Source: Candidatus Omnitrophota bacterium (GTDB lineage Bacteria > Omnitrophota > Gorgyraeia > Zapsychrales > Fredricksoniimonadaceae). From it: a stretch of DNA of 64,000 nucleotides. The notes under the pieces were generated by a model. That model did no database searches. It saw nothing but the letters and a program-made list of their open reading frames with translations, and was not told where the DNA came from. The translations under genes and the position numbers were made by a program. This document shows positions 1 to 64,000 of the stretch, in pieces. The number at the start of each line of letters is the position of its first letter. The first letter of the stretch is position 1. Where the stretch lies: contig CAIOPG010000006.1 in the NCBI GenBank assembly GCA_903860135.1, forward strand, positions 100,275 to 164,274, written 5' to 3'.

Positions 1-887
1 GGATCGTTTCCCGTACGGGTATCAAGGAACGCCGTATTGCTGCTTCGGGTGAACGCACGAGCGATCTGGCTGTTGCCGCGGCGCGTGATGCCTTAAAAAA
101 TTCCCCTGTAAAAGCAGAAGATATTGAAGCTATTTTTGTGGCTACGGTTACACCTGATAGTGCTTTTCCTTCTGTCGCCTGCCTTGTTCAAAAGGAGATC
201 GGTGCCCGCAAGGCTTTTGCTTACGATATCAGTGCCGCTTGTTCGGGGTTCCTGTTCGCCCTCACCACGGCCCGGCAATTCATCGCTACCGGGGCAGTGA
301 AGAATGCGCTTGTTATTGCCGCGGATCGGTTCACCTCGATCATCGACTGGAAAGACCGCAATACCTGTGTCCTTTTTGGTGATGGCGCCGGGGCGGCCGT
401 TCTTACCCATGTTCCTTCCGGCGGTATTCTTTCCGATTATATGATCTCCAACGGGGATGGGGCCCCGCTCATGGGGGTTGTTCCCGGAGGCGCGCGCACG
501 CCCGATGACAACACGTTGGATACGGCGTTGTTGCCTTATGTGACGATGAATGGGCAAGAACTGTTCAAGCATGCGGTGCCGGGGATGGCAGAAGCGGTAA
601 GCATTGCGGCGGCTAAAGCCGGTTTGACGGTTAATGATATTGCCTGTGTTGTACCGCACCAGGCCAATGACCGCATCATCGCCAGTGTGGCCAAGAGGGC
701 CGGCATTCCCAAAGAACGTTTCTTTATCAATATAGATAAATACGGCAATATTTCTGCGGCATCCGTCGTCGTTGCGCTGGGGGAAGCTGTTGAAACGGGT
801 CGTATCAAAAAAGGTGACAAGATCGCGCTCACGGTTTTTGGGGCAGGGCTGGTGACGGCGGCAACCATCATGGAGTGGTCTTACTGA
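1..887 (+). CDS. fabH: 3-oxoacyl-ACP synthase III (FabH), 5'-partial; reading frame runs in from the window edge
   Basis: The translation from position 3 (IVSRTGIKERRIAASGERTSDLAVAAARDAL...) continues in frame into the listed ORF at 138..887. It shows the KAS-III/thiolase fold motifs and a C-terminal ...GAGLVTAATIMEW, and is followed immediately by fabD. Confidence 0.85.
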   Translation, partial: IVSRTGIKERRIAASGERTSDLAVAAARDALKNSPVKAEDIEAIFVATVTPDSAFPSVACLVQKEIGARKAFAYDISAACSGFLFALTTARQFIATGAVKNALVIAADRFTSIIDWKDRNTCVLFGDGAGAAVLTHVPSGGILSDYMISNGDGAPLMGVVPGGARTPDDNTLDTALLPYVTMNGQELFKHAVPGMAEAVSIAAAKAGLTVNDIACVVPHQANDRIIASVAKRAGIPKERFFINIDKYGNISAASVVVALGEAVETGRIKKGDKIALTVFGAGLVTAATIMEWSY

Positions 888-888
888 T

Positions 889-1812
889 ATGAAAAGGATT
901 GCTTTAATATTTCCTGGTCAGGGAGCGCAAAAGATCGGCATGGGCAAAGAACTTTATGACCAGAGCCCTGCGGCCAGGGCTGTCTTTGACCAGGCCAATG
1001 CGATCCTCGGCGAAGATCTGGCGCGGGTCATCTTTGAAGGTCCTGAAGATAAATTAATGTCAACCGCTTATTGCCAGCCGGCGATATTTACGGTGAGCAT
1101 GGCGGCTTTGGCGGCGTTCCGTGCCAGTGAGAAGTCTTCGGCTGTAGCTGTGGCGTATACAGCGGGGTTGAGCCTCGGGGAATACGGAGCTATGTGCGCG
1201 GCGGGTGTGCTTTCGTTTAAAGATTCATTGGAATTAATCCGTAAACGCGGGGCTTACATGGAAGAAGCCGCCAAAGCTCATCCAGGTAAAATGGCTGCGG
1301 TCATTGGTTTTGATAAAGATAAACTCGTCGCTATCTGCGCTCAGGCGGGGTGTGAAGTCGCCAATTTCAATGCGCCTGATCAGATCGTTATCACGGGAGC
1401 AGGGGCCGCGGTCGACGAGGCGTGCCGGTTGATCACCGAAGCGGGCGGGAAAAAAGTGATCCCGTTGGATGTCAGTGGGGCATTCCATTCGTCGCTCATG
1501 CGTGTGGCGGCTGATAAATTTGCTGGAGAGCTGGTTTGTGCTCCCTTGCAGATGACTGATACCAAGGTTATAAGTAATGTGACAGCAAAACCACAGCTTT
1601 CTTCCGAAGAAGTTCGTAGTAATCTTTCTAGGCAGATTTATTCGCCGGTGCAATGGGTGGACAGCGTCAGGTTTATTGCCACGCAGGGGATTATGGATAT
1701 CATCGAGATCGGCCCGGGACGGGTACTCAAGGGGTTGATCCGCAAGATCGACACGTCGATCAATGTTCAGAATATTCAGTCTTTTACAGATATCGCCACC
1801 CTGTCTTTTTAA
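889..1812 (+). CDS. fabD: malonyl-CoA:ACP transacylase
   Basis: N-terminus IALIFPGQGAQKIGMGKELYD, the GLSLGEY active-site Ser motif and GAFHS match FabD. The start lies 1 nt after the fabH stop. Confidence 0.9.
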   Translation: MKRIALIFPGQGAQKIGMGKELYDQSPAARAVFDQANAILGEDLARVIFEGPEDKLMSTAYCQPAIFTVSMAALAAFRASEKSSAVAVAYTAGLSLGEYGAMCAAGVLSFKDSLELIRKRGAYMEEAAKAHPGKMAAVIGFDKDKLVAICAQAGCEVANFNAPDQIVITGAGAAVDEACRLITEAGGKKVIPLDVSGAFHSSLMRVAADKFAGELVCAPLQMTDTKVISNVTAKPQLSSEEVRSNLSRQIYSPVQWVDSVRFIATQGIMDIIEIGPGRVLKGLIRKIDTSINVQNIQSFTDIATLSF

Positions 1813-1967
1813 CGCGCATTCTTTAATAAAAAGAGCTAGTACGGTCAGATCACGTCTTTCCTTTATTAATAACTTTTCTGAAATTCTTTTTAAATTGCTA
1901 CTTTTTGATTTTAATTGTCATAAGATAATACCATTACTTCTTAATTAAGTTAAAAGGAGGGGCTAGT

Positions 1968-3269
1968 ATGTCAAAAGCGGTTTGGATCGTTTTGTTGGGG
2001 CTGGTAGCCGTTGGTGTGATGTGCGGAAAAAGTTTTGCGGGTGGTTCGGGGGCTTACCGTGTTGAAGTGCCCGATGCGGCTGCTTTGTCTTTGGGAGGTG
2101 CTGTTGTGGGGCAGGCTGATACGCCAGTTGCAGTATTTTATAATCCGGCAGGGATGACCCAAATAAAGTCACCTGAGGTTTCGACCAATCTTTCGATGAT
2201 CCGTCCCATCGGTGTGGCTCAGCCTTCTGTCAGGGAAAAGACAAAGATGCAGCAGGAGAATTTCTTTATCCCGGGATTATTTTTTGTAACACCCGTCGCT
2301 GAAAAGATGTCGTTGGGTATCGGCGTTACTTCCAACTGGGGGCTTTCCACGGACTGGGCGCAGGACTCTTTTGCACGTTATGTTTCCACCCGTTCTTCTC
2401 TGAAAAACGAGGATTACATTTTGAGTGGAGCTTATCAATTAACGGAAAAGTTTTCGCTGGGGCTGGGCGTTACTGTTGATGCTTCGAGCATCGAGAAAGA
2501 GAAAAAGATCACCCAGGCGGGCATTATCCCGGATGCTAATTTTAAGCTTCAGGGAGACAATACGGCTGCCGGGTTTCAGGTTTCAGGGTTGTATAAAGTA
2601 AGTGACAGGCATCAGTTCGGTGTGCAGTACAGCAGTGATATCCGCCGCAAATACCATGGCAAGGTTCATCTGGATGGGTTTAACAATGATGTTTTGACTG
2701 GTGTATATAAATTCGATCCTAATTTCACTGGTTCGTCGTACGAAACGGATGTTGTTTCCAAGGCCACACTACCTCAGAGCGTGGATATCGGCTATTGCTA
2801 TCGTCCAACAGATAAACTGACGTTGAACGCGGACATCCTGTGGATGGACTGGGCTTCTATCAAGAAAGAGGAACTGGCCTATCCCAATGAGACCAATGCC
2901 AGTCGCCTGGCGTTTCTGAATTTGGGAAATCCGGCTAACCGCGACTGGAAGAGCGCTGTTTCGCTTGGCCTGGGCGCAGAATATAAGCTGGTGGAACGCC
3001 TGCGTTTGAGAGGTGGGTATTACTTCCATCAAAGCCCTATCCCGCAGGATACATGGGAGCCGACGATCCCGGATGCCGATTCGCATTCAATCGCGGCGGG
3101 GTTTGGGTATGACATCACCAAGGCGATGACGCTGGATTTTACTTACAGTGCCATGTTTTATGACACGCGTACGATCAATAATCAGGTGGGCGATGCTGTT
3201 GGTCCAATAGACGGGAAATACCAACAATGGACCAATATCCTTGCGGCAACGGTGACGTACAGGTTTTGA
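1968..3269 (+). CDS. FadL/OmpP1/TodX-family outer-membrane hydrophobic-compound transporter
   Basis: Signal peptide, then the FadL signature ...VAVFYNPAGMTQ; about 430 aa with a C-terminal aromatic residue (..TVTYRF) typical of OM beta-barrels. A strong RBS (AAGGAGGGG) sits upstream. Confidence 0.75.
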   Translation: MSKAVWIVLLGLVAVGVMCGKSFAGGSGAYRVEVPDAAALSLGGAVVGQADTPVAVFYNPAGMTQIKSPEVSTNLSMIRPIGVAQPSVREKTKMQQENFFIPGLFFVTPVAEKMSLGIGVTSNWGLSTDWAQDSFARYVSTRSSLKNEDYILSGAYQLTEKFSLGLGVTVDASSIEKEKKITQAGIIPDANFKLQGDNTAAGFQVSGLYKVSDRHQFGVQYSSDIRRKYHGKVHLDGFNNDVLTGVYKFDPNFTGSSYETDVVSKATLPQSVDIGYCYRPTDKLTLNADILWMDWASIKKEELAYPNETNASRLAFLNLGNPANRDWKSAVSLGLGAEYKLVERLRLRGGYYFHQSPIPQDTWEPTIPDADSHSIAAGFGYDITKAMTLDFTYSAMFYDTRTINNQVGDAVGPIDGKYQQWTNILAATVTYRF

Positions 3270-3406
3270 CCGGTAAAGGGTGTCGTGATATCAATACATC
3301 ATGTTTGAAAAGTATTGATTGTTTATGAATGACTTGCTGTGACTTCTTAGTAATAATGGATACGACCGATGGTGGCGTATGGGAGGAATCCCGGGAAAGG
3401 CACAGG

Positions 3407-4675
3407 ATGAAAGATGAACAGAAAGAGCGACGCAGGGTCGTTGTTACGGGTATTGGTGCAGTGAGCCCCAATGGAATTGGCTGGGATTGTTTTGTGTCTG
3501 CATTGAAGGCAGGGAAAAAAGCGATCCGTCCCATATCTCTTTTTTCTCCTGAAGGTTTGCCGTCGAGGATTGCTGGCGAGGTTGTTGATTTTGATCCTGT
3601 TGTATATATTCAGAAAAAAGATGTGATGAAAATGGGGCGGGGGGCTCAGCTGGGGATCGCGGCGGCCATGCTGGCTCTTGAGCATCGTGGTGTTCCCTTT
3701 GACGAAGAGGAAAAGGCATCTTGCCCCGTTATTATAGGAACCTCTGTCGGGGGGCTTGACTTTGCCGAAAAAGAGTTCCGGCATTTTTTTGATCATGGGG
3801 TGTCCAAAGTAAGCCCCTATTCGGGCATCGCGGTTTTTTGTGGTTTAGTTTCCGGTGAGATCTCACGCAGGTTGGGGCTACACGGACGAAGCGTTTCCAT
3901 TTCCAATGGATGTACCAGTTCGACAGATGCCTTGGAACAGGCCTACGCGAGTATCTTATCCGGAGATTCCGATATCGCGATCAGCGGAGGGGCGGATTGT
4001 TGCGTTTCTCCCGGGATTATTGCGGCTTTCTCGAGGATGGGGGTCATATCCACGGGTTATAATGATCGTCCTTCTGAAGGAAGCCGTCCTTTTGACAGGG
4101 ATCGGGATGGTTTTGTGATCGCTGAGGGGTCATGGGTATTTGTTTTGGAAGAGTATGCGAAGGCTAAGGCCCGGAATGCGGAGATTTATGCCGAGTTGAA
4201 AGGGTTCGGTGTCACCTGCGATGCGTATCATCCCACAACGCCGGATCCTGCGGGGACGTACATATGCTTGTCTTTACAGAAGGCGATTAAAGCGGCAGGG
4301 CTTTTGCCCGACGACATCGACTACTTTGCCGCTTATGGCAACGGGACAAGGATCAATGATGTTTATGAAACAAAAGTGATCAAGGAAGTTTTTGGTCGAC
4401 ATGCGTATAGCCTTCCTGTTTCTTCAATCAAATCCATGATCGGGCACTCGATCGGCTCTTCCGGTGCGGCTCAGGTTGCCACGGCCATTGCGGCCATCAC
4501 GCATGGGTTTCTTCCGCCGACCGTAGGCCTTGAGAATCCAGATGATGCTTGTGATCTTGACTATGTGCCACACAAGAGTCGTCCGGCCATATTACGGCAT
4601 GCCCTGTGCAATACCCTTTCTTTTGGCGGGAAGAATGCCGCTGTTGTTATTTCAAAGTTGCAGGATGATGATTGA
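3407..4675 (+). CDS. beta-ketoacyl-ACP synthase I/II family (KAS)
   Basis: VVVTGIGAVSPNGIG at the N-terminus; active-site Cys context SISNGCTSS...ISGG; the catalytic His motifs AYHPTTPDPAG and IGHSIGSSGA. The start was chosen at M27 of the listed ORF (MKDEQKERRRVVVTG). Confidence 0.8.
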   Translation: MKDEQKERRRVVVTGIGAVSPNGIGWDCFVSALKAGKKAIRPISLFSPEGLPSRIAGEVVDFDPVVYIQKKDVMKMGRGAQLGIAAAMLALEHRGVPFDEEEKASCPVIIGTSVGGLDFAEKEFRHFFDHGVSKVSPYSGIAVFCGLVSGEISRRLGLHGRSVSISNGCTSSTDALEQAYASILSGDSDIAISGGADCCVSPGIIAAFSRMGVISTGYNDRPSEGSRPFDRDRDGFVIAEGSWVFVLEEYAKAKARNAEIYAELKGFGVTCDAYHPTTPDPAGTYICLSLQKAIKAAGLLPDDIDYFAAYGNGTRINDVYETKVIKEVFGRHAYSLPVSSIKSMIGHSIGSSGAAQVATAIAAITHGFLPPTVGLENPDDACDLDYVPHKSRPAILRHALCNTLSFGGKNAAVVISKLQDDD

Positions 4676-4719
4676 AATAATGGCAGCCATAGGAAATTGA
4701 ACAAAGGCGTGGGAAGATT

Positions 4720-6903
4720 ATGGAGAACAAGCTTAGTTTTCTCGTCTATGGTGGTCTTCTTTCATGGGCTGTTAATCTTCTTATTGGATTCTTTGTCTTA
4801 GTCAAGAATCCTGACCGTAAAATAAACCGGTCTTTTTTTTGCCTCAATATTTGTATCGGCTCGTGGAGCCTTGGTTCTTTCCTTCTTAATTTCTATCCTC
4901 ATGAAAGTATTGGGTTATTGTTGCTGAAAATAAGCTATGTTTTTGCTTTTTTTCTTTTTTATTTCTTCCTGCGATTTACTCATGATGCTGTCGAACAAAA
5001 AATCCCTCCGCGGTGGCTGTGGTTTTCCATTGTGTCTGTAGCCGGGCTCCTCTTGTCATTGCCGGGCAATTCTTTTATTTCCGGGGTAAGGCAGTTGTCC
5101 GACGGGATGACCATAGAGCGTCCGGGGTTAGTCTATTATTTCTTTATTTCCGGTTTTGCTCTTATTGGTTTAAAAGGTTTGAAGCTTCTGCTTGTTCGGA
5201 AAGGGCAATTGCGGGGTACCGCCCTTTTTCAGATCAACTATATTTTCTTTGCGTACACCGTAGCCCTAGCTGCTGGCGTTGATTACTTCTTGTCGATACT
5301 GGGCATTGTAAAGACGTATCCGTATGATGATTATGTTCTTTTCTTTTCTTTTTCCATGTTGGCTTATGCGATCGTTAAATACCGCCTCATGGATATTCGG
5401 CTTGCTTTTACCCGTGCCGGGATATTTCTCACTGTTTATACGCTTGTCCTGGGAATACCCGTATGGGTCGGGTGGGGGATCATGGGGCAGGGGCTCTGGC
5501 TTTTTCCGGTTACGCTCATGGCTGTTCTTGCCACGGGTGGACCTTTCTTATATTTATGGATCCAGCGTCGCGCTGAAGCTTCTCTCCTTGCGGAACAACG
5601 TAAATATCAAACAACGTTGCGTCAGGCCTCGGCCGGCATGGGACGTATCCGCGACTTAAAGAAGTTGTTGAACCTTATTGTTTTTATCCTGACGCGCGTT
5701 GTGCGCATTGAACATGTCATGATCTATTTCATAGACCGTGATACCGGCGACTTTCATCTTGCGGCAGCGCGCAGGCACCGGACAGAAGAACCAGCCATTG
5801 CGCGCATAGAGTCCGGGTATCCACTTGTGAAATATTTATCAGCTATTTCATTACCGCTTGTCCGCGACGATGTTTCTTTAAGATCCCGTCAGGAAAAGGA
5901 CGCCGGTCTTGCTGCTATTGATCAGAATATGGGCGAACTCAGGGCAGAAATTGCTTTCCCGGTTTTTATACGGACGCACATGACGGCCATTGTCATCATG
6001 GGGAAAAAATCAAATGGACGTCATTATACCGAGGATGACCTTAATGTTTTCTCGATCCTTGCCAATCAGGCATCGCTGGCTGTTGAAAATGCTTTATCGT
6101 ATGAAGACATGAAAAAGACACAGGAACAACTTTTTAAAGCCGAAAAAATGGCGACCATTGGCACTATGGCTGACGGCCTTTCGCATCAGATCAATAATCG
6201 GTTGCATGCCATGGGTTTTGTCGCCAGCGACATGCTCGACACACTCAAGTTACGCAAGGCATTTTTTGCTACGGAAGAACTCAGACCTTTGGCCGAGGAG
6301 TTCGAGCATTCATTATCGCGTATCCAGGATAATGTGACGCGCGGCGGCGAGATCGTTCAGGGGCTCATGCGCTATACCCGTCAAGGGGAAGAAGGCTTTG
6401 CCGCTTACAGCATTGACGCGATTATCCGGAGTGCTTACGAAATGGCGCAGTTCAAGATCCGTTCTTTGGAATTCAGGTTGCTCAAGGCGTTTAATCCCGA
6501 GACTATCCCGCGTGTGCGCGGCAATTTCACTCAATTGCAGGAAGTGTTTTTTAATTTGATCGATAATGCCTACGATGCGACTGTCCAGCGCAAGGCCGAT
6601 TTGCGGGAAACAGATTATGCGGGTGCCTTGACTATCTCTGCCCATGAGGTCAATGGCCTTCTGGAGATCGTTTTCAGTGATAATGGCATCGGGGTCAAGT
6701 CTTCGGATAGGGATAAGCTTTTCACGCCGTTCTTTACGACCAAGGCGACGACCAAAAAAGGTACTGGACTTGGTTTGTATGTTATACGGAAGATCATTGA
6801 GGATAATCATGGTGGGAAGGTTGATATGCATTCAGTCTATGGCCAAGGGACCGAAATGACCATTTCTTTGGCGACAAGTAAGGATACACCGCCAGTTACC
6901 TGA
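4720..6903 (+). CDS. sensor histidine kinase with N-terminal 7TM-receptor-like membrane domain, GAF-like domain, HisKA and HATPase
   Basis: About 7 predicted TM helices in the first ~280 aa. An H-box region (ADGLSHQINNRLHAMGF) and ATPase G-boxes (SDNGIGV ... GTGLGLYVIRKII) are present. Confidence 0.8.
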   Translation: MENKLSFLVYGGLLSWAVNLLIGFFVLVKNPDRKINRSFFCLNICIGSWSLGSFLLNFYPHESIGLLLLKISYVFAFFLFYFFLRFTHDAVEQKIPPRWLWFSIVSVAGLLLSLPGNSFISGVRQLSDGMTIERPGLVYYFFISGFALIGLKGLKLLLVRKGQLRGTALFQINYIFFAYTVALAAGVDYFLSILGIVKTYPYDDYVLFFSFSMLAYAIVKYRLMDIRLAFTRAGIFLTVYTLVLGIPVWVGWGIMGQGLWLFPVTLMAVLATGGPFLYLWIQRRAEASLLAEQRKYQTTLRQASAGMGRIRDLKKLLNLIVFILTRVVRIEHVMIYFIDRDTGDFHLAAARRHRTEEPAIARIESGYPLVKYLSAISLPLVRDDVSLRSRQEKDAGLAAIDQNMGELRAEIAFPVFIRTHMTAIVIMGKKSNGRHYTEDDLNVFSILANQASLAVENALSYEDMKKTQEQLFKAEKMATIGTMADGLSHQINNRLHAMGFVASDMLDTLKLRKAFFATEELRPLAEEFEHSLSRIQDNVTRGGEIVQGLMRYTRQGEEGFAAYSIDAIIRSAYEMAQFKIRSLEFRLLKAFNPETIPRVRGNFTQLQEVFFNLIDNAYDATVQRKADLRETDYAGALTISAHEVNGLLEIVFSDNGIGVKSSDRDKLFTPFFTTKATTKKGTGLGLYVIRKIIEDNHGGKVDMHSVYGQGTEMTISLATSKDTPPVT

Positions 6904-6956
6904 GTTAATTTTAACAAAGATGCTTGAAAATAAACGATTTGTATTATAATAAGCCT

Positions 6957-7322
6957 ATGTCGAAATTATTGATTGTTGATGATGAACTTGATGTACGGGA
7001 ATTCGCGCGGCATTTTTTTCGCAAGCGTGGCATTGATGTTTCTGTGGCTTCAACAGGCGCTGAAGCGTTGCTTGCCGTAGAGGCGGTATGCCCAGACTTG
7101 ATTCTCCTGGATATTCGCATGGAGGATATGTCAGGCGTTGATGTCTTGAAAGAATTACGCCGCCGCAATAATGTTGTCAAGGTTGTGATGGTTTCAGGCG
7201 TTGAAGATGAGCGGGTCATCCAAGAAACGGTTGCGCTGGGCGCATTAGGGTTCATTCACAAACCGCTTATCCTTGAGGAGTTGGAAAAGGTTGTTCTACG
7301 CGAATTCTCTTTTCAATCATGA
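6957..7322 (+). CDS. stand-alone response-regulator receiver (CheY-like)
   Basis: LLIVDDELDVRE...LILLDIRMEDMSGVDVLKEL...VVMVSG...KP is a canonical REC domain with no output domain. Confidence 0.8.
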   Translation: MSKLLIVDDELDVREFARHFFRKRGIDVSVASTGAEALLAVEAVCPDLILLDIRMEDMSGVDVLKELRRRNNVVKVVMVSGVEDERVIQETVALGALGFIHKPLILEELEKVVLREFSFQS

Positions 7323-8503
7323 CAATCAAAATTGATTACAAGAAAGAACTCGAGACCGCCAGCAAAGGCATGATCATGATCCATGATCATGTCTTTTTGA
7401 TCAAGTTGCTGGTGCGCATGATCGTCCGCAAAGCCAAGTTGCGTCATGCCGGGATGATCCTGTTTGAGCCAGCTCTTGAATCCTATGTGTTGGCTGTTTC
7501 CCGTGGTGAAGCAGGATCCCGCATCCCTGAACGCTTCTTGCGTTTCGAAAAAACACATCCGATCATCCGTATTTTCCATCAGAAGGAATACAAATATCTC
7601 ATCGACACCCGCAATGCGCTTGTTTTTGATGATATTGACCGCATGATCTGGCATGAATCTGTCCTGGGTTCGGCCAATGGTTCGCGTGAGATCCTGCGCG
7701 ACATCAGCGAGCAGATGCCCATGCTTAATAGTGTGGCCTGTGTGCCAGCTTTTTATCGTCATCAGCTATTGGCGGTGCTTCTCCTCGGTGCCAAACACGA
7801 TGGTTCTCGCCTTGAACAGGACGAACTGGATTTCTTTTCTGCGTTGGCCTCTGATGTGGCGATGGCCATACGCAATGCCCAGCTCTTTGAAGTCCTTCAG
7901 CAGGAAGTGGCCCATAGCCGGAATCTTTTTATTCAGGCAACGATCGCCTTCGGGTCGTTCATTGAGGCCAAAGATTCCTACACCCACGGGCATACCGAGC
8001 GCGTTACAAAATACGCCCAAAAGATCGCCCGCCGGATGGCTGCCAATGGCACACTGAATGTGACTGAAAAGTTTTTTGAGAATTTGCACATTGCCAGCCT
8101 TTTGCATGATATTGGTAAGATCGGCATACCGGAGTCTATCCTTGCCAAGAAAGAGAATTTAACGCCCGATGAATATTCGGTGATGAAAACGCATGCTGTC
8201 CGCGGTGCCGATATCCTTGCCGCACTGCCCGATTTTAAAGGATGCCTGGAGGGGGTGCGACATCATCATGAACGCTTTGATGGCTCGGGGTATCCGGATG
8301 CCCTCAAAGGCGATGATATTCCCATGATATCGGCGATCATTGCCGTGGCGGATACTTTTGACGCCATGACGACGAATCGGCCATACCGTGCCGCGCTTAC
8401 GCGGGAATATGCGATAGAGGAGATTGAACGTTATTCCGGTGTGTGGTATCATCCTGCACCGGTTGAAGCGATCATGGAATTATTCGAAGAAGGAGATATT
8501 TAG
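7319..8503 (+). CDS. GAF-domain HD-GYP phosphodiesterase (c-di-GMP hydrolase family)
   Basis: HD motif (LLHDIGKIGIPESIL) and GYP motif (HHERFDGSGYPD) in the C-terminal half, with a GAF-like N-terminal region. Confidence 0.8.
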   Translation: MTIKIDYKKELETASKGMIMIHDHVFLIKLLVRMIVRKAKLRHAGMILFEPALESYVLAVSRGEAGSRIPERFLRFEKTHPIIRIFHQKEYKYLIDTRNALVFDDIDRMIWHESVLGSANGSREILRDISEQMPMLNSVACVPAFYRHQLLAVLLLGAKHDGSRLEQDELDFFSALASDVAMAIRNAQLFEVLQQEVAHSRNLFIQATIAFGSFIEAKDSYTHGHTERVTKYAQKIARRMAANGTLNVTEKFFENLHIASLLHDIGKIGIPESILAKKENLTPDEYSVMKTHAVRGADILAALPDFKGCLEGVRHHHERFDGSGYPDALKGDDIPMISAIIAVADTFDAMTTNRPYRAALTREYAIEEIERYSGVWYHPAPVEAIMELFEEGDI

Positions 8504-8514
8504 GAGGAATATTT

Positions 8515-9510
8515 ATGTTATTTGACGGGATTGCTGTTATTGGTGAGAAAGTGAAGAAAGAAAGTGCTTTCATTGAAGCTGTTATGCTCGAAATGCAAAA
8601 AGTTCTTGTCGGCCAGCGGTATTTGGTCGAACGATTGATGGTCGGGATTCTTGCCAATGGGCATATTTTGATCGAAGGGGTTCCTGGGCTTGCCAAAACG
8701 ACCGCTGTCAAGGCTTTAGCGGATACCATTCATGCCCGTTTTCAGCGCATCCAATTCACTCCGGATATGTTGCCGGCGGATTTGATAGGGACATTGATCT
8801 ATGACCAGCGAACCGGCGGATTTTCCGTCAAACGGGGACCGGTTTTTGCGAATATTATCCTTGCCGATGAGATCAATCGTGCCCCTGCCAAAGTTCAAAG
8901 CGCCCTGCTTGAGGCGATGCAGGAACGACAGGTGACCATTGGCGAAGAAACCATGAAGCTTGACGAGCCTTTTCTGGTTCTTGCCACACAGAATCCGATC
9001 GAACAGGAGGGGACCTATCCGTTGCCCGAAGCGCAGGTCGATCGTTTCATGCTCAAGGTTAAGGTGACCTATCCCAATAAGGCAGAGGAATTGCTGATCC
9101 TCAGACGTATGGGCAATACCGGCCGGCGGATCGATCTTAACCGGATCGTTTCTTTGGACGACATCTTACGTGCGCGCAAGGTGGTTGACGAAGTTTATAT
9201 GGATGAAAAGATCGAGCATTATATCGTAGATCTCATTGAGGCCACACGGTCGCCGGAAAAGTATGCGCTGGCTGATTTAAAGCCGCTTATTTTATATGGT
9301 GCCAGTCCGCGCGCGACCATTAATCTCGCCATTGCGTCCCGGGCCTATGCGTTCCTTCAAGGGCGTGGTTATGTGACGCCGCAGGATGTGAAGACCATTG
9401 GTATGGATGTGCTTCGGCATCGCGTGGCTCCCAGTTATGAAGCCGAGGCTGAGAACCTTTCCTCCGAGAATATTGTGGCGCGTATTTTTGAACAGGTTCA
9501 AGTCCCGTAA
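8515..9510 (+). CDS. moxR: MoxR-family AAA+ ATPase
   Basis: VLVGQRYLVERLMVGILANGHILIEGVPGLAKT Walker A and DEINRAPAKVQSALLEAMQE Walker B/sensor regions. First gene of a Bat-type operon. Confidence 0.9.
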   Translation: MLFDGIAVIGEKVKKESAFIEAVMLEMQKVLVGQRYLVERLMVGILANGHILIEGVPGLAKTTAVKALADTIHARFQRIQFTPDMLPADLIGTLIYDQRTGGFSVKRGPVFANIILADEINRAPAKVQSALLEAMQERQVTIGEETMKLDEPFLVLATQNPIEQEGTYPLPEAQVDRFMLKVKVTYPNKAEELLILRRMGNTGRRIDLNRIVSLDDILRARKVVDEVYMDEKIEHYIVDLIEATRSPEKYALADLKPLILYGASPRATINLAIASRAYAFLQGRGYVTPQDVKTIGMDVLRHRVAPSYEAEAENLSSENIVARIFEQVQVP

Positions 9511-9532
9511 GCGTTATCTGGCAGGTTCCGTT

Positions 9533-10435
9533 ATGATCCCCAAAGATATCCTTGATAAAGTCCGCCGGATAGAGATCACGACCAATCGCCTTGTCACCGA
9601 TGTGTTTGCTGGTCAGTACCATAGTGTATTTAAGGGCCGAGGCATGGAGTTTGACGAGGTGCGCGCGTACCAGCCGGGAGATGATGTGCGCAGCATTGAC
9701 TGGAATGTGACGGCCCGGACAGGCATCCCGCATGTGAAAAAATTTGTTGAAGAACGCGAGATGACGGTCATGGTGCTTGTGGACGCATCGCTGTCTTGCC
9801 GGTTTTCTACGGCCCTAGAGTTAAAAAGTCGCCTTGCCGCCGAGATTGCCGCGGTACTGTCTTTTGCCGCGATCCGCAACAATGACAAGATCGGCCTTCA
9901 GATTTTTACGGATTCCGTCGAGAAGTTCATATCGCCACGCAAGGGGCGCGGTCATGTCCTGCGCATCATCCGCGAGGTGCTGTGCTTTTCAGCCGCCGGG
10001 CGTGGAACAGATATCGCGGCGGCACTTGAATTCATGACCAAGGTCAATCATCGCCGGGCGGTATGTTTCCTGATCTCTGATTTTATTGAGCCGTTGGCAG
10101 GTCAATCCTGGAGTTCACGTTTTGTGAAAGCCATGGCCATCGCCAACCGCCGGCATGACATCATCGCGGTGACGCTCAATGATCCGCGTGAAAAGCAATT
10201 GACGCCTTGCGGCTTGCTGGAATTAGAAGATGCCGAGTCAGGTGAGTCTGTGTGCGTGGACACAAATGATCCGGGTGTCCGAGCGGCTTATGCGCGTGCT
10301 GACAGGGAGCGCCTCACGGCGCGGGACCGGCTTTTTGGTTCGATGAAGGTGGATCATATCGATATATCAACAGATGTGCCTTATGCCGACAGCCTGGTGC
10401 GTTTCTTTGCTCGCCGGCGCAAGAGGTTGGGATGA
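9533..10435 (+). CDS. DUF58-family protein (MoxR partner)
   Basis: The ...YQPGDDVRSIDWNVTART... motif is characteristic of DUF58. The start was moved to the ATG at 9533 to avoid overlapping moxR. Confidence 0.8.
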   Translation: MIPKDILDKVRRIEITTNRLVTDVFAGQYHSVFKGRGMEFDEVRAYQPGDDVRSIDWNVTARTGIPHVKKFVEEREMTVMVLVDASLSCRFSTALELKSRLAAEIAAVLSFAAIRNNDKIGLQIFTDSVEKFISPRKGRGHVLRIIREVLCFSAAGRGTDIAAALEFMTKVNHRRAVCFLISDFIEPLAGQSWSSRFVKAMAIANRRHDIIAVTLNDPREKQLTPCGLLELEDAESGESVCVDTNDPGVRAAYARADRERLTARDRLFGSMKVDHIDISTDVPYADSLVRFFARRRKRLG

Positions 10436-10956
10436 ACGGGGCGTCTGCGACAAGGGCCGGGGTGCTTGAGGCAGGGTTACGTGATATCCGCGGGCCCGTG
10501 GCTATTCCAGGTGAATGGCTTTGGCTCTGGCTACTTTCAGCCGGCATCTTTCTGGTTCTTCTTTTTTGGTTAGCCCGTCATTTTTCCAAACGGGCAACCC
10601 CCCAACCCGTTGTCATCCCGAAACCGGCCTGGGAGACGGCACTCTTGGCCCTGCAGGTATTGGAAAAAGCTGGTTTGATCGGGCAGGGGCGTGCGAAGGA
10701 ATATTATTCCAGTCTTTCCGGGATCGTGCGCGGGTATATTGAGGAACGTTTTGATGTGCGCGCGCCGGAAATGACAACCGAGGAGTTCATGGAGGCGATC
10801 CGTCATTCGGAGAAGTTGACCACAGACCAGCGGGGATTTCTCAAAGATTTCCTGAACGCCAGTGATATGGTCAAGTTCGCCCGTTTTGCTCCGTCGGGTG
10901 ATGATATGCGGCAGGTGATGGCACTGGCCAGGACGTTTGTCGAGGAGGTACGATGA
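10432..10956 (+). CDS. small membrane protein of Bat operons (DUF4381-like)
   Basis: Single TM segment (WLWLWLLSAGIFLVLLFWLA) and a conserved position between DUF58 and batA. Confidence 0.5.
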   Translation: MNGASATRAGVLEAGLRDIRGPVAIPGEWLWLWLLSAGIFLVLLFWLARHFSKRATPQPVVIPKPAWETALLALQVLEKAGLIGQGRAKEYYSSLSGIVRGYIEERFDVRAPEMTTEEFMEAIRHSEKLTTDQRGFLKDFLNASDMVKFARFAPSGDDMRQVMALARTFVEEVR

Positions 10957-11948
10957 CGTTCAAGACGCCGTTGTTCTTGCTTTTGATCCCCCTGGTTCTT
11001 CCGTTCCTGGGTTTTTTATATTTTCGCAAGCGACCGCCGGTGTTCCTTTTTCCGTCGACGGCTTTTGTTTCTGGACTTCCGGTGACATGGCGTTTGCGGT
11101 TGAAACATGTGCCTTTTTTTCTCAGGATAGCGGTGCTGGCTCTTTTTATCCTCGCGCTGGCCGGCCCGGAGAAAGTCCTGCAAGATGCGCGATCGAGTTC
11201 GGAAGGGATCAGCATGGTTCTTCTTCTGGATACATCAACGAGCATGGCGGCTGAGGATTTTACGGTCAACGGTCAACGGATCAACCGTCTGGATGTTGTC
11301 AAATCTGTCCTGAAGGATTTTATTGCCGCGCGACCGGGTGACCGTTTGGGTTTGCTTGCTTTTGCGGCGCGCCCGTATACGGTCAGTCCGTTGACGGCCG
11401 ATCACGCTTGGCTTTTACAAAATCTGGAACGCGTACGTTTTGGCCTGATGGACGATGGGACCGCGATCGGTTCGGCCATCGCTGCGGGCACTGCGCGGTT
11501 ACGCAAGACTGAAGGCAAGAGCAAGGTGATCATCCTGTTGACCGATGGTGTTAATAATGCCGGGAAGATCGCGCCCCTGGAGGCGGCAGATACCGCGGCC
11601 ACGCTGGGCATTAAGGTTTATACCATCGGTGCCGGGACGCGCGAGATGGCACCTTATCCGGTGAAGGATTTGTTGGGGCGGACAATTTATCAGAATATTA
11701 AAGTTGAGATTGACGAGGATGTGCTTCAGAAGATCGCCGGGAAAACGGGAGGCGCCTATTTCCGGGCCACTGATACGGACTCACTCAAGCGCATTTATGA
11801 GCGTATCGACAAACTTGAGAAAGTCAAATTTGATGAGAACGGCTACCGTCAGGTTGAAGGTTACTTTGACATTGTGTTGCTGGCGGCACTGGTGCTTCTT
11901 TTGATCGAGCTCATCCTTGCCAGGACTATATTCTTGAGGATACCGTGA
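10953..11948 (+). CDS. batA: VWA-domain membrane protein BatA
   Basis: N-terminal TMs and the VWA MIDAS motif (VLLLDTSTSM). Confidence 0.8.
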   Translation: MTFKTPLFLLLIPLVLPFLGFLYFRKRPPVFLFPSTAFVSGLPVTWRLRLKHVPFFLRIAVLALFILALAGPEKVLQDARSSSEGISMVLLLDTSTSMAAEDFTVNGQRINRLDVVKSVLKDFIAARPGDRLGLLAFAARPYTVSPLTADHAWLLQNLERVRFGLMDDGTAIGSAIAAGTARLRKTEGKSKVIILLTDGVNNAGKIAPLEAADTAATLGIKVYTIGAGTREMAPYPVKDLLGRTIYQNIKVEIDEDVLQKIAGKTGGAYFRATDTDSLKRIYERIDKLEKVKFDENGYRQVEGYFDIVLLAALVLLLIELILARTIFLRIP

Positions 11949-12952
11949 TCCATTTCGCCCAACCTTCTTTCTGGAACGGTCTTTTGGGTGTTGGCTTTGT
12001 TGCCTTCTTGCTGGTTTTTCTGGCCAGGCTACGGCGTAAGATCAGCTACCGCTTTGGCGACAAGATGCTGGCGCGCGTGACGGCGCGCAGTTTCGAGCGG
12101 CAACGGTTCATTTGGAAAGAAGCCCTGATTGTTGCGGCTTTCTTTTTTTCAGTGGTTGCCCTGGCGCGGCCTCAATGGGGCTTTGAGTGGCAGAGTGTGA
12201 AGCGGCAGGGGCTCGATATCCTTGTGGTGATGGACACGTCAAAGAGCATGTTGACCGAGGATGTCAAGCCAAATCGCCTCGAGCGTGCTAAATTTGCGGT
12301 TAAGGATCTCGTGAAGAAACTTCAAGGCGACAGGGCGGGACTGATCCCTTTTGCCGGGGATGCTTTCTTGTCATGCCCGTTGACCACGGATTATGGCGGA
12401 TTTCTCCTCAGCCTTGATGATGTGAGTGTTCAGACGATCCCCCGTGGCGGAACGAATATTGCCCGGGCCATCGAAGAGGCATTGCAAGGGTATGTCGATG
12501 TGCCGGCGCAGTACAAGGTTATTGTTATTTTGACCGATGGTGAAAGTCTGGAGGGTGATCCGCTACGCTGGGCCAGGACAGCAGCCGAAAAGAATGTCCG
12601 AATTTATACCGTCGGCATTGGCACACGCGAGGGGGAACTCGTCAAGGTTACGGATGAGAGCGGTAGCGGCGGTTTTCTCAAGGATTCCTCAGGAAATTTT
12701 GTTAAATCTTCGCTCAACGAAGGTGCGCTCAAGGAAATTGCCGCGATCACGGGGGGAGCTTATGTGCGTGCCAGCGGGGCTGAACTTGGGCTGGATTATC
12801 TTTATGACCATTATTTGTCGCATTTGGAAAAACGCGACATTGAGAGCCGGATGGAGCAGCGGTATCATGAACGGTTTCAGTTTCCTCTTTTTGCGGCTTT
12901 TCTTTTATTGTTGATCGAGGTCATGTTATCGGTCAGGAGGCCTGAAACGTGA
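11945..12952 (+). CDS. batB: VWA-domain membrane protein BatB
   Basis: MIDAS motif ILVVMDTSKSM and a C-terminal TM. Confidence 0.8.
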   Translation: MIHFAQPSFWNGLLGVGFVAFLLVFLARLRRKISYRFGDKMLARVTARSFERQRFIWKEALIVAAFFFSVVALARPQWGFEWQSVKRQGLDILVVMDTSKSMLTEDVKPNRLERAKFAVKDLVKKLQGDRAGLIPFAGDAFLSCPLTTDYGGFLLSLDDVSVQTIPRGGTNIARAIEEALQGYVDVPAQYKVIVILTDGESLEGDPLRWARTAAEKNVRIYTVGIGTREGELVKVTDESGSGGFLKDSSGNFVKSSLNEGALKEIAAITGGAYVRASGAELGLDYLYDHYLSHLEKRDIESRMEQRYHERFQFPLFAAFLLLLIEVMLSVRRPET

Positions 12953-13776
12953 AAATTTTCTTTATGGCACTGATGATCTGCCTTATGGCTGTTCCGGTGC
13001 ATGCGTCTGGCGCGGCAGGGGATGTTGCGGCAGGGAATAGCCTGTTCAAGCAACAAAAGTTCCCTGAAGCGCGTTTGCGTTATGAATCTGCCGCACGCAA
13101 GGATCCTGCAGAGGCAAGGATTGAGTATGATATTGCTACAGCGGCGTACAAGGCGGGGGATTTTGATGCCGCTACCGATCATTTTCAGAAAAGCCTTTTG
13201 ACCGAAGATGATCATTTTCGGCGGGATGTTCATTACAATCTTGGGAATGCGTTTTACAAGGCTGGGATGTCCCGTGAAGATAAGAATCTGGAACAAGCCT
13301 TGCAGCGCCTTGAGGGAGCTGTGGGCAGTTTTGAGAAAGCGCTGGGAGTTGATCCACATGATGCGGATGCGGCCCATAACAGGGATTTTGTTAAACAGGA
13401 AATAATACGGCTACAACAGAAACAGCAACAGCAGAAGCAACAGCAACAGCAGAAGCAACAGCAAAAAGACGGCCAGCAAGGAAAAGAGCAACAACAAGCG
13501 TCGTCTTCGCAAGACAAGAAGGATGGTGAAACGCCGTCATCAGCGGAACCTAAGAAGGATGAGGAGAATGGATCCCCTTCCGGTGAGGGCCAGTCGAAGA
13601 ATGCTTCGGAAGAAAAGAAAGAGCCTCTGACTGGACAAGGTGCTGAGCGGCAGATATCATCACAGAAAGAGGCCAACGATCTTGTGGATGATTTTGAACG
13701 CAATGAACTTCCCAAAGGGTTTTTGAATTTTATCCATCAGGCGCGCGATCCGCGTCCTGTTGAGAAAGACTGGTAG
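12949..13776 (+). CDS. batC: TPR-repeat protein BatC with low-complexity Q/K-rich linker
   Basis: Signal peptide and TPR-like repeats (YNLGNAFYKAG...), followed by a QQKQQQQKQQQQQKQQQK stretch. Confidence 0.7.
   Translation: MKIFFMALMICLMAVPVHASGAAGDVAAGNSLFKQQKFPEARLRYESAARKDPAEARIEYDIATAAYKAGDFDAATDHFQKSLLTEDDHFRRDVHYNLGNAFYKAGMSREDKNLEQALQRLEGAVGSFEKALGVDPHDADAAHNRDFVKQEIIRLQQKQQQQKQQQQQKQQQKDGQQGKEQQQASSSQDKKDGETPSSAEPKKDEENGSPSGEGQSKNASEEKKEPLTGQGAERQISSQKEANDLVDDFERNELPKGFLNFIHQARDPRPVEKDW
13415..13470 (+). repeat. tandem 18-nt repeat (cagcaacagcagaagcaa ×~2.5) encoding a poly-Q/K tract inside batC
   Basis: A direct read of 13411–13470 shows the repeated unit; it is a likely slippage-prone tract. 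Confidence 0.7.
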
Positions 13777-13778
13777 GT

Positions 13779-15572
13779 ATGCATATGCGAAAATCAGTGA
13801 TGATCATGTTGTTTGCATTGATGCTCAGTACGGCTCAGGCGACGGATATAACGGTTAAGGCGACGGTGAAGTCGGCACGGATTGCTTTCGGATCGGTCGT
13901 GTCATATACCATTACCGTCAACGGAGCGCAGGATCTTCAGCCACCGGCACTGCCACCCATAGACGGGCTTGACGTGCGTTACAGCGGGCCGGCGACGCAT
14001 GTGGCCGTTATTAATGGCGTATATTCGGTTGAGCAGTCTTTTAATTACGTTCTTATTCCTTTAAAGAAAGGCAGTTTGACTATCCCGCCGGTTGAGGTGG
14101 ATGTTAAGGGCCAGAAGTTTACGACAGAGGCTGTTGCTGTCGATGTTGTTACCGCCGTGGATGAAACACCTTCAGTTAATGGGGGCGGAGATAAGGTTCA
14201 GGACATTGAAAGCCGTTTAAAAGTGTTGATGGCGGTATCGAAAGCCCGGGTTTACGCGGGAGAGTCTGTTCCTTTGACCATTCGGCTTTATGTGAATCAG
14301 CTTTCTCTTCAGGAACTTTCTTTTCCTGAAATAACGCACGATGGTTTTCGCCTGGAGTCTTTTTCGGAGCCCAAGCAGTTCCAGGAAGCCATGGATGGCA
14401 TTAATTGGCAGGTGATCGAGTTTTCTACATTGCTTTATCCCACGCGCGCCGGCGGGATCAAGATATCTCCGGCCGTCCTTCGAGGAAGCCTTCTTTTTAA
14501 GGCAGAGTCATCCAAAGATACGTCGGGCGGCCTTTTTGATGACGGATTTTTCGGCAATTTCTTTACCTCTTACCAGAAACGTCCGGTTACCATGACGTCC
14601 AATGCGGTAACGTTGGATGCGCTTCCTTTGCCCGAGGAAGGTAAACCAGCGGATTTTTCGGGGGCTGTGGGTGAGTTTGAATTTACAGCTGAAGCAGCTC
14701 CTCTTAAAGTGAAGGCTGGTGATCCGGTCACGTTACGCATGCAGCTCACGGGGGTTGGCAGTATGAAAGCGGTTACGTTGCCGGTATTCAAAGCTGACGG
14801 TTTTAAAGTTTATGATCCGCAGATCAAGGATGAAGGCGCCCGTAAAAGCCTTGAACAGGTTCTTATTCCGACAGATGTGAAGCTATCAGCCATACCTCCT
14901 GTGAAATTTACTTATTTTGATGTGAAGTCAGGGGCTTATCGCATGATCGAACGTGGCCCTTTTCCGCTTCAGGTGGCACCGGCTTCTAAGGGGGATGAAT
15001 TCCAGGCTGTTGGTTTTTCAAGGTCGGCTGAGGTTTCTGTTCCTGAAACGTTTGGTCGAGACATTGTGTTCATCAAGGATCATCCCGGACGGCTTGAAAA
15101 GCGCGCGGATGCCCCGCTATGGCAGATGGCATTTTATGTCATCCTTGCGCTTTATCTCCAGGCCTGGGGTGCCTTCTTGGTTATTTATCTTCGCCGGCGC
15201 AGATTAATGAATGACCCGCGCTTCGCCCGGCAAGCGGCCGCGGCCAGGGAAGCGCGAGCCGTGTTTAAGGCCGCCCGTGAGCATTTGGCTGACGGGAATA
15301 CCAAGGGGTTTTATGAGGTGCTGGAGAACGGGTTGAGGGATTATTTTTCTTCCAGATGCGGTCTTCCTTCAGGGAACCTTGACATACTATCTGTGGAAGA
15401 GGTTTTGCGGGCGGCGCAGCTTGACGAGAAATATATCTTGCGTCTTAAAGATATTTATAAAGTCGCCGAACATGCCCGTTTTGCCGGTATGCCGGGGGGC
15501 GTTGAGGGGATGCAGTCCCACCTGGCTGATGCGGAGGATATTGTTCGGCTTGTGGAAAGGCGGTCGCGATGA
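13779..15572 (+). CDS. batD: BatD-like oxygen-tolerance protein
   Basis: Signal peptide, a large periplasmic region and one late TM (FYVILALYLQAWGAFLVIYL), and a position after batC. Confidence 0.7.
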   Translation: MHMRKSVMIMLFALMLSTAQATDITVKATVKSARIAFGSVVSYTITVNGAQDLQPPALPPIDGLDVRYSGPATHVAVINGVYSVEQSFNYVLIPLKKGSLTIPPVEVDVKGQKFTTEAVAVDVVTAVDETPSVNGGGDKVQDIESRLKVLMAVSKARVYAGESVPLTIRLYVNQLSLQELSFPEITHDGFRLESFSEPKQFQEAMDGINWQVIEFSTLLYPTRAGGIKISPAVLRGSLLFKAESSKDTSGGLFDDGFFGNFFTSYQKRPVTMTSNAVTLDALPLPEEGKPADFSGAVGEFEFTAEAAPLKVKAGDPVTLRMQLTGVGSMKAVTLPVFKADGFKVYDPQIKDEGARKSLEQVLIPTDVKLSAIPPVKFTYFDVKSGAYRMIERGPFPLQVAPASKGDEFQAVGFSRSAEVSVPETFGRDIVFIKDHPGRLEKRADAPLWQMAFYVILALYLQAWGAFLVIYLRRRRLMNDPRFARQAAAAREARAVFKAAREHLADGNTKGFYEVLENGLRDYFSSRCGLPSGNLDILSVEEVLRAAQLDEKYILRLKDIYKVAEHARFAGMPGGVEGMQSHLADAEDIVRLVERRSR

Positions 15573-16321
15573 AATTATGGAGGATGTTGCTTTTATTTCT
15601 GGTTGTTATGTTCATGGGGCTGTCAGTTGCTCGCGCGGATGCGGGCAGGGCGGAAGCCGAGAAGTTTTTTATTAATGCTGTTAAAGCTTATCACGAGGCG
15701 CATTATACCGATGCGGTGGCATTGAATGAAGCTATTTTGGCACAGGGTTTTTCATCGCCGGCAGTTTATTACAATCTCGGGAACGCGGCGTTTAAATCCA
15801 GACGGATAGGGAAAGCTATCCTGAATTATTTACGCGCCCGGAGCCTAGCACCGCGCGATAGCGATATTCGGGCGAATCTGTCATTTGCCAGAACCATGGT
15901 CGAGAACTATGCACCGGTCAGGTCGGTATCGGCATTCGCGCCGCTGGAAAGATTATTTTCCGGTAATGAGCTTCAGTGGCTGGCGTTGTCGTTGCTGGCA
16001 TTAACGGGGATTTTCTTCCTTGGAAGTCTTTATGCGGGGTTCCCTCAGAAGAGGGTGGTTCAGGGTACAGTCCTTCTGGTTTTGGTAACCGGATATTTTT
16101 CGGCGGCTTCTTTTGCCCATACGCTAGATCAAATAGGGGCATCGGTTTGTGTTGGTAAGGCCGAGGCGCGATTTGAACCGAATGCCCAAGCGACGCTTTA
16201 TTTTAATGTTCCTGAAGGGACCGAGGTGCGGATACATCGGGAAAAAGATGGCTGGGCCAAGATCGAGCGTTCGGATGGTAAGTCCGGCTGGATCATGTCA
16301 GTGCTGGCAGAAAAAATATAG
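15569..16321 (+). CDS. batE: BatE-like TPR/SH3b protein
   Basis: TPR motifs (YYNLGNAAFKSRR...) and a C-terminal SH3b-like segment (GWAKIERSDGKSGWI). Confidence 0.6.
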   Translation: MKLWRMLLLFLVVMFMGLSVARADAGRAEAEKFFINAVKAYHEAHYTDAVALNEAILAQGFSSPAVYYNLGNAAFKSRRIGKAILNYLRARSLAPRDSDIRANLSFARTMVENYAPVRSVSAFAPLERLFSGNELQWLALSLLALTGIFFLGSLYAGFPQKRVVQGTVLLVLVTGYFSAASFAHTLDQIGASVCVGKAEARFEPNAQATLYFNVPEGTEVRIHREKDGWAKIERSDGKSGWIMSVLAEKI

Positions 16322-16328
16322 GGGGTTT

Positions 16329-17156
16329 ATGTCGCAAGAAATGGATGTCATGCTGTCGATCGTTCGCGATGGGGGGCGTATCGCTTTGCGTCTGATCGAT
16401 GATTGCCACCCAGAACTCAAATCCGATGCGTCGGTGGTTACCCGTGCGGATATGGCTGTATCTGCGCTGGCGCAGGAACGGCTCAGACCTTTTCTCAAAG
16501 CTGGCTCGCATATCCTTATTGATGAAGAAACAGTTGCCCGGACAGGTAAACCTGCCGATGTCCTTGCCCGTGATGTACCGTTTATCTGGGCTATCGACCC
16601 TATTGACGGCACACGTCCTTACGCCAACAACATGCCTCAATATGCGGTGTCGCTGGGTCTCATGAAGGATAAAAAGCCATGGATGGGTGCTGTGTATTTT
16701 CCGACGATGCGTGAGCTGTTTTATTGTGATGGCAAAGATGCTTGGTTTGTGACGGAGCCTTTCGGGTTCAGGGCTAGGCGCCGGCGTATTGTTCCAGTTG
16801 ATGCCGTACTCTCGAGTCGTTCAGTATTCATTGCGACCGATGAGGTCGTCGAGAAGTTCGCCTGGCGTTCGCAAGATTGCCGCTTGATGATCTTTGCTTC
16901 TGCGGTGAGCGAGTTTTGCTGGCCAGCGATCGGCCGCGGCTGTGGCTCTTTGTCGCGGGTCTTTGTGTGGGATATTGCCGGTTCATGGCCCATCGCCCTA
17001 CAGGCAGGGCTCAGGTTTCGCTCGGTGCAGACAGGTTTGCCTTTGGATAAACTGGAACCGGGTATTTTTGATGAAGCCTGGAGATTGAAAGATCATTATA
17101 TCCTTTCATCTGACCGTAATTTTCCGTTATTGCGGGATAAATTAAAAGCTATTTGA
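16329..17156 (+). CDS. inositol-monophosphatase-family phosphatase
   Basis: Signature WAIDPIDGTRPY. The start was chosen at the ATG at 16329, after the batE stop. Confidence 0.8.
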   Translation: MSQEMDVMLSIVRDGGRIALRLIDDCHPELKSDASVVTRADMAVSALAQERLRPFLKAGSHILIDEETVARTGKPADVLARDVPFIWAIDPIDGTRPYANNMPQYAVSLGLMKDKKPWMGAVYFPTMRELFYCDGKDAWFVTEPFGFRARRRRIVPVDAVLSSRSVFIATDEVVEKFAWRSQDCRLMIFASAVSEFCWPAIGRGCGSLSRVFVWDIAGSWPIALQAGLRFRSVQTGLPLDKLEPGIFDEAWRLKDHYILSSDRNFPLLRDKLKAI

Positions 17157-17623
17157 GGTTATTGCCTGTGATCCACGACTATATTGATAATTTCTTGCGT
17201 TATTCTCTGCCGGGGGCGGGTCTTATCCTTGAGTTTCTTCGGACGAATCCCGCCCATGCATTGCCTTTGGTTGAACACGCCATCAACGGACGTGAGCTTT
17301 TTGTTCGTCCTGCGGCTTATTCAACCCGGCTTCCTGAAGAGGGGCGTTTTGAAGTCCATCAGCTTTATATGGATGTTCAGTATGTCATCAGCGGTGTTGA
17401 ACGCATGCAGTCTGTTCCTGCGGATGCTTTATTGCCGGCAACGGCATATGATCCTGTGGCGGATATTCAGTTCTTCACAGCGGATCATGACATCACCGAT
17501 GTTTGTGTGAAGCCCGGGGAATTTGTTGTTTATTTTCCCGGAGAGGCGCATCGCCCCATGTGCCAGCGAGGATCAGTCCCGGAGCTTGTCAAAAAACTTG
17601 TTTTCAAGATAAAAATATCCTAG
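17153..17623 (+). CDS. YhcH/YjgK/YiaL-family (DUF386) protein
   Basis: A conserved ...FFTADHD...GEFVVYFPGEAHRP... cupin-like core. The TTG/GTG start overlaps the upstream stop. Confidence 0.65.
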   Translation: MRLLPVIHDYIDNFLRYSLPGAGLILEFLRTNPAHALPLVEHAINGRELFVRPAAYSTRLPEEGRFEVHQLYMDVQYVISGVERMQSVPADALLPATAYDPVADIQFFTADHDITDVCVKPGEFVVYFPGEAHRPMCQRGSVPELVKKLVFKIKIS

Positions 17624-17866
17624 TGTTTTTTATCCAGTAGCCGATGAACGATTTTCTCTACGTGAAGATCAGCCTGGAATAGGGTGCCTATTTTTCCTGT
17701 TTATTTTGTGTAAATTTCTTTGATGTTATATATACTATTAAAATATATTGATCCCGGGTATTCCCTGGCGTGTTGTTGTGCCAACGGTATCGTTCGTTGA
17801 TAGATGGCAGATGCACGATCCGGGTTTATAAATTAACGGAAAAGTATTTCAGAATATTCAGGTGGT

Positions 17867-18844
17867 ATGGAACTTCAAGAGATTTATCAGCCGATCGCAA
17901 AAGATTTCAAGAAATTAGCCGTGATGTTGAAAACCTCGCTCGGAGGACGTGACAGCAAGGTGATTCTTGAGATAAACAAATTTCTCCTTGGGTCTGGCGG
18001 AAAGAAATTGCGCCCGGCCATGGTTTTCTTGTCGGCGCAAGCTGTCAGGGGGCGAGGCATATCCCGGCAAATGGATGGAAAGTTGGTCGAGCTGGCGGCG
18101 GCGGTGGAACTTATTCACCAGGCTTCGTTAATTCATGATGATGTGATCGATCATGCTGCATTAAGGCATCGCCAGCCGACGGTCAATCACCGATGGGGCC
18201 AGGATGTCGCTATCGCGGCAGGTGATTATTTCTACGCCGAGGCATTTCGTCTGGTTGCTGCCTGTGGTAATGCCGGTGTACTTGATTGCATGGGCACGGC
18301 GACAAAGTTGATGTGCGAGGGGGAATTGTCTCAGATATGCGAAAGGGGCAATGTTGATTTGCTCAAACGGCAATATCTTGTGATGGTGCAAAAAAAGACA
18401 GCGGCATTGTTTGCGGCATCTTGTCATGCGGGTGTCCTGCTGGCGGGGGCAAACTTGACAGACCAAAAGACCTTCAAGGACTATGGTTCAAATTTCGGCA
18501 TGGCTTTTCAGGTCAGGGATGATTATCTTGATCTGATTGGGCAAGAAGAGGTCTTGGGTAAAATTTCCGGTGCCGATTTTCATGTTGGCGAGTGGACGTT
18601 GCCTGTTTTTAATCTTCTGGCCCAGAGCGAAGAAAGGGCGTCGACCTTGAAGTTAATGCGTCAGCCTGACAGGCAGGCAGCATTAAAAGAAATACGGCAA
18701 AAGTTTATGAATTCACGGGCACTCTTGAAAACCAAGAATGAAGTGAATGGCTATGTGCGAAAAGCTCAAGAAAGTATACGCGGTTTGAAAGGATCACCGT
18801 TCAAGGATAGTTTGCTGGCGTTGGCGGAAAATGTTTCCGTATAG
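17867..18844 (+). CDS. ispB: long-chain polyprenyl diphosphate synthase (IspB-like)
   Basis: First DDxxD motif (LIHDDVIDH) and second (FQVRDDYLD). Confidence 0.85.
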   Translation: MELQEIYQPIAKDFKKLAVMLKTSLGGRDSKVILEINKFLLGSGGKKLRPAMVFLSAQAVRGRGISRQMDGKLVELAAAVELIHQASLIHDDVIDHAALRHRQPTVNHRWGQDVAIAAGDYFYAEAFRLVAACGNAGVLDCMGTATKLMCEGELSQICERGNVDLLKRQYLVMVQKKTAALFAASCHAGVLLAGANLTDQKTFKDYGSNFGMAFQVRDDYLDLIGQEEVLGKISGADFHVGEWTLPVFNLLAQSEERASTLKLMRQPDRQAALKEIRQKFMNSRALLKTKNEVNGYVRKAQESIRGLKGSPFKDSLLALAENVSV

Positions 18845-18894
18845 ACAGGGTTGTTGCTGACGGGGGATTTTGGGGATCTCCTATAATATTTAAC

Positions 18895-20589
18895 ATGTCA
18901 AATCGAGAGAATAAGATGGGTATAGCTGTGATTGAAACAGATGTCTTGATTGTTGGAGGTGGTACCGCGGGGCTTGCGTTTGCCATTCATTATGCGGACA
19001 TGGTGCGTCAATACAATGAAGATCCTGCCAATACGGCAAAATTGCCAGGCCGCGTGATGCTGATTGAAAAGGGCGGGGCGATCGGGCATCATTCCCTTTC
19101 CGGTGCGGTTATCAACCCTGCGGTTTTTGCAGAACTTTTACCGGATGTTGATCCTAAAGACTATCCGTTTGAATCTCCGGTTATTCAGGATGACACCATG
19201 TTTTTCACAAAGCATGGAGCCTTTAAACTTCCATTTGCTCCACCGTATATGTCTAATAAAGGTAATCATGTTGTCATGTTGGGCAAGCTGGTGCGCTGGC
19301 TTGCCGAGATCGCCGAGAAGAAAGGTGTGCAGATATTCAGCGGGTTCAGCGGCCATGAATTGATCCTCGACAACGGAAAACTGGCGGGTATCCGTACAGG
19401 GGCCTCGGGGCTTGATCATAACGGCAAGCCGATGGTTAATTATCAACCGCCGACGGATGTCCGTGCTAGGATCGTTATTTTGGCCGAGGGATCGCGCGGG
19501 AATTTGACCCGGGATTTGGTCAAGGCGTTCGACCTGGCCAAAGGACGTAACCCTCAAGTGTATTCACTGGGTGTCAAGGAATTATGGGAGATCCCCGAGG
19601 GCGTCTTTAAAAAGGGGCAGGTGGTTCATTCGTTGGGGTATCCTTTCGGGATGGATCAGTTCGGCGGCGGCTTTATCTACGGATTAAGCAAAACGCTGGT
19701 GGCGGTGGGGATGGTGGCTGGTCTTGATATCGCAGATCCGGCTTTCGACACACAGCGTGCCTTACAAATATACAAGGATCATCCTTTTGTCAGCAAGGTC
19801 ATCAAGAACGGAAAAATGTTGCGTTACGGCGCCAAGACGATCCCCGAGGGCGGTCTTTTTGCCCTGCCCCAGTTGTATCATGACAATGTTATGATCGTTG
19901 GCGACGCGGCGGGGTTTCTGGCCATGCCAAGCCTTAAAGGCGTGCATGCGAGCATGCGTTCAGGGATGCTGGCGGCTCAAACGGCCTATGAGGCTTTCAA
20001 GAAAAACGACACATCCAGCGCCGGCTTGTCACGTTACGCGAAGCTTTTTAAAGAAAGTCCTGTTTATAAGGAACTTTATCCTGTCCGCAATTTTCGGCAG
20101 GCTTTTACGGGTAATATAGTGTCGGGAGCATTCCAATTTGGAACCCAGATATTCACCGGCGGGCGCGGGTTGTCATGGGGCGGGCGACTGGCGATGGCCG
20201 AGGATCGCGCGCATTGCCGGCCGTTATGTTGTGCGGGAGCGGGTGTCCCCCGCGAAGCCGCATCGTGTGCCGGGTCGTCCGGGATCGACAAAGAAACGGC
20301 TGTCTTTTTTTCCGGCACCAAGCACGACGAGGAACAGCCATCGCATATCAAAGTTCAAAGTGATGCCGTCTGTGATGAATGCATCAAGAAATACGGCGGC
20401 CCTTGCCAGCATTTTTGTCCGGCGCAGGTTTTTGAGATCAGTGCTGATCCGCATACAGGCAAGAAAAGCTTAAAACTGCATCCGTCCAACTGTGTTCACT
20501 GCAAAACGTGTGATATTAAGGATCCTTATTCTAATGTGATCTGGGCAACACCTTATGGCGGTGACGGCCCTGAATATGAAAATATGTGA
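18895..20589 (+). CDS. electron-transfer flavoprotein:quinone oxidoreductase (ETF-QO / FixCX-like) with C-terminal 4Fe-4S domain
   Basis: FAD-binding VLIVGGGTAGL; C-terminus ...CQHFCPAQVFEIS...CVHCKTCDIKDP...YGGDGPEY is collinear with ETF-QO. Confidence 0.8.
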   Translation: MSNRENKMGIAVIETDVLIVGGGTAGLAFAIHYADMVRQYNEDPANTAKLPGRVMLIEKGGAIGHHSLSGAVINPAVFAELLPDVDPKDYPFESPVIQDDTMFFTKHGAFKLPFAPPYMSNKGNHVVMLGKLVRWLAEIAEKKGVQIFSGFSGHELILDNGKLAGIRTGASGLDHNGKPMVNYQPPTDVRARIVILAEGSRGNLTRDLVKAFDLAKGRNPQVYSLGVKELWEIPEGVFKKGQVVHSLGYPFGMDQFGGGFIYGLSKTLVAVGMVAGLDIADPAFDTQRALQIYKDHPFVSKVIKNGKMLRYGAKTIPEGGLFALPQLYHDNVMIVGDAAGFLAMPSLKGVHASMRSGMLAAQTAYEAFKKNDTSSAGLSRYAKLFKESPVYKELYPVRNFRQAFTGNIVSGAFQFGTQIFTGGRGLSWGGRLAMAEDRAHCRPLCCAGAGVPREAASCAGSSGIDKETAVFFSGTKHDEEQPSHIKVQSDAVCDECIKKYGGPCQHFCPAQVFEISADPHTGKKSLKLHPSNCVHCKTCDIKDPYSNVIWATPYGGDGPEYENM

Positions 20590-20595
20590 GGTGAT

Positions 20596-22533
20596 ATGGG
20601 CTTAAAAGTTATCAGTTTGATGAAACAGGTTCCTTTATTCTCCCAGATGCGCATGGGCGAGGACGGGTTGATGGATCGCACCAAGGCAAAGTCCATGATC
20701 AACACGGATTGCTGTTTTGGGCTTGAGCAGGGGCTTCAGATCAAGAAGCATGTCCCCGATGCGGAGCTGATCGTTGTTTCCATGGGGCCGCCGAGCTTTG
20801 ACCAGTCGTTGCGGCAGACGATTTCTTTGGGTTATGATCGCGCGGTTCTGCTTTCTGACCGCCGGTTGGGAGGCTCTGATACGTTTTCAACGGGGCTGGC
20901 TATTGCAACATTATTGCGGAGCAAGATATTGCCCGCGGACCCCAGGGAGCCTTATATTATTTTTGCCGGGCGGCAGACCAGCGACGGAGATACCGCGCAC
21001 GTCCCTTCGCAGGTCGCCGAGAATCTGGGGATACCTCAGGTGACTTTTGCGGTTAATGTTGAGTATGGTCCGCTGTACCTTATTGTCAAACGCATGATCG
21101 AAGGCGGGCATCAGACGCTCAAGGTGCCTTTGCCGTGTGTGATTTCTGTGGCACCGACGGCGGTACATGTCCGCCGCCCATCGCTGTCCGGCGCGATCAA
21201 GGCACGCCAGATCAGCATTGAGTCCTACAATCTTGACCATATCGGCCTTGATCCTGCGGTGGTCGGGTTGAACGGTTCGCCGACCAGTGTGGCCAAGGTT
21301 GTGAATATCACGCGCGATCGCCCCCCGGTCAGCATGATCGGCGGAAATAATTGTACCGAAGTTACAGGCAACCTGGTCAAGACCTTTGATATTGCCGCTA
21401 CGTTGCATAAGCCTGCCGTTGCGGATACGCCGGCAGGGGCAGAGGCACCTAAACAGGACAGATTTCCGCGCAAGGATTTTCGCCAGGGAGCCAGTGGCAT
21501 TTTTACATGGGCTGAGGTCGTTGGCCGTGAACTGTCATTATCTTCGGTTGAGATCCTCAATCCTGCCCGTAAACTGGCGAATGAATTGAAGACCACCGTG
21601 ACCGCGGTTTTGATCGGGCATAATGTTAAAGCCCTGGCACCTCGCTTGATCGCCCATGGTGCCGATGAGGTTATCGTGGTCGAGGACCCCCGTTTAAAAG
21701 AATATTCCATCCTTCCCTTTACCAGTGTTATCGAGCAGATCGTTAAAGAACGCCGTCCGGAGATAAGCCTTTTCGGGGCGACGACGTCAGGACGTGAACT
21801 GGCCCCGCGCTTGGGCAGCCGCCTGGGTTCGGGTGTTACGGCGGATTGTACCATCCTCAAGGTGGGAGAGTTTGTTCAACCCTCATCGAAGACCATCTGG
21901 TCGCCTTGCCTTGAAGCGATCCGTCCGACGTATGGAGAAAGCAAGCTCGCCACGATCGTCGGTTTTCGCTGCCCGCAAATGGCCACGGCGCGGCCGGGAA
22001 CTTTTGAAGCCTTACAACCGGATCAACGACGTGAAGGCAAGATCACAGCTTTTATCCCGGTGCTTGATGATAAATTGTTTGTGGTGGAGATATTAAGCAC
22101 GGAACGCAAGGAAGCCGGTGACGACGGGTTGTTTTCGGCCAGTGTGATCGTTGCCGGAGGGCGTCCGTGTGGAGAAATGGATGATTTCAAACTCATCAAG
22201 GAGCTTGTGCAGGCGTTTGAAGAAAAAGGCATAAGCGCGGCTTGGGGAGCGACCCGCCAGGCGGTTGACCATGGGTATGCCCCGTACAGCCGTCAGATCG
22301 GTCAGACGGGAAAAACCGTGCGCCCCAAGGTTTATATTGCTGTTGCTGTTTCGGGTGCTATCCAGCATGTCAGCGGCATGAAGGAGTCCGGCAGGATCGT
22401 GGCGATCAATCAGGACAGGCATGCGCATATTTTCGATTGTTCGGATTATGGAGTCGTCGGCGGATATTTGGAGACATTGCCACTGCTTATCGCCAAGATC
22501 CGTGAAGGGTTCACCTTTGGATTAAAGTCTTGA
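20596..22533 (+). CDS. fused electron-transfer flavoprotein beta–alpha subunits (EtfB–EtfA / FixAB in one 645-aa polypeptide)
   Basis: The N-terminal ~260 aa match EtfB (MGLKVISLMKQVP...DTFSTGLAIA); the C-terminal half matches EtfA, including the FAD-binding AVSGAIQHVSGMKESGRIVAINQD. Confidence 0.8.
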   Translation: MGLKVISLMKQVPLFSQMRMGEDGLMDRTKAKSMINTDCCFGLEQGLQIKKHVPDAELIVVSMGPPSFDQSLRQTISLGYDRAVLLSDRRLGGSDTFSTGLAIATLLRSKILPADPREPYIIFAGRQTSDGDTAHVPSQVAENLGIPQVTFAVNVEYGPLYLIVKRMIEGGHQTLKVPLPCVISVAPTAVHVRRPSLSGAIKARQISIESYNLDHIGLDPAVVGLNGSPTSVAKVVNITRDRPPVSMIGGNNCTEVTGNLVKTFDIAATLHKPAVADTPAGAEAPKQDRFPRKDFRQGASGIFTWAEVVGRELSLSSVEILNPARKLANELKTTVTAVLIGHNVKALAPRLIAHGADEVIVVEDPRLKEYSILPFTSVIEQIVKERRPEISLFGATTSGRELAPRLGSRLGSGVTADCTILKVGEFVQPSSKTIWSPCLEAIRPTYGESKLATIVGFRCPQMATARPGTFEALQPDQRREGKITAFIPVLDDKLFVVEILSTERKEAGDDGLFSASVIVAGGRPCGEMDDFKLIKELVQAFEEKGISAAWGATRQAVDHGYAPYSRQIGQTGKTVRPKVYIAVAVSGAIQHVSGMKESGRIVAINQDRHAHIFDCSDYGVVGGYLETLPLLIAKIREGFTFGLKS

Positions 22534-22546
22534 AGGTATCAAAAGC

Positions 22547-22852
22547 ATGACATTGAATGGTAATAAAACTACCGAAAGAAGAAGATTTACGCGTATCGCA
22601 CAAGAAGATGTGTTTGTATGTGAGATATTTGATATGCGTGGGCTGGAAATTGGAGCAAAGAATTTCGGGCATATGATCACGAAGAATTTATCGCAGGAGG
22701 GCTTGCTTTTTGAGTCAGTTGAAGCGCTGGCGATGGGGACCATCCTTAAGCTTCAGGTGGACCTTCCCGGGCTGGAGAAATATAAACACAATTGCAGTCA
22801 GCTACTTCGGCTACCAAGGAACAGACTCTGGCCATGTTCCAGAACAATTTGA
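22547..22852 (+). CDS. PilZ-domain (c-di-GMP-binding) protein, putative
   Basis: An RxxxR-type motif (ERRRFTR) followed by N-L-S-Q-E-G (a D/NxSxxG-like motif) about 35 aa later. Confidence 0.45.
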   Translation: MTLNGNKTTERRRFTRIAQEDVFVCEIFDMRGLEIGAKNFGHMITKNLSQEGLLFESVEALAMGTILKLQVDLPGLEKYKHNCSQLLRLPRNRLWPCSRTI

Positions 22853-23044
22853 TAACCTAGTCCAATGTAGCGGCTTCGATCCAGCTGGCGGCATCTGCCG
22901 AGGATGTGTTCGTACAGGCCGAAACATTACGGGATATGGCCGCGCTGTTCAAGACACTTGACGCGGATGCGAAGACCCCGACGATCGTTCTAAAAAACAG
23001 TACGGAACGATGAACACGTCAAGATAGGTCAAAGAGGTATTATA

Positions 23045-23620
23045 ATGCCAAAAGATTTGGATAAACAAGTTTTAAGTACCATGGCGATGGAAGTGGTTAA
23101 AGATACTTTTAAAAAGATGCTCCAGGTTGAATTTAGTGCACCGCCTGTTGCCGTTGAGAAAAATATCATTGAGTATAAAAGCCGGATGCGCGTTTCCCCC
23201 ATGGAAAAGTTTAACGCGCCGGCGTATGTTTCTTACGTGAACTTTTATCTTTCGCAAAAAGATCTCCAGGCAGAGATCGCCGTAGGTACGTTTATCTTGT
23301 GCGTCAAAGATGATGTTGTCGAGAAGCTGTCCAAAGCCTTCAAACTTTCATCCAAAGACGCGGAGAATGAAAACCTTCAAATGGATAATGTCGCTGAATT
23401 CTGCAATATTCTTGCCGGTAATGTGTCGAATGAATTGACAAAGCTCGGATACGCCAATCTTTTCATGTCAGCTCCCTATAAGGGAATGAATGCCATTCCT
23501 GAAGGGGTTCCATTTGATTATGCGCTTTACTCCAAACAGGAAATATCTTTCTTTTTTTGGAATGAAAAGTGCATTGTCGTGGAATTATGTATTGGGCGTG
23601 TCCCTTTTAGACAGGCGTAA
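23045..23620 (+). CDS. CheX/CheC-family CheY-P phosphatase-like protein
   Basis: Contains the exact motif E-x2-N-x22-P (EFCNILAGNVSNELTKLGYANLFMSAP) preceded by D (DNVA). Confidence 0.55.
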   Translation: MPKDLDKQVLSTMAMEVVKDTFKKMLQVEFSAPPVAVEKNIIEYKSRMRVSPMEKFNAPAYVSYVNFYLSQKDLQAEIAVGTFILCVKDDVVEKLSKAFKLSSKDAENENLQMDNVAEFCNILAGNVSNELTKLGYANLFMSAPYKGMNAIPEGVPFDYALYSKQEISFFFWNEKCIVVELCIGRVPFRQA

Positions 23621-23643
23621 TTTTTAATGGAAAAGATGACACG

Positions 23644-24033
23644 ATGAAGAAAATACTTATTGTGGATGATTCCACTGTTCAAAGAAAAATGATCATCCAG
23701 ATCATCCGCAAATCTGGATTTGAGAACGAGATACTTGAAGCTGGAGATGGTCTCGAAGCCATTGGTGTTTGAGGAGAACATTTTGAAGATATTGGCATTG
23801 TATTGTGTGACTGGAATATGCCTAATATGAATGGCCTTGAGTTCGTGGAGGGCATAGCTCAAGTACCGGCGGTTGCGGCAGTCCCGGTGGTGATGGTGAC
23901 GACCGAAGGGACGGCAGATATGATCGCTCAGGCAAAGGCGGCGAATCCGAATTTGCAGGGGTATGTCGTTAAGCCTTTTACAGCAGAGCAGTTAAAGGCA
24001 GCGATCGAACCTATTTTGCGGCGCGCGGGATAG
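23644..24033 (+). pseudogene. CheY-like receiver interrupted by a single in-frame TGA at 23770–23772
   Basis: MKKILIVDDSTVQRKM...EAGDGLEAIGV-TGA-GEHFEDIGIVLCDWNMPNMNGLEF...KPF reads as one frame. The phospho-acceptor Asp lies after the stop. Confidence 0.6.
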
Positions 24034-24047
24034 TTCTTTGATGGGTA

Positions 24048-24350
24048 ATGGTAAAACTCAGGGATCATGCCTTGAGTTTTGTTGAATTGGCCAAGGTGAT
24101 CAACGTAAAACCCAATGCGGTCCTGCATGAAGGTGGCAAGAGGATCGTTATCATAACTGATGGTCATGTCCGTCTGGGTATTCTGGTTGATGCGTTGATA
24201 GGGAAAGAAGAGATCGTGATCAAATCATTTACGTGCCACTTCTCCAAGGTGAATGGGATATCAGGGGCATCGATCCTTGCCGATGGAGATATCGCGCTGA
24301 TCCTAGACCCGTCGGTTATTATCCGGGAATCAAGACCGGGGACACTTTAA
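24048..24350 (+). CDS. CheW-domain fragment (C-terminal ~2/3 of a CheW fold)
   Basis: ...GILVDALIGKEEIV...GASILADGDIALILDPSVII matches the C-terminal CheW consensus. A stop codon lies 3 codons upstream, so the N-terminal part of the domain is absent. Confidence 0.5.
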   Translation: MVKLRDHALSFVELAKVINVKPNAVLHEGGKRIVIITDGHVRLGILVDALIGKEEIVIKSFTCHFSKVNGISGASILADGDIALILDPSVIIRESRPGTL

Positions 24351-24354
24351 GGCG

Positions 24355-25041
24355 TTACTCGGCGCCCACGAGCACTGAGCCGTTGAACTGCCGGTATTCT
24401 TTCCATATCCTTTGCGATGAGATCGCATAACTTTTATGAGTGTCGCTCTTTTTTTGTCCCATGATGAGGCCGAGCAGGCTGCCTTGGGCGCTGAGGACCG
24501 GCCCGCCGCTGTCGCCAGGATGGAGGTTGAGGTCAAGTTCAAGGAATTCTGTTTCTGACGCAGCCCCGTTGATCAACCGGACAATGCTCCCTTCGATCAC
24601 GCCCTGATCGTACGGCAACGCGATGACACGGTCGCCTGGTTTTGTTTCGGAGAAATTGGCCCTGGCAATGGCACGTAATGGCAAGGGTTGAGGTATCTTT
24701 AGAAAACAGAAATCCAGCGTTCCATTATAAAGCACACGGGCTTCGACTGTCTTGCCATCGGACATGGTCACAAGGATGTGCCTAGCACCGGCGATCACGT
24801 GGTTGTTGGTGACAATGATCCCCGAAGAATCGACGATAATGCCATTGCCCCGGTGTTCCTGCCCGAAGGCGCGCAAGATATTGCTGTCAACACCAGAGAA
24901 ATTCATGTTAAACGCTTTGATGGTGACAAGCGACAGTTTCAAATTTTGTTGTGACTGGAAAAGAGGGCTTTCCTGCCCTTCGGTGCCTTGAGGGCAAAGT
25001 AGGCAGCCAAGAAATACCAATAGATAACATAGAGATCGCAT
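24355..25041 (-). CDS. secreted trypsin-like serine protease (S1 family, no PDZ)
   Basis: Signal peptide and the catalytic triad contexts TNNHV, DFCFLKI and GDSGGPV. Confidence 0.8.
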   Translation of the reverse strand: MRSLCYLLVFLGCLLCPQGTEGQESPLFQSQQNLKLSLVTIKAFNMNFSGVDSNILRAFGQEHRGNGIIVDSSGIIVTNNHVIAGARHILVTMSDGKTVEARVLYNGTLDFCFLKIPQPLPLRAIARANFSETKPGDRVIALPYDQGVIEGSIVRLINGAASETEFLELDLNLHPGDSGGPVLSAQGSLLGLIMGQKKSDTHKSYAISSQRIWKEYRQFNGSVLVGAE

Positions 25042-25191
25042 AGGCTCATTGTATAGTAAAAAGACATTAAATAATGCAACCTTTTGTAAAGAAAAGATCA
25101 GAAATTTGATTGGAGCAATAAGATCATTATGTTATTATTAAACATTGTTTTCAGCATTCTCCGAAGAAACGTTCATGCGGGTTATTGAACA

Positions 25192-26694
25192 ATGAAAAGT
25201 GACGGCAAGAAAATAATTACGGGATACTTCTATAATCCATTATCTTTCATCGGGGCGATATTGGCCGTCCTCGTGTTGATGGCGGAGTTCGTGCTTTTTG
25301 GCATTGATTTTTACGGGCATTATTCCAATCTTTATCTTGGGTTGGGGACCTATCTTGTATTGCCGCCCTTTCTTATCCTCGGGATATTGATGATATTCCT
25401 TGGTTTCCTGCTTGAACGCCGTAAGGCGCGAATGGGTGTTGCGGGCGATCAAAAGGGGCGTTTTATTTTTGATTTCTCTCAACCGCAGACCCGCAATACG
25501 GGCATTATCATCGTCGTTGCTGCCGTTATTTTTATGATCATGACAGCGATCGGTACGTATAAAGCTTTTCATTACACGGAATCGGTCGCTTTCTGCGGCC
25601 TTCTTTGCCATGAAGTGATGAAACCTGAATATGTGGCCTATCAAAATTCGCCGCATGCCCGGGTCAAGTGCGTGGATTGTCATATCGGAGCCGGAGCCGG
25701 ATGGTATGTGCGTTCGAAGATATCGGGGGCTCGACAGGTGGTAAAGACGTTATTGAACAGCTATGAAAGGCCGATCCCTGTGCCGGTACACAATTTGCGC
25801 CCGGCCAAAGAAACATGCGAAGAATGCCACTGGCCCGGGAAATCGTTTGGCAACATTGAACAGGACCGGCAGTATTATTCAACAGGCAGCGACGGACAGC
25901 CTGCGCATTGGACATTACGCATGTTGATGCATGTGAGTGCCAAAGAGGGGAACAGCCAGGGTATCCACGCGCACATGTCGGCCAATAACAAGGTCTCTTA
26001 TGTTGCCAGTGACGAGAAGCGTCAGGTTATCACATGGATCAGGAGTGTGAATGATGCCGGCGTGGCGACTGTTTATACGACCAAGGATTCACCTTACAAG
26101 AATGCCGAACCGCCGCAAGGCAAGATCCGTCAGATGGATTGCATGGATTGCCACACACGGCCGTCCCATCACTATGAGGCTCCTATGCCGTTGGTGAATC
26201 GTGCTATAGCCGAAGGCAGGATCGATCCTGCGATCCCGCTGATCAAGGATAAGGCTGTGGCCGCTCTTGCCAGGAAATACTCAACGGAAGATGAAGCTGT
26301 TGCCGCGATCAGGACTTCATTGCTGGCATATTATAAGGAAAAACAGGCACCCTTTTATACAGCGCATGAAAAGAATATTCAGGGCAGTGTTGATGCCGTG
26401 GTTGATCTTTTCAAGCACAACATGTTCCCTGAGATGAAGGTTAGATGGGATGTTTATCCTGATAATATTGGTCACATGATATCTCCTGGCTGTTTCCGTT
26501 GCCATGATGGTGAGCATCAGTCTAATGCCGGCAAGGTGGTCACCCGTGATTGCCGTGTGTGTCATGCGATCATCGCGCAAGGACCGGCAGATAATGTGGA
26601 AAAAAGTGTGGATGGTCTTCCGTTCCGCCATCCCTTTGATGGTGACGAGTCCTGGAAAGAAATGAACTGCGCGGACTGCCACAGCGGTTCGTAA
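25192..26694 (+). CDS. membrane-anchored multihaem cytochrome c (about 7 haem-binding motifs)
   Basis: Three N-terminal TM helices, then six CxxCH motifs (CVDCH, CEECH, CMDCH, CFRCH, CRVCH, CADCH) and one CxxxCH (CGLLCH). Confidence 0.8.
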   Translation: MKSDGKKIITGYFYNPLSFIGAILAVLVLMAEFVLFGIDFYGHYSNLYLGLGTYLVLPPFLILGILMIFLGFLLERRKARMGVAGDQKGRFIFDFSQPQTRNTGIIIVVAAVIFMIMTAIGTYKAFHYTESVAFCGLLCHEVMKPEYVAYQNSPHARVKCVDCHIGAGAGWYVRSKISGARQVVKTLLNSYERPIPVPVHNLRPAKETCEECHWPGKSFGNIEQDRQYYSTGSDGQPAHWTLRMLMHVSAKEGNSQGIHAHMSANNKVSYVASDEKRQVITWIRSVNDAGVATVYTTKDSPYKNAEPPQGKIRQMDCMDCHTRPSHHYEAPMPLVNRAIAEGRIDPAIPLIKDKAVAALARKYSTEDEAVAAIRTSLLAYYKEKQAPFYTAHEKNIQGSVDAVVDLFKHNMFPEMKVRWDVYPDNIGHMISPGCFRCHDGEHQSNAGKVVTRDCRVCHAIIAQGPADNVEKSVDGLPFRHPFDGDESWKEMNCADCHSGS

Positions 26695-26716
26695 TGCTAT
26701 GTCACGGAGACACTGA

Positions 26717-27784
26717 ATGCCCCTAGTGCTCATCGGAGTCAACCACAAGACCTGCCCGCTCGAGATCAGGGAAAAATTCTTCCTTCAGCCGACGGAAAAA
26801 GAGCTCCTGCTGGCTGAATTCAAGAACGATCCGCGTGTCCTGGCCGCCATCATCCTGTCGACATGCAACCGCACCGAGATCTACGCTGACCTCCTTGACC
26901 TTGACGCGTCCATTATCCTCAAGCTTGTCCTTACCTTTAAAGGCCTCGCGCAGTCACCGGATCTGGAGCATTTCCTTTACGTGCGTCATGAAAAGGATGT
27001 CGTTGCCCATTTCTTCAGTGTTGTTGCCGGGCTTGATTCCATGATCCTCGGCGAGAAACAAATTTTAGGCCAGGTGAAGACGGCCGTGAGTTTGTCGCAA
27101 GAGCGGCAAATCCTCAACCGCACCCTGAATATCCTTTCCAATTTTGCGATTGAGACCGGCAAGAAAGTGCGCCGGGATACGCTGATCGACTGCGGCGGGT
27201 CATCTGTGTCCTGGGCGGCTGTAGCAAAGGCGCAGGAGATCCTCGGGTCACTCGAAGATAAGACAGTGCTGGTCCTGGGATCCGGGAAAATGGGGTCTTT
27301 GGCGATCCAGCAGTTGAAGAATAAAGGCGTAAAAAAGATCTTTGTGATGAACCGGACGCATGAAAAAGCGGAAACCCTCGCGGATGAATGCGGGGCGCAA
27401 GCCGTGCCTTTCTGGCAGATCCGGGATATCCTTGAGCAGTCCGATGTGTGCATTTGTTCCACCGGAGCACCCCATTATTTGGTGGACAAGGATTTGATCG
27501 AACAGGTGATGGCCGCGCGTCCCGCCAGGAGGCTTGCCGCCATCGACATCGCGGTGCCGCGCAATATTGATCCTCTGGTGGCTGAGGTCGCAGGCGTGAA
27601 ACTGGTTGCTGTGGATGACCTTGCGCAGACGGTGCAGGACAGTATGAACAAGCGCCATACGGCGGTTGAACAGGCAGAGAAAATCATTAATCTTAAGATG
27701 CATGAATTTTACAGGGCCCTTGACAAGGCGGCGATGTATGAATTGATGAAGGAATCTGGTGTATCGAAAGGGGCGTGTGCCTGA
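26717..27784 (+). CDS. hemA: glutamyl-tRNA reductase
   Basis: N-terminus LVLIGVNHKTCPLEIREKF and ...TCNRTEIY, with the NADP-binding GSGKMG. Confidence 0.9.
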   Translation: MPLVLIGVNHKTCPLEIREKFFLQPTEKELLLAEFKNDPRVLAAIILSTCNRTEIYADLLDLDASIILKLVLTFKGLAQSPDLEHFLYVRHEKDVVAHFFSVVAGLDSMILGEKQILGQVKTAVSLSQERQILNRTLNILSNFAIETGKKVRRDTLIDCGGSSVSWAAVAKAQEILGSLEDKTVLVLGSGKMGSLAIQQLKNKGVKKIFVMNRTHEKAETLADECGAQAVPFWQIRDILEQSDVCICSTGAPHYLVDKDLIEQVMAARPARRLAAIDIAVPRNIDPLVAEVAGVKLVAVDDLAQTVQDSMNKRHTAVEQAEKIINLKMHEFYRALDKAAMYELMKESGVSKGACA

Positions 27785-29571
27785 TGATGTCTGTTATCAA
27801 GAAATTGGGATCTGTCGGGTTTACGGTTATGATCAGCGTTGCCCTGATCCTTCTTCTGATCATCGCGACGTCCATGGAAGCGGTGCACGGGACGCCGTTT
27901 GCGCAGAAAGCCTTTTATCAAACGCGCTGGTTTGATATGGTGGTTGCTTTATTGTGGATCAATATTTTTTGTTCTACGGTGCTCAGGTTCCCGTTCAAGC
28001 AAGGGCAGATCGGTTTTTTGATCACACACAGCGGGATACTGCTACTTTTGACCGGGGCGTTGATGACGCGCATGTATGGCATTGAAGGCGAGATGACGAT
28101 CTTTGAAGGCGAGACCAGGAATGCGATCAAGCAGTCGGGGTATGCTTTAAGTGCCACGTTCCCGAATCAGGAAGAAGTTTTGTCCGACCTGCGTCAAGGG
28201 AATATTAAGGTTGCGTTGACACGCGAACGCTTGAATGCCGCGGCGCCTTTTTGCCCGCTTGAACCAAAGAAGGCCGTCGGTGATAGGGAACACCCGGAAC
28301 AAATGGTTGATGTTAATATTGTGAATATTATAGAAAAGGCATCCGAGCGCAGGCAAGTGATCATCGGGGATGCGCAGGCACCGGTCAATCATGCCATCGA
28401 GGTCAGGGTTCATAGCCAGCAATTGGCGCAGGACACTGCGGTATGGCTTGTTGAACATGACACCCAGGATCATGGGGCCGATACGGCCATGGCCGGGCCG
28501 ATCAAACTGATGATGCGCCCGGATGTTCGACCAGCACCGGCGCAGCAACCGATCCTCCATATTGTTGATCAAGCTGGCAAGGAGATTCTAGCTATTAATG
28601 TGAGTGACACCGGGCTGGCCAAAAGTATTCGCCTGGGCAAAACAGGTTTGACGATCAAAGATCTTGAATACTATCCCTATGCCACGGTATCGGCGAATAA
28701 GCTGATTAATTTTCCTGAAGGCAAGCGTTTGAATCCGGCTGTTGTTTTTAATCTGGTTGATGCTAAAAAAGTGTCTGTGCGCCAGGTCAAGTTCGCTTTT
28801 TTCCCGGAATTTGAGTCCATGCATCCGCAGGTTTCAAAAACAGCCGCGCGTGTCCAGATAAAATTTGAAGCTGGTAAACCGCAAGCGGTCGAAGAGCCGT
28901 TTGATGGTTTGCAGGTTTCTTTTGTGTACGATCAGGGAAATAGTTGGAAATACCGGACAAAGTTTCAGGATAAATTCTTGGCCGAGGGGAATGTGGTGGC
29001 GGGTGCTTGCGTGCCGGCGGGATGGAGCGATGCAGAGTTTTGTGTTCGCCAAACAATGTCCCGGGCTCAGATAAGTTATGATATAGCCCCATCGGAGAAT
29101 GGCCAGGGCGGGGTGTTGGCTGCGGCGGTTACGGTGCCTGCGGCAAGTCCTGCGGATGTTTTTTGGGTATTTGAAGGACGACGGACACCGGTGCGGTTAG
29201 CTCAGGGTGAGATTAAACTTTCCCTGGTGCCTGAAACACGGGCAATGCCTTTTGCTTTGACGTTGAAACAATTTAGGAAAGTTGATTATCCAGGGACGCA
29301 AGACGCGGCAAGCTACGAGAGCGATGTGGTCCTGGTCGATACCGTGCGCAAGGTGTCATTGGAACGCACGGTCGTCATGAATCATCCTTTGGAATATGAC
29401 GGTTACAAGATATTCCAGTCGTCATACTTCAATGATCCGGAAGCGGGCAAGGCGTCTGTCTTTACCGTTTCAAAAAATCCAGGTATCCCGTGGATTTACA
29501 TAGGATCGATCCTGGCGTGTCTCGGTGCTATATTTCAGTTCTATGGGCCTGAACAAAAGAAGGTGGCATGA
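27775..29571 (+). CDS. resB: cytochrome c biogenesis protein ResB/Ccs1 (system II)
   Basis: N-terminal TMs, a large periplasmic domain and a C-terminal TM, located immediately upstream of ccsA. Confidence 0.7.
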   Translation: MCLMMSVIKKLGSVGFTVMISVALILLLIIATSMEAVHGTPFAQKAFYQTRWFDMVVALLWINIFCSTVLRFPFKQGQIGFLITHSGILLLLTGALMTRMYGIEGEMTIFEGETRNAIKQSGYALSATFPNQEEVLSDLRQGNIKVALTRERLNAAAPFCPLEPKKAVGDREHPEQMVDVNIVNIIEKASERRQVIIGDAQAPVNHAIEVRVHSQQLAQDTAVWLVEHDTQDHGADTAMAGPIKLMMRPDVRPAPAQQPILHIVDQAGKEILAINVSDTGLAKSIRLGKTGLTIKDLEYYPYATVSANKLINFPEGKRLNPAVVFNLVDAKKVSVRQVKFAFFPEFESMHPQVSKTAARVQIKFEAGKPQAVEEPFDGLQVSFVYDQGNSWKYRTKFQDKFLAEGNVVAGACVPAGWSDAEFCVRQTMSRAQISYDIAPSENGQGGVLAAAVTVPAASPADVFWVFEGRRTPVRLAQGEIKLSLVPETRAMPFALTLKQFRKVDYPGTQDAASYESDVVLVDTVRKVSLERTVVMNHPLEYDGYKIFQSSYFNDPEAGKASVFTVSKNPGIPWIYIGSILACLGAIFQFYGPEQKKVA

Positions 29572-31133
29572 AAAAGATAATTTTTGCGGCAGGTATCGGT
29601 TTGTTGTGGGTAATGGTCGCTTATCCGGTATTGGCATCTGCCAAGCCTGAAGGTATCGCTATCCAGCATCATGGCCGGATCAAGCCATTTTCTGCTTTTG
29701 CCCAGGAAACCTTGCAATTGATCAGCGGTAAAGACCACTGGCAGGGGCAAACAGCAACAGCGTTATTCCTTACGAATCTTGATCATCCGCAACGTTTCCT
29801 TGATTTGCCGTTTATCAGGGTCGATCATCCGGCATTGAGAAAGTTGCTAAGCCTTCCTCTAGAAAGTGGCAATGTTTCTTATCAACAGATCATGTCAGCC
29901 GAGGAAACACTCCTGGCTTTGGTGCGCAGTGCTGCTGACAAACGTGCGGCAGACAAGCGGCCGTCGGCAATTGAACAGCAGGCAGAAACGGTGTATCAAC
30001 GTGTGACCGTTGTTCAGAGTTTATTTTCAGGAGCGTCGATCACGGTCATCCCGGCGGAAAGGGTGTGGTTATCGCCGTTTCAATCCGCAGAAGCACCTGC
30101 TGAAGCCTTCAAAAAGCTTGTGCATGCGTTGGCTGTCAAGGCTCCCGGATGTGACTTGGTTGTCCAACAATGGATCGTCGAGAGTCATCGCTCTATCAGC
30201 AAAGCGGTGCAGTTCCGTATCGAGATGGAGAGGATCTATTATCAATTTCAGCCTTTTTATCTGGCCTGGATCTTTTATCTGGGTGGTTTTATATTTTTAT
30301 TGCCTAGGCAACCGTGGGTCAGAAAGACAGGGAAGTTTCTGATTCTGGCGGGTTTCCTGGGGCATTTGACGGGAATAATTTTGCGTTGGACCATCTTGTT
30401 AAGGCCGCCGGTCGCCAATATGTATGAAACCATGATCTTTATGGACTTGATCCTGATGGTGACGGTGGGTGTATTTGTGATCGTGCGCAAGCGTCCTGCC
30501 TTCTTGTCGAGCGGTGCCTTGGTCAGTGCTTTGATCATGCTTTATGCCCGATTGTTGCCGGTCGATCAGTCCTTGGATGTCCTTACGCCGGTCCTGCGCA
30601 GCAGTTACTGGCTGACGGTGCATGTGATCACGATCATTTCCAGCTATAGCCTTTTTGCATTTGCCATGGCCGTGGCGCATCGACATCTGTTTTTGTCGGC
30701 ACGTGGCAAGCCTACACCGCACGAAGAGCAGATCTCGGCGGATACGATCCTGCGTTTGTTGCAGGCTGGCTTGATCGCCTTGGGTGCGGGCACGATCCTC
30801 GGCGGTGTATGGGCGAATGAGGCCTGGGGCCGTTTTTGGGGCTGGGATCCCAAAGAAACATGGGCTTTTATCACGTTCTTGGGATATATGGCCATTCTTC
30901 ATTTGCGTCATAGTCGACGGTTGAATGATTTTGCTCTGGCTGTCAGCGCAATCTTTGGATTCTTGCTGGTGGTGATGACATGGTATGGCGTAAACTTTGT
31001 CCTGGGTCGCGGTCTGCACAGTTATGGTACGGGTTCCGGTGGCTTGACCTGGATCATTTATTTTTTGATCTTTGAAGCAGTCTTTTTAGCTTTTGTTTTC
31101 ATCAATAAGAAATCTAACAACAAGGGGCGTTGA
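29568..31133 (+). CDS. ccsA: cytochrome c-type biogenesis protein CcsA/ResC
   Basis: WWD/haem-handling motif WGRFWGWDPKETW, a polytopic membrane protein. Confidence 0.85.
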   Translation: MKKIIFAAGIGLLWVMVAYPVLASAKPEGIAIQHHGRIKPFSAFAQETLQLISGKDHWQGQTATALFLTNLDHPQRFLDLPFIRVDHPALRKLLSLPLESGNVSYQQIMSAEETLLALVRSAADKRAADKRPSAIEQQAETVYQRVTVVQSLFSGASITVIPAERVWLSPFQSAEAPAEAFKKLVHALAVKAPGCDLVVQQWIVESHRSISKAVQFRIEMERIYYQFQPFYLAWIFYLGGFIFLLPRQPWVRKTGKFLILAGFLGHLTGIILRWTILLRPPVANMYETMIFMDLILMVTVGVFVIVRKRPAFLSSGALVSALIMLYARLLPVDQSLDVLTPVLRSSYWLTVHVITIISSYSLFAFAMAVAHRHLFLSARGKPTPHEEQISADTILRLLQAGLIALGAGTILGGVWANEAWGRFWGWDPKETWAFITFLGYMAILHLRHSRRLNDFALAVSAIFGFLLVVMTWYGVNFVLGRGLHSYGTGSGGLTWIIYFLIFEAVFLAFVFINKKSNNKGR

Positions 31134-31137
31134 TCCC

Positions 31138-31488
31138 ATGAAAAACAATAAGAAAAGGAATCGTATGCGCAGTCGACTTCTAAAATTATTTGCAATACTT
31201 CCCGTGATTTCAGCAGGTTTTATTATTATCAACCTGCCAGCACGCGCGGATGTCGCCGAGATGAAAAAGTATAAAGAAGCTTTTCCCGAAACAAAGCCCA
31301 AGTGCATCAATTGCCATGTGGCCGAGCTTCCCAAGAAAGAAGAAGCGGCGCATGAGTGGAACGATTACGGCAAAGCTGTTATGGCGCAAGTGGCAAAGGA
31401 TGGTATCAAGGGCGATGAAGCTGATGAACCTCGTCCGACACCTGAAACGTATACGCGTGTGGGTAAGATCGAAGATTTCAAAAAATAA
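31138..31488 (+). CDS. small secreted monohaem cytochrome c
   Basis: Signal/TM segment and a single CINCH motif. Confidence 0.55.
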   Translation: MKNNKKRNRMRSRLLKLFAILPVISAGFIIINLPARADVAEMKKYKEAFPETKPKCINCHVAELPKKEEAAHEWNDYGKAVMAQVAKDGIKGDEADEPRPTPETYTRVGKIEDFKK

Positions 31489-31506
31489 AGATACCGAAGG
31501 AGGTTT

Positions 31507-32292
31507 ATGAGAGCTAACCATTCTTTTTTTTTATGTTTAACAAGGGCCATGTTTTTGAGTGTGGCACTGTTTTGCTTGGTCTTTTGCGCCGGGAGAATAT
31601 CGAATGCTCAGGCACTGGTCGAGCAGAAAGCTCCTTCTGTGTCGCAGAAGGGGGCAACGTATGTGGGCATGGAAACCTGCGCCACGTGCCACGAGGATCA
31701 GGCAAAGCAATTCAAACTTTCACCGCACGCCAGGTTGGTGACAAAGGGCACAAAGGATGTGCCTCAGGCGTGCGAAACGTGCCATGGACCGGGCAGTATC
31801 CATGCGGAGAACGGCGGCGGTAAAGGGAATGCCATCACCAATCCCAAGAAAGACCCAACGATTTGTTTCACGTGTCATACGGAAAAGAAGATGGAATTCC
31901 GCCTGCCCAATCATCACCCGGTGCTCGAGGGCAAGATGAGCTGTGTGGATTGCCATGAAATGCATGGTTCTGATGCCAAAGCATCGGCAACGTCCATGGA
32001 AGGGCCCAATGAGACGTGTTTCAAGTGCCACAAGGATCAACAGGGGCCGTTTGTGTATGAACATCCAGCGATGCGTGAAGGCTGCACCTCGTGCCATAAG
32101 GTGCATGGATCCATTAATGCGAAAATGTTGCTGGCCAGGGATTTCAATCTTTGTGTAAAATGTCATTCTCAGGCAAATTTCCCGACGCTGGTTACAGACA
32201 ATCACGCAACTAATATGCAGCGGGCAGGCGCTTGCTGGGAGTGCCACACCCGGCCGCATGGGTCTAATTTTGCGCCAAAATTTACGTATTAA
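31507..32292 (+). CDS. periplasmic octahaem cytochrome c
   Basis: Signal peptide and eight CxxCH motifs (CATCH, CETCH, CFTCH, CVDCH, CFKCH, CTSCH, CVKCH, CWECH) in about 230 mature residues. Confidence 0.8.
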   Translation: MRANHSFFLCLTRAMFLSVALFCLVFCAGRISNAQALVEQKAPSVSQKGATYVGMETCATCHEDQAKQFKLSPHARLVTKGTKDVPQACETCHGPGSIHAENGGGKGNAITNPKKDPTICFTCHTEKKMEFRLPNHHPVLEGKMSCVDCHEMHGSDAKASATSMEGPNETCFKCHKDQQGPFVYEHPAMREGCTSCHKVHGSINAKMLLARDFNLCVKCHSQANFPTLVTDNHATNMQRAGACWECHTRPHGSNFAPKFTY

Positions 32293-32304
32293 AAAGGGGG
32301 TCCA

Positions 32305-34383
32305 GTGATGCGCGATCACTTCGGGGTTAAATTAGTCAGATTTATGTTGGCTGTGGTGATGTTGATGGCATGGAGTGTACCTTCTTTTGCCCAGGAAAGC
32401 GCGGTGGTTTTGACATTGAGGCCGGTTCAGACGGCTTTTGTTAAAGGGGACGTGTCAAAATTCAGGGCGATCAATTGGACCAAGGATGGCGCACAATCCG
32501 GGATCAAGGCGTTGCTCCTTGATGTCAAACCGACAAAAGATGTCACAGTGTCTTTTGAGGGCAGTGGCATGGTCGGTGATGCGGATTATACCGGCGGGAT
32601 GCTGGTTACCAAAGAGAACCTGGGGTATGTGAAGTTCAATTATGATTCTTTCCGGAAGTATTATGATAATAAGGGTGGGTACTATCCTTTTCCTTCAGCG
32701 GGGATGGCGTTACAGACATTGACTCAAGATCTGAAGCTGGATGTGGGGCATTTTGCCGTTGAGATCGGCAAAGGCACTGCCAGTGACCCTGATTTCAGCG
32801 TTGGTTATGAACGCGCCACCAAGAATGGTATCAAAGACAGTACGACCTGGGGGTATGTCAAAGATTATGCGTATAATGCCAATGCGACGGTTAATCGCAA
32901 AAAGATTGCACCGATCTTTATTACCAAAGATGAAATCACGGACACGTTGACTGTTAAAGGCAAGGTGGATGTGGCAGGATTTAAGGTCAAGGGTGAACAG
33001 AAGTATGTTTTCTTCAAGGGTAATAATTTACGTGAAGAGCGTGTTTACGGCAGCGCAGGGGCAACCACGGCTGAGAATAAGATCACGCGTCAGACGGAAA
33101 CACCGCAGACCAAGGAATTGTCATCGGTGATCCGCGCCGAGCGCTGGTCATTGAATGATAAGACGTATGTGGCCATGGGGTATCGTTTTGGCCATGTGCG
33201 TAATTCCATGCTTTATGTGTCCAGGGATTATAATTCAGCGACAGGGCTCTTGTTGTGGTCAGCCGGAAATTTCAAGGATGGATATGCCCAGAATATTCAG
33301 GATACGCATACGGTGACGGGCATGATGTCATCGAACCTGACCGATCAGTTGACGCTGATCTCCAGGGTTAAGGGAGAATTAAAAAGTAGTTATGGCACCA
33401 GCCATCAGTATTTCTTGAATAGCGCTGAAGTAGGGACGACGGATCTTTATCAGGTGAATGAAGACAAAGTGACCAACAGTGCTGAAAGTTTCTCGCTGAG
33501 GTATGCCGGGATTGCACGGACAAGCCTTTATGCGGACCTTGAGTTGAGCCAGGAACGGAACTGGAAGGCGTTAAATTATCCAACATCATGGTCGACGTCG
33601 GCACCGAATCCGGCACTGTTGCTTTCGGAAACGATCAACCATGTGCCTGAAACAGTGGGGACGCTGGGAATGCGCGTAACCCCGGTTGACAAGGTGAGCC
33701 TGACGACCGAACTTAAGTATAAAGAAAAGATAGATAAGCTGGATAAGGTCACGGGCTCTGCGGCGACGTATATCAATAAGCTCAATACCGTTTCTGAGGA
33801 GGTATCAACGCGCCTGGCCTGGAAGCCGTTTAAATGGCTGGAGAATTCTTTTAAGGTCAAGGCGGTGGATAACCTTTACCGTATCCAGGCCATGAACTTT
33901 AACAAGGTCAAGATGCCGGGCACCGAGCGTGATTTTATCTATGGCATTAATCTTATGCCGACGGATCAGGTGATGGTTAACCTGTCGTATGCACTGCAAT
34001 TATCCAAGACAGGCGGGATCGGGGATCAAAGTGTTTACGCCCCGCCGCCGTATACCGCCAATGTGTATACCTGGGCGTTGAGCAGCAGTTATGCGCCGAC
34101 GGAGAAATTTATTTTCTTCGATTCCCTGGAGTACTCAAGGGCCAAGAACCAGACGAATGTTGACGGGAAAAGCATTACGACAACGCTGGCGTCGATGGGA
34201 CCCATGCTCATGGGGCTCGACCAGGAATGGTACAGCATTGACAATGGGGTTAAATGGCTGCCGACCAAGAGCCTGACCATTGAACCGCATTATGCGTATT
34301 ATGCTTTCCGTAATTTTGAAGGCGTATCTACCGGCAATTACAGCGCGCATGTTATCTGGCTGGATGTGAATGTGACGTGGTGA
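32305..34383 (+). CDS. large outer-membrane beta-barrel protein (candidate porin partner of the adjacent cytochromes)
   Basis: Signal peptide ending AQE, 692 aa, a pattern of alternating hydrophobic residues and a C-terminal aromatic (..VNVTW). Confidence 0.5.
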   Translation: MMRDHFGVKLVRFMLAVVMLMAWSVPSFAQESAVVLTLRPVQTAFVKGDVSKFRAINWTKDGAQSGIKALLLDVKPTKDVTVSFEGSGMVGDADYTGGMLVTKENLGYVKFNYDSFRKYYDNKGGYYPFPSAGMALQTLTQDLKLDVGHFAVEIGKGTASDPDFSVGYERATKNGIKDSTTWGYVKDYAYNANATVNRKKIAPIFITKDEITDTLTVKGKVDVAGFKVKGEQKYVFFKGNNLREERVYGSAGATTAENKITRQTETPQTKELSSVIRAERWSLNDKTYVAMGYRFGHVRNSMLYVSRDYNSATGLLLWSAGNFKDGYAQNIQDTHTVTGMMSSNLTDQLTLISRVKGELKSSYGTSHQYFLNSAEVGTTDLYQVNEDKVTNSAESFSLRYAGIARTSLYADLELSQERNWKALNYPTSWSTSAPNPALLLSETINHVPETVGTLGMRVTPVDKVSLTTELKYKEKIDKLDKVTGSAATYINKLNTVSEEVSTRLAWKPFKWLENSFKVKAVDNLYRIQAMNFNKVKMPGTERDFIYGINLMPTDQVMVNLSYALQLSKTGGIGDQSVYAPPPYTANVYTWALSSSYAPTEKFIFFDSLEYSRAKNQTNVDGKSITTTLASMGPMLMGLDQEWYSIDNGVKWLPTKSLTIEPHYAYYAFRNFEGVSTGNYSAHVIWLDVNVTW

Positions 34384-34432
34384 TGTGCATTTATTTTATT
34401 GATCGATCAACGAGGGTGTTGAAGCGTTCCAT

Positions 34433-34462
34433 GAAATCCCCGGTCGTGTGATCGGGGATTTC
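34433..34462 (+). other. perfect 10-bp inverted repeat hairpin (gaaatccccg / cggggatttc, 10-nt loop) between the barrel gene and cysG-N
   Basis: Read directly from the sequence. It has no T-run, so it is not a canonical intrinsic terminator. Confidence 0.4.
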
Positions 34463-34478
34463 CATCATAGAGGTAGGC

Positions 34479-35123
34479 ATGGGGTATAAGGTATATTATC
34501 CGGTTAATCTGGATTTAAACGGCAAACGATGCCTGGTGGTCGGCGGCGGGGCAGTGGCGGCCCGCAAGGCGCTCACGCTTATGGCCTTTGGCGGGGTCGT
34601 CACGGTGATCAGCCCGACGCTGGACCCGTTATTGCGGTGCCAGGTTAAATCAGGCAAGATCAGCTATATAGCCGGGAAATATCATCAGAAATTCATGGCA
34701 GGGGCAGCGGTTGTCATTGCGGCCACCGATGATCCGGCGGTGAATCAAATGGTATTCACGCATGCGGTGCGACGCAATATCCTGGTCAATGTGGTGGATG
34801 TACCGGAGTTGTGCACGTTCATTGTGCCGGCGATCGTCAGGCGAGGGCCTTTGGTACTGGGGATATCGACCAGCGGTCAAAGCCCGATGTTCGCGCAGCA
34901 ACAAAAGAAAATGTGTGAAGCCTGCCGAACGCCGCGGCACGGGGATTTTGTCCGCATGATGGGATCGGTGCGTGCCAGGATCAAGCGGCAGTACGCCACG
35001 ATTCCGGAGCGTAAGGCGGTGCATGCGAAGCTCATGGATTCGAACATCCTTGATCTTGTGCTTGCTGGTAAGGCTGTTGCGGCGCGGAAGGTCTTGCTGT
35101 CTATTCTCAAAGGGCGGGTATGA
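34479..35123 (+). CDS. precorrin-2 dehydrogenase / sirohydrochlorin ferrochelatase (siroheme synthase N-terminal domain)
   Basis: Rossmann motif LVVGGGAVAARK with CysG-N/SirC-like length and context. Confidence 0.8.
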   Translation: MGYKVYYPVNLDLNGKRCLVVGGGAVAARKALTLMAFGGVVTVISPTLDPLLRCQVKSGKISYIAGKYHQKFMAGAAVVIAATDDPAVNQMVFTHAVRRNILVNVVDVPELCTFIVPAIVRRGPLVLGISTSGQSPMFAQQQKKMCEACRTPRHGDFVRMMGSVRARIKRQYATIPERKAVHAKLMDSNILDLVLAGKAVAARKVLLSILKGRV

Positions 35124-36058
35124 TCGACAAGAAAATCATTGTCGGGGCTAGGAAAAGTCAGTTATCATTGACGCAGACCAATGGCGTTATAACTGTTTTA
35201 AAAGGGTTTTTCCCGGATTATGACTTTGAATTAAAGACGATTACGACGGCAGGCGACCGGAGCATGGAACCTGCGGCACTCTTTAATCATCAGGGAATTT
35301 TTGTCAAGGAGATCGAGGAAGCGCTGTTGCGCGGCGCAATCGACCTTGGGGTCCACAGTTTGAAGGATATGCCGTGTGCTATCCGTGATGGTTTGGCCCT
35401 GGGGGCTGTCGGTGAGCGTGAAGATCCGCGCGATGCGTTTTTGTCGCGCGACGGGTCAGCATTATGTGATCTGAAGCCAGGCGCTTTGATCGGAACGAGC
35501 AGTGTGCGCCGTCGGGCACAGCTTCTCCTCGCGCGCCCCGACCTTAAGGTGGTTGAGATGCGCGGGAATGTGGATACGCGGCTAAGGAAACTACAGGCGG
35601 GCGAGGTGGATGCCCTGGTTATTGCCTGTGCCGGTTTGGTGCGCCTGGGGCAGGAGCCGTGCATTACAGAACGTTTGTCGCTGGATATGATGCTGTCGGC
35701 GCCTTGCCAGGGGGCGTTGGGCCTTGAGATCCGGCACGATGATGCACGACTCAGGGCGGTTGCCGCGCGGTTTGACCATGCGTTGACGCGGGCGTGTGTG
35801 ACGGCAGAAAGAGCCTTCCTGCAAACATTAGGCGGCGGCTGCAGTTTGCCGGTGGGCGCGTTGGCACGACTGGAAGCTGGTGTGTTCACCCTGACGGGGC
35901 AGGTGGTTGATCCTGACGGGAAGAAAGCGATCCGGCGGAGTGTGTCAGGTCCTATGGCTGCGCCGCAAGCGCTCGGCGAAACGTTGGCCAGGGAATTATG
36001 GGATGCTGACGGGGCGTGGATAAAGCTAGCGTTACAAAGTCCATATTCTAAGAAATAA
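35120..36058 (+). CDS. hemC: porphobilinogen deaminase (hydroxymethylbilane synthase)
   Basis: ...IVGARKSQLSLTQT... and ...GGCSLPVGA... Confidence 0.9.
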   Translation: MIDKKIIVGARKSQLSLTQTNGVITVLKGFFPDYDFELKTITTAGDRSMEPAALFNHQGIFVKEIEEALLRGAIDLGVHSLKDMPCAIRDGLALGAVGEREDPRDAFLSRDGSALCDLKPGALIGTSSVRRRAQLLLARPDLKVVEMRGNVDTRLRKLQAGEVDALVIACAGLVRLGQEPCITERLSLDMMLSAPCQGALGLEIRHDDARLRAVAARFDHALTRACVTAERAFLQTLGGGCSLPVGALARLEAGVFTLTGQVVDPDGKKAIRRSVSGPMAAPQALGETLARELWDADGAWIKLALQSPYSKK

Positions 36059-36069
36059 CAACTTAGAAT

Positions 36070-36216
36070 GTGATCTTTTACGGGTTCTTAAAGCTTGCAG
36101 TAGCCCTTGCTGCTCAGACAGCAGAAACAGCTTTTTCTTGAAATATTTTTATGGAAAGCCTGGTTTCTGAACTCGCGACGGCGGGATACTTCCAGCTTTA
36201 AACCAGTAAAAGCTAG
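36070..36216 (+). repeat. copy 1 of a ~146-nt structured intergenic element (nested inverted repeats), upstream of cobA–hemD
   Basis: About 90% identical to 40967–41111. An outer stem cttttacgggttcttaaagcttg / cagctttaaaccagtaaaag encloses an inner hairpin ctgct-cagac-agcag. Confidence 0.8.
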
Positions 36217-36254
36217 GCGTAATTTAATATATGAAAAGATCGGGACATTAGGTT

Positions 36255-37799
36255 ATGAGATCAGGTAAAGTTTATCTTGTCGGTGCCGGGCCTGGGGATA
36301 TCGGGCTGGTCACACTCAAAGCGGTTGATCTTCTGAAGGCCGCGGATGTGGTGGTGTACGATCAGCTTGTTAATCCTGAAATCCTGGCTTTTGCCCGGCA
36401 AGGCGCGGAGCTTGTGTTTGCAGGAAAATATGCGGGCGATCATGTGTTGGGCCAGGCGGAGATCAATCAGGTCCTCATCGACAGGGCGCATCAGGGAAAA
36501 GCGGTGGTCCGTTTAAAGGGCGGGGATCCGCTGCTTTTTGGCCGCGGTGCCGAGGAAGCCTTGGAGCTGGCCGAAGCCGGGGTGCTTTTTGAGATCGTTC
36601 CGGGTGTGAGTTCTGCCTATGCGGTTCCGGCTTATGCGGGGATCCCGGTCACGTACCGCAATATTTCTTCGCGGCTTAATATTGTCACTGGCCATGAAAC
36701 GCCCGATAAAGGCAAGGCCGTGATCCCGTGGAAGAAGCTTCTCGATAAAAATGGCACGCTTGTTATTCTGATGGGGTTTGGCAATCTGGAGACTATTGTC
36801 CGGCAGATCGTAACGACACCCGAAGCGTTGAAGACGCCGGTGGCCTTGATCAGCAGGGGCACACGCCCCGAACAGCTGGTGGTGACAGGGGTCCTTTCCA
36901 ATATTGTGAAGAAAGTTAAAGCGTCAGGCATGAAGGCCCCGGCGATCATTGTGATCGGGGCGGTGGTGAATTTGCGCAAGAAACTCGACTGGTTCAAGCC
37001 GGAACTTCCGTTGAAAGGCAAGCGGATCCTTGTGACGCGGCCCGTGCATCAGGCCAGTGTGCTGGCTGATCTTTTAAAACGTCAGGGGGCCAGTGTAACC
37101 GCCATACCGCTCATCACCGTCGTTGCATCGAGGGATGTGGCAGGTATCAGGTCGACACTGCATGATCTGGACCAGTATGACTGGATCGTTTTAACCAGTG
37201 TCAACGGAGCGGTTTTTTTTCTGAAGGCACTGGGGCGTCACAAGATCAGCCTTGATCGCTTGAAGGGCAAGAAATTCGCGGCCATTGGTAAAAAGACGGC
37301 CGAGCACCTGGAAGCCGCCGGGATCAAGGTGGACCTGACGCCGCGGGAGTTTGTTCAGGAAGGGCTGGCCGATGCCATGATCCAGGCCATTGCCACAGGG
37401 TCAAGGCGTGTCCTTTTGCCGCATGCCGCCGGAAGCCGGACGGTCCTTGAACAGCGTCTGCGCGCCGCCGGGCTTAAAGTGGATACACTCGATCTGTACA
37501 GCACCAGGCCGGTCACGGAAAATCATCGGCGTGTGAAGAAGCTGTTTGAGGATCGCAAAGTTGATGCGGTCATGCTCACCAGTTCATCGTGTGCGGAAAG
37601 TTTTATCGATGTGTTTGACCGTTCACGCCTGAAGCAAGCGGTGGGGGATGTTGTTATGGCGTCGATCGGTCCGATCACGTCGGCAACCATCCGCAAGGCC
37701 GGCTTGGCCGTGGCGGTGGAAAGTCAGGAGTCGACGATCGAAGGTGTTACCCATGCGCTTGTGGGCTATTACCGTCAATCAAAGAAAGACGCCACATGA
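36255..37799 (+). CDS. fused uroporphyrinogen-III C-methyltransferase / uroporphyrinogen-III synthase
   Basis: N-terminal CobA/SUMT (VYLVGAGPGDIGLVTLKA...VVYD); the C-terminal ~250 aa are HemD-like. Confidence 0.85.
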   Translation: MRSGKVYLVGAGPGDIGLVTLKAVDLLKAADVVVYDQLVNPEILAFARQGAELVFAGKYAGDHVLGQAEINQVLIDRAHQGKAVVRLKGGDPLLFGRGAEEALELAEAGVLFEIVPGVSSAYAVPAYAGIPVTYRNISSRLNIVTGHETPDKGKAVIPWKKLLDKNGTLVILMGFGNLETIVRQIVTTPEALKTPVALISRGTRPEQLVVTGVLSNIVKKVKASGMKAPAIIVIGAVVNLRKKLDWFKPELPLKGKRILVTRPVHQASVLADLLKRQGASVTAIPLITVVASRDVAGIRSTLHDLDQYDWIVLTSVNGAVFFLKALGRHKISLDRLKGKKFAAIGKKTAEHLEAAGIKVDLTPREFVQEGLADAMIQAIATGSRRVLLPHAAGSRTVLEQRLRAAGLKVDTLDLYSTRPVTENHRRVKKLFEDRKVDAVMLTSSSCAESFIDVFDRSRLKQAVGDVVMASIGPITSATIRKAGLAVAVESQESTIEGVTHALVGYYRQSKKDAT

Positions 37800-38983
37800 T
37801 CAGTTTTACCGGATTATTGAATGACATCACCTCGTATGGGGACAACCTGCGTTATCGCCGTCACGCGGATCCGTCGCGCCGCCGCCCCATCGCGGTCTGG
37901 AATTGTTCCCGGCGCTGTAACCTGAGTTGTGTGCATTGTTACGCGGATTCGCGCGATACCGCCTATGCCGGAGAATTGACGACCGATGAAGCCAAGGCCA
38001 TGATCCGTGACCTTAAGGATTTTAACGTGCCGGTCCTTTTGTTTTCAGGCGGCGAGCCGTTGATGCGCCCTGATTTGTTTGAATTGAACGTTTATGCCCG
38101 GGAACTTGGCCTGCGCACGGTGATCTCGACCAACGGCACATTGATCACGCCAGAAGTCGCGCGCAAGATCAAAGCTACAGGGTTTGAATATATCGGTGTC
38201 AGCCTCGACGGGATCGGCAAGAACAATGATCGGTTCCGCGGCAAGATCGGGGCTTTTGAGGATGCCTTAAATGGCATCAGGAATCTGGTCGATGTCGGGC
38301 AGAAAGTCGGCCTGCGTTTTACGATCACGGGGCACAATTACCGCGACATGCCGCTGCTTTTTGATCTCGTCGAGAAAGAAGCGGTGAACCGTATTTGTTT
38401 TTATCACCTGGCGTATTCAGGGCGCGGCACAGATCTTAAAGAGAATGACCTGGGTTTGGAGGAAACGCGGCAGGCCATTGATCAGATCTATGAATGGGTC
38501 CTTTCTTTAAAACGGCGGGCGCTCGCCAAAGAGGTGTTGACCGTCGATAACCATGCTGACGGCGCGTATCTTTATTTGAAAGTCAAACGCGCGGATCCGG
38601 TGATGGCCGAGGCCATTTATCATTTGTTGAGGGCCAATGGCGGCAATGCGTCGGGGGTGGGTATTTCCAATATTGATAATGTCGGGAATGTGCATGGTGA
38701 TCAATTCTGGCAGAAGGTGTCTTTCGGTAATGTCAGGGAACGCAAGTTCGGTGATATCTGGATGGACACATCGCATGCGCTCATGGGCAAGCTCAAGGAC
38801 CGTCAGCCGCATTTGAAGGGAAGATGCCCCACGTGCAAGTTCCTGGATATTTGCAATGGCAATCTGCGGGTCCGTGCCTGGGCGGCGACAGGCGATGTCT
38901 GGGCCGATGACCCGGCGTGTTATTTGACAGACAAGGAAGTCTTTGAAACGGAAACGCCAGCTGTAAAGGTTCCGGGACAATGA
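37796..38983 (+). CDS. radical-SAM/SPASM enzyme of the alternative haem pathway (AhbC/AhbD type)
   Basis: CSRRCNLSCVHCY CxxxCxxC motif and a Cys-rich C-terminal SPASM-like region, embedded among hem/ahb genes. Confidence 0.65.
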   Translation: MISFTGLLNDITSYGDNLRYRRHADPSRRRPIAVWNCSRRCNLSCVHCYADSRDTAYAGELTTDEAKAMIRDLKDFNVPVLLFSGGEPLMRPDLFELNVYARELGLRTVISTNGTLITPEVARKIKATGFEYIGVSLDGIGKNNDRFRGKIGAFEDALNGIRNLVDVGQKVGLRFTITGHNYRDMPLLFDLVEKEAVNRICFYHLAYSGRGTDLKENDLGLEETRQAIDQIYEWVLSLKRRALAKEVLTVDNHADGAYLYLKVKRADPVMAEAIYHLLRANGGNASGVGISNIDNVGNVHGDQFWQKVSFGNVRERKFGDIWMDTSHALMGKLKDRQPHLKGRCPTCKFLDICNGNLRVRAWAATGDVWADDPACYLTDKEVFETETPAVKVPGQ

Positions 38984-39972
38984 CGCATCCTGCCAGAAAA
39001 GCTATTATTAAAAAACTGGCACCGGCGGCCTGTGGTTTTTCCCTGATCATGCCGTATTTTGTTATTGAAGGCAAAGGCATCAGGAATCCGGTTGTATCCA
39101 TGCCGGGGGTTGCCCAGCTGTCGATCGACAACCTGATCAAAGAGGTGGCGCTCGCCCGGAAGCTGGGGATTCCCGCTGTACTTATCTTCGGGATACCAGC
39201 GCATAAAGATCTGCGGGCAACCCAGGCGTATGCCCCTGACGGGATCGTGCAACAGGCCGTGCATGCCCTGAAGAAGGCCGTGCCGGAGATGATGGTCATC
39301 ACCGATGTTTGCCTGTGCGAGTACATGACCCATGGCCATTGCGGTGTGCTGAAGGACATGACGGGGCGACGCGCCATGCCGGCACGCCTCGCTGATTTCA
39401 TTGATCTCAAGCAAACACGAAAACTATTGGCAGTCACAGCCCTGACACAGGCGCGTGCGGGAGCGGATATGGTGGCGCCGTCGGCCATGATGCCCGGACA
39501 GGTGGGCGCCATCCGCGCGGTGCTTGATGAGAACGGGTTTAAACATATCCCGATCATGGGGTACAGCGCAAAATACGCCTCGGCGTTCTACGGGCCTTTC
39601 CGTGATGCCGCGCAGTCAGCGCCGAAGTTCGGCGACCGTTCCTTGTATCAACTGGATCCGGCCGATGCCCTGATCGCGCTCAAGGAAGTGGCGGCAGATA
39701 TTGATGAACAGGCGGACATTGTCATGGTTAAACCGGCGTTGCCGTACCTTGATGTGATCGCGCGGGTTCGAAGAAAGTTTAAGGCCCCTTTGGCCGCGTA
39801 CAATGTCAGCGGGGAATATGCCATGGTCAAGGCGGCCGCGGCCAACGGCTGGCTCGACGAGAAGAAAACAGTCCTTGAAATATTGACGGCGATCCATCGT
39901 GCCGGCGCGGGCATCATCATCAGTTACCATGCCTGTGACGCGGCGGTGTGGCTTAAGGAGACAAAGAAATGA
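38980..39972 (+). CDS. hemB: porphobilinogen synthase (ALA dehydratase)
   Basis: ...VMVKPALPYLD... active-site Lys context and ...GYSAKYASAFYGPFRDA... Confidence 0.9.
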   Translation: MTHPARKAIIKKLAPAACGFSLIMPYFVIEGKGIRNPVVSMPGVAQLSIDNLIKEVALARKLGIPAVLIFGIPAHKDLRATQAYAPDGIVQQAVHALKKAVPEMMVITDVCLCEYMTHGHCGVLKDMTGRRAMPARLADFIDLKQTRKLLAVTALTQARAGADMVAPSAMMPGQVGAIRAVLDENGFKHIPIMGYSAKYASAFYGPFRDAAQSAPKFGDRSLYQLDPADALIALKEVAADIDEQADIVMVKPALPYLDVIARVRRKFKAPLAAYNVSGEYAMVKAAAANGWLDEKKTVLEILTAIHRAGAGIIISYHACDAAVWLKETKK

Positions 39973-40940
39973 TCATTTCATGGAATATCACCAAGGCCTG
40001 CCAGTTGAAATGCCTGCATTGTTACCGGGATGCCGGCACGAAAGAAGCCGATGAATTGACTCCGGCGGAGGGTAAGGAGTTGATCGACGAGATCGCTCTC
40101 GCCGGGTTCAAGATCCTCATTATCAGCGGCGGAGAGCCGTTGATGCGCCCGGATGTGTATGACCTGATCGCGCATGCCAGGTCTAAAGGGTTGCGTCCGG
40201 TATTAGGGACCAACGGGTGCATGATCGACCGCACGGTGGCACGGAAGCTCAAGGAAGCCGGGCTCACGCGGGCCGGGATCAGCCTCGACAGCACCGATGC
40301 GGCGGTGCATGACAACTTCCGCCAGTATCCGGGCGCCTGGCAAGAAAGCCTGGCTGGGATGAAAGCGTGCCTCGATGAAGGCCTGGATTTTCAGATCCAC
40401 ACCACGGTGACAACGTATAATTATCAGAATGTCGAGAAGATCACGGACCTGGCGGTTACCCTTGGCGCCAAGGCGCATCATATCTTTTTTCTTGTCCCGA
40501 CGGGCAGAGGCAAAGACCTTGAAGCCCTGATCCCCTCGCATGCATATCAGGCGCTCTTGAAAAAGATCATGCACAAACAGCGTGCGGTCTCCATCGAATT
40601 AAAACCGGTGTGCGCGCCGCAATTTGTACCCTTGGCACAGGACATGCATCAGCCGACACGGTTTCAGCGCGGCTGTCTGGCGGGGGTCAGCTATTGCTGT
40701 ATCCTGCCCAATGGGGATGTGCATCCATGTCCCTATTTCCCGATCAAGGTTGGGAACACGCGCGCACAGAAATTCAGCGCGCTGTGGAAAAGCCATCCGC
40801 TGTTCAAGGAGTTGCGCGACGGGGAGTATAGCGGTAACTGCGGCGGCTGTCTGCATAAAACGACCTGCGGCGGGTGCCGTGCCCGGGCCTATGCCGCGAC
40901 GGGCAATTACATGGATTTTGACCCGGAGTGCATTTATTAA
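39969..40940 (+). CDS. radical-SAM/SPASM enzyme of the alternative haem pathway (AhbC/AhbD type)
   Basis: ITKACQLKCLHCY motif and a C-terminal Cys cluster (CGGCLHKTTCGGCRARA). Confidence 0.65.
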   Translation: MIISWNITKACQLKCLHCYRDAGTKEADELTPAEGKELIDEIALAGFKILIISGGEPLMRPDVYDLIAHARSKGLRPVLGTNGCMIDRTVARKLKEAGLTRAGISLDSTDAAVHDNFRQYPGAWQESLAGMKACLDEGLDFQIHTTVTTYNYQNVEKITDLAVTLGAKAHHIFFLVPTGRGKDLEALIPSHAYQALLKKIMHKQRAVSIELKPVCAPQFVPLAQDMHQPTRFQRGCLAGVSYCCILPNGDVHPCPYFPIKVGNTRAQKFSALWKSHPLFKELRDGEYSGNCGGCLHKTTCGGCRARAYAATGNYMDFDPECIY

Positions 40941-40966
40941 TTGTGCGTGTTGCTTGAAAATATCAG

Positions 40967-41111
40967 TGTGATCTTTTACCGGTTCTTAAGGCTTGCGGAT
41001 GCCTTGCTGCTCAGACAGCAGAAACAGCTTTTTCTTGAAATACTTTAAGGAAAGCTTGGTTTCTGAACTCGCGACGGCGGCACTCTTCAGCCTTAAACCG
41101 GTAAAAGCTAG
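40967..41111 (+). repeat. copy 2 of the ~146-nt structured intergenic element, upstream of ahbA
   Basis: Same architecture as copy 1. Its outer stem is cttttaccggttcttaaggcttg / cagccttaaaccggtaaaag, with compensatory changes (aag→agg in the 5' arm paired with ctt→cct in the 3' arm) relative to copy 1. Confidence 0.8.
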
Positions 41112-41130
41112 TCGGAAATATGGTTATTAT

Positions 41131-41583
41131 ATGTTGACTATAAAAGATAAGAAATTTCTCAGGAAGCTTCAGACGGATTTCCCGTTGGTGTCCCGGCCTT
41201 TTGCTGTGTTGGCGGCAGAGCAGGGAGTTACCGAGGCGGAGCTGTTGGCTTATTTCAAGGATTTGCGTCAACAAGGTGTCCTGCGTTATATCGCGGTGAT
41301 GTTTGAATTGAAGGCGCTGGGTATTATTTCAAGTTTGATCGGTATGCGCGTCCCTGCGGACAAACTTGATGCGACGGTGGCTATCATCAATGCGTATCCG
41401 AATGTAAGCCATAATTATCTGCGCGAAGGTGAGTACAATGTCTGGTTCACTGTCAGTGCGGCGTCGGAACGCCGTCTTAAATCGATCCTGGCAGATATCC
41501 GCAAGAAGAGCGGTATTAAAGCTATGCTGGACCTAAGGACGCGGCGGGTTTTTAAGAATCAGGCTGTCTTTGAATTGAAATGA
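41131..41583 (+). CDS. siroheme decarboxylase subunit (AhbA/AhbB; NirD/NirL-like Lrp/AsnC fold)
   Basis: About 150 aa, similar to NirDLGH-type subunits. The start is placed after the repeat element; the listed ORF 40993.. reads through the repeat. Confidence 0.7.
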   Translation: MLTIKDKKFLRKLQTDFPLVSRPFAVLAAEQGVTEAELLAYFKDLRQQGVLRYIAVMFELKALGIISSLIGMRVPADKLDATVAIINAYPNVSHNYLREGEYNVWFTVSAASERRLKSILADIRKKSGIKAMLDLRTRRVFKNQAVFELK

Positions 41584-41584
41584 T

Positions 41585-42055
41585 ATGAAAATATCCAAAG
41601 AAATCATCTTTGCCCTTGCGGCGCCATTAAAACTGGTTAAACAACCGTATGCCGCCATCGCCAAAGAATTGGGCATCGACGAAGCGACCCTTTTAACCAA
41701 GATCAGGCAATGCAAGGCTGCGGGCGTTATTCGCCGTGTGGGTGTTGTTCTGGGGCATTTCAAGGCCGGATACACGAGCAATGCGCTGGTCAGCTGGAAT
41801 GTCGCCGAAGCTGATCTTGAGGCTCAGGGCAAACTACTGGCCACGTTTCCTCAAGTTACTCACTGCTATGTGCGTCAGACGTATCCGCAGTGGCCGTACA
41901 GCCTTTATACCATGGTGCACGCGCGGCATGCTAAAGAGCTGGCGGCGACGATCAAGGCCATGGCGCAGCAGTCGGGGATTAAGGATTACACGATCAGGAC
42001 AACGCTCAAGGAATTCAAAAAGATCAAAAGTGATCTGAAAGGGATACTCGCATGA
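41585..42055 (+). CDS. siroheme decarboxylase subunit (AhbA/AhbB paralogue)
   Basis: Paralogous to the preceding gene (...LGIDEATLLTKIRQ...AGVIRRVG...). Confidence 0.7.
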   Translation: MKISKEIIFALAAPLKLVKQPYAAIAKELGIDEATLLTKIRQCKAAGVIRRVGVVLGHFKAGYTSNALVSWNVAEADLEAQGKLLATFPQVTHCYVRQTYPQWPYSLYTMVHARHAKELAATIKAMAQQSGIKDYTIRTTLKEFKKIKSDLKGILA

Positions 42056-43314
42056 AATTTGATCGATCCAGGAAACTTTTTACGGAGGCCTGCCGTTATT
42101 TTCCTGGCGGCGTTAATAGCCCGGTGCGTGCCTTTGGTGCGGTGGGCGGGAGCCCTCTTTTTATCAAGAAAGGCGCCGGGTCGAAGATCACCGATGTTGA
42201 CGGGAATACGTACATTGATTATGTGATGAGCTGGGGGGCGTTGATCCTCGGGCATGCGGTTCCGGAAGTTGTAGCGGCTGTCAGTAAGGCGGCGGCTTTA
42301 GGGTCAAGTTTCGGCGCGCCGACTGAGTCCGAATCGAAGCTGGCAACGGTTATTTCACACGCAATACCGTCGATGGAGCGCCTGCGTTTGGTTAGTTCGG
42401 GGACGGAAGCCACGATGAGCGCGATCCGTCTAAGCCGCGGGTTCACGGGGCGCGACAAGATCATCAAATTTGATGGCTGTTATCACGGGCATGGCGACAG
42501 CTTGCTCGTCAAGGCTGGTTCGGGGGCGGCCACGCAGGGCATCCCCGGGAGCGCGGGGGTGACAGCGGCCCTCAGCCGGGATACGCTGGTATGCCCTTAC
42601 AATGATATAAGTGCGTTGCGTAAGATTGTCGCCCAGCATGCGGCGTCGATCGCCTGTGTGATCATCGAGCCGGTGGCGGCGAATATGGGCGTTGTGATGC
42701 CCGATGCGGCTTTTCTTCAGGCAGTGCGCGACCTTACGGCCAGGCATGGCATTGTCCTGATCTATGATGAGGTCATCACAGGCTTCCGTTTTCATTTTGG
42801 CGGGGTGCAGACCCTGCAGAAGATCAAGCCTGACCTGACCTGCCTCGGCAAGATCATCGGCGGGGGGCTTCCGATCGCCGCTTACGGCGGGAAGAAAGAG
42901 ATCATGGATTGCGTGGCACCTTTAGGCCAGGTGTATCAGGCCGGGACGCTGTCGGGCAATCCCGTTGCTGTGGCGGCGGGACTGGCGATGCTGAAAGTGC
43001 TCAAGACCAAAGATTATGCCGCGCTCGATCACAAGGCCGCGCGCCTGTGTGAAGGGTTGAAAGAAAGTTTCACACGCAAGCATATGCCAGTCACGATCAA
43101 TCGCGCCGGGTCATTGTTCACTGTTTTCTTTACACCTCAGCCCGTCACAGATTTTACGACGGCAAGAACGTCTGATACGAAGAAATATGCGGCGTATTTC
43201 AAGGCCATGCTTCATGCGGGCATCAATTTGCCGCCGTCGCAGTTCGAGGCGCAGTTCCTTTCTTTTAGCCACACGGATAAAGATGTGGCCTTGACGCTCA
43301 GGGCGGTAAAATAA
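42052..43314 (+). CDS. hemL: glutamate-1-semialdehyde 2,1-aminomutase
   Basis: ...YFPGGVNSPVRAF... and the PLP Lys region. Confidence 0.9.
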   Translation: MKFDRSRKLFTEACRYFPGGVNSPVRAFGAVGGSPLFIKKGAGSKITDVDGNTYIDYVMSWGALILGHAVPEVVAAVSKAAALGSSFGAPTESESKLATVISHAIPSMERLRLVSSGTEATMSAIRLSRGFTGRDKIIKFDGCYHGHGDSLLVKAGSGAATQGIPGSAGVTAALSRDTLVCPYNDISALRKIVAQHAASIACVIIEPVAANMGVVMPDAAFLQAVRDLTARHGIVLIYDEVITGFRFHFGGVQTLQKIKPDLTCLGKIIGGGLPIAAYGGKKEIMDCVAPLGQVYQAGTLSGNPVAVAAGLAMLKVLKTKDYAALDHKAARLCEGLKESFTRKHMPVTINRAGSLFTVFFTPQPVTDFTTARTSDTKKYAAYFKAMLHAGINLPPSQFEAQFLSFSHTDKDVALTLRAVK

Positions 43315-44796
43315 ATGGGCAAAGATCAACTGAAAGCGTCGCAGGTGCGACCTTTTTTCGTGTGTCTTTTATTTGCCATTTGCTTTCTTTTGCGGCTCTA
43401 TCAGCTGGGTTATCATGACCTCTGGTTTGACGAGGTCGCTTCGGCAGGTTATGCCCAGCACCCGTGGGGTAACTGGAATGCGCCATTTTATTGGATATTC
43501 TTGCATGGGTGGGTGAAATTCTTCGGATTTTCTGAATTTGTTTTACGGTTTCCTTCTCTCATTTTCAGTCTTTCTTCCGTTGTTTTTTTATTCTTTCTTG
43601 GTAAAGAGTTGTTCAACGCGCGGGTTGGTTTTTGTGCGGCTTTGTTCATGGGTTTGTCGCCTTTTCATTTATGGTATGCGCAAGAGGCCAGGGATTACAC
43701 TATGGTCTTGTGCCTAGGCGTCTGCGCTTCCTTATTGTTGGCCAAGGCATTGAAGCAGGACCGTAGTATATTCTGGATATCTTTCGCGCTAGTTTCCATG
43801 ATCGGGCTGTATACAAATTATTTCTATGCTGTTCTGCTGATGGCACAGGGCGGTGTGGTCTTGGCTTTTAAAAGGCATCAGATAAAGTTCTTGGAAGTGC
43901 TTTCTTTCCTGATTCCAGTGCTGGCCTTTTCTTATTACCTGCCACATTTCTTTGAGAAGTTCATTTATATTGCGCATGGGTTTTGGGTTCCCCGGCCATC
44001 GCCTGCATCGTTACTAATAACGTTGGAGAATTTTTTGCTGGGATATAATGGCTGGCCGGCATTATATTTGGTAGCGGACATCGTTATAGGCATCTTGTTC
44101 GTTGCAGCCTGCTGGAATGCTTATCGGCAGAAGTTGTACCAGAATTTTCTGGTATGCCTGGTCTTATTTTTGATCCCTATTGGTTGCATTTTTATCTTTT
44201 CCATAAACTTTTTCTCCATTTACCTGGATCGCGCGTTTCTGATCTTCACGCCTTTCTTTTATCTTGTTTTATCTGTAGGCCTGGGTTATGCCTCGCGCTG
44301 GTTCAGGTTCTTGGCGGTGGCTGTTCTGGCGGGATTGATGTTAACGTCGGTCGCGGCATTCTTTAAGAATCATATGGTGATGCCTTTTGAACATCATGTG
44401 GGGGTCTGGCTCAAGAAACCGATTAAGCCTGTAGGGGTTTTTCTGAAGGCGCATCTGGCGTCGGATGATGCCTTGGCGTTTACAAATAATTCTATTCTAC
44501 GATCTTTGTATTTCTACCATCATCAAGGTCTACCTTTATATTATTATTTATTTGATCCAAGGTTCCCCGAGACCGACTGGCAGCGGCCGATCCAGGAAAG
44601 TCCTCGTTGCATTCCGTATTACAAGGCAAGCGGGTTGAAATTCAATAAATTATGGGTGGTTTTCTCGGACTGGCCGCGGGACAAAACCCTTGGCCCAAGT
44701 TCGCAATCGACCAAGGACTGGCTGGACAAGAATATGGTTCAGGAATTTTCCAGGGAATTTGATGGACTGATGGTGGTACGCTATGCGCGCCCATAA
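43315..44796 (+). CDS. GT-C glycosyltransferase (GT39/ArnT/PMT-like polytopic membrane protein)
   Basis: About 11 TMs, with the DE motif in the first loop (HDLWFDEVASA) typical of GT39/GT83. Confidence 0.7.
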   Translation: MGKDQLKASQVRPFFVCLLFAICFLLRLYQLGYHDLWFDEVASAGYAQHPWGNWNAPFYWIFLHGWVKFFGFSEFVLRFPSLIFSLSSVVFLFFLGKELFNARVGFCAALFMGLSPFHLWYAQEARDYTMVLCLGVCASLLLAKALKQDRSIFWISFALVSMIGLYTNYFYAVLLMAQGGVVLAFKRHQIKFLEVLSFLIPVLAFSYYLPHFFEKFIYIAHGFWVPRPSPASLLITLENFLLGYNGWPALYLVADIVIGILFVAACWNAYRQKLYQNFLVCLVLFLIPIGCIFIFSINFFSIYLDRAFLIFTPFFYLVLSVGLGYASRWFRFLAVAVLAGLMLTSVAAFFKNHMVMPFEHHVGVWLKKPIKPVGVFLKAHLASDDALAFTNNSILRSLYFYHHQGLPLYYYLFDPRFPETDWQRPIQESPRCIPYYKASGLKFNKLWVVFSDWPRDKTLGPSSQSTKDWLDKNMVQEFSREFDGLMVVRYARP

Positions 44797-46009
44797 CGCT
44801 AGCGATCATCGCACCCCGGCCACGCGGCTGTTGTGCGCGATAATTGGCGAAGTTGTGACCCAAAAGAAGGACGAGCGTATGCCCGCCCTGATCGGGGCAT
44901 CGACGATCGATTGGGATGTTTTTAAGCGCGGTCTTGGGTATCATGGCCTAGGGCCGTTGGCGTACATGAGCTTGAAAGCGTATGCGGACACGTTGCCGCC
45001 TGATATCGTCGGTACGTTAAAGGCAACATATTATGCTTCCTTAAAACAGGTCGTGGCTTTTGAGGAGCATTTCTTTATTTTGGAAGCGGCATGTGCTCAA
45101 CAAGGACTGTTGATGGTACCGTTCAAGGGCATGGCCATCGTTGAGGATCTTTACGCGGAAAATCCTGTCCGGCCAAGTTGTGACATTGATGTTTTGGTGC
45201 ACCGGGAGGATATTGATCAGGTTATCACGGTCATGGAGGGGCTGGGATTTGAAAAAGAATTATCCGGGCTGAAAGAGTCTTACTGGAGGACACAGTATCA
45301 TATTGCTCTTCGGAAGAATGTCCATGGCCGGCGGCCGTTAGTGGTCGAGGTGCATTGGGATATTGATTATCCGCGCAAAGGGCGGCCTTTATTACCGGAG
45401 AAGTTTAACCGGTTAAGGGAGATCGCCGTCGGCGGGCGAAAGGTCAAGATTCTTTCGGTGGAAGATACGTTCTTTGGCTTAGCTTTGCACCAGCGGCGGT
45501 TTGGTCAGGTCCTCAACCTTAAGGATGTATGTGACATGGGCCGGTTGCTGAAGAAATACGCGGCTACTTTTGACTGGGATTATATTATTCGGGAGAGCAG
45601 GAGTTCTAGGTTGCGCGCCACGGTTTATTTCGCGCTTTTTCAGGTGAAATTCTTCTTTGACATTCATGTTCCTGAGCAGGTGATGGCGGTTTTGGCTGTG
45701 CCATCTTTCCAGAAAAAGATGATCGAGCGTTTTATAAGAAGGAATACCTTTTGGGATGATCCGGATTATAATTTAAAAGACCGTTTTCTAAAGGTGCATT
45801 TTTTGTTATATGATGACATTTGGGAGCCGGCAGTTTATATTCTGGTGATCCCTATTGAACAGTTTGCCAAGTTCTATGAACTCGATCCATATACTAGGAA
45901 GACAAGGTGGCTGTATCACTTCAGTTTCTTTTATGTGATATTCCGCCGAGTTCTGGTGTATTGGAGAAGATTATGGAAATGGTTTGACCGGAGGTGTCAT
46001 GAAGAATAA
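44783..46009 (+). CDS. nucleotidyltransferase-family protein of the type found in RiPP clusters (PF14907-like), putative
   Basis: The hG[S/G]-type region ...MVPFKGMAIVEDLY...CDIDVLVH resembles a minimal nucleotidyltransferase (GS...D.D). The true start is probably the internal MPALIG (~44879). Confidence 0.45.
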   Translation: MRAHNASDHRTPATRLLCAIIGEVVTQKKDERMPALIGASTIDWDVFKRGLGYHGLGPLAYMSLKAYADTLPPDIVGTLKATYYASLKQVVAFEEHFFILEAACAQQGLLMVPFKGMAIVEDLYAENPVRPSCDIDVLVHREDIDQVITVMEGLGFEKELSGLKESYWRTQYHIALRKNVHGRRPLVVEVHWDIDYPRKGRPLLPEKFNRLREIAVGGRKVKILSVEDTFFGLALHQRRFGQVLNLKDVCDMGRLLKKYAATFDWDYIIRESRSSRLRATVYFALFQVKFFFDIHVPEQVMAVLAVPSFQKKMIERFIRRNTFWDDPDYNLKDRFLKVHFLLYDDIWEPAVYILVIPIEQFAKFYELDPYTRKTRWLYHFSFFYVIFRRVLVYWRRLWKWFDRRCHEE

Positions 46010-47126
46010 TTTTTCGATCAATCAGCCTTTAGCGGCATTCTCGTTATGGCAGAAGTTTAAGGCGGAAAGAAGGTTGTATGCATTTGATCTGGAGATCACG
46101 GCCCGGTGCAATAACAACTGCCGTCACTGTTATGTGAATTATCCGGCGGATTGTAACGAGATCCGACAGAAGGAGCTCTCTCTAGATCAGATCAAGCACC
46201 TCGTTGACCAAGCGGTTGATATGGGTGCGTTGTGGTGCCTGATCACAGGCGGAGAGCCACTGTTGCGCCCGGACTTCTTTGATATTTATTTTTACATCAA
46301 AAGCAAAGGACTTTTGGTTTCGGTCTTTACTAACGCGACCATGATCACAGAGGAGCATGTGGCCTTCTTCAAGAAATATCCGCCACGCGAAATTGAGGTG
46401 ACGGTTTATGGCGTGACCTGCGCGACCTATGAGGATGTCAGCCGGGTCAAGGGCTCGTTTAGCCGGTTTATGCGTGGGGTGGATCTGTTGATGACAGGTG
46501 GCGTCAAGGTGCGTTTCAAAGCCATGGCCTTGCGTTCTAATGTTGATGGAATGCAGGCGATTGCTACTTTCTGCCGTGAAAGGACCCGCGATTATTTCCG
46601 GTTCGACCCATCCCTGCATCTGCGTTGTGATGGGGATATTCAACGGAATGAAGAGATCCGTTCCGAGCGATTGTCGCCCGCCGAGTTTGTGGCCCTTGAA
46701 AAAGCGGATGCGGAACGTTTCGGAGCACTCGAGAAGAACTGCGATAAACTCATTGTGCCTGCGCTGGAGCATCTTGCCTGCCATCATCTTTTCCATTGCG
46801 GGTCAGGCAATGGGAGTTTTTATGTCAGTTATGACGGCTTTTTCCGCTTGTGTTCGTCTTTGTGCCAGAAAGATTGTGTTTATGACTTAAAGAAAGGTTC
46901 GCTGAAAGAAGCCTGGGAGTGCTTTGTGCCACAAGTGCGCGCGATGACATCCGACAACAAGGAGTTCCTGGAAAAGTGCCGCGTGTGCCCGATCATCAAT
47001 CTCTGTCTCTGGTGCCCAGCGCACGCGCATCTTGAGACCGGTCGGCTCGACCAGCCAGTCCAATTTTTTTGCGATATAGCGCATGCACGGCAAGCTTCGC
47101 TTGAGGCGAATAATAAAGTTAGTTAA
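45984..47126 (+). CDS. radical-SAM/SPASM peptide-modifying enzyme (paralogue 1)
   Basis: CNNNCRHCY cluster, and a C-terminal SPASM-like Cys cluster (CGSGNGS...CRVCPIINLCLWCPAHA). Confidence 0.8.
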   Translation: MTGGVMKNNFSINQPLAAFSLWQKFKAERRLYAFDLEITARCNNNCRHCYVNYPADCNEIRQKELSLDQIKHLVDQAVDMGALWCLITGGEPLLRPDFFDIYFYIKSKGLLVSVFTNATMITEEHVAFFKKYPPREIEVTVYGVTCATYEDVSRVKGSFSRFMRGVDLLMTGGVKVRFKAMALRSNVDGMQAIATFCRERTRDYFRFDPSLHLRCDGDIQRNEEIRSERLSPAEFVALEKADAERFGALEKNCDKLIVPALEHLACHHLFHCGSGNGSFYVSYDGFFRLCSSLCQKDCVYDLKKGSLKEAWECFVPQVRAMTSDNKEFLEKCRVCPIINLCLWCPAHAHLETGRLDQPVQFFCDIAHARQASLEANNKVS

Positions 47127-47157
47127 ATGGGCGTCATAAATCTACGGAGGGTTCATA

Positions 47158-47342
47158 TGACTGAGAAAATGGATAAGAAATGGACTACGCCGCAGTTGAT
47201 TCAGTTGGTTAGAGGTGGCGAGGAGGAGGGTGTGTTGGGGGTGTGCAAATACTATATGACTGGTGGTCCGATTTATAGAGATTGTGTAACATATGAGGCC
47301 GATATGTCTGCTTATACTTGTTTTGCATATTCACCGTCGTAA
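47158..47342 (+). CDS. candidate RiPP precursor peptide (61 aa; 71 aa if started at 47127)
   Basis: RBS GGAGGG lies 5 nt upstream of the ATG at 47158. The sequence is MTEKMDKKWTTPQLIQLVRGGEEEGVLGVCKYYMTGGPIYRDCVTYEADMSAYTCFAYSPS, with 3 Cys, 6 aromatic residues, a GG motif and a C-terminal Ser. It lies between the rSAM gene and the ABC exporter and is followed by an AT-rich spacer. Confidence 0.4.
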
Positions 47343-47491
47343 GACATGCGAATTAATAGTGTCAGTACTCCTCAAACTGATGAAGTAAAACAAGTTAAAT
47401 TGTAATTTGTTCAATACGGTCACTGATAATATTGACAGACAACTTGGAGTTGTTTGTAGCATTAGATTAACTAAACCAACTTAAGACAACG

Positions 47492-49270
47492 ATGAACCCT
47501 CCTTGGAATCTTTTAAAAGAATTCTATCATTTCCTTGTCCCTTATTACCGCAAACAGGGTGTCGCCTTGGTGCTGACACTTGCCGGTGTCCTGCTCAGCC
47601 TTGTCAATCCTTACTTGACTAAATTGATGGTGGATCGCGCGATCATGGGCAAAGACGTGAAGATGTTCTTGATCCTCGGTGGGATCGGTGCTGGGGTATT
47701 CCTGCTGAACAGTCTTGTCAACGCGGGGGCGGAATACATCACCAAGGATATCAGGATCAGGCTTGGCTTTGATCTTAACAGGAAAATATTCACGCACCTT
47801 CAGCGGCTCCCCTTGGGTTTCTTCAAGATCAGGTCTACTGGGGAACATATGTTCAAGGTCAACTATGATGTGGACCGGGTGGCGGATCTGTTGAGTTTTA
47901 TTCCCCGCGACGCGGTCAATATTTTCCCTAAATTCCTGTGTACGTTTGTGATCATTGCTTGGCTGGATGGGTCGATGGCACTTGTTGCCCTGCTGGTACT
48001 GCCATTGGTATTTTGGCCTGTCAACCGGATGACCCAACGGATGCAGGAGGTGTACCGCGCCATGGTTGACAGATCCCAGGACATTTTCAGGAAGATGGGA
48101 GAAATATTCTCGCACATATACTTGGCTAAGGTATTCGGGAAGGAGCGGGCACAGACACGCGGATACCTGCGCGCGGTGATCGCCCGTATGCGCTGGGAAT
48201 TCAGTAACATTCGCCTTGAGGTGCTTAATACGCTCATGGCCGGCAGCCTCAATCGCGCGATCATCGCTGTTCTTACTTTGTTCGGTGCCTGGCAGGTGAT
48301 GCAAGGCAAGGTGACGCTGGGGACATTGGCCGCGGTGCTGGTCTATCTGGCGGAACTGGTCTTGTTGCAGAGTAGTGTTGTGTTCCTTTTTCAGCGGGTG
48401 AGTATGGGGCTCATTTGTTGTGGCCGGCTGGACGCCTTGTTGAACCAACCGCCGCAAGAGCTTCACGCGGACGGGGCAAAAGTCAACATGAGCGATGCCG
48501 TGGATATTCGGTTTAAAAATGTGTCATTCGGGTATCGTCCCTCTGAGATCATCTTACGGGATACGGCGTTTGAAATACCCGGCGGCTGGGTGGCCCTGGC
48601 TGGCGCTTCGGGCTGCGGGAAGACGACCATCATCAATCTTCTGCTGGGGTTTTATCAGCCGTTCCAGGGGCAGATATTCGTCGGCGGCCATGATATGCGT
48701 GCCATCGACTTGGCTTTTTGGAGAAACCAGCTTGGCGTCGTGACACAAGAACCTTTCTTGTGGGATGACACGGTGGCGAATAATTTGAAATATGCCTGCC
48801 CGCACGCATCTGATGATGAGATGGCTCGCGTGGCTCAGATGACCGGGGTGAACAATATGATTCGGTCACTGCCCCACGGCTATAACACGCTCATTGGCGA
48901 GCGGGGGTGCCTGCTTTCCGAAGGGCAGAAGCAACGCATCGCTCTGGCCAGGGCCTTGCTCAAAAGGCCGAAGATCCTTATCCTGGACGAAGCCATGTCG
49001 TCCATCGATGCTTTAAGTGAAGAGCAGATCATCGCGGTTCTACGCGCGATCCCGGAGGTCACGCAGGTCTTGCTTGTATCGCATCGCTGGTCGACAGTGT
49101 CCAGTTGTGATCATGTGCTATATTTTAACGGTGACCGGCCGGTAATAACCGGTCAGCCTGCGGATCTTATGCAGCATAACGCGGCGTTTCGTGCCCTTTT
49201 CGCCCGTCAGATGAACAATGATCGGGAACATATTCATGCTATACCAGCACTGGAGAATGAACATGCCTGA
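47492..49270 (+). CDS. ABC exporter, fused permease + ATPase (no C39 peptidase domain)
   Basis: Six TMs, then Walker A (GASGCGKTT), the signature LSEGQKQRIALARA and Walker B (ILILDEA). Confidence 0.85.
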   Translation: MNPPWNLLKEFYHFLVPYYRKQGVALVLTLAGVLLSLVNPYLTKLMVDRAIMGKDVKMFLILGGIGAGVFLLNSLVNAGAEYITKDIRIRLGFDLNRKIFTHLQRLPLGFFKIRSTGEHMFKVNYDVDRVADLLSFIPRDAVNIFPKFLCTFVIIAWLDGSMALVALLVLPLVFWPVNRMTQRMQEVYRAMVDRSQDIFRKMGEIFSHIYLAKVFGKERAQTRGYLRAVIARMRWEFSNIRLEVLNTLMAGSLNRAIIAVLTLFGAWQVMQGKVTLGTLAAVLVYLAELVLLQSSVVFLFQRVSMGLICCGRLDALLNQPPQELHADGAKVNMSDAVDIRFKNVSFGYRPSEIILRDTAFEIPGGWVALAGASGCGKTTIINLLLGFYQPFQGQIFVGGHDMRAIDLAFWRNQLGVVTQEPFLWDDTVANNLKYACPHASDDEMARVAQMTGVNNMIRSLPHGYNTLIGERGCLLSEGQKQRIALARALLKRPKILILDEAMSSIDALSEEQIIAVLRAIPEVTQVLLVSHRWSTVSSCDHVLYFNGDRPVITGQPADLMQHNAAFRALFARQMNNDREHIHAIPALENEHA

Positions 49271-50264
49271 GGTTTATTTACCATCTCGAAAAGTTTCTGA
49301 TTTACCGCAGATACCGCTCGATGGTCGCATGGAATTCATGGAAAATTGCGGTTCGTGTGCGTCGCATAGAGAACACTGCCGATTTTATCAGATCGCCGGT
49401 CTATCGATCCGGGTGGAATCTGACTTGCCGATGTCCGACCAGACCTTTCATTTGAAATTTAAGCATTTTGAGATCAAAGTCCCTAAGGCTGACATGATCA
49501 CGATCAGGCATCATTTTAGTTTGCCGAACCTTGATGGGAAAGACCTTGGCCGTGAGGTTTATCGTAAGGTACCGTGGGCTATTTACAGAAAGGGAAATTC
49601 CTGGATATATCTTGGTATTGCACCGACGGAAGGAGACAATTCTCTGCACCGGGTTGTTCGCTGTAATGATGATCATACGCAGGTGACGATCTATAATGAT
49701 AAAATGACAGAGGATGAATTTCTGAAAGGTGAACAACATTCATTGACCTTTTTTCCGACGGACCAGATTCTGATAGCGCGTGTCCTGGCTGACAGGAATG
49801 CTTTTTACCTGCATTCCTGCGGTGTCAGGTTCCACGGTCAGGGTCTTCTTTTTGCCGGGCACTCCGAGGCTGGCAAGTCCACCACGGCCACTATGTTAAA
49901 AGACCGGGCTGACATCCTTTGTGATGACCGGATGATCATTCGGGGAACCGGCACGGACCAGGGATTCGATATCCATGGGACATGGAGCCATGGGGATGTG
50001 CCGGATGTGTCGGCGGGATCCGCGCCACTACGGGCGATCATGTTTCTGGAAAAATCCGATGCTAACAGGCTTATCCGTCTCCATGACAAGAAGGAAATCA
50101 TACGCAGGATGCTCGAATGCCTCATCAGGCCTTTTGTGACCGCGGATTGGTGGCATAAAACCCTGTCGGTCGTGGAAAGGGTCGTTGATAATGTACCCTG
50201 TTATGTGCTCAAATTCGACCGGAGCGGCAAAGTGGTAGACCTGTTGCAGAAGGAGTTGCAATGA
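49263..50264 (+). CDS. HPr-kinase C-terminal-domain-like P-loop protein (HprK-related kinase), putative peptide kinase
   Basis: P-loop LLFAGHSEAGKSTTATML followed by ...DDRMIIR.. resembles the HprK/P C-terminal kinase fold. The start was chosen at the ATG at 49263 (an 8-nt overlap with the ABC stop). Confidence 0.55.
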   Translation: MPEVYLPSRKVSDLPQIPLDGRMEFMENCGSCASHREHCRFYQIAGLSIRVESDLPMSDQTFHLKFKHFEIKVPKADMITIRHHFSLPNLDGKDLGREVYRKVPWAIYRKGNSWIYLGIAPTEGDNSLHRVVRCNDDHTQVTIYNDKMTEDEFLKGEQHSLTFFPTDQILIARVLADRNAFYLHSCGVRFHGQGLLFAGHSEAGKSTTATMLKDRADILCDDRMIIRGTGTDQGFDIHGTWSHGDVPDVSAGSAPLRAIMFLEKSDANRLIRLHDKKEIIRRMLECLIRPFVTADWWHKTLSVVERVVDNVPCYVLKFDRSGKVVDLLQKELQ

Positions 50265-51439
50265 CCGCTGAGGCTTATCTTGTTCGACGGAATGTTAACC
50301 AACCGTCTTCAGGAAAAATATCACCGCCGCGTCTTTTAGGACGATTGGATATGATCCTTACCGAGCGTTGCAATAATAATTGTGTTCATTGCTACATAAA
50401 TCTTCCATCCGGCGACCTAGATGCTAGGAAGAAAGAATTATCGACGGATGAAATAAAGAATATCCTCAAAGAAGCCGTAACGTTAGGGTGCATGATGGTG
50501 CGTTTCTCTGGTGGTGAGCCGCTGTTACGCGAGGATTTTGGGGAACTCTATCTTTTTGCCCGAAGGCAGGGGCTTAAGGTGGCGATCTTCACCAATGCCA
50601 CGTGCATCACGCCAGACCTTGCCGATCTCTTTGCGCGTATTCCACCCAAAGAAAAGATCGAGATCACGGTGTATGGGATGAAGCAAGAATCTTACGAGGC
50701 GGTGACGTGCGTGCCAGGCTCTTTTGCCAAAGCCTGGCGGGGGATTCATTTACTTCAGGAAAGAAAAGTTCCTTTTGTGGTCAAAGGGGCATTGTTGCCG
50801 GATAATAAGGATGATGTCGATGAATTTGAGGCCTGGGCCGCGACCATCCCATGGATGGAAAAACTGCCTGGGTATTCCATGTTCTTTGACCTGCGATGCC
50901 GCCGGGAGGAAGGTAAAAATCGCAGTATAATGGCGGTAAGAGCGACGCCGGAGAACGGGGTTAAATTCATGACGCGTAGAAAAGAAGAATTTCTAAAAGA
51001 CCAAAAGCAATTCTGCTCCCAATTCATGCGCCCTTCTGGCGACAAACTTTTTTCGTGTGGTTCGGGCAAAGGGGGTGGGTGCGTTGATGCGTATGGCGGG
51101 TTTCAGATGTGCATGATGCTCCTGCATCCTGATACGGTCTATGATCTTAAACAGGGCACGCTTCAAGATGCGCTTGAAAGATCTTTTCCGGCTTGCCGTA
51201 ACACGACGGCGGTGAATAAGGATTATCTGCAACGGTGTGCCCGGTGTTTTCTTAAAGGCTTGTGTGAACAGTGCCCGGCGAAGTCATGGGCCGAGCACGG
51301 CACCCTCGATACGCCCGTTGAATATTTCTGCCAGGTAGCACACGCCCAGGCGCGCTTCCTTGGATTGATCGGTGAAGGTGAGAAGGCATGGGAAGTAGTG
51401 GACGCGGAGCAAAGGATTGAGAAATTCGTTAATAGTTAA
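50261..51439 (+). CDS. radical-SAM/SPASM peptide-modifying enzyme (paralogue 2)
   Basis: CNNNCVHCY cluster, a C-terminal Cys cluster (CGSGKGGGC...CARCFLKGLCEQCPAKS), and clear paralogy to 45984..47126. Confidence 0.8.
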   Translation: MTAEAYLVRRNVNQPSSGKISPPRLLGRLDMILTERCNNNCVHCYINLPSGDLDARKKELSTDEIKNILKEAVTLGCMMVRFSGGEPLLREDFGELYLFARRQGLKVAIFTNATCITPDLADLFARIPPKEKIEITVYGMKQESYEAVTCVPGSFAKAWRGIHLLQERKVPFVVKGALLPDNKDDVDEFEAWAATIPWMEKLPGYSMFFDLRCRREEGKNRSIMAVRATPENGVKFMTRRKEEFLKDQKQFCSQFMRPSGDKLFSCGSGKGGGCVDAYGGFQMCMMLLHPDTVYDLKQGTLQDALERSFPACRNTTAVNKDYLQRCARCFLKGLCEQCPAKSWAEHGTLDTPVEYFCQVAHAQARFLGLIGEGEKAWEVVDAEQRIEKFVNS

Positions 51440-51448
51440 GGAGGTCGG

Positions 51449-51760
51449 ATGCAGAAACACGTTATATTAGAAAGTATTTACAAGCCTTCGGAAGATGTGG
51501 TGGCGCGGGATGTCCAAGGCGAATTTGTCATTATACCTATCACGAGCGGTATCGGTGACGGTCAGGATGACATTTTTACAATGAACGACACTGGTCGCGT
51601 TGTCTGGGATCACCTCGACGGCAAAAGGACGCTGAAAGAAATAGGGCTGGAACTTTCCGGAAACTACGACGCCGCACCCGGACAAGTCGAACAGGATGTT
51701 GCCGGTATTGTGCAGGAATTGTTGAATAAGAATATTGTAGTAGAAGTCCCTGCGGTTTGA
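51449..51760 (+). CDS. PqqD-family protein (stand-alone RiPP recognition element)
   Basis: About 100 aa; ...GEFVIIPI...FTMNDTGRVVWDHLDGKRTLKEIGLELS...DVAGIVQELLNKNIV matches the PqqD/RRE pattern. Confidence 0.65.
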   Translation: MQKHVILESIYKPSEDVVARDVQGEFVIIPITSGIGDGQDDIFTMNDTGRVVWDHLDGKRTLKEIGLELSGNYDAAPGQVEQDVAGIVQELLNKNIVVEVPAV

Positions 51761-51819
51761 TCGGATAGTGTCAAAAGTTTTATGAAGAATGTGCATAAAA
51801 AAGGATTTTGATATGAATT

Positions 51820-51852
51820 CCCCTCCCCGCTTCAGCGTGGGAGGGAGTTTTA
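51820..51852 (+). terminator. putative intrinsic terminator after pqqD-like gene
   Basis: GC-rich stem ccctccccgct / agcgtgggaggg with a 2-nt loop, followed by aGTTTTaa. Confidence 0.45.
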
Positions 51853-51929
51853 AGCTATTTAGATATAAGGGTTTTGCGAGTTGGAAGCTAGAACTTTTGA
51901 CAGAACACGCCTAAAAGCGAGGGTATCTT

Positions 51930-53027
51930 ATGCGTTGCTGTAACCGTCATTATCAGGATTTCTGCGGGCATATTTATAAATATGCCCCGGCCTGTGAGGC
52001 GATCAACAGCAAGGACGCGGTCAATGCGGCGTGTTCTTTAAGAAATCAAAGTGATACCGGTTTGGTTGTGCGATTTTTTGACTCTGGGCGAGAGATCGTC
52101 GACAAGAACAAGATGGTTTTCCATCCGCAGGGGATATGCATGTACCCGTGCATACGGCCCGGGGACAGGCTTCACATAGAATCGCGCTCGATAGAACAGG
52201 TCAAGATTGGGGATATTGCGGTGTATCGCCGGTTCAACCGGCTGTTTGCCCACCGTGTTATTGGCGCAGGCGAAAAGCTTGGTGCCCATTATATCATCAC
52301 CCGCCCTGATACGGCACCGCGCGGTGATGATGGTCCGACGTTCGATGAGGATATTCTGGGGGTTGTGGTGCGCCTTGAACGCAAGGGAAAGATACTGGGT
52401 ATTGTTCGCAAAACATACCCGCTGTTGCATAGAATACTCCTCGATATTCACGTTCTTCCGTATCGTTTGGCCGGTCAGCTTTGGGCTTGGCTTTCTTTTC
52501 ATTTAAGCCTTATTCAACAGTATTCATTCTACCGGGTCTTCGCGCAATACTTGTTTATGAACAAGAAGGTTGAATTTTCTCTGCAGGTCCCGATCAATGC
52601 CAGGCCGGACAGCCGGCTTTTTCAGAAACTTTCCCGTGAAGGATTGCTCGACCGGTTGAGCGCTGAAGAACCTGTTGCCAAATGGTCCCTGCACGTGGCA
52701 GTGAAGGCGAGATCTGTTGGGTATGTGTCATTCGTCCGTAAGCCAGAGTCCTGCCTTCACCGTGGCTGGTGGGTGTATGAAGCGCATATTGATCCTTTAT
52801 ATCGAGGGACAGCGGTTGAAACGAGATTGCTCCAGGAAGTTGTTCTTATCCTCGGTCGTGCCGGGATCAAAGCAGTTTCTGTCACCGCCTTCGGGGATGC
52901 GATAAAGGATCGGCTGTTTTTCAAGAATATGGGATTTAACGAAGTTTCTTCGTATCGAGATGTTTTGTTAAAAGGTCAATGCTACGGGGCTGTGGAACGG
53001 GTGATCATGAAAATGTATATTTGTTGA
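51930..53027 (+). CDS. S26/S24-like peptidase domain (apparent Cys/His variant) fused to a GNAT-like acetyltransferase domain, putative
   Basis: Signal-peptidase-like boxes: GICMYPCIRPGD (box B, with Cys at the Ser position), IGDIAVYRR (box C), LFAHRVIGAGE (box D, with His at the Lys position). The C-terminal ...YRGTAVETRLLQEVVLILGRAGIKAVSV...FFKNMGF resembles GNAT motif A. Confidence 0.4.
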   Translation: MRCCNRHYQDFCGHIYKYAPACEAINSKDAVNAACSLRNQSDTGLVVRFFDSGREIVDKNKMVFHPQGICMYPCIRPGDRLHIESRSIEQVKIGDIAVYRRFNRLFAHRVIGAGEKLGAHYIITRPDTAPRGDDGPTFDEDILGVVVRLERKGKILGIVRKTYPLLHRILLDIHVLPYRLAGQLWAWLSFHLSLIQQYSFYRVFAQYLFMNKKVEFSLQVPINARPDSRLFQKLSREGLLDRLSAEEPVAKWSLHVAVKARSVGYVSFVRKPESCLHRGWWVYEAHIDPLYRGTAVETRLLQEVVLILGRAGIKAVSVTAFGDAIKDRLFFKNMGFNEVSSYRDVLLKGQCYGAVERVIMKMYIC

Positions 53028-53081
53028 AAAATCGGGACACACTACTTACTGGTTTTAATGCACAAACCGGGTTTATTTTGT

Positions 53082-53105
53082 AACTTTCAGCCTGCTGGCG
53101 CGTTT
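53082..53105 (+). promoter_or_regulatory. possible ECF-type autoregulatory promoter (AAC – 16 nt – CGTTT) upstream of the ECF sigma gene
   Basis: tAACtttcagcctgctggcgCGTTTa lies 20 nt upstream of the ATG at 53126; the spacing fits ECF -35/-10 geometry. Confidence 0.3.
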
Positions 53106-53125
53106 AAAGGGTAGGAGAGGGCGAT

Positions 53126-53704
53126 ATGGAAAGAACGGATGAAGAACTGATCCGCGCGTATGCCTCCGGCGAACCGGACGCTGTGGGGCTGTTGTTTGCG
53201 CGGCACAAGGGGAGCATTTTCAATTTTGCCTTGCGGCTTATTGGCAACAGGGCAGATGCCGAAGATGTGACCAGCGATGTCTTTCTTCAGCTCTTTAACA
53301 GGCGCTATCAGGCAACCCCGCAGGCCAAATTCACCACCTGGCTTTTTACGGTGGCGCGCAATGCCTGTCTGTCCAGGATAAGGACCCGCAATATGCTGGG
53401 GTCTTTCTGGTTCAAGCGGGACGGCGACGATGGTTTTGAGGAACAGGAGATAGCTGATCCTGCGGGCAATCAAGGTGAGGCTTTAAGGAATAAGGAAAAA
53501 GCCAAGATGGTGAAGCAGGCCGTTATGGCCTTACCTCCGATGCAGAAAGAAGCGTTGATCCTGCGTGAGTATTGCAACAAGGATTATGCCGAGATCGCGG
53601 CGATCCTGGGCTGTTCCTTTGATAATGTTAAAGTGCTTATATTCCGCGGCCGCGAGCGTTTGCGCGTAAGCCTGGCCGCCTGGATGAAGGAGGAAACCCT
53701 ATGA
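53126..53704 (+). CDS. ECF (group IV) sigma-70 factor
   Basis: Region 2 (...DVTSDVFLQLF...) and region 4 (...EALILREYCNKDYAEIAAILGCSFDNVKVLIFRGRERLR). Confidence 0.85.
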   Translation: MERTDEELIRAYASGEPDAVGLLFARHKGSIFNFALRLIGNRADAEDVTSDVFLQLFNRRYQATPQAKFTTWLFTVARNACLSRIRTRNMLGSFWFKRDGDDGFEEQEIADPAGNQGEALRNKEKAKMVKQAVMALPPMQKEALILREYCNKDYAEIAAILGCSFDNVKVLIFRGRERLRVSLAAWMKEETL

Positions 53705-55899
53705 ACGAGCAAGACAAGCTCCTCATATCCGCTTACGCCGACGGCGCGCTCTCTCCAGACGATGCCGCTCGTGCCGAAAGCCTCCTGGCCGGTGATCGTG
53801 CGTGCCGGGCCTACCTCGAGGACATCCGTAAGATTTCCATGTCGCTGTCGGTGGTGAAGGACGAACAGCTCTCTCCCGATGCTGAGATCCAGATCATCCA
53901 ACGCTTGCACAAGGAGACAACGTATATGAAACCCAATACATGGAAGACAGCAGCAACCGTGTGCGTGACCATTGTGGTCGCGTTTTTGGTAATGCAGAAT
54001 TATGCACACAGGACATTGCAGGGACGATTAAAGGATGCGAATGTACTGTTTCGTGACAGTATTGGATCAACGTTGAAGTATGAACCGTATTATACAAATA
54101 CAAGTGCCGCTTCGGATAAGTCTTCTGTAAAGCATGCGGAAGGGTATGTTGATTCGACTGTCTATTCAAGCGGTCTAATGCGCGATACTATGTCCCGTAA
54201 CGCAAAGTCTATTGGTACTGATGCTAAAGATGCTTATGGGGGTGTTGCGCCGGGGGTTGATACATCTGTCTATTTCGAAGCGCCTGTAGAAGGGGCTCTC
54301 ATCTTAAAATCTTCTTTCGCTGGTTTTGGAGGGGAGAATGATAAAGTAAGTAATGATATCGGCGATCAGTATTCTACCGCTACTTACGCTAATTATCAGA
54401 GGGGCGTCAGTGCGCTTGATCATCAACAATATACGCCTTCCTACACCGAAGAATACCCCTTCTTCAATGAGAATGAATTCTTGACCACCGACCAGAACCC
54501 GTTGTCCACATTCTCGACAGATGTTGACACGGCCTCTTACAGCAATCTGCGGCGTTATCTGACCCGGAATCAGGTGCCGCCACAGGATGCGGTGCGGCTC
54601 GAGGAGATGATCAATTACTTCTCTTATAATTATCCCAATCCCAAAAATGGGGAACCGTTCTCGATCACGACGGACCTGGCGGTGTGCCCATGGGCCCAGA
54701 AACATTTGCTGTTGCGCATTGGGCTAAAGGGGCGGGTGCCAGACGAAGAAACGCTGCCGGCGAGCAATCTGGTGTTTCTCATTGACGTGTCCGGCTCCAT
54801 GCAAGATGGCAACAAACTGCCCCTTCTTAAAGAAGGTTTCAAGATGATGGTGCGTCAATTGCGCCCTGAAGACCGGGTATCGATCGTTGTTTATGCGGGT
54901 TATGCCGGAAAGGTGCTCGACACCACGTCGGGGTATGACAAGGACGCGATCATTAATGCCATTGATAATCTGCAAGCCGGTGGTTCGACAGCCGGCAATG
55001 AAGGGATTCAGCTGGCGTATCGGACGGCCCGGGAAAGCTTTATCCGGGGCGGGAACAATCGCGTGATCCTGGCCACCGACGGGGATTTTAACGTGGGCTT
55101 GTCGGATATCGGTGCCTTGACGCGCATGATCGAGGATAAACGCCGCGAAGGTGTTTTTCTGACGATATTGGGCGTGGGCAACGGGAATTATAAGGATGAC
55201 CGTTTGCAGGCACTGGCAGATAAAGGCAACGGGAATTATTTCTACCTTGATTCTATCCGCGAAGCTCAGAAAGTCCTGGTCCATGAATTGGGGTCCACTT
55301 TATTCACGATCGCCAAGGACGTGAAGATCCAGGTGGAATTTAATCCGTCGCAGGTCAAGGCCTATCGCTTGCTGGGTTATGAGAAACGCATCATGGCCAA
55401 GCAGGATTTCAATAATGACGCCAAGGATGCCGGCGAGATCGGGGCCGGGCATACGGTCACCGCCTTGTATGAACTGGTGCCCCCCGGTGTTGATGATGTG
55501 CCTGTGAGTGTGGATGATCTCAAATATGCCCGCACCAGGCCGTCATTCGGTGCGGAAGTTTTGACAGTAAAATTGCGTTATAAGGAACCGGACGGGAATG
55601 TGAGCAAGCTTATTACCAAAGGTGTTGGCAAGTCCTGGTTGCAGCTGGAACCATCGGGCGATTTCGCCTGGTCTGCCGCCGTGGCCGAATTCGGGATGCT
55701 GATCAAGGCTTCTTCGAGCCGGGCCAGGGCGTCGTTCGATCATGTCCTTAAAGCCGCCAGGGCAGCCAAAGGAGATGACAGATCCGGCCAGCGCCAGGAG
55801 TTCATCGACATGGTTGAAACCGCCCGGGATATTGTCCCTGAAAGTAATGGGCGGATCAATTTCAAGAGTGAAAAGCGAGAAGAGCGCCGGGAGGATTAG
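53701..55899 (+). CDS. anti-sigma factor (N-terminal zinc-finger-like anti-sigma domain, one TM) with periplasmic VWA domain
   Basis: N-terminal ...LISAYADGALSPDD... anti-sigma motif, a TM (AATVCVTIVVAFLV), a VWA MIDAS motif (LVFLIDVSGSM), and a 4-nt overlap with the sigma gene. Confidence 0.7.
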   Translation: MNEQDKLLISAYADGALSPDDAARAESLLAGDRACRAYLEDIRKISMSLSVVKDEQLSPDAEIQIIQRLHKETTYMKPNTWKTAATVCVTIVVAFLVMQNYAHRTLQGRLKDANVLFRDSIGSTLKYEPYYTNTSAASDKSSVKHAEGYVDSTVYSSGLMRDTMSRNAKSIGTDAKDAYGGVAPGVDTSVYFEAPVEGALILKSSFAGFGGENDKVSNDIGDQYSTATYANYQRGVSALDHQQYTPSYTEEYPFFNENEFLTTDQNPLSTFSTDVDTASYSNLRRYLTRNQVPPQDAVRLEEMINYFSYNYPNPKNGEPFSITTDLAVCPWAQKHLLLRIGLKGRVPDEETLPASNLVFLIDVSGSMQDGNKLPLLKEGFKMMVRQLRPEDRVSIVVYAGYAGKVLDTTSGYDKDAIINAIDNLQAGGSTAGNEGIQLAYRTARESFIRGGNNRVILATDGDFNVGLSDIGALTRMIEDKRREGVFLTILGVGNGNYKDDRLQALADKGNGNYFYLDSIREAQKVLVHELGSTLFTIAKDVKIQVEFNPSQVKAYRLLGYEKRIMAKQDFNNDAKDAGEIGAGHTVTALYELVPPGVDDVPVSVDDLKYARTRPSFGAEVLTVKLRYKEPDGNVSKLITKGVGKSWLQLEPSGDFAWSAAVAEFGMLIKASSSRARASFDHVLKAARAAKGDDRSGQRQEFIDMVETARDIVPESNGRINFKSEKREERRED

Positions 55900-56037
55900 T
55901 CAATAAAGATTATTTTTAAATTCTTTTTCCCCCCTGATGATGGCAGCATCATCAGGGGGTTTCTTTTCCAGATCAAGTGCGCAAAAAGTTCTTAAATTCC
56001 CTTTTCTCCTTCAGCATCTTGGGGTATATTACGGCAT

Positions 56038-56394
56038 ATGCTTCCTGATTATTTTAATATAGTTTTCTTCTTCATGTTGGGCATTGCCTTTGTCGGGGCG
56101 GCGTTTGTGACCTCGTGGCTTATTCGTCCCCGCGCGCCTTCCCAGGCCAAAAATGCGCCGTATGAATGCGGGGAAGTCATCAAAGGGAATTCGCGCGTTC
56201 AGTTCAATATCCGTTATTACCTTGTCACGCTCATCTTTGTTATCTTCGACGTGGAAATACTTTTCACGATCCCGTGGGCGGTTGTTTTCCGGCAGATGGG
56301 CGCGGCGGCGTATTTTGAGATGGTGTTCTTTATTGGTGTGCTTGCCATCGGCCTTGTGTATGCCTGGAAGAAAGGGGCCCTGGAATGGCTGTGA
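56038..56394 (+). CDS. nuoA: NADH:quinone oxidoreductase subunit A
   Basis: ...YECGE...FDVE..LF..PWA consensus, about 118 aa and 3 TM. Confidence 0.85.
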
Positions 56395-56900
56395 ACGAGA
56401 AGATCCTTGGTTCTGAACTGATAGATAAAGTCCCCGGTGGCGGCTTTGTCCTTGCCAAGACCGAAGATCTTTTTAACTGGGCCAAAAGTTCGTCACTGTG
56501 GCCGCTCACCTTCGGCCTGGCTTGCTGTGCCATTGAAATGATGGTCACGGGCGGTCCTCATTATGATATTGACCGGTTCGGTTCCGGTGTTTTTCGTGCC
56601 AGCCCGCGCCAGTGCGATGTGATGATCATTTCGGGAACGATTTGCGTCAAAATGCAGGACAGCATCAAACGGCTTTACGACCAGATGCCCGAACCCAAAT
56701 ACGTGATCGCCATGGGGAATTGCGCCATCAGCGGCGGGATCTTCTACCATGACAGCTATTCTGTTGTTAAGGGCGCCGAGGCGGTGGGGATTCCTGTGGA
56801 TGTATTTGTGGCCGGCTGTCCGCCGCGCCCCGAGAATCTCCTGCACGGGATCATTAAGCTCCAGGAAAAGATCAACAGCCAAAAAGTAAAGACAGCCTGA
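56385..56900 (+). CDS. nuoB: NADH:quinone oxidoreductase subunit B
   Basis: N2-cluster Cys motifs: [10 protein letters not shown], ...GNCAISGG..., GCPPRPE. Confidence 0.9.
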
Positions 56901-57352
56901 TGGACATAACCACGATCATCCACAGCCTTCAGGCGAAGTTTCCCGGCATCGTTGTTGGCGCATCCGCTGACCAGCTCATTATTACAAAGGAAGTTGTCAA
57001 GCCAGTATTTGAATTCCTGAAGAATGGCCCGGCGGCATTTACCAGCTTGCATAGCATTACGGCGGTTGATCGTAAAGATACGGTCGAGGTCGTCTATCAT
57101 GTGCATTCGTTCGCGCACCGTGTGATGCTGACCGTGAAGGTGATCCTTGGGAATGACCAGCTTGAGGTGCCATCGTTGACGTTATTGTGGGGCGCGGCTG
57201 ATTGGCTGGAACGTGAGGTCTTTGATCTTTTCGGGGTCCGTTTTGAGGGGCATCCGGATCTGCGCCGTATCCTTAATCCCGACAGCTGGACAGCGCATCC
57301 GTTGCGCAAGGATTTTCAGATGGATGGCATTGTCCCAAGGCCGGTGAAATAG
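56900..57352 (+). CDS. nuoC: NADH:quinone oxidoreductase subunit C
   Basis: 30-kDa subunit consensus (...ERE.FDLFG..F.GHPDLRRIL). Confidence 0.85.
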   Translation: MDITTIIHSLQAKFPGIVVGASADQLIITKEVVKPVFEFLKNGPAAFTSLHSITAVDRKDTVEVVYHVHSFAHRVMLTVKVILGNDQLEVPSLTLLWGAADWLEREVFDLFGVRFEGHPDLRRILNPDSWTAHPLRKDFQMDGIVPRPVK

Positions 57353-57354
57353 CC

Positions 57355-58449
57355 ATGGATTTCCAGGAACTGACCATCAACATGGGCCCGCAGCATCCGT
57401 CGACACACGGGGTGCTTTTCCTTCAGCTTAAGCTCGACGGGGAAGTGATCGTGGACTGCCAGCCGCATATCGGCTATCTCCACCGGTCAATTGAAAAGAT
57501 CGCCGAAAGCCGTTCGCTGGTCCAGTTCATGCCGTTCACCGACCGCCTGGATTATATCGCGTCCATGAACAACAACCTTGGTTTTTGCCTGGCGGCGGAG
57601 AAATTGCTGGGCATCACCGCCTCACCGCGGGCGCAGTATTTAAGGGTGATCGTTGCCGAGCTTAACCGTGTGGCAAGCCATCTGCTGGCCATTGGTACCT
57701 TTGCCCAGGACTTAGGCGCGTATGCCACGCCGCTTTTTTATGCCCTGCGCGACCGTGAGAAAATTATTCAGATATTCGACAAGATCTGCGGCCAGCGGTT
57801 GACCTATAATTATTTAAGGATCGGCGGTGTTGCCGGTGATCTGCCTGCGGGGGCGGATCAGCTGATCAAGGATTTCATGGCGTATCAAAGGCGGATCTTG
57901 CCGGAATATCATGATCTTTTGACGGGGAATGTTATTTTTTGCGCGCGTTCTAAAAACATCGGCGTATTGCCCAAAGAAACAGCGATCAATTACGGCGTCA
58001 CCGGGCCGAATTTGCGCGCCTCGGGTGTTGCCTGGGATCTGCGCAAAGATGAACCTTATCTGGTGTATGACAAATTTGATTTTAACGTCGTGACAGGTGC
58101 CAACGGCGATTCCTGGGACCGGTATGATGTCAGGATGCGCGAGATCGAGGAAAGTTTGAAGATCATCGAACAGGCGCTCGGCGGCTTGCCCGAGGGGGAT
58201 CCTGTGGCCAAGGTCAACAAGGTTTTTCGCCTTAACGGGGAAGCCTATATGCGGACGGAAAACCCGCGCGGCGAACTGGGTTTTTATATCGTGGGTGACG
58301 GCGGGCCTTTACCGTACAGGCTCAAGGTCCGGTCGCCTTCTTTTGCCAACCTTTCGGTGTTATCGGCGATGATCAAGGGGATGAATATTTCTGACGCGGT
58401 GTGTGTGCTCGGCAGTCTTGACATCGTGATGGGGGAGATCGACCGATGA
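57355..58449 (+). CDS. nuoD: NADH:quinone oxidoreductase subunit D
   Basis: MGPQHPSTHGVL near the N-terminus and a C-terminus resembling that of [NiFe]-hydrogenase large subunits. Confidence 0.9.
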   Translation: MDFQELTINMGPQHPSTHGVLFLQLKLDGEVIVDCQPHIGYLHRSIEKIAESRSLVQFMPFTDRLDYIASMNNNLGFCLAAEKLLGITASPRAQYLRVIVAELNRVASHLLAIGTFAQDLGAYATPLFYALRDREKIIQIFDKICGQRLTYNYLRIGGVAGDLPAGADQLIKDFMAYQRRILPEYHDLLTGNVIFCARSKNIGVLPKETAINYGVTGPNLRASGVAWDLRKDEPYLVYDKFDFNVVTGANGDSWDRYDVRMREIEESLKIIEQALGGLPEGDPVAKVNKVFRLNGEAYMRTENPRGELGFYIVGDGGPLPYRLKVRSPSFANLSVLSAMIKGMNISDAVCVLGSLDIVMGEIDR

Positions 58450-59417
58450 ACATACCCTGGCTGGCGCTCTTATCCCTTCTCCTGAAAGGCGTGGCGATCC
58501 TTGCTTTCTTCGCGGTCAATGCCATGTTTTTGATCTGGCTCGAACGCAAAATATCGGCGAAGATCCAAAACCGCCTGGGACCCATGGTGGTCGGCCCGCA
58601 TGGGGCGCTGCAGCTGATCGCGGATACGGTGAAACTTCTCCTGAAAGAGAACATTGTCCCGGCCGAGGCGGATCGTTTGATCTGGTGGCTGGCGCCTTTC
58701 TTTGTGGCGGTACCGACGGTGGCGGCTTTCCTGTGCATTCCTTTCAGCCAGGAGTGGATCGTGGCTGACCTTAATGTGGGCATCCTTTTTATTTGTTCGA
58801 TCACATCCTTGTGCGTGCTGGGGGTATTCATGGCGGGCTGGGGATCGAATAATAAATATTCCCTGCTCGGAGGGATGCGTTCAGCGGCGCAGATCGTCAG
58901 CTATGAAGTGCCCCTGCTTTTATCTGTACTGGTCGTTATCATGGAAGCCGGCACTTTGTCAATGCAGGGCATCGTGCATGCCCAGGAACTGGGCTGGTTC
59001 TGCTTAAAACCCAATGTCCTGCTGGCCTTCCTGATCTATATGATTTCCGCTACCGCCGAGGTGAATCGTGTTCCTTTTGATATACCCGAAGCCGAGTCAG
59101 AGCTTGTGTCCGGGTATCACACGGAATATTCGGGGATGAAGTTTTCCATGTTCTTTCTCGCCGAGTACGCCAATCTCTTTATCATTTCGGCTGTTGCCGC
59201 GACACTCTTTCTCGGCGGCTGGCTGGGGCCGTTGCGTCCGTCTGTTTTTTGGTTTCTGATCAAGGTTTACGGCATCATCAGTTTTCTGATGTGGATCCGC
59301 TGGACATTGCCCCGGGTGCGCATGGATCAGATGATGTCTTTTGCCTGGAAAGTATTAACACCGCTGGCGCTCATCAATGTATTGGTAACCGGATGGCTGC
59401 TGGCGGGCAAAGGTTGA
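58446..59417 (+). CDS. nuoH: NADH:quinone oxidoreductase subunit H
   Basis: ...LIWLERKISAKIQNRLGP... and ...VNRVPFDIPEAESELV.GYHTEYSG... Confidence 0.9.
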   Translation: MNIPWLALLSLLLKGVAILAFFAVNAMFLIWLERKISAKIQNRLGPMVVGPHGALQLIADTVKLLLKENIVPAEADRLIWWLAPFFVAVPTVAAFLCIPFSQEWIVADLNVGILFICSITSLCVLGVFMAGWGSNNKYSLLGGMRSAAQIVSYEVPLLLSVLVVIMEAGTLSMQGIVHAQELGWFCLKPNVLLAFLIYMISATAEVNRVPFDIPEAESELVSGYHTEYSGMKFSMFFLAEYANLFIISAVAATLFLGGWLGPLRPSVFWFLIKVYGIISFLMWIRWTLPRVRMDQMMSFAWKVLTPLALINVLVTGWLLAGKG

Positions 59418-59419
59418 TT

Positions 59420-59878
59420 ATGTGCCAAAAAGTCTATGACATCGTCGCAGGGGTGGTCAGTATCCTCAAAGGCCTTGGGGTTACCGGCAAGAATATGTTC
59501 CGCAAAGCGGTAACCATCGAGTATCCTTTTGAAAAACCGGCCATGACGGCAAGATTCCGTGGCCTGGTCGACTTGCATCCGGAGCAGTGCATCGCCTGTT
59601 CCCAATGCGTCAAGATCTGTCCGACGGCAGCCTTACAGCTTGAAGCCACGACTAACCCCGAGACCAGGAAAAAGTTCCCTGGGGTTTTTACTTACAATGA
59701 AGAATTGTGTTGTTTCTGCGGGTTGTGCCAGGAAGTTTGTCCGACGGCCGCCATATATCTCAATCAATGTTATGAAGTGGCGTATTACAGGCATGATGAC
59801 CTGGTAAAGATCGACCTGTTGAAAGCGGATAAATATGTTCATCTCGCACCGCCGAAGGTGAAGGAGCTCAGGCCATGA
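59420..59878 (+). CDS. nuoI: NADH:quinone oxidoreductase subunit I (2×[4Fe-4S])
   Basis: CIACSQCVKICP and CCFCGLCQEVCP motifs. The start is at the ATG at 59420, after the nuoH stop. Confidence 0.85.
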   Translation: MCQKVYDIVAGVVSILKGLGVTGKNMFRKAVTIEYPFEKPAMTARFRGLVDLHPEQCIACSQCVKICPTAALQLEATTNPETRKKFPGVFTYNEELCCFCGLCQEVCPTAAIYLNQCYEVAYYRHDDLVKIDLLKADKYVHLAPPKVKELRP

Positions 59879-60363
59879 ATGCTGTTGTTTTTTATATGAT
59901 CGCCCTTTTTATCGCTGTGAGCGCGGTCTTGAGCGTGACCGTGCGGGATATCTTTCATGGTGCCGTAGCCTTGACCATGACGCTGTTGGGCATTGCGTTC
60001 CTTTATTTTTATCTCGATGCCGGATTCCTGGGGGTCATTCAGATACTGGTGTATGTCGGCGGGATCATGGCTCTTTTTGTCTTTGCGATCATGTTGACTT
60101 CCAAGATGGGGGACCACAAGATCCCGCAGGTCAATGCGCAGTTTTGGCCCGGGCTTTTGATCGCGGCTGTCCTGTGCGCCGTTTTACTCAAAATCGTTGT
60201 CGACAGCTCCTGGATGCATGCGCAGGCGTCAGCGGTGATCACGGATCTTCAGACGATCGGCCGGTCCCTGGTAACCGGGTATGTGTTGCCGTTTGAATTC
60301 ATCTCCCTTCTTTTATTGGCAGCATTGGTAGGGGCGATTGTGATAGGAAAGGTCCGGCGATGA
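59875..60363 (+). CDS. nuoJ: NADH:quinone oxidoreductase subunit J
   Basis: About 5 TM and a position between nuoI and nuoK. Confidence 0.8.
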   Translation: MNAVVFYMIALFIAVSAVLSVTVRDIFHGAVALTMTLLGIAFLYFYLDAGFLGVIQILVYVGGIMALFVFAIMLTSKMGDHKIPQVNAQFWPGLLIAAVLCAVLLKIVVDSSWMHAQASAVITDLQTIGRSLVTGYVLPFEFISLLLLAALVGAIVIGKVRR

Positions 60364-60661
60364 TCCCTTTAGGCCACATTGTCATGTTAAGCATGTTCCT
60401 TTTTTGTGTGGGTGTGTACGGTATTTTGACCCAGCGGCACGCGATACGGTTTTTAATCTCCGTTGAACTTATCCTCAATGCCGCCAACATCAATCTGGTC
60501 GCATTCAATAAATATTGGGGGACACCCGACGGCCTCGGGCAGGTATTTGCCCTCTTTGTCATCGCGGTGGCGGCGGCCGCGAGTGTTGTCGGGTTGATCC
60601 TCGTGATCGCGGTTTACAGGCTCAGAAAATCAGTTTTCATCGACGATTTCAATTTATTAAA

Positions 60662-60668
<7 letters not shown>
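60360..60668 (+). CDS. nuoK: NADH:quinone oxidoreductase subunit K
   Basis: About 100 aa, 3 TM, with conserved ...SVELILNAANINLVAF... Confidence 0.85.
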
Positions 60669-62484
<1,816 letters not shown>

Positions 62485-62500
<16 letters not shown>

Positions 62501-63942
62501 CATGGATCATTTTTCTTCCGCTGATTGGCGCCCTGGCCGTGGCCCTTATCCCGGCGAGGCATGAAAAGTGTATCCGCGCGACAGCCATAGGATTTAATGC
62601 GTTTGTGTTGGTGGCTGTTGTCGTGTTGTGCGCTGTTTTTGACCGGACGCAAATAGGTATGCAGTTTTCTGAAAGTCATCCGTGGATCCCTCAATTAAAT
62701 ATTTTTTATAGCGTTGGTGTTGACGGCCTCAGCTTGGCACTTGTTTTTCTGACGGCACTATTGGGTTTGCTGGCTTGTTTGGCATCTGGGACCATCACGC
62801 GGCAGGTTAAGGAATATTATCTGGTTTACCAGGTATTGATGATCGGCATGCTCGGGACTTTTCTGGCGCTGGATCTGGTTGTCTTTTACATTTTCTGGGA
62901 AACAGTATTGATCCCCATGTTCTTCCTGATCGGGATATGGGGCGGGGCGCGGCGGGAATATGCGGCTTGGAAATTCTTCTTTTATACACTCGCAGGTTCC
63001 GTGCTCATGCTTTTGGCGATCCTGGGGGTTTATTTTACGTCCACACCGCATTCTTTCAATATGATCGCATTAGCCAATCCTGGCCTACGTATCAATTTTG
63101 GTTTTCAGTGCGTGATGTTCCTGTTATTTTTCCTGGGCTTTGCGGTTAAGGTGCCGGTATTCCCTTTTCATACCTGGTTGCCCGACGCGCACGTTGAAGC
63201 GCCGACGCCTGTGAGCGTGATCCTTGCCGGGGTGTTGCTCAAGATGGGTACCTACGGGCTTTTCAGGATCTGTTTGCCTTTGTTCCCTGATGTGATCCTG
63301 ATCTTTGCTTGGCCTATCGGGATACTTGGGGTTGTTAATCTTATCTATGGTGCCTGCGCGGCTTTTGCGCAGACTGATTTCAAGAAGATGATCGCCTATT
63401 CATCGGTCAGCCATATGGGTTTTGTCCTGCTGGGGCTTGCGGCCATGAACGCCACAGGCTTCAATGGTGCTATCCTTGAGATGTTTAATCATGGGATCAT
63501 CACCGGGGCGATGTTCCTTCTGGTGGGCGTCCTGTACGAGCGTTCGCATACGCGTGAATTGGCCGCATTCGGAGGCCTTGCCTCAACCATGCCACGGTAT
63601 GCTTTTTTTCTGACATTCATGGCACTGGCATCGCTGGGGTTGCCCGGGTTAAGCGGCTTTGTGGGGGAATTTATGACGCTGGCTGGGGTTTTTCCGTATC
63701 ATTCCAAGATCGGCATCGTGGGTTGCGTGGGGCTCATTGCGGTGGCCGCGCTTTTCCTGCTCATGATCAAGCGCGTGCTTTGGGGCAAGCCGCGTGAGGG
63801 CGTTGCCTGGCCGGACATGAACGTGTTCGAAGCCGGCGTGATCTTCCCTTTAGTTGTTTTGACCCTTGTTGTGGGATTTTATCCTGAAGCTGTCTTGCAA
63901 TTTCAAAAAAATGCTGTTGATACCCTGGTGAATTTCTTATGA
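62485..63942 (+). CDS. nuoM: NADH:quinone oxidoreductase subunit M
   Basis: Antiporter-like subunit (...FYIFWETVLIPMFFLIGIWGG...). Confidence 0.9.
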
Positions 63943-64000
63943 TCAACTCTTTGAATTTTATTTCTTCTGAACTCATTGTATTAGCCCTTGGATTGGTTGT
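63939..64000 (+). CDS. nuoN: NADH:quinone oxidoreductase subunit N, 3'-partial (runs off the window)
   Basis: ATG overlapping the nuoM stop, a hydrophobic N-terminus (MINSLNFISSELIVLALGLV), and the expected position. Confidence 0.55.
   Translation, partial: MINSLNFISSELIVLALGLV

Follow-up and report, generated by a model that had tools for sequence, protein, structure and literature searches.

Closest described systems

Linear polyphosphorylated peptides (LPPs) of Bacillota (Popov et al., Nat Commun 2026, PMC13381572) are encoded by loci with six gene types, namely a kinase, an RRE, a signal-peptidase-I-like (SpI-like) peptidase, an NTP-transferase, an MsbA-like exporter, and the precursor, and the product is linear and made without crosslinking enzymes. 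The same work defines [W/Y]xxPxL as the RRE-binding leader motif, reports that the kinase LppK phosphorylates Ser3 of the core and not the C-terminus, and describes LPPs as restricted to Bacillota (PMC13381572). Lasso peptides of the paeninodin/pseudomycoidin type employ a WxxPxL leader, a conserved C-terminal Ser, and an HprK-like His-Lys-Asp-Asp kinase together with an NTP_transf_5-type protein and an ABC exporter (PMC9266682; PMC6993621). The SynChlorMet cassette (SCM; ScmC, ScmD, ScmE, and ScmF, with Pfam PF27840 for ScmC) brings the ScmC protein together with a PqqD homologue and a pair of PqqE-like rSAM/SPASM proteins. The TIGRFAMs text is not known to assign a precursor to this cassette. 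Sactipeptides and ranthipeptides have Cys in the core, need an RRE for their leader, and are matured by rSAM/SPASM enzymes, while the cyanobactin (patE) and prochlorosin precursors carry hypervariable core cassettes, with a conserved leader and conserved flanks around a core that differs sharply between near-identical genomes.

The locus described here has elements in common with all these systems. A 61-aa ORF within it is very probably the precursor of a RiPP pathway encoded at about 44783-53027 of the window, that is, the whole 64-kb stretch of DNA that was analysed.

The precursor gene and its surroundings

The genes and elements of the locus are as follows.

43315 to 44796, plus strand: PMT_2/GT-C-type membrane glycosyltransferase-like protein (PF13231, 8e-14), overlapping the next gene by 14 nt
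44783 to 46009, plus strand: NTP_transf_5 nucleotidyltransferase-like protein, counterpart of LppN/PsmN (PF14907, 3e-41)
45999 to 47126, plus strand: rSAM/SPASM maturase 1, 375 aa (Pfam Radical_SAM, 1e-22), with CX3CX2C at residue 37 and, in its C-terminal part, the auxiliary-cluster motif CX2CX5CX2C
47146 to 47151, plus strand: ribosome-binding site GGAGGG, 5 nt 5' of the ATG, read from the sequence
47157 to 47342, plus strand: precursor peptide gene MTEKMDKKWTTPQLIQLVRGGEEEGVLGVCKYYMTGGPIYRDCVTYEADMSAYTCFAYSPS, 61 aa plus stop (family profile E = 7e-23)
47157 to 47249, plus strand: conserved leader region, residues 1-31 (KKW9-T-T-P12-Q-L14...R19..E23-E24-G-V26-L27-G-V-C30-K31; alignment A2 and 147 W-type members)
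47256 to 47325, plus strand: hypervariable core segment, residues 34-57 (comparison with metagenome contig L001)
47337 to 47339, plus strand: codon of the C-terminal Ser61, predicted phosphorylation site (C-terminal Ser family-wide)
47343 to 47491, no strand: spacer separating the precursor and exporter genes, 149 nt, 33% GC (composition and fold analysis)
47492 to 49270, plus strand: MsbA-like ABC exporter of 592 aa that lacks an N-terminal peptidase domain
49263 to 50264, plus strand: 333-aa P-loop kinase, HprK-like and belonging to the Pfam ScmC family; carries a CDDR motif and, at residue 199, the Walker A sequence GHSEAGKS
50261 to 51439, plus strand: rSAM/SPASM maturase 2, 392 aa (Pfam, NCBIfam, and motifs)
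51449 to 51760, plus strand: PqqD-type RiPP recognition element, 103 aa (Pfam PqqD, 9e-14)
51930 to 53027, plus strand: candidate leader peptidase resembling signal peptidase I of the archaeal/eukaryotic type, its C-terminal region GNAT-like (TIGR02228, 8.8e-9; true start codon uncertain)

The precursor ORF lies on the plus strand with a maximal extent of 47127..47342 (71 aa). The first-pass annotation was right about a 61-aa product behind the GGAGGG site, while its start codon at 47158 has to be moved to 47157-47159, as the 47158 frame runs into stops. The gene begins right after the first rSAM gene, as had been proposed, with its ATG 30 nt past the rSAM-1 stop (47126), and the AT-rich spacer of about 150 nt that had been noticed before the ABC exporter measures 149 nt at 33% GC, against a window mean of 51%. 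No convincing terminator-like site, attenuator, or stable structure was found in this spacer (fold z = -1.46), so the argument from a spacer following a precursor gene is purely positional, and neither a promoter nor a terminator backs separate expression of the precursor. The profile built from related small ORFs has the precursor ORF as its sole match within the window (E = 7e-23), and independent assemblies hold an exact copy and a 68%-identical variant, both called as genes. A blastn-short search with the L001 core and a family-HMM scan of ORFs of at least 20 aa detected neither a second precursor copy nor a silent donor cassette in the 64-kb window. The precursor ORF is far beyond chance, and the gene is real.

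A large family with a shared architecture

The precursor belongs to a very large unannotated family. More than 25 loci, spread over several phyla, have small ORFs of the same architecture next to homologues of the rSAM/SPASM, PqqD, and HprK-like (Pfam ScmC) genes, and the profile built from these ORFs retrieves 4623 "hypothetical" proteins, the family size being at least 4600 clusters at 90% identity, all with that same annotation. Homologous rSAM/ScmC/PqqD clusters with a small ORF are present in Acidobacteriota, Desulfobacterota, Chloroflexota, Clostridia, and many metagenome contigs. Family members are always encoded next to an HprK-fold ScmC kinase, a PqqD-type recognition element, and between one and three rSAM/SPASM enzymes, and usually next to a signal-peptidase-I-like protein; the window precursor likewise adjoins PqqD, rSAM/SPASM, and ScmC-type kinase genes. 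The first-pass annotation had made its proposal depend on the conservation of a small ORF in homologous clusters, and such an ORF is present there in the same type of frame, with a conserved N-terminal leader, Cys positions, and C-terminal Ser. Pfam and NCBIfam scans of 17 family members returned no family and only lasso precursor models at E ~0.1, and the searched literature, Pfam, and NCBIfam contain no model or paper describing the precursor family. Literature searches on SynChlorMet, on TIGR0424x/PF27840, and on HprK or HPr kinase with radical SAM or RiPP gave nothing relevant, and a whole-word search for "ScmC" returned unrelated acronyms only.

The family leader reads KKW-x-x-P-x-L-I-x-L-V-R-x-x-x-E-E-x-V-L-x-x-C-K. 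In the window, W9-T-T-P12-Q-L14 fits [W/Y]xxPx[L/V/I] and is followed by EE.VL..C(K), with P12, E24, V26, L27, and C30 invariant in alignment A2, and the LIQLV patch spotted at first in the leader-like half turns out to belong to the conserved WxxPxLIxLVR motif. The leader/core boundary that had been drawn after G25 lacks support, because strong conservation runs on via V26, L27, C30, and K31 and ends after "CK"; among the 147 W-type members, the information per position is high from W-3 to W+22 and near zero beyond. The three Cys of the core-like half (Cys30, Cys43, and Cys55), singled out in the first reading, are all conserved family-wide in the alignments of relatives. Of the 27 locus ORFs, 25 end in Ser (background 11%), and 139 of 145 representatives end in Ser (124) or Thr (15). 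Cys55 lies exactly six residues before Ser61 (C-x5-S-COOH), and Cys occupies position -7 in 132 of the 147 members. Neither alignment A2 nor the 147 W-type members contain any other conserved Ser or Thr.

The kinase and the C-terminal serine

PF27840.1 (Pfam ScmC) is annotated on a protein 100% identical to the product of window positions 49263-50261 and on all 120 homologues listed. The protein has the HprK/PEPCK fold and retains the invariant His-Lys-Asp-Asp residues that define lasso-peptide kinases (PMC9266682), and the kinase of an LPP locus from Paenibacillus cremeus (L029, with precursor YSRPVVLKHQPLRFETAQS) matches it with E = 1.5e-7. A connection of the terminal Ser with an HprK-like kinase, first suggested from the ...SPS end of the peptide, gains support because the Ser is invariant, the fold is HprK/PEPCK, and the four residues are kept, and we infer that Ser61 is phosphorylated. 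LppK acts on Ser3 of the LPP core, hence the phosphosite is not transferable by homology alone.

An unlikely alternative, though the most probable one, is that the peptide is a genuine RiPP precursor whose C-terminal Ser is not a phosphosite and might instead serve an rSAM-catalysed C-terminal reaction (such as a ring from Cys(-7) to the C-terminal residue, or decarboxylation) or recognition by the exporter or peptidase. The ScmC-like protein would then have another role, for example that of an ATP-dependent scaffold, or would target a different Ser/Thr in the way seen in LPP. The fixed C-x5-S-COOH spacing (131-132 of 147 members) suggests a structural tie between the last Cys and the C-terminus, the LppK target is in the core (PMC13381572), and the fusion of many ScmC homologues to an rSAM domain (L004, L007-L011, L035, and L036) suggests tight functional coupling with rSAM chemistry. 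Conversely, lasso-cluster kinases of the same fold phosphorylate the conserved C-terminal Ser of the linear precursor (PMC9266682), Thr alone is tolerated in its stead at this position (15 of 145), which fits a hydroxyl acceptor, and the family offers no other conserved Ser or Thr. Phosphorylation of Ser61 remains the preferred reading.

Radical SAM enzymes and relation to known classes

The two rSAM/SPASM enzymes are 38% identical to each other, carry CNNNCRHC and CNNNCVHC at residue 37 and CRVCPIINLCLWC and CARCFLKGLCEQC near the C-terminus, and have both the CX3CX2C and the SPASM auxiliary-cluster Cys motifs of sactipeptide and ranthipeptide enzymes. The NCBIfam matches of rSAM-1 are peptide maturases, every score being under the cut-off, and the best peptide-maturase matches of the window rSAMs (StsB, AlbA, PapB, and WgkB) are all sub-threshold; the bond chemistry of these enzymes is, like Ser61 phosphorylation, inferred. 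In contrast to sactipeptide and ranthipeptide systems, the RRE is a discrete protein and not fused to the rSAM, and the cluster adds kinase, NTP-transferase, and SpI-like genes and a C-terminal Ser. Acidobacterial relatives use one rSAM for the same three Cys, which means that enzyme number does not map onto Cys number. An NCBIfam scan of the enzymes of acidobacterial (L013) and Chloroflexota (L008) clusters found no named system, only sub-threshold matches to generic rSAM and lasso-PqqD models.

The make-up of the cluster is that of SynChlorMet, while the NCBIfam cut-offs (TIGR04248-TIGR04251) are missed by ScmC (34.1 vs 125), ScmD (28.2 vs 100), ScmE (77.8 and 74.1 vs 400), and ScmF (82.0 and 80.5 vs 400). 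Since all four equivalog scores fall far under the cut-off, the window cluster is a relative of SynChlorMet and not a member, and the precursor family defined here is a candidate for the SynChlorMet precursor.

All six LPP gene types have counterparts in the window cluster, which shares with LPP loci the [Y/W]xxP leader motif, the discrete PqqD-type RRE, the HprK-like kinase, the NTP_transf-type protein, and the MsbA-like exporter, and which also encodes a homologous archaeal-type SpI-like domain, albeit with Cys at the Ser nucleophile position. Unlike LPP loci, it adds two rSAM/SPASM enzymes; its precursor shares only the WxxPxL part of the LPP motif YxxPxVLxHQxIxFETxxS and has no HQxIxFET, and the phosphorylated core Ser3 is replaced by three conserved Cys together with a C-terminal Ser that is invariant. 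Moreover, the window family extends outside Bacillota. Unlike in lasso systems, the rSAM/SPASM enzymes are presumed to be class-defining in the window cluster.

That the ORF encodes a lasso precursor of the paeninodin type is very improbable. The WxxPxL leader, C-terminal Ser, kinase, nucleotidyltransferase, and ABC exporter are all held in common, family members faintly match lasso precursor models, and the best NCBIfam matches of the PqqD protein, sub-threshold as is its match to ScmD, include lasso PqqD chaperones. However, no asparagine-synthetase-like cyclase and no transglutaminase-like B2 peptidase came up when the ORFs between 34479 and 55899 were scanned with Pfam and NCBIfam, and neither is among the genes conserved across related loci; the cluster encodes two rSAM/SPASM enzymes and a SpI-like peptidase instead, the core contains Cys, and all matches to lasso models are below threshold. 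The missing cyclase contradicts the lasso assignment.

A hypervariable core in identical flanks

The independent metagenome contig L001 and the window match at 100% for 1320 nt on the upstream side and 457 nt on the downstream side of the core segment, and the sole difference is this in-frame segment of 85 nt in L001 against 70 nt in the window. A diversity-generating retroelement was rejected as the source of the variable core, since the two alleles show in-frame indels (+3 and +12 nt) and substitutions that affect all four bases. A difference confined to the core within identical DNA points to allele replacement, putatively by recombination or paralogue conversion, and to putative diversifying selection on the product. 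The arrangement resembles that of cyanobactin and prochlorosin precursors, from which it differs in its enzymes and leader, and only two alleles have been seen here.

The ORF is short, has no curated family match, and is known from metagenome-derived sequences only, features that would also suit a chance ORF or a non-RiPP small protein, with the L001 core difference as an assembly artefact. This explanation has very little probability left and is contradicted by the comparative data: the family comprises thousands of homologues with a single architecture and genomic context across phyla, the variant allele is found on three contigs of three assemblies with the same neighbours, and the variable segment retains the reading frame, the Gly-Pro, the Cys positions, and the CF.YSPS end.

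Proposed leader removal, export, and overall pathway

The SpI-like protein matches TIGR02228 (8.8e-9) under the 51.85-bit cut-off and was aligned to SEC11A. It retains the conserved His and has Cys (GICMYP) at the nucleophile position, in contrast to the Ser of the archaeal-type signal peptidase I of LPP loci (LppS) and of its homologues in 23 related loci, all of which keep GxSMxP...HR; the window protein may be altered or inactive. Homologues of the NTP_transf_5 protein are encoded in loci L008, L009, L026, L027, L032, L035, and L036, whereas the glycosyltransferase-like gene at 43315..44796 has no homologue among the compared related loci and its membership of the cluster is uncertain. Cleavage by the ABC transporter after a leader GG, as in double-glycine bacteriocins, is the least credible alternative: although an exporter gene lies downstream and the GG noted earlier is indeed there (RGGEEEG), it is not conserved in relatives (RGKPEEG, RNQPEES, LRPEEAV), conservation extends 10 residues beyond it, the 592-aa exporter has no C39 peptidase domain (its alignments to peptidase-containing exporters start only at model position ~140-170), and the cluster encodes a signal-peptidase-I-like protein.

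For the preferred RiPP precursor, a five-step pathway can be proposed. The PqqD protein would bind the WxxPxL leader and present the peptide, as in lasso and LPP systems, and the two rSAM/SPASM paralogues would modify the core, most likely by thioether-type cross-links from Cys30, Cys43, and Cys55. The HprK-like kinase would then (poly)phosphorylate Ser61, and the NTP_transf_5 protein may decorate the phosphate, by analogy with PsmN, which acts on the phosphate in pseudomycoidin. The SpI-like protein would cut off the leader, probably just before Cys30, and the MsbA-like ABC transporter would export the product.

Biological significance

A wider reading, plausible but somewhat short of probable, is that this ORF founds an undescribed RiPP class of peptides with rSAM/SPASM cross-links via three conserved Cys, a (poly)phosphorylated and possibly glycosylated C-terminal Ser cap, and a SpI-like leader peptidase. 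Such a class would be present in thousands of genomes, especially of Acidobacteriota, would supply the missing precursor of ScmC-type (SynChlorMet-like) cassettes, and would have as its core a natural combinatorial cassette swapped in otherwise clonal DNA.

The precursor family assigns a candidate substrate to the widespread "orphan" rSAM/SPASM, PqqD, and ScmC cassettes. One leader/RRE module links lasso peptides, the newly described LPPs, and rSAM-modified peptides, indicating that the recognition module and the tailoring enzymes recombine with different class-defining enzymes. For the enzymology, precise predictions follow from what is invariant in the family, namely Cys30, Cys43, Cys55, C-x5-Ser-COOH, and WxxPxL. 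Lastly, a core this variable between identical flanks suggests that the product is under strong diversifying selection, which is typical of peptides employed in antagonism or signalling.

A precursor peptide gene in a RiPP cluster

The genes from 34479 to 55899 all lie on the plus strand with the RiPP cluster in between, and the neighbours of the small gene were assigned by Pfam and NCBIfam scans as follows:

34479-43314, +, siroheme-dependent heme operon
43315-44796, +, PMT_2/GT-C glycosyltransferase-like protein
44783-46009, +, NTP_transf_5 protein
45999-47126, +, rSAM/SPASM-1
47127-47342, +, maximal ORF from the ORF scan
47146-47151, +, RBS GGAGGG, 5 nt 5' of the ATG
47157-47342, +, precursor peptide gene, 61 aa (ATG 47157-47159)
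47492-49270, +, MsbA-like ABC exporter without peptidase domain
49263-50264, +, HprK-like protein
50261-51439, +, rSAM/SPASM-2
51449-51760, +, PqqD
51930-53027, +, protein matching signal peptidase I (SpI) of the archaeal kind
53126-55899, +, ECF sigma factor and anti-sigma/vWA protein

The encoded peptide (P0001) is MTEKMDKKWTTPQLIQLVRGGEEEGVLGVCKYYMTGGPIYRDCVTYEADMSAYTCFAYSPS, with Cys at 30, 43 and 55 and Ser61 as its last residue. The first-pass annotation was right in substance: the 61-aa ORF with its RBS, three Cys and terminal Ser is read in the sequence, it starts just after rSAM-1 (stop at 47126), and the AT-rich spacer of about 150 nt before the ABC exporter measures 149 nt (47343-47491; GC 33% vs the window mean of 51%). 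Three corrections apply: the ATG, placed at 47158, lies at 47157, the frame from 47158 having stops; the leader, said to end after residue 25, reaches about residue 29-31; and the GG proposed as a leader motif is incidental, double-glycine cleavage by the ABC protein being unsupported.

Directly 5' of the cluster, the alternative heme operon looks complete (sirohaem-synthase-like, hemC, cobA/hemD, rSAM, hemB, rSAM/SPASM, two NirDL/AhbAB-like genes, hemL); its rSAM genes (37796-38983 and 39969-40940) are AhbC/AhbD-like and unrelated to the RiPP cluster, and the last base of hemL directly adjoins the first of the PMT_2-like gene. Directly 3', the ECF sigma gene is overlapped by 4 nt by a zf-HC2 anti-sigma gene (vWA and YfbK_C domains), a pair that possibly regulates the RiPP genes. 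Nearly all large domain-assigned ORFs of the 64 kb are on the plus strand, and the stop of one often overlaps the start of the next; complex I (NADH dehydrogenase) genes occupy 56385-63942.

Conservation and size of the precursor family

Searched through a word index against 5.8 billion proteins, the peptide had two matches: the identical P0001, present on 5 contigs, the longest of 305 kb, and a 66-aa variant, P0002. The latter sits on three contigs, drawn from three assemblies, in which the order and the lengths of the genes agree with those of the window (rSAM 375 aa, peptide, ABC 592 aa, ScmC 333 aa, rSAM 392 aa, PqqD 103 aa). The HprK-like protein has 913 homologues, with Pfam PF27840 'ScmC' on all among the matches listed, and their alignment (A1) gave 29 genome loci, whose small stop-to-stop ORFs were scanned by phmmer with the window peptide. 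The scan singled out one small ORF, sometimes two, adjoining the rSAM/ScmC/PqqD genes, with a plausible start codon before most and an RBS before several; matches came from Desulfomonilaceae, Eubacteriales, Leptolinea, Desulfobulbaceae, Actinomycetes, Clostridia and many Acidobacteriota MAGs. In their alignment (A2), the comparison that the first-pass annotation had proposed, the Cys positions and terminal Ser are conserved: P12, E24, V26, L27, C30, C43 and S61 are invariant (window numbering) and C55 is kept in at least 90%. A C-terminal Ser ends 25 of the 27 small ORFs matching the A2 profile vs 11% of 40-120-aa ORFs in the same loci, and the other two look truncated. Scanning JGI metagenomes with the conserved leader added seven loci of the same arrangement.

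At E <= 0.01 the A2 profile brings up 4623 proteins, every one of them 'hypothetical' and none with a Pfam domain; scans of 17 members found no Pfam/NCBIfam model, lasso precursor models alone appearing at E about 0.1. The 118 best new matches, of the acidobacterial Y-type, all end in Gly-Ser with 3-4 Cys (...YEPPxL..ISLRPEEAVLGHCK....GP.....C....C...GS). When 1.84 billion representatives were searched exhaustively with HMMER, with only the two window-type sequences as query, 166 came out at E <= 1e-3. They include 145 small proteins, all with the RRE-type leader motif WxxPx[L/V/I...]; 124 of the 145 end in Ser and 15 in Thr. Across 147 W-type (window-like) members, information is high from W-3 to W+22 (KKW..P.LIVLVRG.PEE.VL..CK) and then falls to ~0.2-0.9 bits, except for Gly-Pro at +28/+29; position -1 is Ser/Thr and position -7 is Cys in 132 of the 147, giving C-x5-S-COOH (131-132 of the 147), vs C-x4-S in the Y-type. 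The window peptide matches this pattern (W9, P12, L14, E23, E24, V26, L27, C30, K31, G37, P38, C55, S61), its C55-S61 (47319-47339) placing Cys exactly 6 residues ahead of the terminal Ser.

Several loci depart from this layout. The acidobacterial Y-type precursors of L013-L022 and L025 (YEPPxL...SLRPEEAVLGHCK...GS) have a far less variable core, and their gene order is PqqD, single rSAM, precursor, ScmC, followed by an S24/S26-like domain that shares its frame with giant DUF11-repeat/peptidase-C25 ORFs of 2100-3100 aa. In L033 (433-702) and L037 (1307-1423) the WTTPQLI leader is intact and the core truncated (...TQGPT and ...KPEAGY), and these may be decayed genes or sequencing errors. One cluster of Leptolinea sp. 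(L008; 6307-6564 and 11308-11538) has two precursor genes with very different cores of 3 vs 7 Cys.

A hypervariable core between identical flanks

L001, a contig carrying P0002, shows no difference from the window across 45936-47255 (1320 nt) and 47326-47782 (457 nt), and between these flanks 70 nt in the window face 85 nt in L001, with about half of the positions aligning and in-frame indels of 3 and 12 nt. Leader and CKYY are the same in the two proteins, which also keep Gly-Pro, the placement of Cys and a CF[A/T]YSPS terminus and differ in the remainder. Since the identical ScmC protein occurs on 7 contigs, vs 5 with P0001 and 3 with P0002, the enzymes encoded on the P0002 contigs appear to be those of the window cluster. 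L035 and L036, a further pair of related contigs, are 94.5% identical overall, with 83-86% in the core and 96% in the leader, and the family-wide collapse of conservation after 'CK' repeats the pattern on a larger scale. Retroelement-type mutagenesis does not fit the indels and was rejected, and the 64-kb window holds no second precursor copy or donor cassette. From the alleles compared, the core difference is read as a probable allele replacement by recombination under diversifying selection; a variable core set between identical flanks, as in L001 and the window, is a striking hint that the product is under selection.

Modifying enzymes and known systems

The HprK-like protein has the kinase fold and motif: the A1 profile aligned to HprK over the P-loop and DD motif, and H200, K205, D221 and D222 are invariant in A1. 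These residues are the counterparts of the His-Lys-Asp-Asp motif that lasso-peptide kinases are reported to require. On the linear precursor, those kinases phosphorylate the conserved Ser at the C-terminus; PsmN of pseudomycoidin, annotated as a nucleotidyltransferase, then adds hexoses onto the phosphoserine (PMC9266682). Many ScmC-type kinases have an rSAM/SPASM domain fused at the N-terminus (L004, L007-L011, L035, L036; P0006, P0012, P0019, P0059 and others), and such clusters have three rSAM domains vs the kinase alone plus two rSAMs in the window.

Both window rSAMs carry CX3CX2C at residue 37 and a C-terminal SPASM-like CX2CX5CX2C, and they are 38% identical. The cluster matches the four SynChlorMet proteins ScmC, ScmD, ScmE and ScmF in NCBIfam, but all far under the curated cut-offs. 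The 51930-53027 protein, the candidate leader peptidase, aligns to SEC11A about the catalytic Ser and His; homologues in 23 related loci conserve GxSMxP...HR...GD, and the window protein keeps the His (HRV) and has Cys at the nucleophile (residue 70, GICMYP, codon near 52137) vs Ser in 23/23 homologues. Its C-terminal GNAT-like region (residues about 260-350) has faint matches only.

Linear polyphosphorylated peptides (LPP), which with paeninodins are said to be limited to Bacillota, are made by a precursor (YxxPxVLxHQxIxFETxxS), the HprK-like kinase LppK, the RRE LppB, the leader peptidase LppS (an SpI of the archaeal kind), an MsbA-like pump and the NTP-transferase LppN; LppK polyphosphorylates core Ser3, LppS removes the leader after Thr with the RRE required, and Tyr vs Trp in [Y/W]xxP sets RRE specificity (Popov et al., Nat Commun 2026, PMC13381572). 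That paper makes no mention of radical SAM enzymes. The window cluster lacks none of the LPP gene types, its SpI-like protein being the candidate counterpart of LppS, and adds two rSAM/SPASM enzymes; the precursors have the RRE-binding motif alone in common. The kinase alignment also reached L029 (Paenibacillus cremeus), whose kinase (GHSGAGKST) matches that of the window; its 7015-7287 ORF, which encodes ...YSRPVVLKHQPLRFETAQSWNKG, fits the precursor motif published for LPP and is followed by the kinase, a PqqD-like gene, an ABC exporter and NTP_transf_5, an apparent LPP cluster judging by these genes. In the openly searchable literature, no paper was found that combines HprK-type kinases with radical SAM RiPPs.

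Proposed pathway

PqqD would bind WxxPxL and present the peptide, and the rSAM/SPASM paralogues would modify its core with the Cys residues. The likeliest result of this step would be thioether-type cross-links, because the best peptide-maturase matches are sacti-/ranthipeptide enzymes, all sub-threshold. For the same three Cys there is a single rSAM in acidobacterial clusters, and other clusters have three, counts that argue against a simple mapping of enzymes onto Cys. The kinase would then (poly)phosphorylate Ser61, and NTP_transf_5 may extend the phosphate. The fixed Cys-to-terminal-Ser spacing hints at a kinase recognition element or at a C-terminal ring, which could form instead of or besides Ser phosphorylation. 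The SpI-like protein would cleave near V29|C30, since small/aliphatic residues dominate the two positions before the invariant Cys30 (147 W-type members) and LppS cuts after Thr, and the ABC pump would export the product.

The description that suits the locus best is a module for recognition and tailoring, of the lasso/LPP type, joined to rSAM/SPASM maturases, with a large unannotated family of precursors as substrate and fitting within known RiPP logic; the size of the family and the sharpness of the predictions are the reason for attention.

Follow-up and report, generated by a model that had tools for sequence, protein, structure and literature searches.

A ScmC-family protein of the HprK/PEPCK fold, a putative precursor-peptide kinase, in a radical SAM/SPASM cassette of Omnitrophota

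To our knowledge, lasso peptides were the only products with known peptide kinases of the HprK type until 2026, when linear LPPs were added. Phosphorylation is rare among peptide natural products (PMC12639078). The kinases of paeninodin-type lasso clusters (PadeK, ThcoK, SyanK and PsmK) belong to the HprK superfamily and combine a P-loop with a His-Lys-Asp-Asp tetrad, as does the 333-aa protein described here (PMC9266682, PMC6993621). In lasso-peptide kinases this tetrad is essential and the C-terminal Ser is the documented target (PMC9266682), while the D158A/D159A form of PsmK is inactive and the NTP_transf_5 partners of lasso systems act on the retained phosphate, PsmN adding a hexose (PMC6993621). 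LPP clusters consist of LppK, LppB, LppS, LppD and LppN (Popov et al., Nat Commun 2026, PMC13381572). LPPs are reported to be linear, restricted to Bacillota and made without radical SAM enzymes or any primary modification enzyme besides the kinase, and LppK polyphosphorylates a Ser that is not terminal, core Ser3 within YxxPxVLxHQxIxFETxxS, and rejects Thr (PMC13381572). The kinase-like, PqqD and radical SAM (rSAM)/SPASM genes of the cassette described here recur as a set in the SynChlorMet cassette (ScmC/ScmD/ScmE/ScmF; TIGR04249, TIGR04248, TIGR04250, TIGR04251), whose two rSAM/SPASM proteins are accompanied by a PqqD homolog and by an HprK-like protein annotated as "conserved hypothetical". 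In the searchable literature we found no published function for ScmC or the SynChlorMet cassette, no biochemical data on any ScmC-family protein, and nothing relevant on SPASM proteins paired with an HPr kinase or on ranthipeptides with a kinase.

Here we analyse a gene for a 333-aa protein in a 64-kb stretch of an Omnitrophota genome (the window; 64,000 nucleotides). We estimate at about 0.55 the probability that the gene product, a member of the ScmC family with the HprK/PEPCK fold, is a peptide kinase that uses ATP, belongs to the core enzymes of a RiPP cassette and targets the terminal Ser of the precursor.

Fold, catalytic residues and family of the 333-aa protein

An AF2 model of the protein (pLDDT 89, pTM 0.84) was compared with the PDB using Foldseek, and 49 of the 50 matches listed are ATP-PEPCK or HprK/P, the sole other match being a chain of a respiratory supercomplex. 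The ATP-PEPCK structures align over the full length and both domains (best E 2.5e-7, alignments of about 370 columns, TM-scores of 0.40-0.45 normalised to the query), and the HprK/P structures align with the C-terminal domain (E 1e-5 to 7e-4). The original prediction had likened the protein to the C-terminal kinase domain of HprK/P, a resemblance now borne out by the Foldseek results, the profile matches and the aligned catalytic residues; an AAA or ABC fold had been set beforehand as the outcome that would speak against it, and the fold prediction returned the PEPCK/HprK/P fold instead. Neither AAA nor ABC occurs among the 50 PDB matches listed. Other P-loop families were likewise rejected: ABCB1 gave a short P-loop-only match (E 0.025) with no stretch passing, and the matches to AAA_29, RsgA and ABC_tran are weak, partial and confined to the P-loop.

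The Walker A and DDR segments named in the prediction were confirmed at their positions (Table 1), GHSEAGKS spanning residues 199-206 and the two Asp lying at 221-222. H184, G199, G204, K205, D221 and D222 are invariant in 70/70 homologs, and 116 of the 120 homologs listed carry GxSxxGK[ST]. By motif, D221/D222 correspond to the metal-site residues D158/D159 of PsmK (PMC6993621). The N-terminal domain (residues 32-165) shows high conservation, and the two domains jointly align with the whole length of PEPCK; that the N-terminal domain binds the peptide or a partner is a guess.

The ORF has many homologs, far beyond chance: 913 among 90%-identity clusters at E<=1e-3, and 361 clusters at 50% identity at E<=1e-30. 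A precomputed record assigns Pfam PF27840 (PF27840.1) "ScmC" to the 333-aa protein and to all 120 homologs listed. Searches with 70 family members matched the curated families ScmC (70/70), HprK-related kinase B (HprK_rel_B; 69/70) and HPr(Ser) kinase (57/70), with no further curated family consistently matched, and ScmC is the best NCBIfam match of all 70. Scores against the ScmC equivalog TIGR04249 are far lower than its cut-off, with 34 bits against 125 for the 333-aa protein and all 70 homologs, a Chlorobiaceae locus included, below it (best E 6.5e-14); the partner proteins also fall under the ScmD, ScmE and ScmF cut-offs. Membership in TIGR04249-04251 was therefore rejected, and the window's cassette represents a sister family of the SynChlorMet cassette, not a member. 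HprK/P is the top PDB match by profile. Similarity to bona fide HprK/P is nonetheless weak (E 0.02-0.2 against PDB sequences), and the protein scores 18.4 bits for TIGR00679 (HprK/P; cut-off 240) and 17.6 for PF07475 (Hpr_kinase_C; cut-off 33.3). It is a member of a family already catalogued as ScmC (PF27840; related to TIGR04249) without an assigned function.

The cassette and its precursor peptide

The kinase-like ORF is preceded by GGAG 7 nt 5' of its ATG. Its 5' end shares 8 nt with the end of the ABC gene before it and its 3' end shares 4 nt with the beginning of the rSAM gene that follows, and it is translationally coupled within a precursor/ABC/rSAM/PqqD operon. The RiPP context proposed originally holds, with two rSAM/SPASM genes, a PqqD gene, an ABC exporter, an NTP_transf_5 gene and an S26-like peptidase gene present (Table 1), and a context of the precursor/ABC/rSAM/PqqD type recurs in 78/79 related loci. 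This neighbourhood is that of a RiPP operon and does not link the gene to HPr/Crh and carbon catabolite control. A scan of positions 43000-53300 for promoters and terminators gave none above shuffled expectation.

Table 1. Positions of genes and motifs of the cassette in the window
Feature	Position	Strand	Details
PMT_2 membrane glycosyltransferase	43315..44796	+	translationally coupled to NTP_transf_5
NTP_transf_5 "uncharacterised nucleotidyltransferase"	44783..46009	+	PF14907 at 3.4e-41
Radical SAM/SPASM maturase, "rSAM1" orthologue group	45984..47126	+	
Precursor peptide gene	47157..47342	+	61 aa, MTEKMDKKWTTPQLIQLVRGGEEEGVLGVCKYYMTGGPIYRDCVTYEADMSAYTCFAYSPS, then stop; GGAGG 7 nt upstream
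Leader motif WTTPQL (WxxPxL), RRE-binding motif type of lasso/LPP leaders	47181..47198	+	PMC13381572
C-terminal tail CFAYSPS, case of the Cys-x5-Ser/Thr-COOH motif	47319..47339	+	
MsbA-like ABC exporter	47492..49270	+	
ScmC-family HprK/PEPCK-fold P-loop protein, putative precursor-peptide kinase	49263..50264	+	333 aa
N-terminal beta-rich domain, residues 32-165	49356..49757	+	AF2 secondary structure/pLDDT, PEPCK alignments, conserved columns
His184	49812..49814	+	aligned with His140 of L. casei HprK/P; invariant
Walker A/P-loop GHSEAGKSTT	49857..49886	+	K205 corresponds to HprK/P Lys161, S206 to Ser162
DDR	49923..49931	+	D221/D222 correspond to HprK/P Asp178/Asp179; invariant
Radical SAM/SPASM maturase, "rSAM2" orthologue group	50261..51439	+	always directly 3' of ScmC
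Discrete PqqD-family RiPP recognition element (RRE)	51449..51760	+	PF05402 at 9e-14
Archaeal/SEC11-type signal-peptidase-like domain and weak GNAT-like domain; putative leader peptidase	51930..53027	+	

By annotation, the NTP_transf_5 protein is a partner of the PsmN/LppN kind (PMC6993621, PMC13381572); it was detected in 22/79 related loci, many of which are incomplete. The transmembrane region of the exporter begins at residue 24, therefore leaving no space for an N-terminal peptidase domain. The signal-peptidase-like protein carries Cys70 at the nucleophile position and a His in AHRV; its SpI-like assignment is based on sub-threshold matches (TIGR02228, 8.8e-9; SEC11A, 0.08), and an ORF with an S26 motif follows PqqD in 44/63 loci. 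Models of lasso PqqD and of ScmD also match the PqqD-family protein weakly. The PMT_2 gene, common only to the window and its closest relative, an Omnitrophica MAG locus (L018, 80% identity), is possibly an accessory gene of the cassette, its membership being uncertain. Two further rSAM genes (37796-38983 and 39969-40940) were rejected as candidates for a third cluster rSAM, their best matches being the NirJ1/AhbC and NirJ2/AhbD heme-pathway models, under whose cut-offs they score.

Related cassettes, found in Omnitrophota, Desulfobacterota, Acidobacteriota, Chlorobiaceae, Actinomycetota and methanogenic archaea, include two to three rSAM/SPASM enzymes as integral parts, the window cluster having two. 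The number of rSAM genes tracks the number of core Cys (13/13 and 45/48 loci, Fisher p=8.5e-11) and ScmC stays constant while the rSAM number varies; the terminal hydroxyl residue of the precursor is therefore the constant feature left without an assigned enzyme. ScmC always lies between or beside rSAM genes, and natural rSAM/SPASM-ScmC fusions of about 650 aa account for about 18 of the best 150 cluster representatives. The frequency of these fusions hints at a role in rSAM chemistry tighter than that of a late tailoring enzyme.

A conserved precursor family adjoins ScmC. The precursor in the window ends in CFAYSPS followed by the stop, the terminal Ser codon lying at 47337-47339. This terminal Ser, picked out from a single peptide in the original prediction, proved to be no one-off. 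Among 218 unique candidate precursors from 159 related loci, assembled from two independently seeded locus sets (one seeded with ScmC, the other through a metagenome scan with the precursor motif), the last residue is Ser or Thr in 203 (Ser in 180, Thr in 23, i.e. 11%), compared to a background of 12.5%, and 11 of the 15 candidates with other termini are not members of the precursor family. Cys-x5-Ser/Thr-stop is exact in 180/218 candidates. The leader follows the consensus KKxWxxPxLxVLxRxxPEExVLxxCK, with W and P invariant in 50 aligned precursors, and the precursor alignment reveals no other conserved hydroxyl residue in the core. Phe replaces the Cys of C-K in L018. Orphan precursors, which have no ScmC gene close by (L084, L088, L132, L140 and L153), retain the tail; in those genomes the cassette could lie elsewhere.

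Proposed function and competing readings

We propose a pathway whose succession of steps is a prediction, as is the chemistry of each modification. The discrete PqqD-type protein would bind the WxxPxL leader of the 61-aa precursor, and H184, K205 and D221/D222 of the ScmC-like protein would bring about the phosphorylation, possibly polyphosphorylation, of the side-chain hydroxyl of the C-terminal Ser, a step modelled on the action of PadeK, ThcoK and PsmK on lasso precursors. The two rSAM/SPASM enzymes would modify one core cysteine each, probably forming thioether-type crosslinks, and the NTP_transf_5 protein may decorate the phosphate in the manner of PsmN with its hexose. The signal-peptidase-like protease would then cut off the leader and the MsbA-like ABC pump would export the product. 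Kinase activity, with the C-terminal Ser as its site, is the most likely reading of the conserved tetrad and the conserved terminus.

The fixed Cys-x5 spacing could also mean that an rSAM/SPASM enzyme crosslinks the last Cys to the terminal Ser/Thr, or recognises this residue in making the crosslink. The ScmC-like protein would then phosphorylate a different residue or a partner protein, or have no target on the peptide. Sactipeptide and ranthipeptide rSAM/SPASM maturases link Cys sulfur to defined acceptors a few positions away. LppK, moreover, acts on an internal Ser rather than on the terminus (PMC13381572). We nevertheless consider this unlikely, as a terminus at which Ser and Thr alternate points to the hydroxyl, a group dispensable for H-atom abstraction, the core has no further conserved hydroxyl residue, the rSAM number matches the core Cys number without invoking the terminus, and the related lasso kinases target a C-terminal Ser (PMC9266682). 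As counterpoints to a terminal-Ser kinase, the fixed Cys-x5-Ser/Thr spacing is also compatible with a crosslink, or a shared element of recognition, in which the last Cys takes part, and LppK hits core Ser3 and rejects Thr, yet 11% of the termini are Thr.

Phosphorylation of the terminus might serve a different end if the phosphate on Ser/Thr were a leaving group, its loss giving a C-terminal Dha/Dhb that is either captured by Cys into a (methyl)lanthionine-type ring or hydrolysed to a C-terminal amide. Class III/IV lanthipeptide synthetases phosphorylate and then eliminate, and cleavage of C-terminal Dha in thiopeptides yields amides. A capturing Cys is available six positions upstream at the exact spacing described above, the Ser/Thr interchange fits activation of the hydroxyl, and the Cys accounting works with the leader-proximal Cys of C-K and the middle Cys as substrates of the rSAM enzymes. 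However, the Phe that replaces the C-K Cys in L018 argues against that Cys as an obligatory rSAM substrate, family-model searches recognised no lyase or cyclase homolog in the window cluster, and the NTP_transf_5 partners of lasso systems use a retained phosphate (PMC6993621), so that elimination seems decidedly unlikely.

The common rSAM/SPASM-ScmC fusions, the constant position of ScmC between or beside rSAM genes and the strong conservation of the N-terminal domain would suit a nucleotide-binding scaffold of the rSAM enzymes that holds or delivers the tail in an ATP-dependent manner with no phosphotransfer to the peptide. We regard this as very unlikely, given that the full phosphotransfer tetrad is invariant, beyond the P-loop alone, and that ScmC is kept in 13 loci, and in the window, that have no fusion-partner rSAM. 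Finally, a small-molecule kinase or carboxykinase-like enzyme that supplies the pathway with a phosphorylated donor or co-substrate is scarcely credible: the top full-length structural matches are ATP-dependent PEP carboxykinases, but PEPCK and HprK/P share a common fold, searches of Pfam, NCBIfam and the PDB gave no sequence-level match to PEPCK families, and all sequence-level signal leads to HprK-type protein/peptide kinases.

Beyond a terminal-Ser kinase in this one cassette, we tentatively consider, as a doubtful extension, an undescribed RiPP class of many uncultivated phyla and methanogenic archaea in which the kinase activates the terminal Ser/Thr and rSAM/SPASM enzymes act on the same tail, with new Cys-x5 chemistry. 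If so, one option would be a kinase-initiated C-terminal lanthionine-like ring or amide and another a phospho-glycosylated terminus on a thioether-crosslinked scaffold, and the natural rSAM-ScmC fusions would be bifunctional maturases. The joining of a kinase/RRE/signal-peptidase/exporter/NTP-transferase module to rSAM/SPASM enzymes would bridge two usually separate RiPP worlds, in hosts that range from Omnitrophota to methanogenic archaea (at least 361 clusters at 50% identity). Uncharacterised ScmC and SynChlorMet-like cassettes would gain a concrete, testable predicted function, and the precursor rule (WxxPxL leader, C-K, Cys-x5-Ser/Thr-stop), together with the one-rSAM-per-cysteine correlation, offers experimenters defined substrates and predictions.

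Comparison with known kinase systems

With HprK/P itself, the 333-aa protein has in common the fold of the C-terminal domain, the P-loop and the equivalents of His140 and Asp178/179, but it falls under the family thresholds and resides in a RiPP operon, and its N-terminal domain aligns with that of PEPCK in full-length matches and not with that of HprK/P. It scores best to ScmC models rather than to Hpr_kinase_C, and it has in common with the lasso kinases and LppK a relation to HprK models.

Like the lasso kinases, it is encoded beside a discrete PqqD-type RRE, often with an "uncharacterised NTP transferase" and an ABC exporter, and both kinds of precursor share a WxxP motif in the leader and a strictly conserved C-terminal hydroxyl residue. 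Unlike paeninodin-type clusters, the window cluster lacks the lasso cyclase (C) and the B2 protease and has rSAM/SPASM partners, and precursors of its type differ from those of lasso peptides in tolerating a terminal Thr (11%) and in placing the terminus at a fixed Cys-x5 distance.

The original prediction held that a kinase acting on a non-lasso, rSAM-modified peptide would extend the reach of the HprK-like kinases. A kinase-like gene does lie in a non-lasso rSAM cassette, but HprK-like kinases had already been taken beyond lasso peptides in May 2026, by the report on the linear LPPs of Bacillota (PMC13381572); what is new here is the coupling to rSAM/SPASM enzymes and a spread far beyond Bacillota, archaea included. 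The whole LPP core set is present in the window: an HprK-like kinase, a discrete RRE, a signal-peptidase-like protease, an MsbA-like exporter and an NTP transferase. In both, an archaeal-type signal-peptidase-like leader protease is placed after the RRE, although that of the window has Cys at the nucleophile position, unlike its LPP counterpart. The [Y/W]xxPx[L/V] motif type of LPP leaders also occurs in the window precursor, whereas the LPP leader/core consensus does not, and the window cassette is set apart by its rSAM/SPASM enzymes, Cys-rich cores and conserved terminal Ser/Thr.

The ScmC-like gene and its cluster

The gene under study, coding for a putative peptide kinase, is clearly real. 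Its ORF is intact over 333 codons and carries GGAG 7 nt 5′ of the ATG. Its first 8 nt are shared with the end of the upstream ABC gene, and its last 4 nt (ATGA) with the start of the radical SAM gene downstream. Other contigs on record code for an identical protein with unchanged neighbours. Homologs at E≤1e-3 numbered 913 (90%-identity clusters), and of 1.84 billion cluster representatives searched with a profile, 361 matched at E≤1e-30, 4,616 at E≤1e-10 and 12,517 at E≤1e-3.

All genes of the cluster lie closely packed on the + strand. The RiPP context claimed by the original prediction was borne out, as a candidate precursor, two radical SAM/SPASM genes (rSAM1 and rSAM2), PqqD and an ABC exporter accompany the ScmC-like gene. 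The precursor gene is preceded by GGAGG 7 nt upstream, and its product has the predicted Ser end (TCFAYSPS-stop).

Features of the window cluster and its flanks
Feature	Position	Strand	Remarks
Alternative-heme (siroheme-dependent, Ahb) operon	36255-43314	+	5′ of cluster
PMT_2 membrane glycosyltransferase	43315-44796	+	
NTP_transf_5 "uncharacterised nucleotidyltransferase"	44783-46009	+	PF14907, 3.4e-41
Radical SAM/SPASM (rSAM1)	45984-47126	+	
Precursor	47157-47342	+	candidate, 61 aa
MsbA-like ABC exporter	47492-49270	+	
ScmC-like protein	49263-50264	+	
GHSEAGKSTT motif	49857-49886		within ScmC-like gene
DDR motif	49923-49931		within ScmC-like gene
Radical SAM/SPASM (rSAM2)	50261-51439	+	
PqqD	51449-51760	+	PF05402, 9e-14
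Signal-peptidase-like + GNAT-like protein	51930-53027	+	365 aa
ECF sigma factor, anti-sigma factor with vWA domain	53126-55899	+	directly 3′ of cluster, then nuo genes

The last gene of the cluster codes for a protein whose N-terminal half resembles signal peptidase I of the archaeal type (TIGR02228, 8.8e-9) as well as SEC11A (PDB, E 0.08), and whose C-terminal half weakly matches GNAT acetyltransferases. In its S26/SEC11-type domain, Cys takes the place of the nucleophilic Ser (G-I-C70-M-Y-P), and a His lies in AHRV (107-110). The same Cys-type domain with a weak GNAT-like fusion occurs in L002, L022, L029, L039, L046, L053 and L074, and a short Ser-containing form (~170-200 aa) directly follows PqqD in 38 other loci. 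The PMT_2 gene overlaps the NTP_transf_5 start and has a counterpart only in the closest related locus (L018, 1-522; Omnitrophica MAG, 80% identity); its product might lengthen a phospho-linked glycan, or have no connection with the cluster. Its start abuts the hemL stop (43314/43315) of the Ahb operon, which comprises a cobA/hemD fusion, a NirJ1/AhbC-like rSAM gene, hemB, a NirJ2/AhbD-like rSAM gene, AhbA, AhbB and hemL.

Sequence family, fold and catalytic residues

All NCBIfam matches of the ScmC-like protein were sub-threshold. TIGR04249, the ScmC model of the "SynChlorMet cassette", came out best (1.8e-8; 34 bits, cut-off 125), ahead of HprK-related kinase B (1.6e-5) and then HPr(Ser) kinase (1e-3). 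A Pfam search gave Hpr_kinase_C alone (0.0028, under the gathering score). PF27840 "ScmC" is the precomputed Pfam assignment of the protein and of 120/120 homologs among those listed. Scanned member by member, 70 family sequences matched ScmC (70/70), HprK_rel_B (69/70), HPr(Ser) kinase (57/70) and Pfam Hpr_kinase_C (51/70), with weak, partial matches to other P-loop families. Given these sub-threshold scores, we rejected both a bona fide HprK/P identity and strict TIGR04249 membership. None of the cassette proteins, Chlorobiaceae locus included, reached the cut-offs of TIGR04248-04251, which places the family beside the TIGRFAM SynChlorMet cassette as its sister, outside the cassette itself. 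The ScmC-like protein belongs to a broad, uncharacterised ScmC family.

An AlphaFold2 model based on an alignment of 70 sequences (A1) had a mean pLDDT of 89 and a pTM of 0.84, with disorder confined to residues 1-31. Except for one respiratory supercomplex chain, the 50 listed Foldseek hits in the PDB were ATP-dependent PEP carboxykinases (PEPCK; best E 2.5e-7, both domains, ~370 columns, TM-score 0.40-0.45 normalised to the query) and HprK/P (1ko7, 1kkl, 1jb1, 2qmh, 1knx; E 1e-5 to 7e-4, C-terminal domain). The original prediction had named placement in an unrelated P-loop family such as AAA or ABC as evidence against it; neither occurred among these 50 hits, and the HprK/P-like assignment therefore stands. 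The predicted Walker A and DDR segments were both located. Aligned by sequence with Lactobacillus casei HprK/P, the protein has H184 at His140, K205/S206 at Lys161/Ser162 and D221/D222 at Asp178/Asp179. H184, G199, G204, K205, T207, D221, D222 and R223 are invariant across the 70 homologs, and the N-terminal domain (residues ~32-165) is strongly conserved too. Lasso-tailoring kinases have a common His-Lys-Asp-Asp motif, all four residues being essential according to a review (PMC9266682), and PsmK D158A/D159A is inactive (PMC6993621). The ScmC-like protein most likely works like the kinases of lasso peptides and linear polyphosphorylated peptides (LPPs).

Related loci and the precursor tail

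A genome scan yielded 79 ScmC-related loci in Omnitrophota, Desulfobacterota, Aminicenantes, Acidobacteriota, Chlorobiaceae, Actinomycetota, Planctomycetota and NC10, and in the archaeal Methanotrichaceae, Methanoregula and Methanomicrobiales. That the full cassette is found both in methanogenic archaea (L010, L015, L024, L025 and L074) and in many bacterial phyla implies wide horizontal spread. The canonical order is rSAM_a - ScmC - rSAM2 - PqqD - (S26-like) - rSAM1, with or without an ABC exporter and NTP_transf_5. Among the 79 loci, many of them incomplete, rSAM genes were found in 78, PqqD in 63, ABC in 25 and NTP_transf_5 in 22; of the 63 with PqqD, 44 have an ORF bearing the S26 motif (G-x-[S/C]-M-x-P...GD...HR) after that gene. 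The rSAM genes form three orthologue groups, of which the window has rSAM1 and rSAM2 and lacks rSAM_a. Tandem pairs of ScmC cassettes occur in some genomes (L018, 5609-6472 and 10001-10897; L002; L037).

A motif scan of small ORFs revealed a conserved precursor family adjoining ScmC; its leader reads KKxWxxPxLxVLxRxxPEExVLxxCK, and the hypervariable core after it has 2-3 further Cys (alignment A2). A second, metagenomic set of loci, seeded by the precursor motif PEEAVLxxCK alone, gave a matching picture. Among 218 unique candidates from both sets, the last residue is Ser in 180 and Thr in 23, 203 in all, compared to a background of 12.5% in long ORFs of the ScmC-seeded loci and the window (nominal binomial p ~4e-162, uncorrected for phylogeny; cores hypervariable). 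The other 15 comprise 11 obvious non-members and 4 degenerate- or frameshifted-looking sequences. An exact Cys-x5-[Ser/Thr]-stop ends 180/218 candidates, the window peptide included, and the tail is hydrophobic at -4 with small residues at -3 and -2. Precursor genes are frequently multi-copy (~10 in L008, 6 in L089, 5 in L021). L084, L088, L132, L140 and L153 have orphan precursor genes, the Cys-x5-Ser tail being intact and no cassette gene lying within ~9 kb, and Phe replaces the otherwise conserved leader-proximal C-K cysteine in one L018 precursor.

Loci without rSAM_a have two Cys after the C-K in 13/13 cases, whereas 45/48 loci with rSAM_a, its gene directly upstream of ScmC, have three or more (P = 8.5e-11, Fisher's exact test for rSAM_a and the third core Cys). 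The count of rSAM/SPASM enzymes thus follows that of core cysteines, and the window, without rSAM_a and with two Cys, represents a recurrent two-rSAM subtype. Three things stay the same: ScmC, PqqD and the terminal Ser/Thr. PqqD accounts for the WxxPxL leader, the type of motif bound by the RiPP recognition element (RRE) in lasso and LPP leaders (PMC13381572), and the rSAM enzymes account for the cysteines; by parsimony, ScmC, the remaining constant enzyme, would pair with the terminal hydroxyl residue.

Proposed pathway and comparison with known systems

We propose that the ScmC-like protein would act as an RRE-guided, ATP-dependent kinase phosphorylating the terminal Ser/Thr, that the rSAM enzymes would form crosslinks at the cysteines, and that NTP_transf_5 may decorate the phosphate, with leader removal by the signal-peptidase-like protein and export by the ABC pump; we give the whole scheme a probability of about 0.55. 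Three observations sit least well with simple late tailoring: the Cys-x5 distance is fixed, Thr is tolerated, and rSAM enzymes occur fused to ScmC. The terminal residue might instead serve as rSAM crosslink acceptor or recognition element, the kinase target lying elsewhere; this is unlikely, and the core holds no second conserved hydroxyl residue (A2). Somewhat less likely still, the phosphate could be a leaving group, its elimination giving an amide or a C-terminal lanthionine-like ring closed through the Cys at -7. rSAM_a and ScmC often occur as one protein of ~650 aa, radical SAM/SPASM with a C-terminal ScmC domain (P0004, P0010, P0017, P0063, P0121, P0127, P0149 and others); such fusions, about 18 among the 150 best cluster representatives, might suggest a nucleotide-binding rSAM partner without phosphotransfer, an idea we regard as doubtful. 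A PEPCK-like small-molecule kinase, despite the PEPCK matches, is very improbable.

The original prediction is confirmed in its observation and supported in its interpretation, to the extent that computation allows. Paeninodin-type lasso clusters encode HprK-superfamily kinases (PadeK, ThcoK, SyanK and PsmK) that act on the linear precursor, whose strictly conserved C-terminal Ser they (poly)phosphorylate; the NTP-transferase-like PsmN then adds a hexose to that phosphate (PMC9266682, PMC6993621). LPPs were described by Popov et al. in May 2026; LppK polyphosphorylates core Ser3, LPPs and paeninodins are in the authors' view confined to Bacillota, and radical SAM enzymes go unmentioned (PMC13381572). 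The predicted extension of such kinases beyond lasso peptides is thus partly published already. The searchable literature yielded no coupling of kinase and rSAM chemistry, no Cys-x5-Ser/Thr tail and no ScmC-cassette distribution over many phyla and archaea. Compared to LPP clusters, the window cluster has all five core functions and adds two rSAM/SPASM enzymes. Comparison across loci gives a specific substrate rule that can be put to the test, and connects two RiPP enzyme sets that the searchable literature does not link.

Follow-up and report, generated by a model that had tools for sequence, protein, structure and literature searches.

A peptidase-GNAT fusion protein encoded in the window (the full 64,000-nucleotide stretch of Candidatus Omnitrophota DNA analyzed here) is, judging from its sequence and that of its relatives, somewhat better than evenly likely to act in the cytoplasm as the Cys-His-Asp leader peptidase of a radical-SAM RiPP cassette, coupled to N-acetylation by the fused GNAT domain. 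Its N-terminal domain has the fold of the archaeal/ER-type (S26B) signal peptidases, its C-terminal domain has a GNAT fold, and its gene lies within a conserved cassette for RiPP biosynthesis. The protein is covered by no NCBIfam or Pfam model and belongs to a sizeable, uncharacterized and unannotated family (1041 cluster representatives at E≤1e-10), for no member of which a literature search found a biochemical account.

Results

The original prediction, made by eye, had described a signal-peptidase-like domain fused to a GNAT-like domain in this reading frame (Table 1). The frame and all motifs quoted for it are present, with CMYPCI at aa 70-75 (nt 52137-52154), GDIAVYR at aa 94-100 and AHRVIG at aa 107-112 on the peptidase side, and YRGTAVETRLL at aa 291-301, GIKAVSV at aa 312-318 and FFKNMGF at aa 330-336 on the GNAT side. 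A GAGGG sequence sits 7 nt 5' of the ATG. The N-terminus is polar and Cys-rich, and the complete set of cysteines is C3, C4, C12, C22, C70, C74 and C275. The N-terminal three-Cys motif is conserved within the close subfamily, has low pLDDT in the model, is independent of C74 and is also found in variants with Ser at the nucleophile column. A membrane anchor or transmembrane linker was considered and rejected, as a Kyte-Doolittle scan found no 19-residue window of transmembrane-like hydrophobicity outside the GNAT core.

Table 1 Features of the peptidase-GNAT gene and its surroundings (positions are those of the window)
Feature	Position	Strand	Basis or description
PMT_2-type membrane glycosyltransferase, possible cluster member	43315..44796	+	Pfam; recurs near the cassette in loci L004/L005 and L015
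PF14907 NTP_transf_5 nucleotidyltransferase-like protein	44783..46009	+	Pfam
Radical SAM/SPASM peptide maturase 1	45984..47126	+	Domain matches; conserved synteny
Precursor peptide, presumed substrate	47157..47342	+	61 aa from ATG behind GGAGG; PqqA-like leader (KKWTTPQLIQLVRGGEEEGVL), three invariant Cys, C-terminal Ser
ABC exporter, permease and ATPase, without C39 peptidase domain	47492..49270	+	ABC_membrane from aa 24
ScmC / HPr-kinase-like protein	49218..50264	+	TIGR04249 E 1.8e-8, Hpr_kinase_C; PF27840 in homologous loci
Radical SAM/SPASM peptide maturase 2	50261..51439	+	Domain matches; conserved synteny
PqqD-family leader-binding protein (RRE)	51449..51760	+	Pfam PF05402 E 9e-14
Peptidase-GNAT ORF	51930..53027	+	365 aa, ATG start; N-terminal Cys motif, S26B-like peptidase domain, helical linker, GNAT domain
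N-terminal extension, three-Cys motif MxCxxxxYxxFCxxxYxxxPxC (C3, C12, C22)	51930..52004	+	Family alignments
S24/S26-fold peptidase-like domain, ~aa 60-157, archaeal/ER (S26B) type	52107..52400	+	TIGR02228, hhalign, Foldseek, pLDDT 80-92
Cys70 (TGC), nucleophile column (SEC11A Ser56)	52137..52139	+	phmmer against PDB and two hhalign runs
His108-Arg109, box D (SEC11A His96-Arg97)	52251..52256	+	phmmer against PDB and two hhalign runs
Box E: Asp127, Asp133/Asp134	52308..52331	+	Conservation and hhalign
Two long linker helices, aa 165-208, not transmembrane	52422..52553	+	DSSP of model; Kyte-Doolittle scan
GNAT-fold acetyltransferase domain, aa ~213-365, motif-A-like LYRGTA(VE)	52566..53024	+	Pfam, profile, Foldseek

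The likeness of the N-terminal domain to signal peptidases is beyond chance. Specifically, NCBIfam TIGR02228 (archaeal-type signal peptidase I) matches aa 69-147 with an E-value of 8.8e-9, at a score of 35.4 bits that lies under the curated cut-off of 51.85, and hhalign matches the family profile to human SEC11A (E 1.1e-5) and to a bona fide archaeal signal peptidase I (E 1.5e-6, probability 90%). A Foldseek run with the full-length model matched GNATs alone, and a separate AF2 model of aa 1-167 was used for the peptidase domain; its top 39 matches all belong to clan SF (SEC11A/C, LexA, SipA, SpsB, UmuD and lambda cI), with probabilities of ~1.0 for the top matches SEC11A, SEC11C, LexA, SipA and SpsB. 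Both profile comparison and modeling thus bear out the S24/S26 fold that had been proposed from the motifs.

In three independent alignments (phmmer against the PDB, hhalign against SEC11A and hhalign against the archaeal signal peptidase I), Cys70 falls on the nucleophilic Ser (SEC11A S56) and the general base (H96) is matched by His108, the two roles that the original prediction had given to these residues. By hhalign, Arg109, Asp127 and Asp133/134 furthermore align with Sec11 Arg97, Asp116 and Asp121/122, the register between Asp133 and Asp134 against SEC11A Asp122 being ambiguous by one residue. SEC11A uses a catalytic triad of S56, H96 and D122 with His as general base, in which Asp116 is structural, as the salt-bridge partner of the Arg, and the Asp121/Asp122 region holds the third triad residue (bioRxiv 10.1101/2020.11.11.378711). 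By these alignments the domain keeps the full Sec11 constellation of nucleophile, His, Arg-Asp salt bridge and box-E acid, and the exchange of Ser for Cys is its sole real departure from the S26B catalytic set. The residues had originally been read against the Ser/Lys dyad and both called unusual; the domain is of the Sec11/SipW type, however, and the oddity holds for the Cys only, since archaeal/ER-type peptidases use Ser-His-Asp and His108 is ordinary among them. With an Asp to complete it, the catalytic unit is likely a triad of Cys, His and Asp and not the dyad first assumed.

Conservation across the family follows the same columns. Among the 166 relatives that have the nucleophile column, 156 carry Cys, nine Ser and one Pro, while His108 is kept in 188 of 189 relatives, Arg109 in all 189 and Asp127 in 185; position 134 is Asp or Glu in 170 of the 189. 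A rough NJ/parsimony analysis indicates ~9 independent Cys/Ser changes at the nucleophile column, and the nearest neighbors of most Ser variants carry Cys there. One MAG encodes, in a second cassette, a Ser/His paralogue (GGSMQPT...CHRI...TQGD) that scores 61.7 bits against TIGR02228, above the cut-off. Such interchange of Cys and Ser at a single column is the pattern expected of a nucleophile, and not of a structural or metal-binding Cys. In 23 family proteins the called sequence starts exactly at Met71, seemingly without a nucleophile; at least one of these (L010) is an artefact of gene calling or masking, as its reading frame runs on upstream of the called start and encodes ...KGICMYPC.

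The fused GNAT-like domain is likewise confirmed at the levels of profile and fold. For the single window sequence the Pfam match is weak and under cut-off (E 0.011; 16.6 versus 27 bits for Acetyltransf_7 and 14.7 versus 20.7 bits for Acetyltransf_1), and a relative (P0185) passes the Pfam gathering score. The family profile matches YycN with an E-value of 4.8e-5, and Foldseek returns 303 PDB matches at E≤1e-3, of which the best 50 are all GNATs. Relatives match models of RimI-type N-alpha-acetyltransferases, and the PDB profile matches of the family include Naa30/40/50 and RimI. In motif A, the family sequence RxRYRGTxxE reads DPLYRGTAVE in the window protein, with loss of the first Arg; the loop Q/R-x-x-G-x-G/A fits the family consensus R-Y-R-G-T-x, where the window protein has L-Y-R-G-T-A. 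According to the family alignment, members of ~283-297 aa are without the last third of the GNAT domain, which indicates that acetylation is not universal in the family.

The genomic context ties the protein to RiPP biosynthesis. Related loci were sought with an alignment of 15 closer sequences, and the gene order ScmC, rSAM, (precursor), PqqD, peptidase-GNAT, rSAM, ABC and NTP_transf_5 is kept in at least 10 loci from Omnitrophota, Planctomycetia and Desulfobacteraceae. Some relatives carry NTP_transf_5 as a C-terminal extension of the peptidase-GNAT protein, and these Rosetta-stone fusions link the protein to the chemistry of the cassette. The precursor had been expected next to the gene; it lies 4.6 kb upstream, and the 41-aa ORF directly upstream of the gene (51789-51914) has no precursor features. 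When aligned, the precursors of 10 loci share a leader box and three Cys without exception, and their cores vary; they carry an invariant E-x-V-L-x-x-C-K box, an invariant Lys and an invariant C-terminal Ser. The precursor in the window shows no obvious small-x-small (AxA) signal-peptidase site. Between 43315 and 53027 no other peptidase is encoded.

Discussion

The available data are compatible with a model in which the PqqD protein would bind the leader with its PqqA-like WxxPxL... sequence, and the rSAM enzymes would introduce cross-links at the three Cys that are invariant in the core. Subsequently, His108, oriented by Asp134 or Asp133, would activate Cys70 for attack on a peptide bond within or just past the E-x-V-L-x-x-C-K box, proceeding via a thioester acyl-enzyme. 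The GNAT domain may then acetylate the newly exposed alpha-amine, or the conserved Lys, and the ABC transporter would export the product. Phosphorylated lasso peptides offer an analogy for the ScmC-like and NTP_transf_5 proteins, whose probable role is to decorate the Ser that is invariant at the C-terminus. The RiPP context thereby lends plausibility to the role in leader cleavage that had been proposed together with acetylation; cleavage and acetylation themselves we infer.

The same Cys could also serve a different chemistry. By analogy with the S26C peptidase TraF, which acts in pilin cyclization, and with sortases and asparaginyl ligases, the domain might be a thioester-forming transpeptidase or acyl-transferase, in which an amine would resolve the Cys acyl-enzyme to give macrocyclization or ligation while the GNAT domain binds or positions the acceptor. 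General enzymology suggests that Cys nucleophiles would favor such aminolysis, and the strong preference for Cys over Ser in the family suggests that the thiol matters; the invariant C-terminal Ser and Lys of the precursors could be the partners, and the fold is common to TraF-type S26 enzymes. We nevertheless consider this rather unlikely, given the natural Ser variants and the Ser paralogue in an equivalent cassette, best sequence matches to Sec11/SipW-type hydrolases instead of TraF, and an N-terminal leader that carries an RRE-binding motif and so calls for a leader-removing hydrolase, where the cassette encodes no other. It is also unlikely that the S26-like domain is an inactive pseudo-peptidase that binds leader or core in a chaperone-like or scaffolding role and leaves the GNAT domain as the sole chemistry. 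This would deprive the cassette of a leader peptidase and would have to explain why the His, Arg, Asp and Asp/Glu columns of Sec11 are near-invariant and the nucleophile column is Cys or Ser save for one Pro, when such residues are normally lost in pseudo-enzymes. In its favor, the structural matches include SipA (the Streptococcus pyogenes protein being a proposed parallel), the window protein stays under the TIGR02228 cut-off, and non-catalytic binding domains are, as general knowledge, frequent in PqqD-type cassettes.

A Cys-rich protein in a pathway rich in Fe-S, with an N-terminal three-Cys motif kept in its close subfamily, further raises the question whether Cys70 might bind a metal or serve redox chemistry, in a Zn or Fe-S site formed either with His108 and an Asp or with the N-terminal motif plus C74. 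This is improbable: nine relatives carry Ser, a poor metal ligand, at the Cys70 column and keep the rest, and a C70/C74 CxxxC metal site was rejected, as C74, the second Cys of CMYPCI, occurs in only 79 of 189 relatives, independently of whether the N-terminal motif is present. Least probable is that the domain cleaves itself as a LexA/UmuD-like (S24) module or serves as an ordinary signal peptidase in secretion, even with LexA, UmuD and lambda cI among the fold matches and with TIGR02228 being a signal-peptidase model. The protein has neither a DNA-binding domain nor an Ala-Gly-type self-cleavage loop and carries His, not Lys, at the base position; secretory preproteins would be out of reach of an enzyme without a membrane anchor, and the protein is strictly associated with the RiPP cassette.

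The preferred reading as a cysteine leader peptidase would have wider consequences. The chances are about even that the family represents the first natural cysteine-peptidase lineage in clan SF (LexA/signal-peptidase), in which a soluble Sec11-like Cys-His-Asp domain derived from an archaeal-type signal peptidase would have become a RiPP leader peptidase, coupled to a GNAT domain (and in some relatives to PF14907) as a single cleave-and-cap maturase. To our knowledge, no natural Cys member of clan SF has been described, and a literature search found none. If correct, this would define both a new family of cysteine peptidases and a new class of RiPP leader peptidase, and would assign the missing protease of a widespread, unstudied SynChlorMet-type radical-SAM cassette (Omnitrophota, Planctomycetota and Desulfobacterota). 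A soluble, leader-directed, fused protease-acetyltransferase would moreover be useful for RiPP engineering, and the natural Cys/Ser pairs present a ready-made experiment on nucleophile preference.

Comparison with known systems

Among characterized peptidases, the closest likeness is to Sec11, SPC18/21 and Bacillus SipW (MEROPS S26B, TIGR02228), with which the window protein shares the fold, the layout of boxes B to E (x-M-x-P, GD-I-x-V, H-R, T-x-x-D...D), the His general base, the Arg-Asp salt bridge and the box-E acid. Unlike them, it has Cys in the nucleophile position, is soluble, GNAT-fused and encoded in a RiPP cassette, and scores below the family cut-off; at the place of its three-Cys N-terminal extension, Sec11 and SipW have a membrane anchor. 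With LepB/SpsB (S26A) and LexA/UmuD (S24) it has in common the clan-SF beta-fold and the place of the nucleophile, but these enzymes use a Ser/Lys dyad where it has a His base, and LepB is membrane-bound and LexA a self-cleaving repressor.

The cassette, in turn, resembles the SynChlorMet (SCM) cassette of Haft in its two rSAM/SPASM enzymes, PqqD-like protein and HPr-kinase-like ScmC. For the neighboring genes, the SCM models (ScmC TIGR04249, ScmD TIGR04248 and ScmE/F TIGR04250/04251) rank first or nearly first among the NCBIfam matches, with all scores far under the equivalog cut-offs (34 versus 125, 28 versus 100 and 74-82 versus 400 bits); the window cassette is related to SCM and is not one of the defined SCM equivalogs. 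No published account of a peptidase component for the SCM cassette came up in a literature search. On the acetylation side, MdnD/MvdB of microviridin biosynthesis are GNAT-family enzymes that acetylate the N-terminus of a RiPP. The GNAT domain of the window protein has the fold of these and of RimI/Naa-type enzymes and presumably acts on the amine freed by leader removal; in contrast to them, it shares one polypeptide chain with the presumed leader peptidase and has a partly degenerate motif A.

For the exchange of Ser for Cys itself, an engineered S90C (thiol) form of E. coli leader peptidase, reportedly still active, offers one comparison. A precedent from another clan is provided by the chymotrypsin-like clan PA, where serine proteases and the viral 3C cysteine proteases share a fold and differ in nucleophile. 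As in these swaps, the family described here keeps fold and His base while Ser and Cys interchange, and if Cys70 is a working nucleophile, the signal-peptidase fold would join the few protease folds that, like the chymotrypsin fold, use either Ser or Cys.

The open reading frame of the peptidase-GNAT protein is a real feature, with an ATG start and GAGGG 7 nt 5' of it, and its translation carries every motif quoted in the original prediction where that had placed it (see table). Residues 69-147 match NCBIfam TIGR02228 (archaeal-type signal peptidase I) at E 8.8e-9, with a score of 35.4 bits that lies below the curated cut-off of 51.85. In hhalign, a peptidase-domain profile of 32 family members aligns with human SEC11A (E 1.1e-5; residues 56-121 of the SEC11A sequence used are confirmed by phmmer alignment to the PDB) and with the archaeal protein P0192 (E 1.5e-6, probability 90%), which scores 125.7 bits on TIGR02228 and is a bona fide signal peptidase I. 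In Foldseek, the PDB entries closest to the AlphaFold2 model of residues 1-167 (core pLDDT 80-92) are SEC11A (7p2p_A) and SEC11C, followed by LexA, SipA, SpsB, UmuD and lambda cI, all of clan SF. Together, these comparisons bear out the predicted S26/S24-like domain. The fused GNAT-like domain is likewise upheld: the C-terminal half gives a weak GNAT signal as a single sequence (Pfam E 0.011), the family profile finds YycN (E 4.8e-5) as well as Naa30/40/50, RimI and PaiA, and all 50 of the Foldseek matches listed for the full-length model (pLDDT 83) are GNATs. The C-terminal half is therefore a GNAT.

Coordinates of the features discussed (nucleotides in the window unless a locus is named; aa, residues of the peptidase-GNAT protein)
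Feature	Position	Strand	Remark
Haem operon, Ahb-type	34479-43314	+	siroheme-dependent; looks complete
PMT_2 glycosyltransferase	43315-44796	+
NTP_transf_5 (PF14907)	44783-46009	+
rSAM/SPASM	45984-47126	+
Precursor	47157-47342	+	61 aa
ABC exporter	47492-49270	+	without peptidase domain
ScmC/HPr-kinase-like	49218-50264	+
rSAM/SPASM	50261-51439	+
PqqD	51449-51760	+
Hairpin, then short U-run	51821-51851	+	in 170-nt gap between PqqD stop and peptidase-GNAT start
Peptidase-GNAT	51930-53027	+	365 aa
Three-Cys motif	aa 1-25 (51930-52004)	+	C3, C12, C22; kept in close subfamily
Peptidase domain	aa about 60-157
Two long helices	aa 165-208
GNAT domain	aa about 213-365
CMYPCI	aa 70-75
GDIAVYR	aa 94-100
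AHRVIG	aa 107-112
YRGTAVETRLL	aa 291-301
FFKNMGF	aa 330-336
Cys70	aa 70		on nucleophile serine, SEC11A S56
His108-Arg109	aa 108-109		on SEC11A H96-R97
Asp127	aa 127		on SEC11A D116
Asp133/Asp134	aa 133/134		on SEC11A D121/D122 segment; register ambiguous by one residue
ECF sigma factor, then 732-aa anti-sigma-like protein	53126-55899	+	vWA and YfbK_C domains in the latter
nuo-like ORFs	56038 onwards		from ORF translations
L005 peptidase pair	14164-15114 and 10001-11077	both +	two parallel cassettes

The residue equivalences come from three independent alignments (phmmer against the PDB, hhalign against SEC11A and against the archaeal enzyme), which concur and thereby place a cysteine at the nucleophile position, as had been proposed. 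In SEC11A, the catalytic triad is Ser56-His96-Asp122, and Asp116-Arg97 forms a structural salt bridge, as described with the structure of the SPC (bioRxiv 10.1101/2020.11.11.378711). The original prediction had also read the histidine as a replacement of the usual lysine; His108 does occupy the base column, but given the SEC11A triad it is no anomaly, being characteristic of the ER/archaeal (S26B) branch. Judged from the aligned sequences, the correct description is a Sec11-type constellation with serine changed to cysteine.

Of the 46 homologues from a word-indexed search, none has an informative name or Pfam domain (only 'hypothetical protein' or 'RimI-like'). An exhaustive peptidase-domain profile search gave 9361 cluster representatives at E<=1e-3, of which 1041 reached E<=1e-10 and 83 reached E<=1e-30. 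Across the 189 family sequences retrieved, both columns singled out by the original prediction are retained: the nucleophile column holds Cys in 156, Ser in 9 and Pro in 1, and is missing in 23, while His108 is found in 188/189, beside Arg109 (189/189), Asp127 (185/189) and Asp or Glu at position 134 (170/189). All 23 sequences without the column start at Met71; in locus L010, the frame upstream of that called start stays open and encodes ...KGICMYPC, so that the absence is, at least there, a truncation artefact. Cys74, the second cysteine of CMYPCI, is kept in only 79/189 and thus lies outside the conserved machinery. On a rough NJ tree, the residue in the nucleophile column changes about nine times by parsimony, and the nearest neighbours of most Ser variants carry Cys. 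One Omnitrophota MAG (L005) has a Cys-type protein in one cassette and a Ser/His paralogue (GGSMQPT...CHRI...TQGD) in the other; the latter clears the TIGR02228 cut-off (61.7 bits), and the named proteins nearest to it are archaeal and called 'signal peptidase I'. As far as conservation can tell, a Cys-or-Ser column (one Pro) with near-invariant His, Arg and Asp beside it behaves as a working nucleophile should.

The place of the Sec11/SipW membrane anchor is taken by the motif MxCxxxxYxxFCxxxYxxxPxC, which may be a small metal-binding element; it is also found in Ser-nucleophile variants and has low pLDDT. A hydropathy scan detected no transmembrane-like segment outside the GNAT core, and the protein is therefore cytoplasmic; a Cys nucleophile is compatible with this reducing compartment.

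The family GNAT consensus (GWW...RxRYRGTxxE...L...A...L...G...GF) contains R-Y-R-G-T-x, in agreement with GNAT motif A (Q/R-x-x-G-x-G/A); in the window's protein this region reads DPLYRGTAVE, with two consensus arginines lost. Some relatives (P0040-P0044 and P0039, 283-297 aa; L001 10001-10852) end soon after motif A, lack the last third of the domain and are thus not complete GNATs. As no separate GNAT was seen in L001, the predicted acetylation probably does not extend to the whole family. Domain scans of P0140 and P0162 revealed three-domain peptidase-GNAT-NTP_transf_5 fusions with PF14907 at the C-terminus, and in P0137 a methyltransferase domain precedes the peptidase; these fusions are Rosetta-stone evidence for NTP_transf_5 and methyltransferase tailoring of the same substrate. 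P0149, P0188 and P0189 are close in length to P0140 and P0162 (all about 745-767 aa).

The protein is the only peptidase candidate in its cluster (43315-53027). Among the top NCBIfam matches of its neighbours are the SynChlorMet models ScmC/D/E/F, none of which comes near its cut-off. The order (rSAM-)ScmC, rSAM, [precursor], PqqD, peptidase-GNAT, rSAM, ABC, NTP_transf_5 recurs in at least ten loci from Omnitrophota, Planctomycetia and Desulfobacteraceae MAGs. With a haem operon upstream and an ECF sigma factor downstream, the cluster ends at the peptidase-GNAT gene; the sigma factor gene, the anti-sigma-like gene and the ORFs resembling the first part of a nuo (NADH dehydrogenase) operon form its downstream boundary. 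The haem operon encodes a CysG-like NAD-binding protein, hemC, a cobA/hemD fusion, two AhbC/AhbD-like radical SAM enzymes, hemB, two NirD/L-like siroheme decarboxylase subunits and hemL. A PMT_2-type membrane glycosyltransferase lies near the cassette in three loci (the window, L004/L005 1-2077 and L015 6722-8281; 35.6% identity between window and L015) and may be a pathway member. The first 53 nt of the ScmC-like frame as listed (49218-49270) are shared with the 3' end of the ABC transporter gene, and translation may in fact begin at a later ATG (MNMPEVY...). The ScmC of many other loci carries an N-terminal radical SAM fusion (about 650 aa) that is lacking here. The GC-rich hairpin (CCCCUCCCCGC...GCGUGGGAGGG) lies in an 81-nt region (51795-51875) with an MFE of -23.8 kcal/mol (z = -2.1 relative to shuffled sequences). 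The hairpin is not among the predictions of a consensus terminator scan; it could act as an incomplete terminator or as an attenuator before the peptidase gene.

The precursors, the predicted substrates, share a PqqA-like leader (KKKWxKPxLIxLxRGxxEExVLxxCK), three invariant, conservedly spaced cysteines, a variable Gly/Cys-rich core and, in nearly all cases, a C-terminal Ser, on which the ScmC/HPr-kinase-like and PF14907 proteins are likely to act. Homologues of the window's precursor occur in L001, L003, L009, L010, L012 and L013; L004 and L006 hold a second type (..LPW..M.IT.V.L.P[ED]Q.VL..C..). No AxA-type site was found in the precursor, and the predicted cut probably falls within the invariant E-x-V-L-x-x-C-K box or beyond it.

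The available data are compatible with a model that we favour, as a whole sequence, with moderate confidence. Fold, catalytic columns and their conservation, solubility and synteny are established by the comparisons above, and activity, substrate, cleavage site and acetylation are predictions. PqqD would dock the leader, and the rSAM enzymes would cross-link the core cysteines. The Sec11-like domain would then remove the leader via a Cys70-His108-Asp134 (or Asp133) triad, passing through a thioester, the fused GNAT would acetylate the new amine and the product would leave via the ABC transporter. Finally, the C-terminal Ser would be modified by the ScmC-like and PF14907 proteins, much as lasso peptides can be phosphorylated or glycosylated.

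Among the alternatives, all of them unlikely, a TraF-like transpeptidase or cyclase that also uses a thioester ranks highest. It is followed by a non-catalytic, SipA-like peptide-binding pseudo-peptidase, which is disfavoured by near-invariant His, Arg and Asp around a Cys-or-Ser column, unlike a decayed enzyme. The alternation of Cys and Ser in the same setting is also unlike a structural or metal-binding Cys70 and makes a metal or redox site quite improbable, and LexA-like self-cleavage or a secretory peptidase would be more surprising still.

Pfam and NCBIfam have no model for this leader peptidase candidate's family, which has no informative annotation, and a literature search found no paper on it. 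Clan PA offers a precedent for a change from Ser to Cys inside one protease fold, and activity has been reported for an engineered S90C leader peptidase; no natural Cys lineage of clan SF is known to us. The protein resembles Sec11/SipW-type signal peptidases in its predicted working mode but lacks three of their defining features, namely a Ser nucleophile, an anchor in the membrane and a score above the curated cut-off. It is therefore not filed with that family; it is a variant derived from the Sec11/SipW-type peptidase, soluble and with a thiol in place of the hydroxyl.
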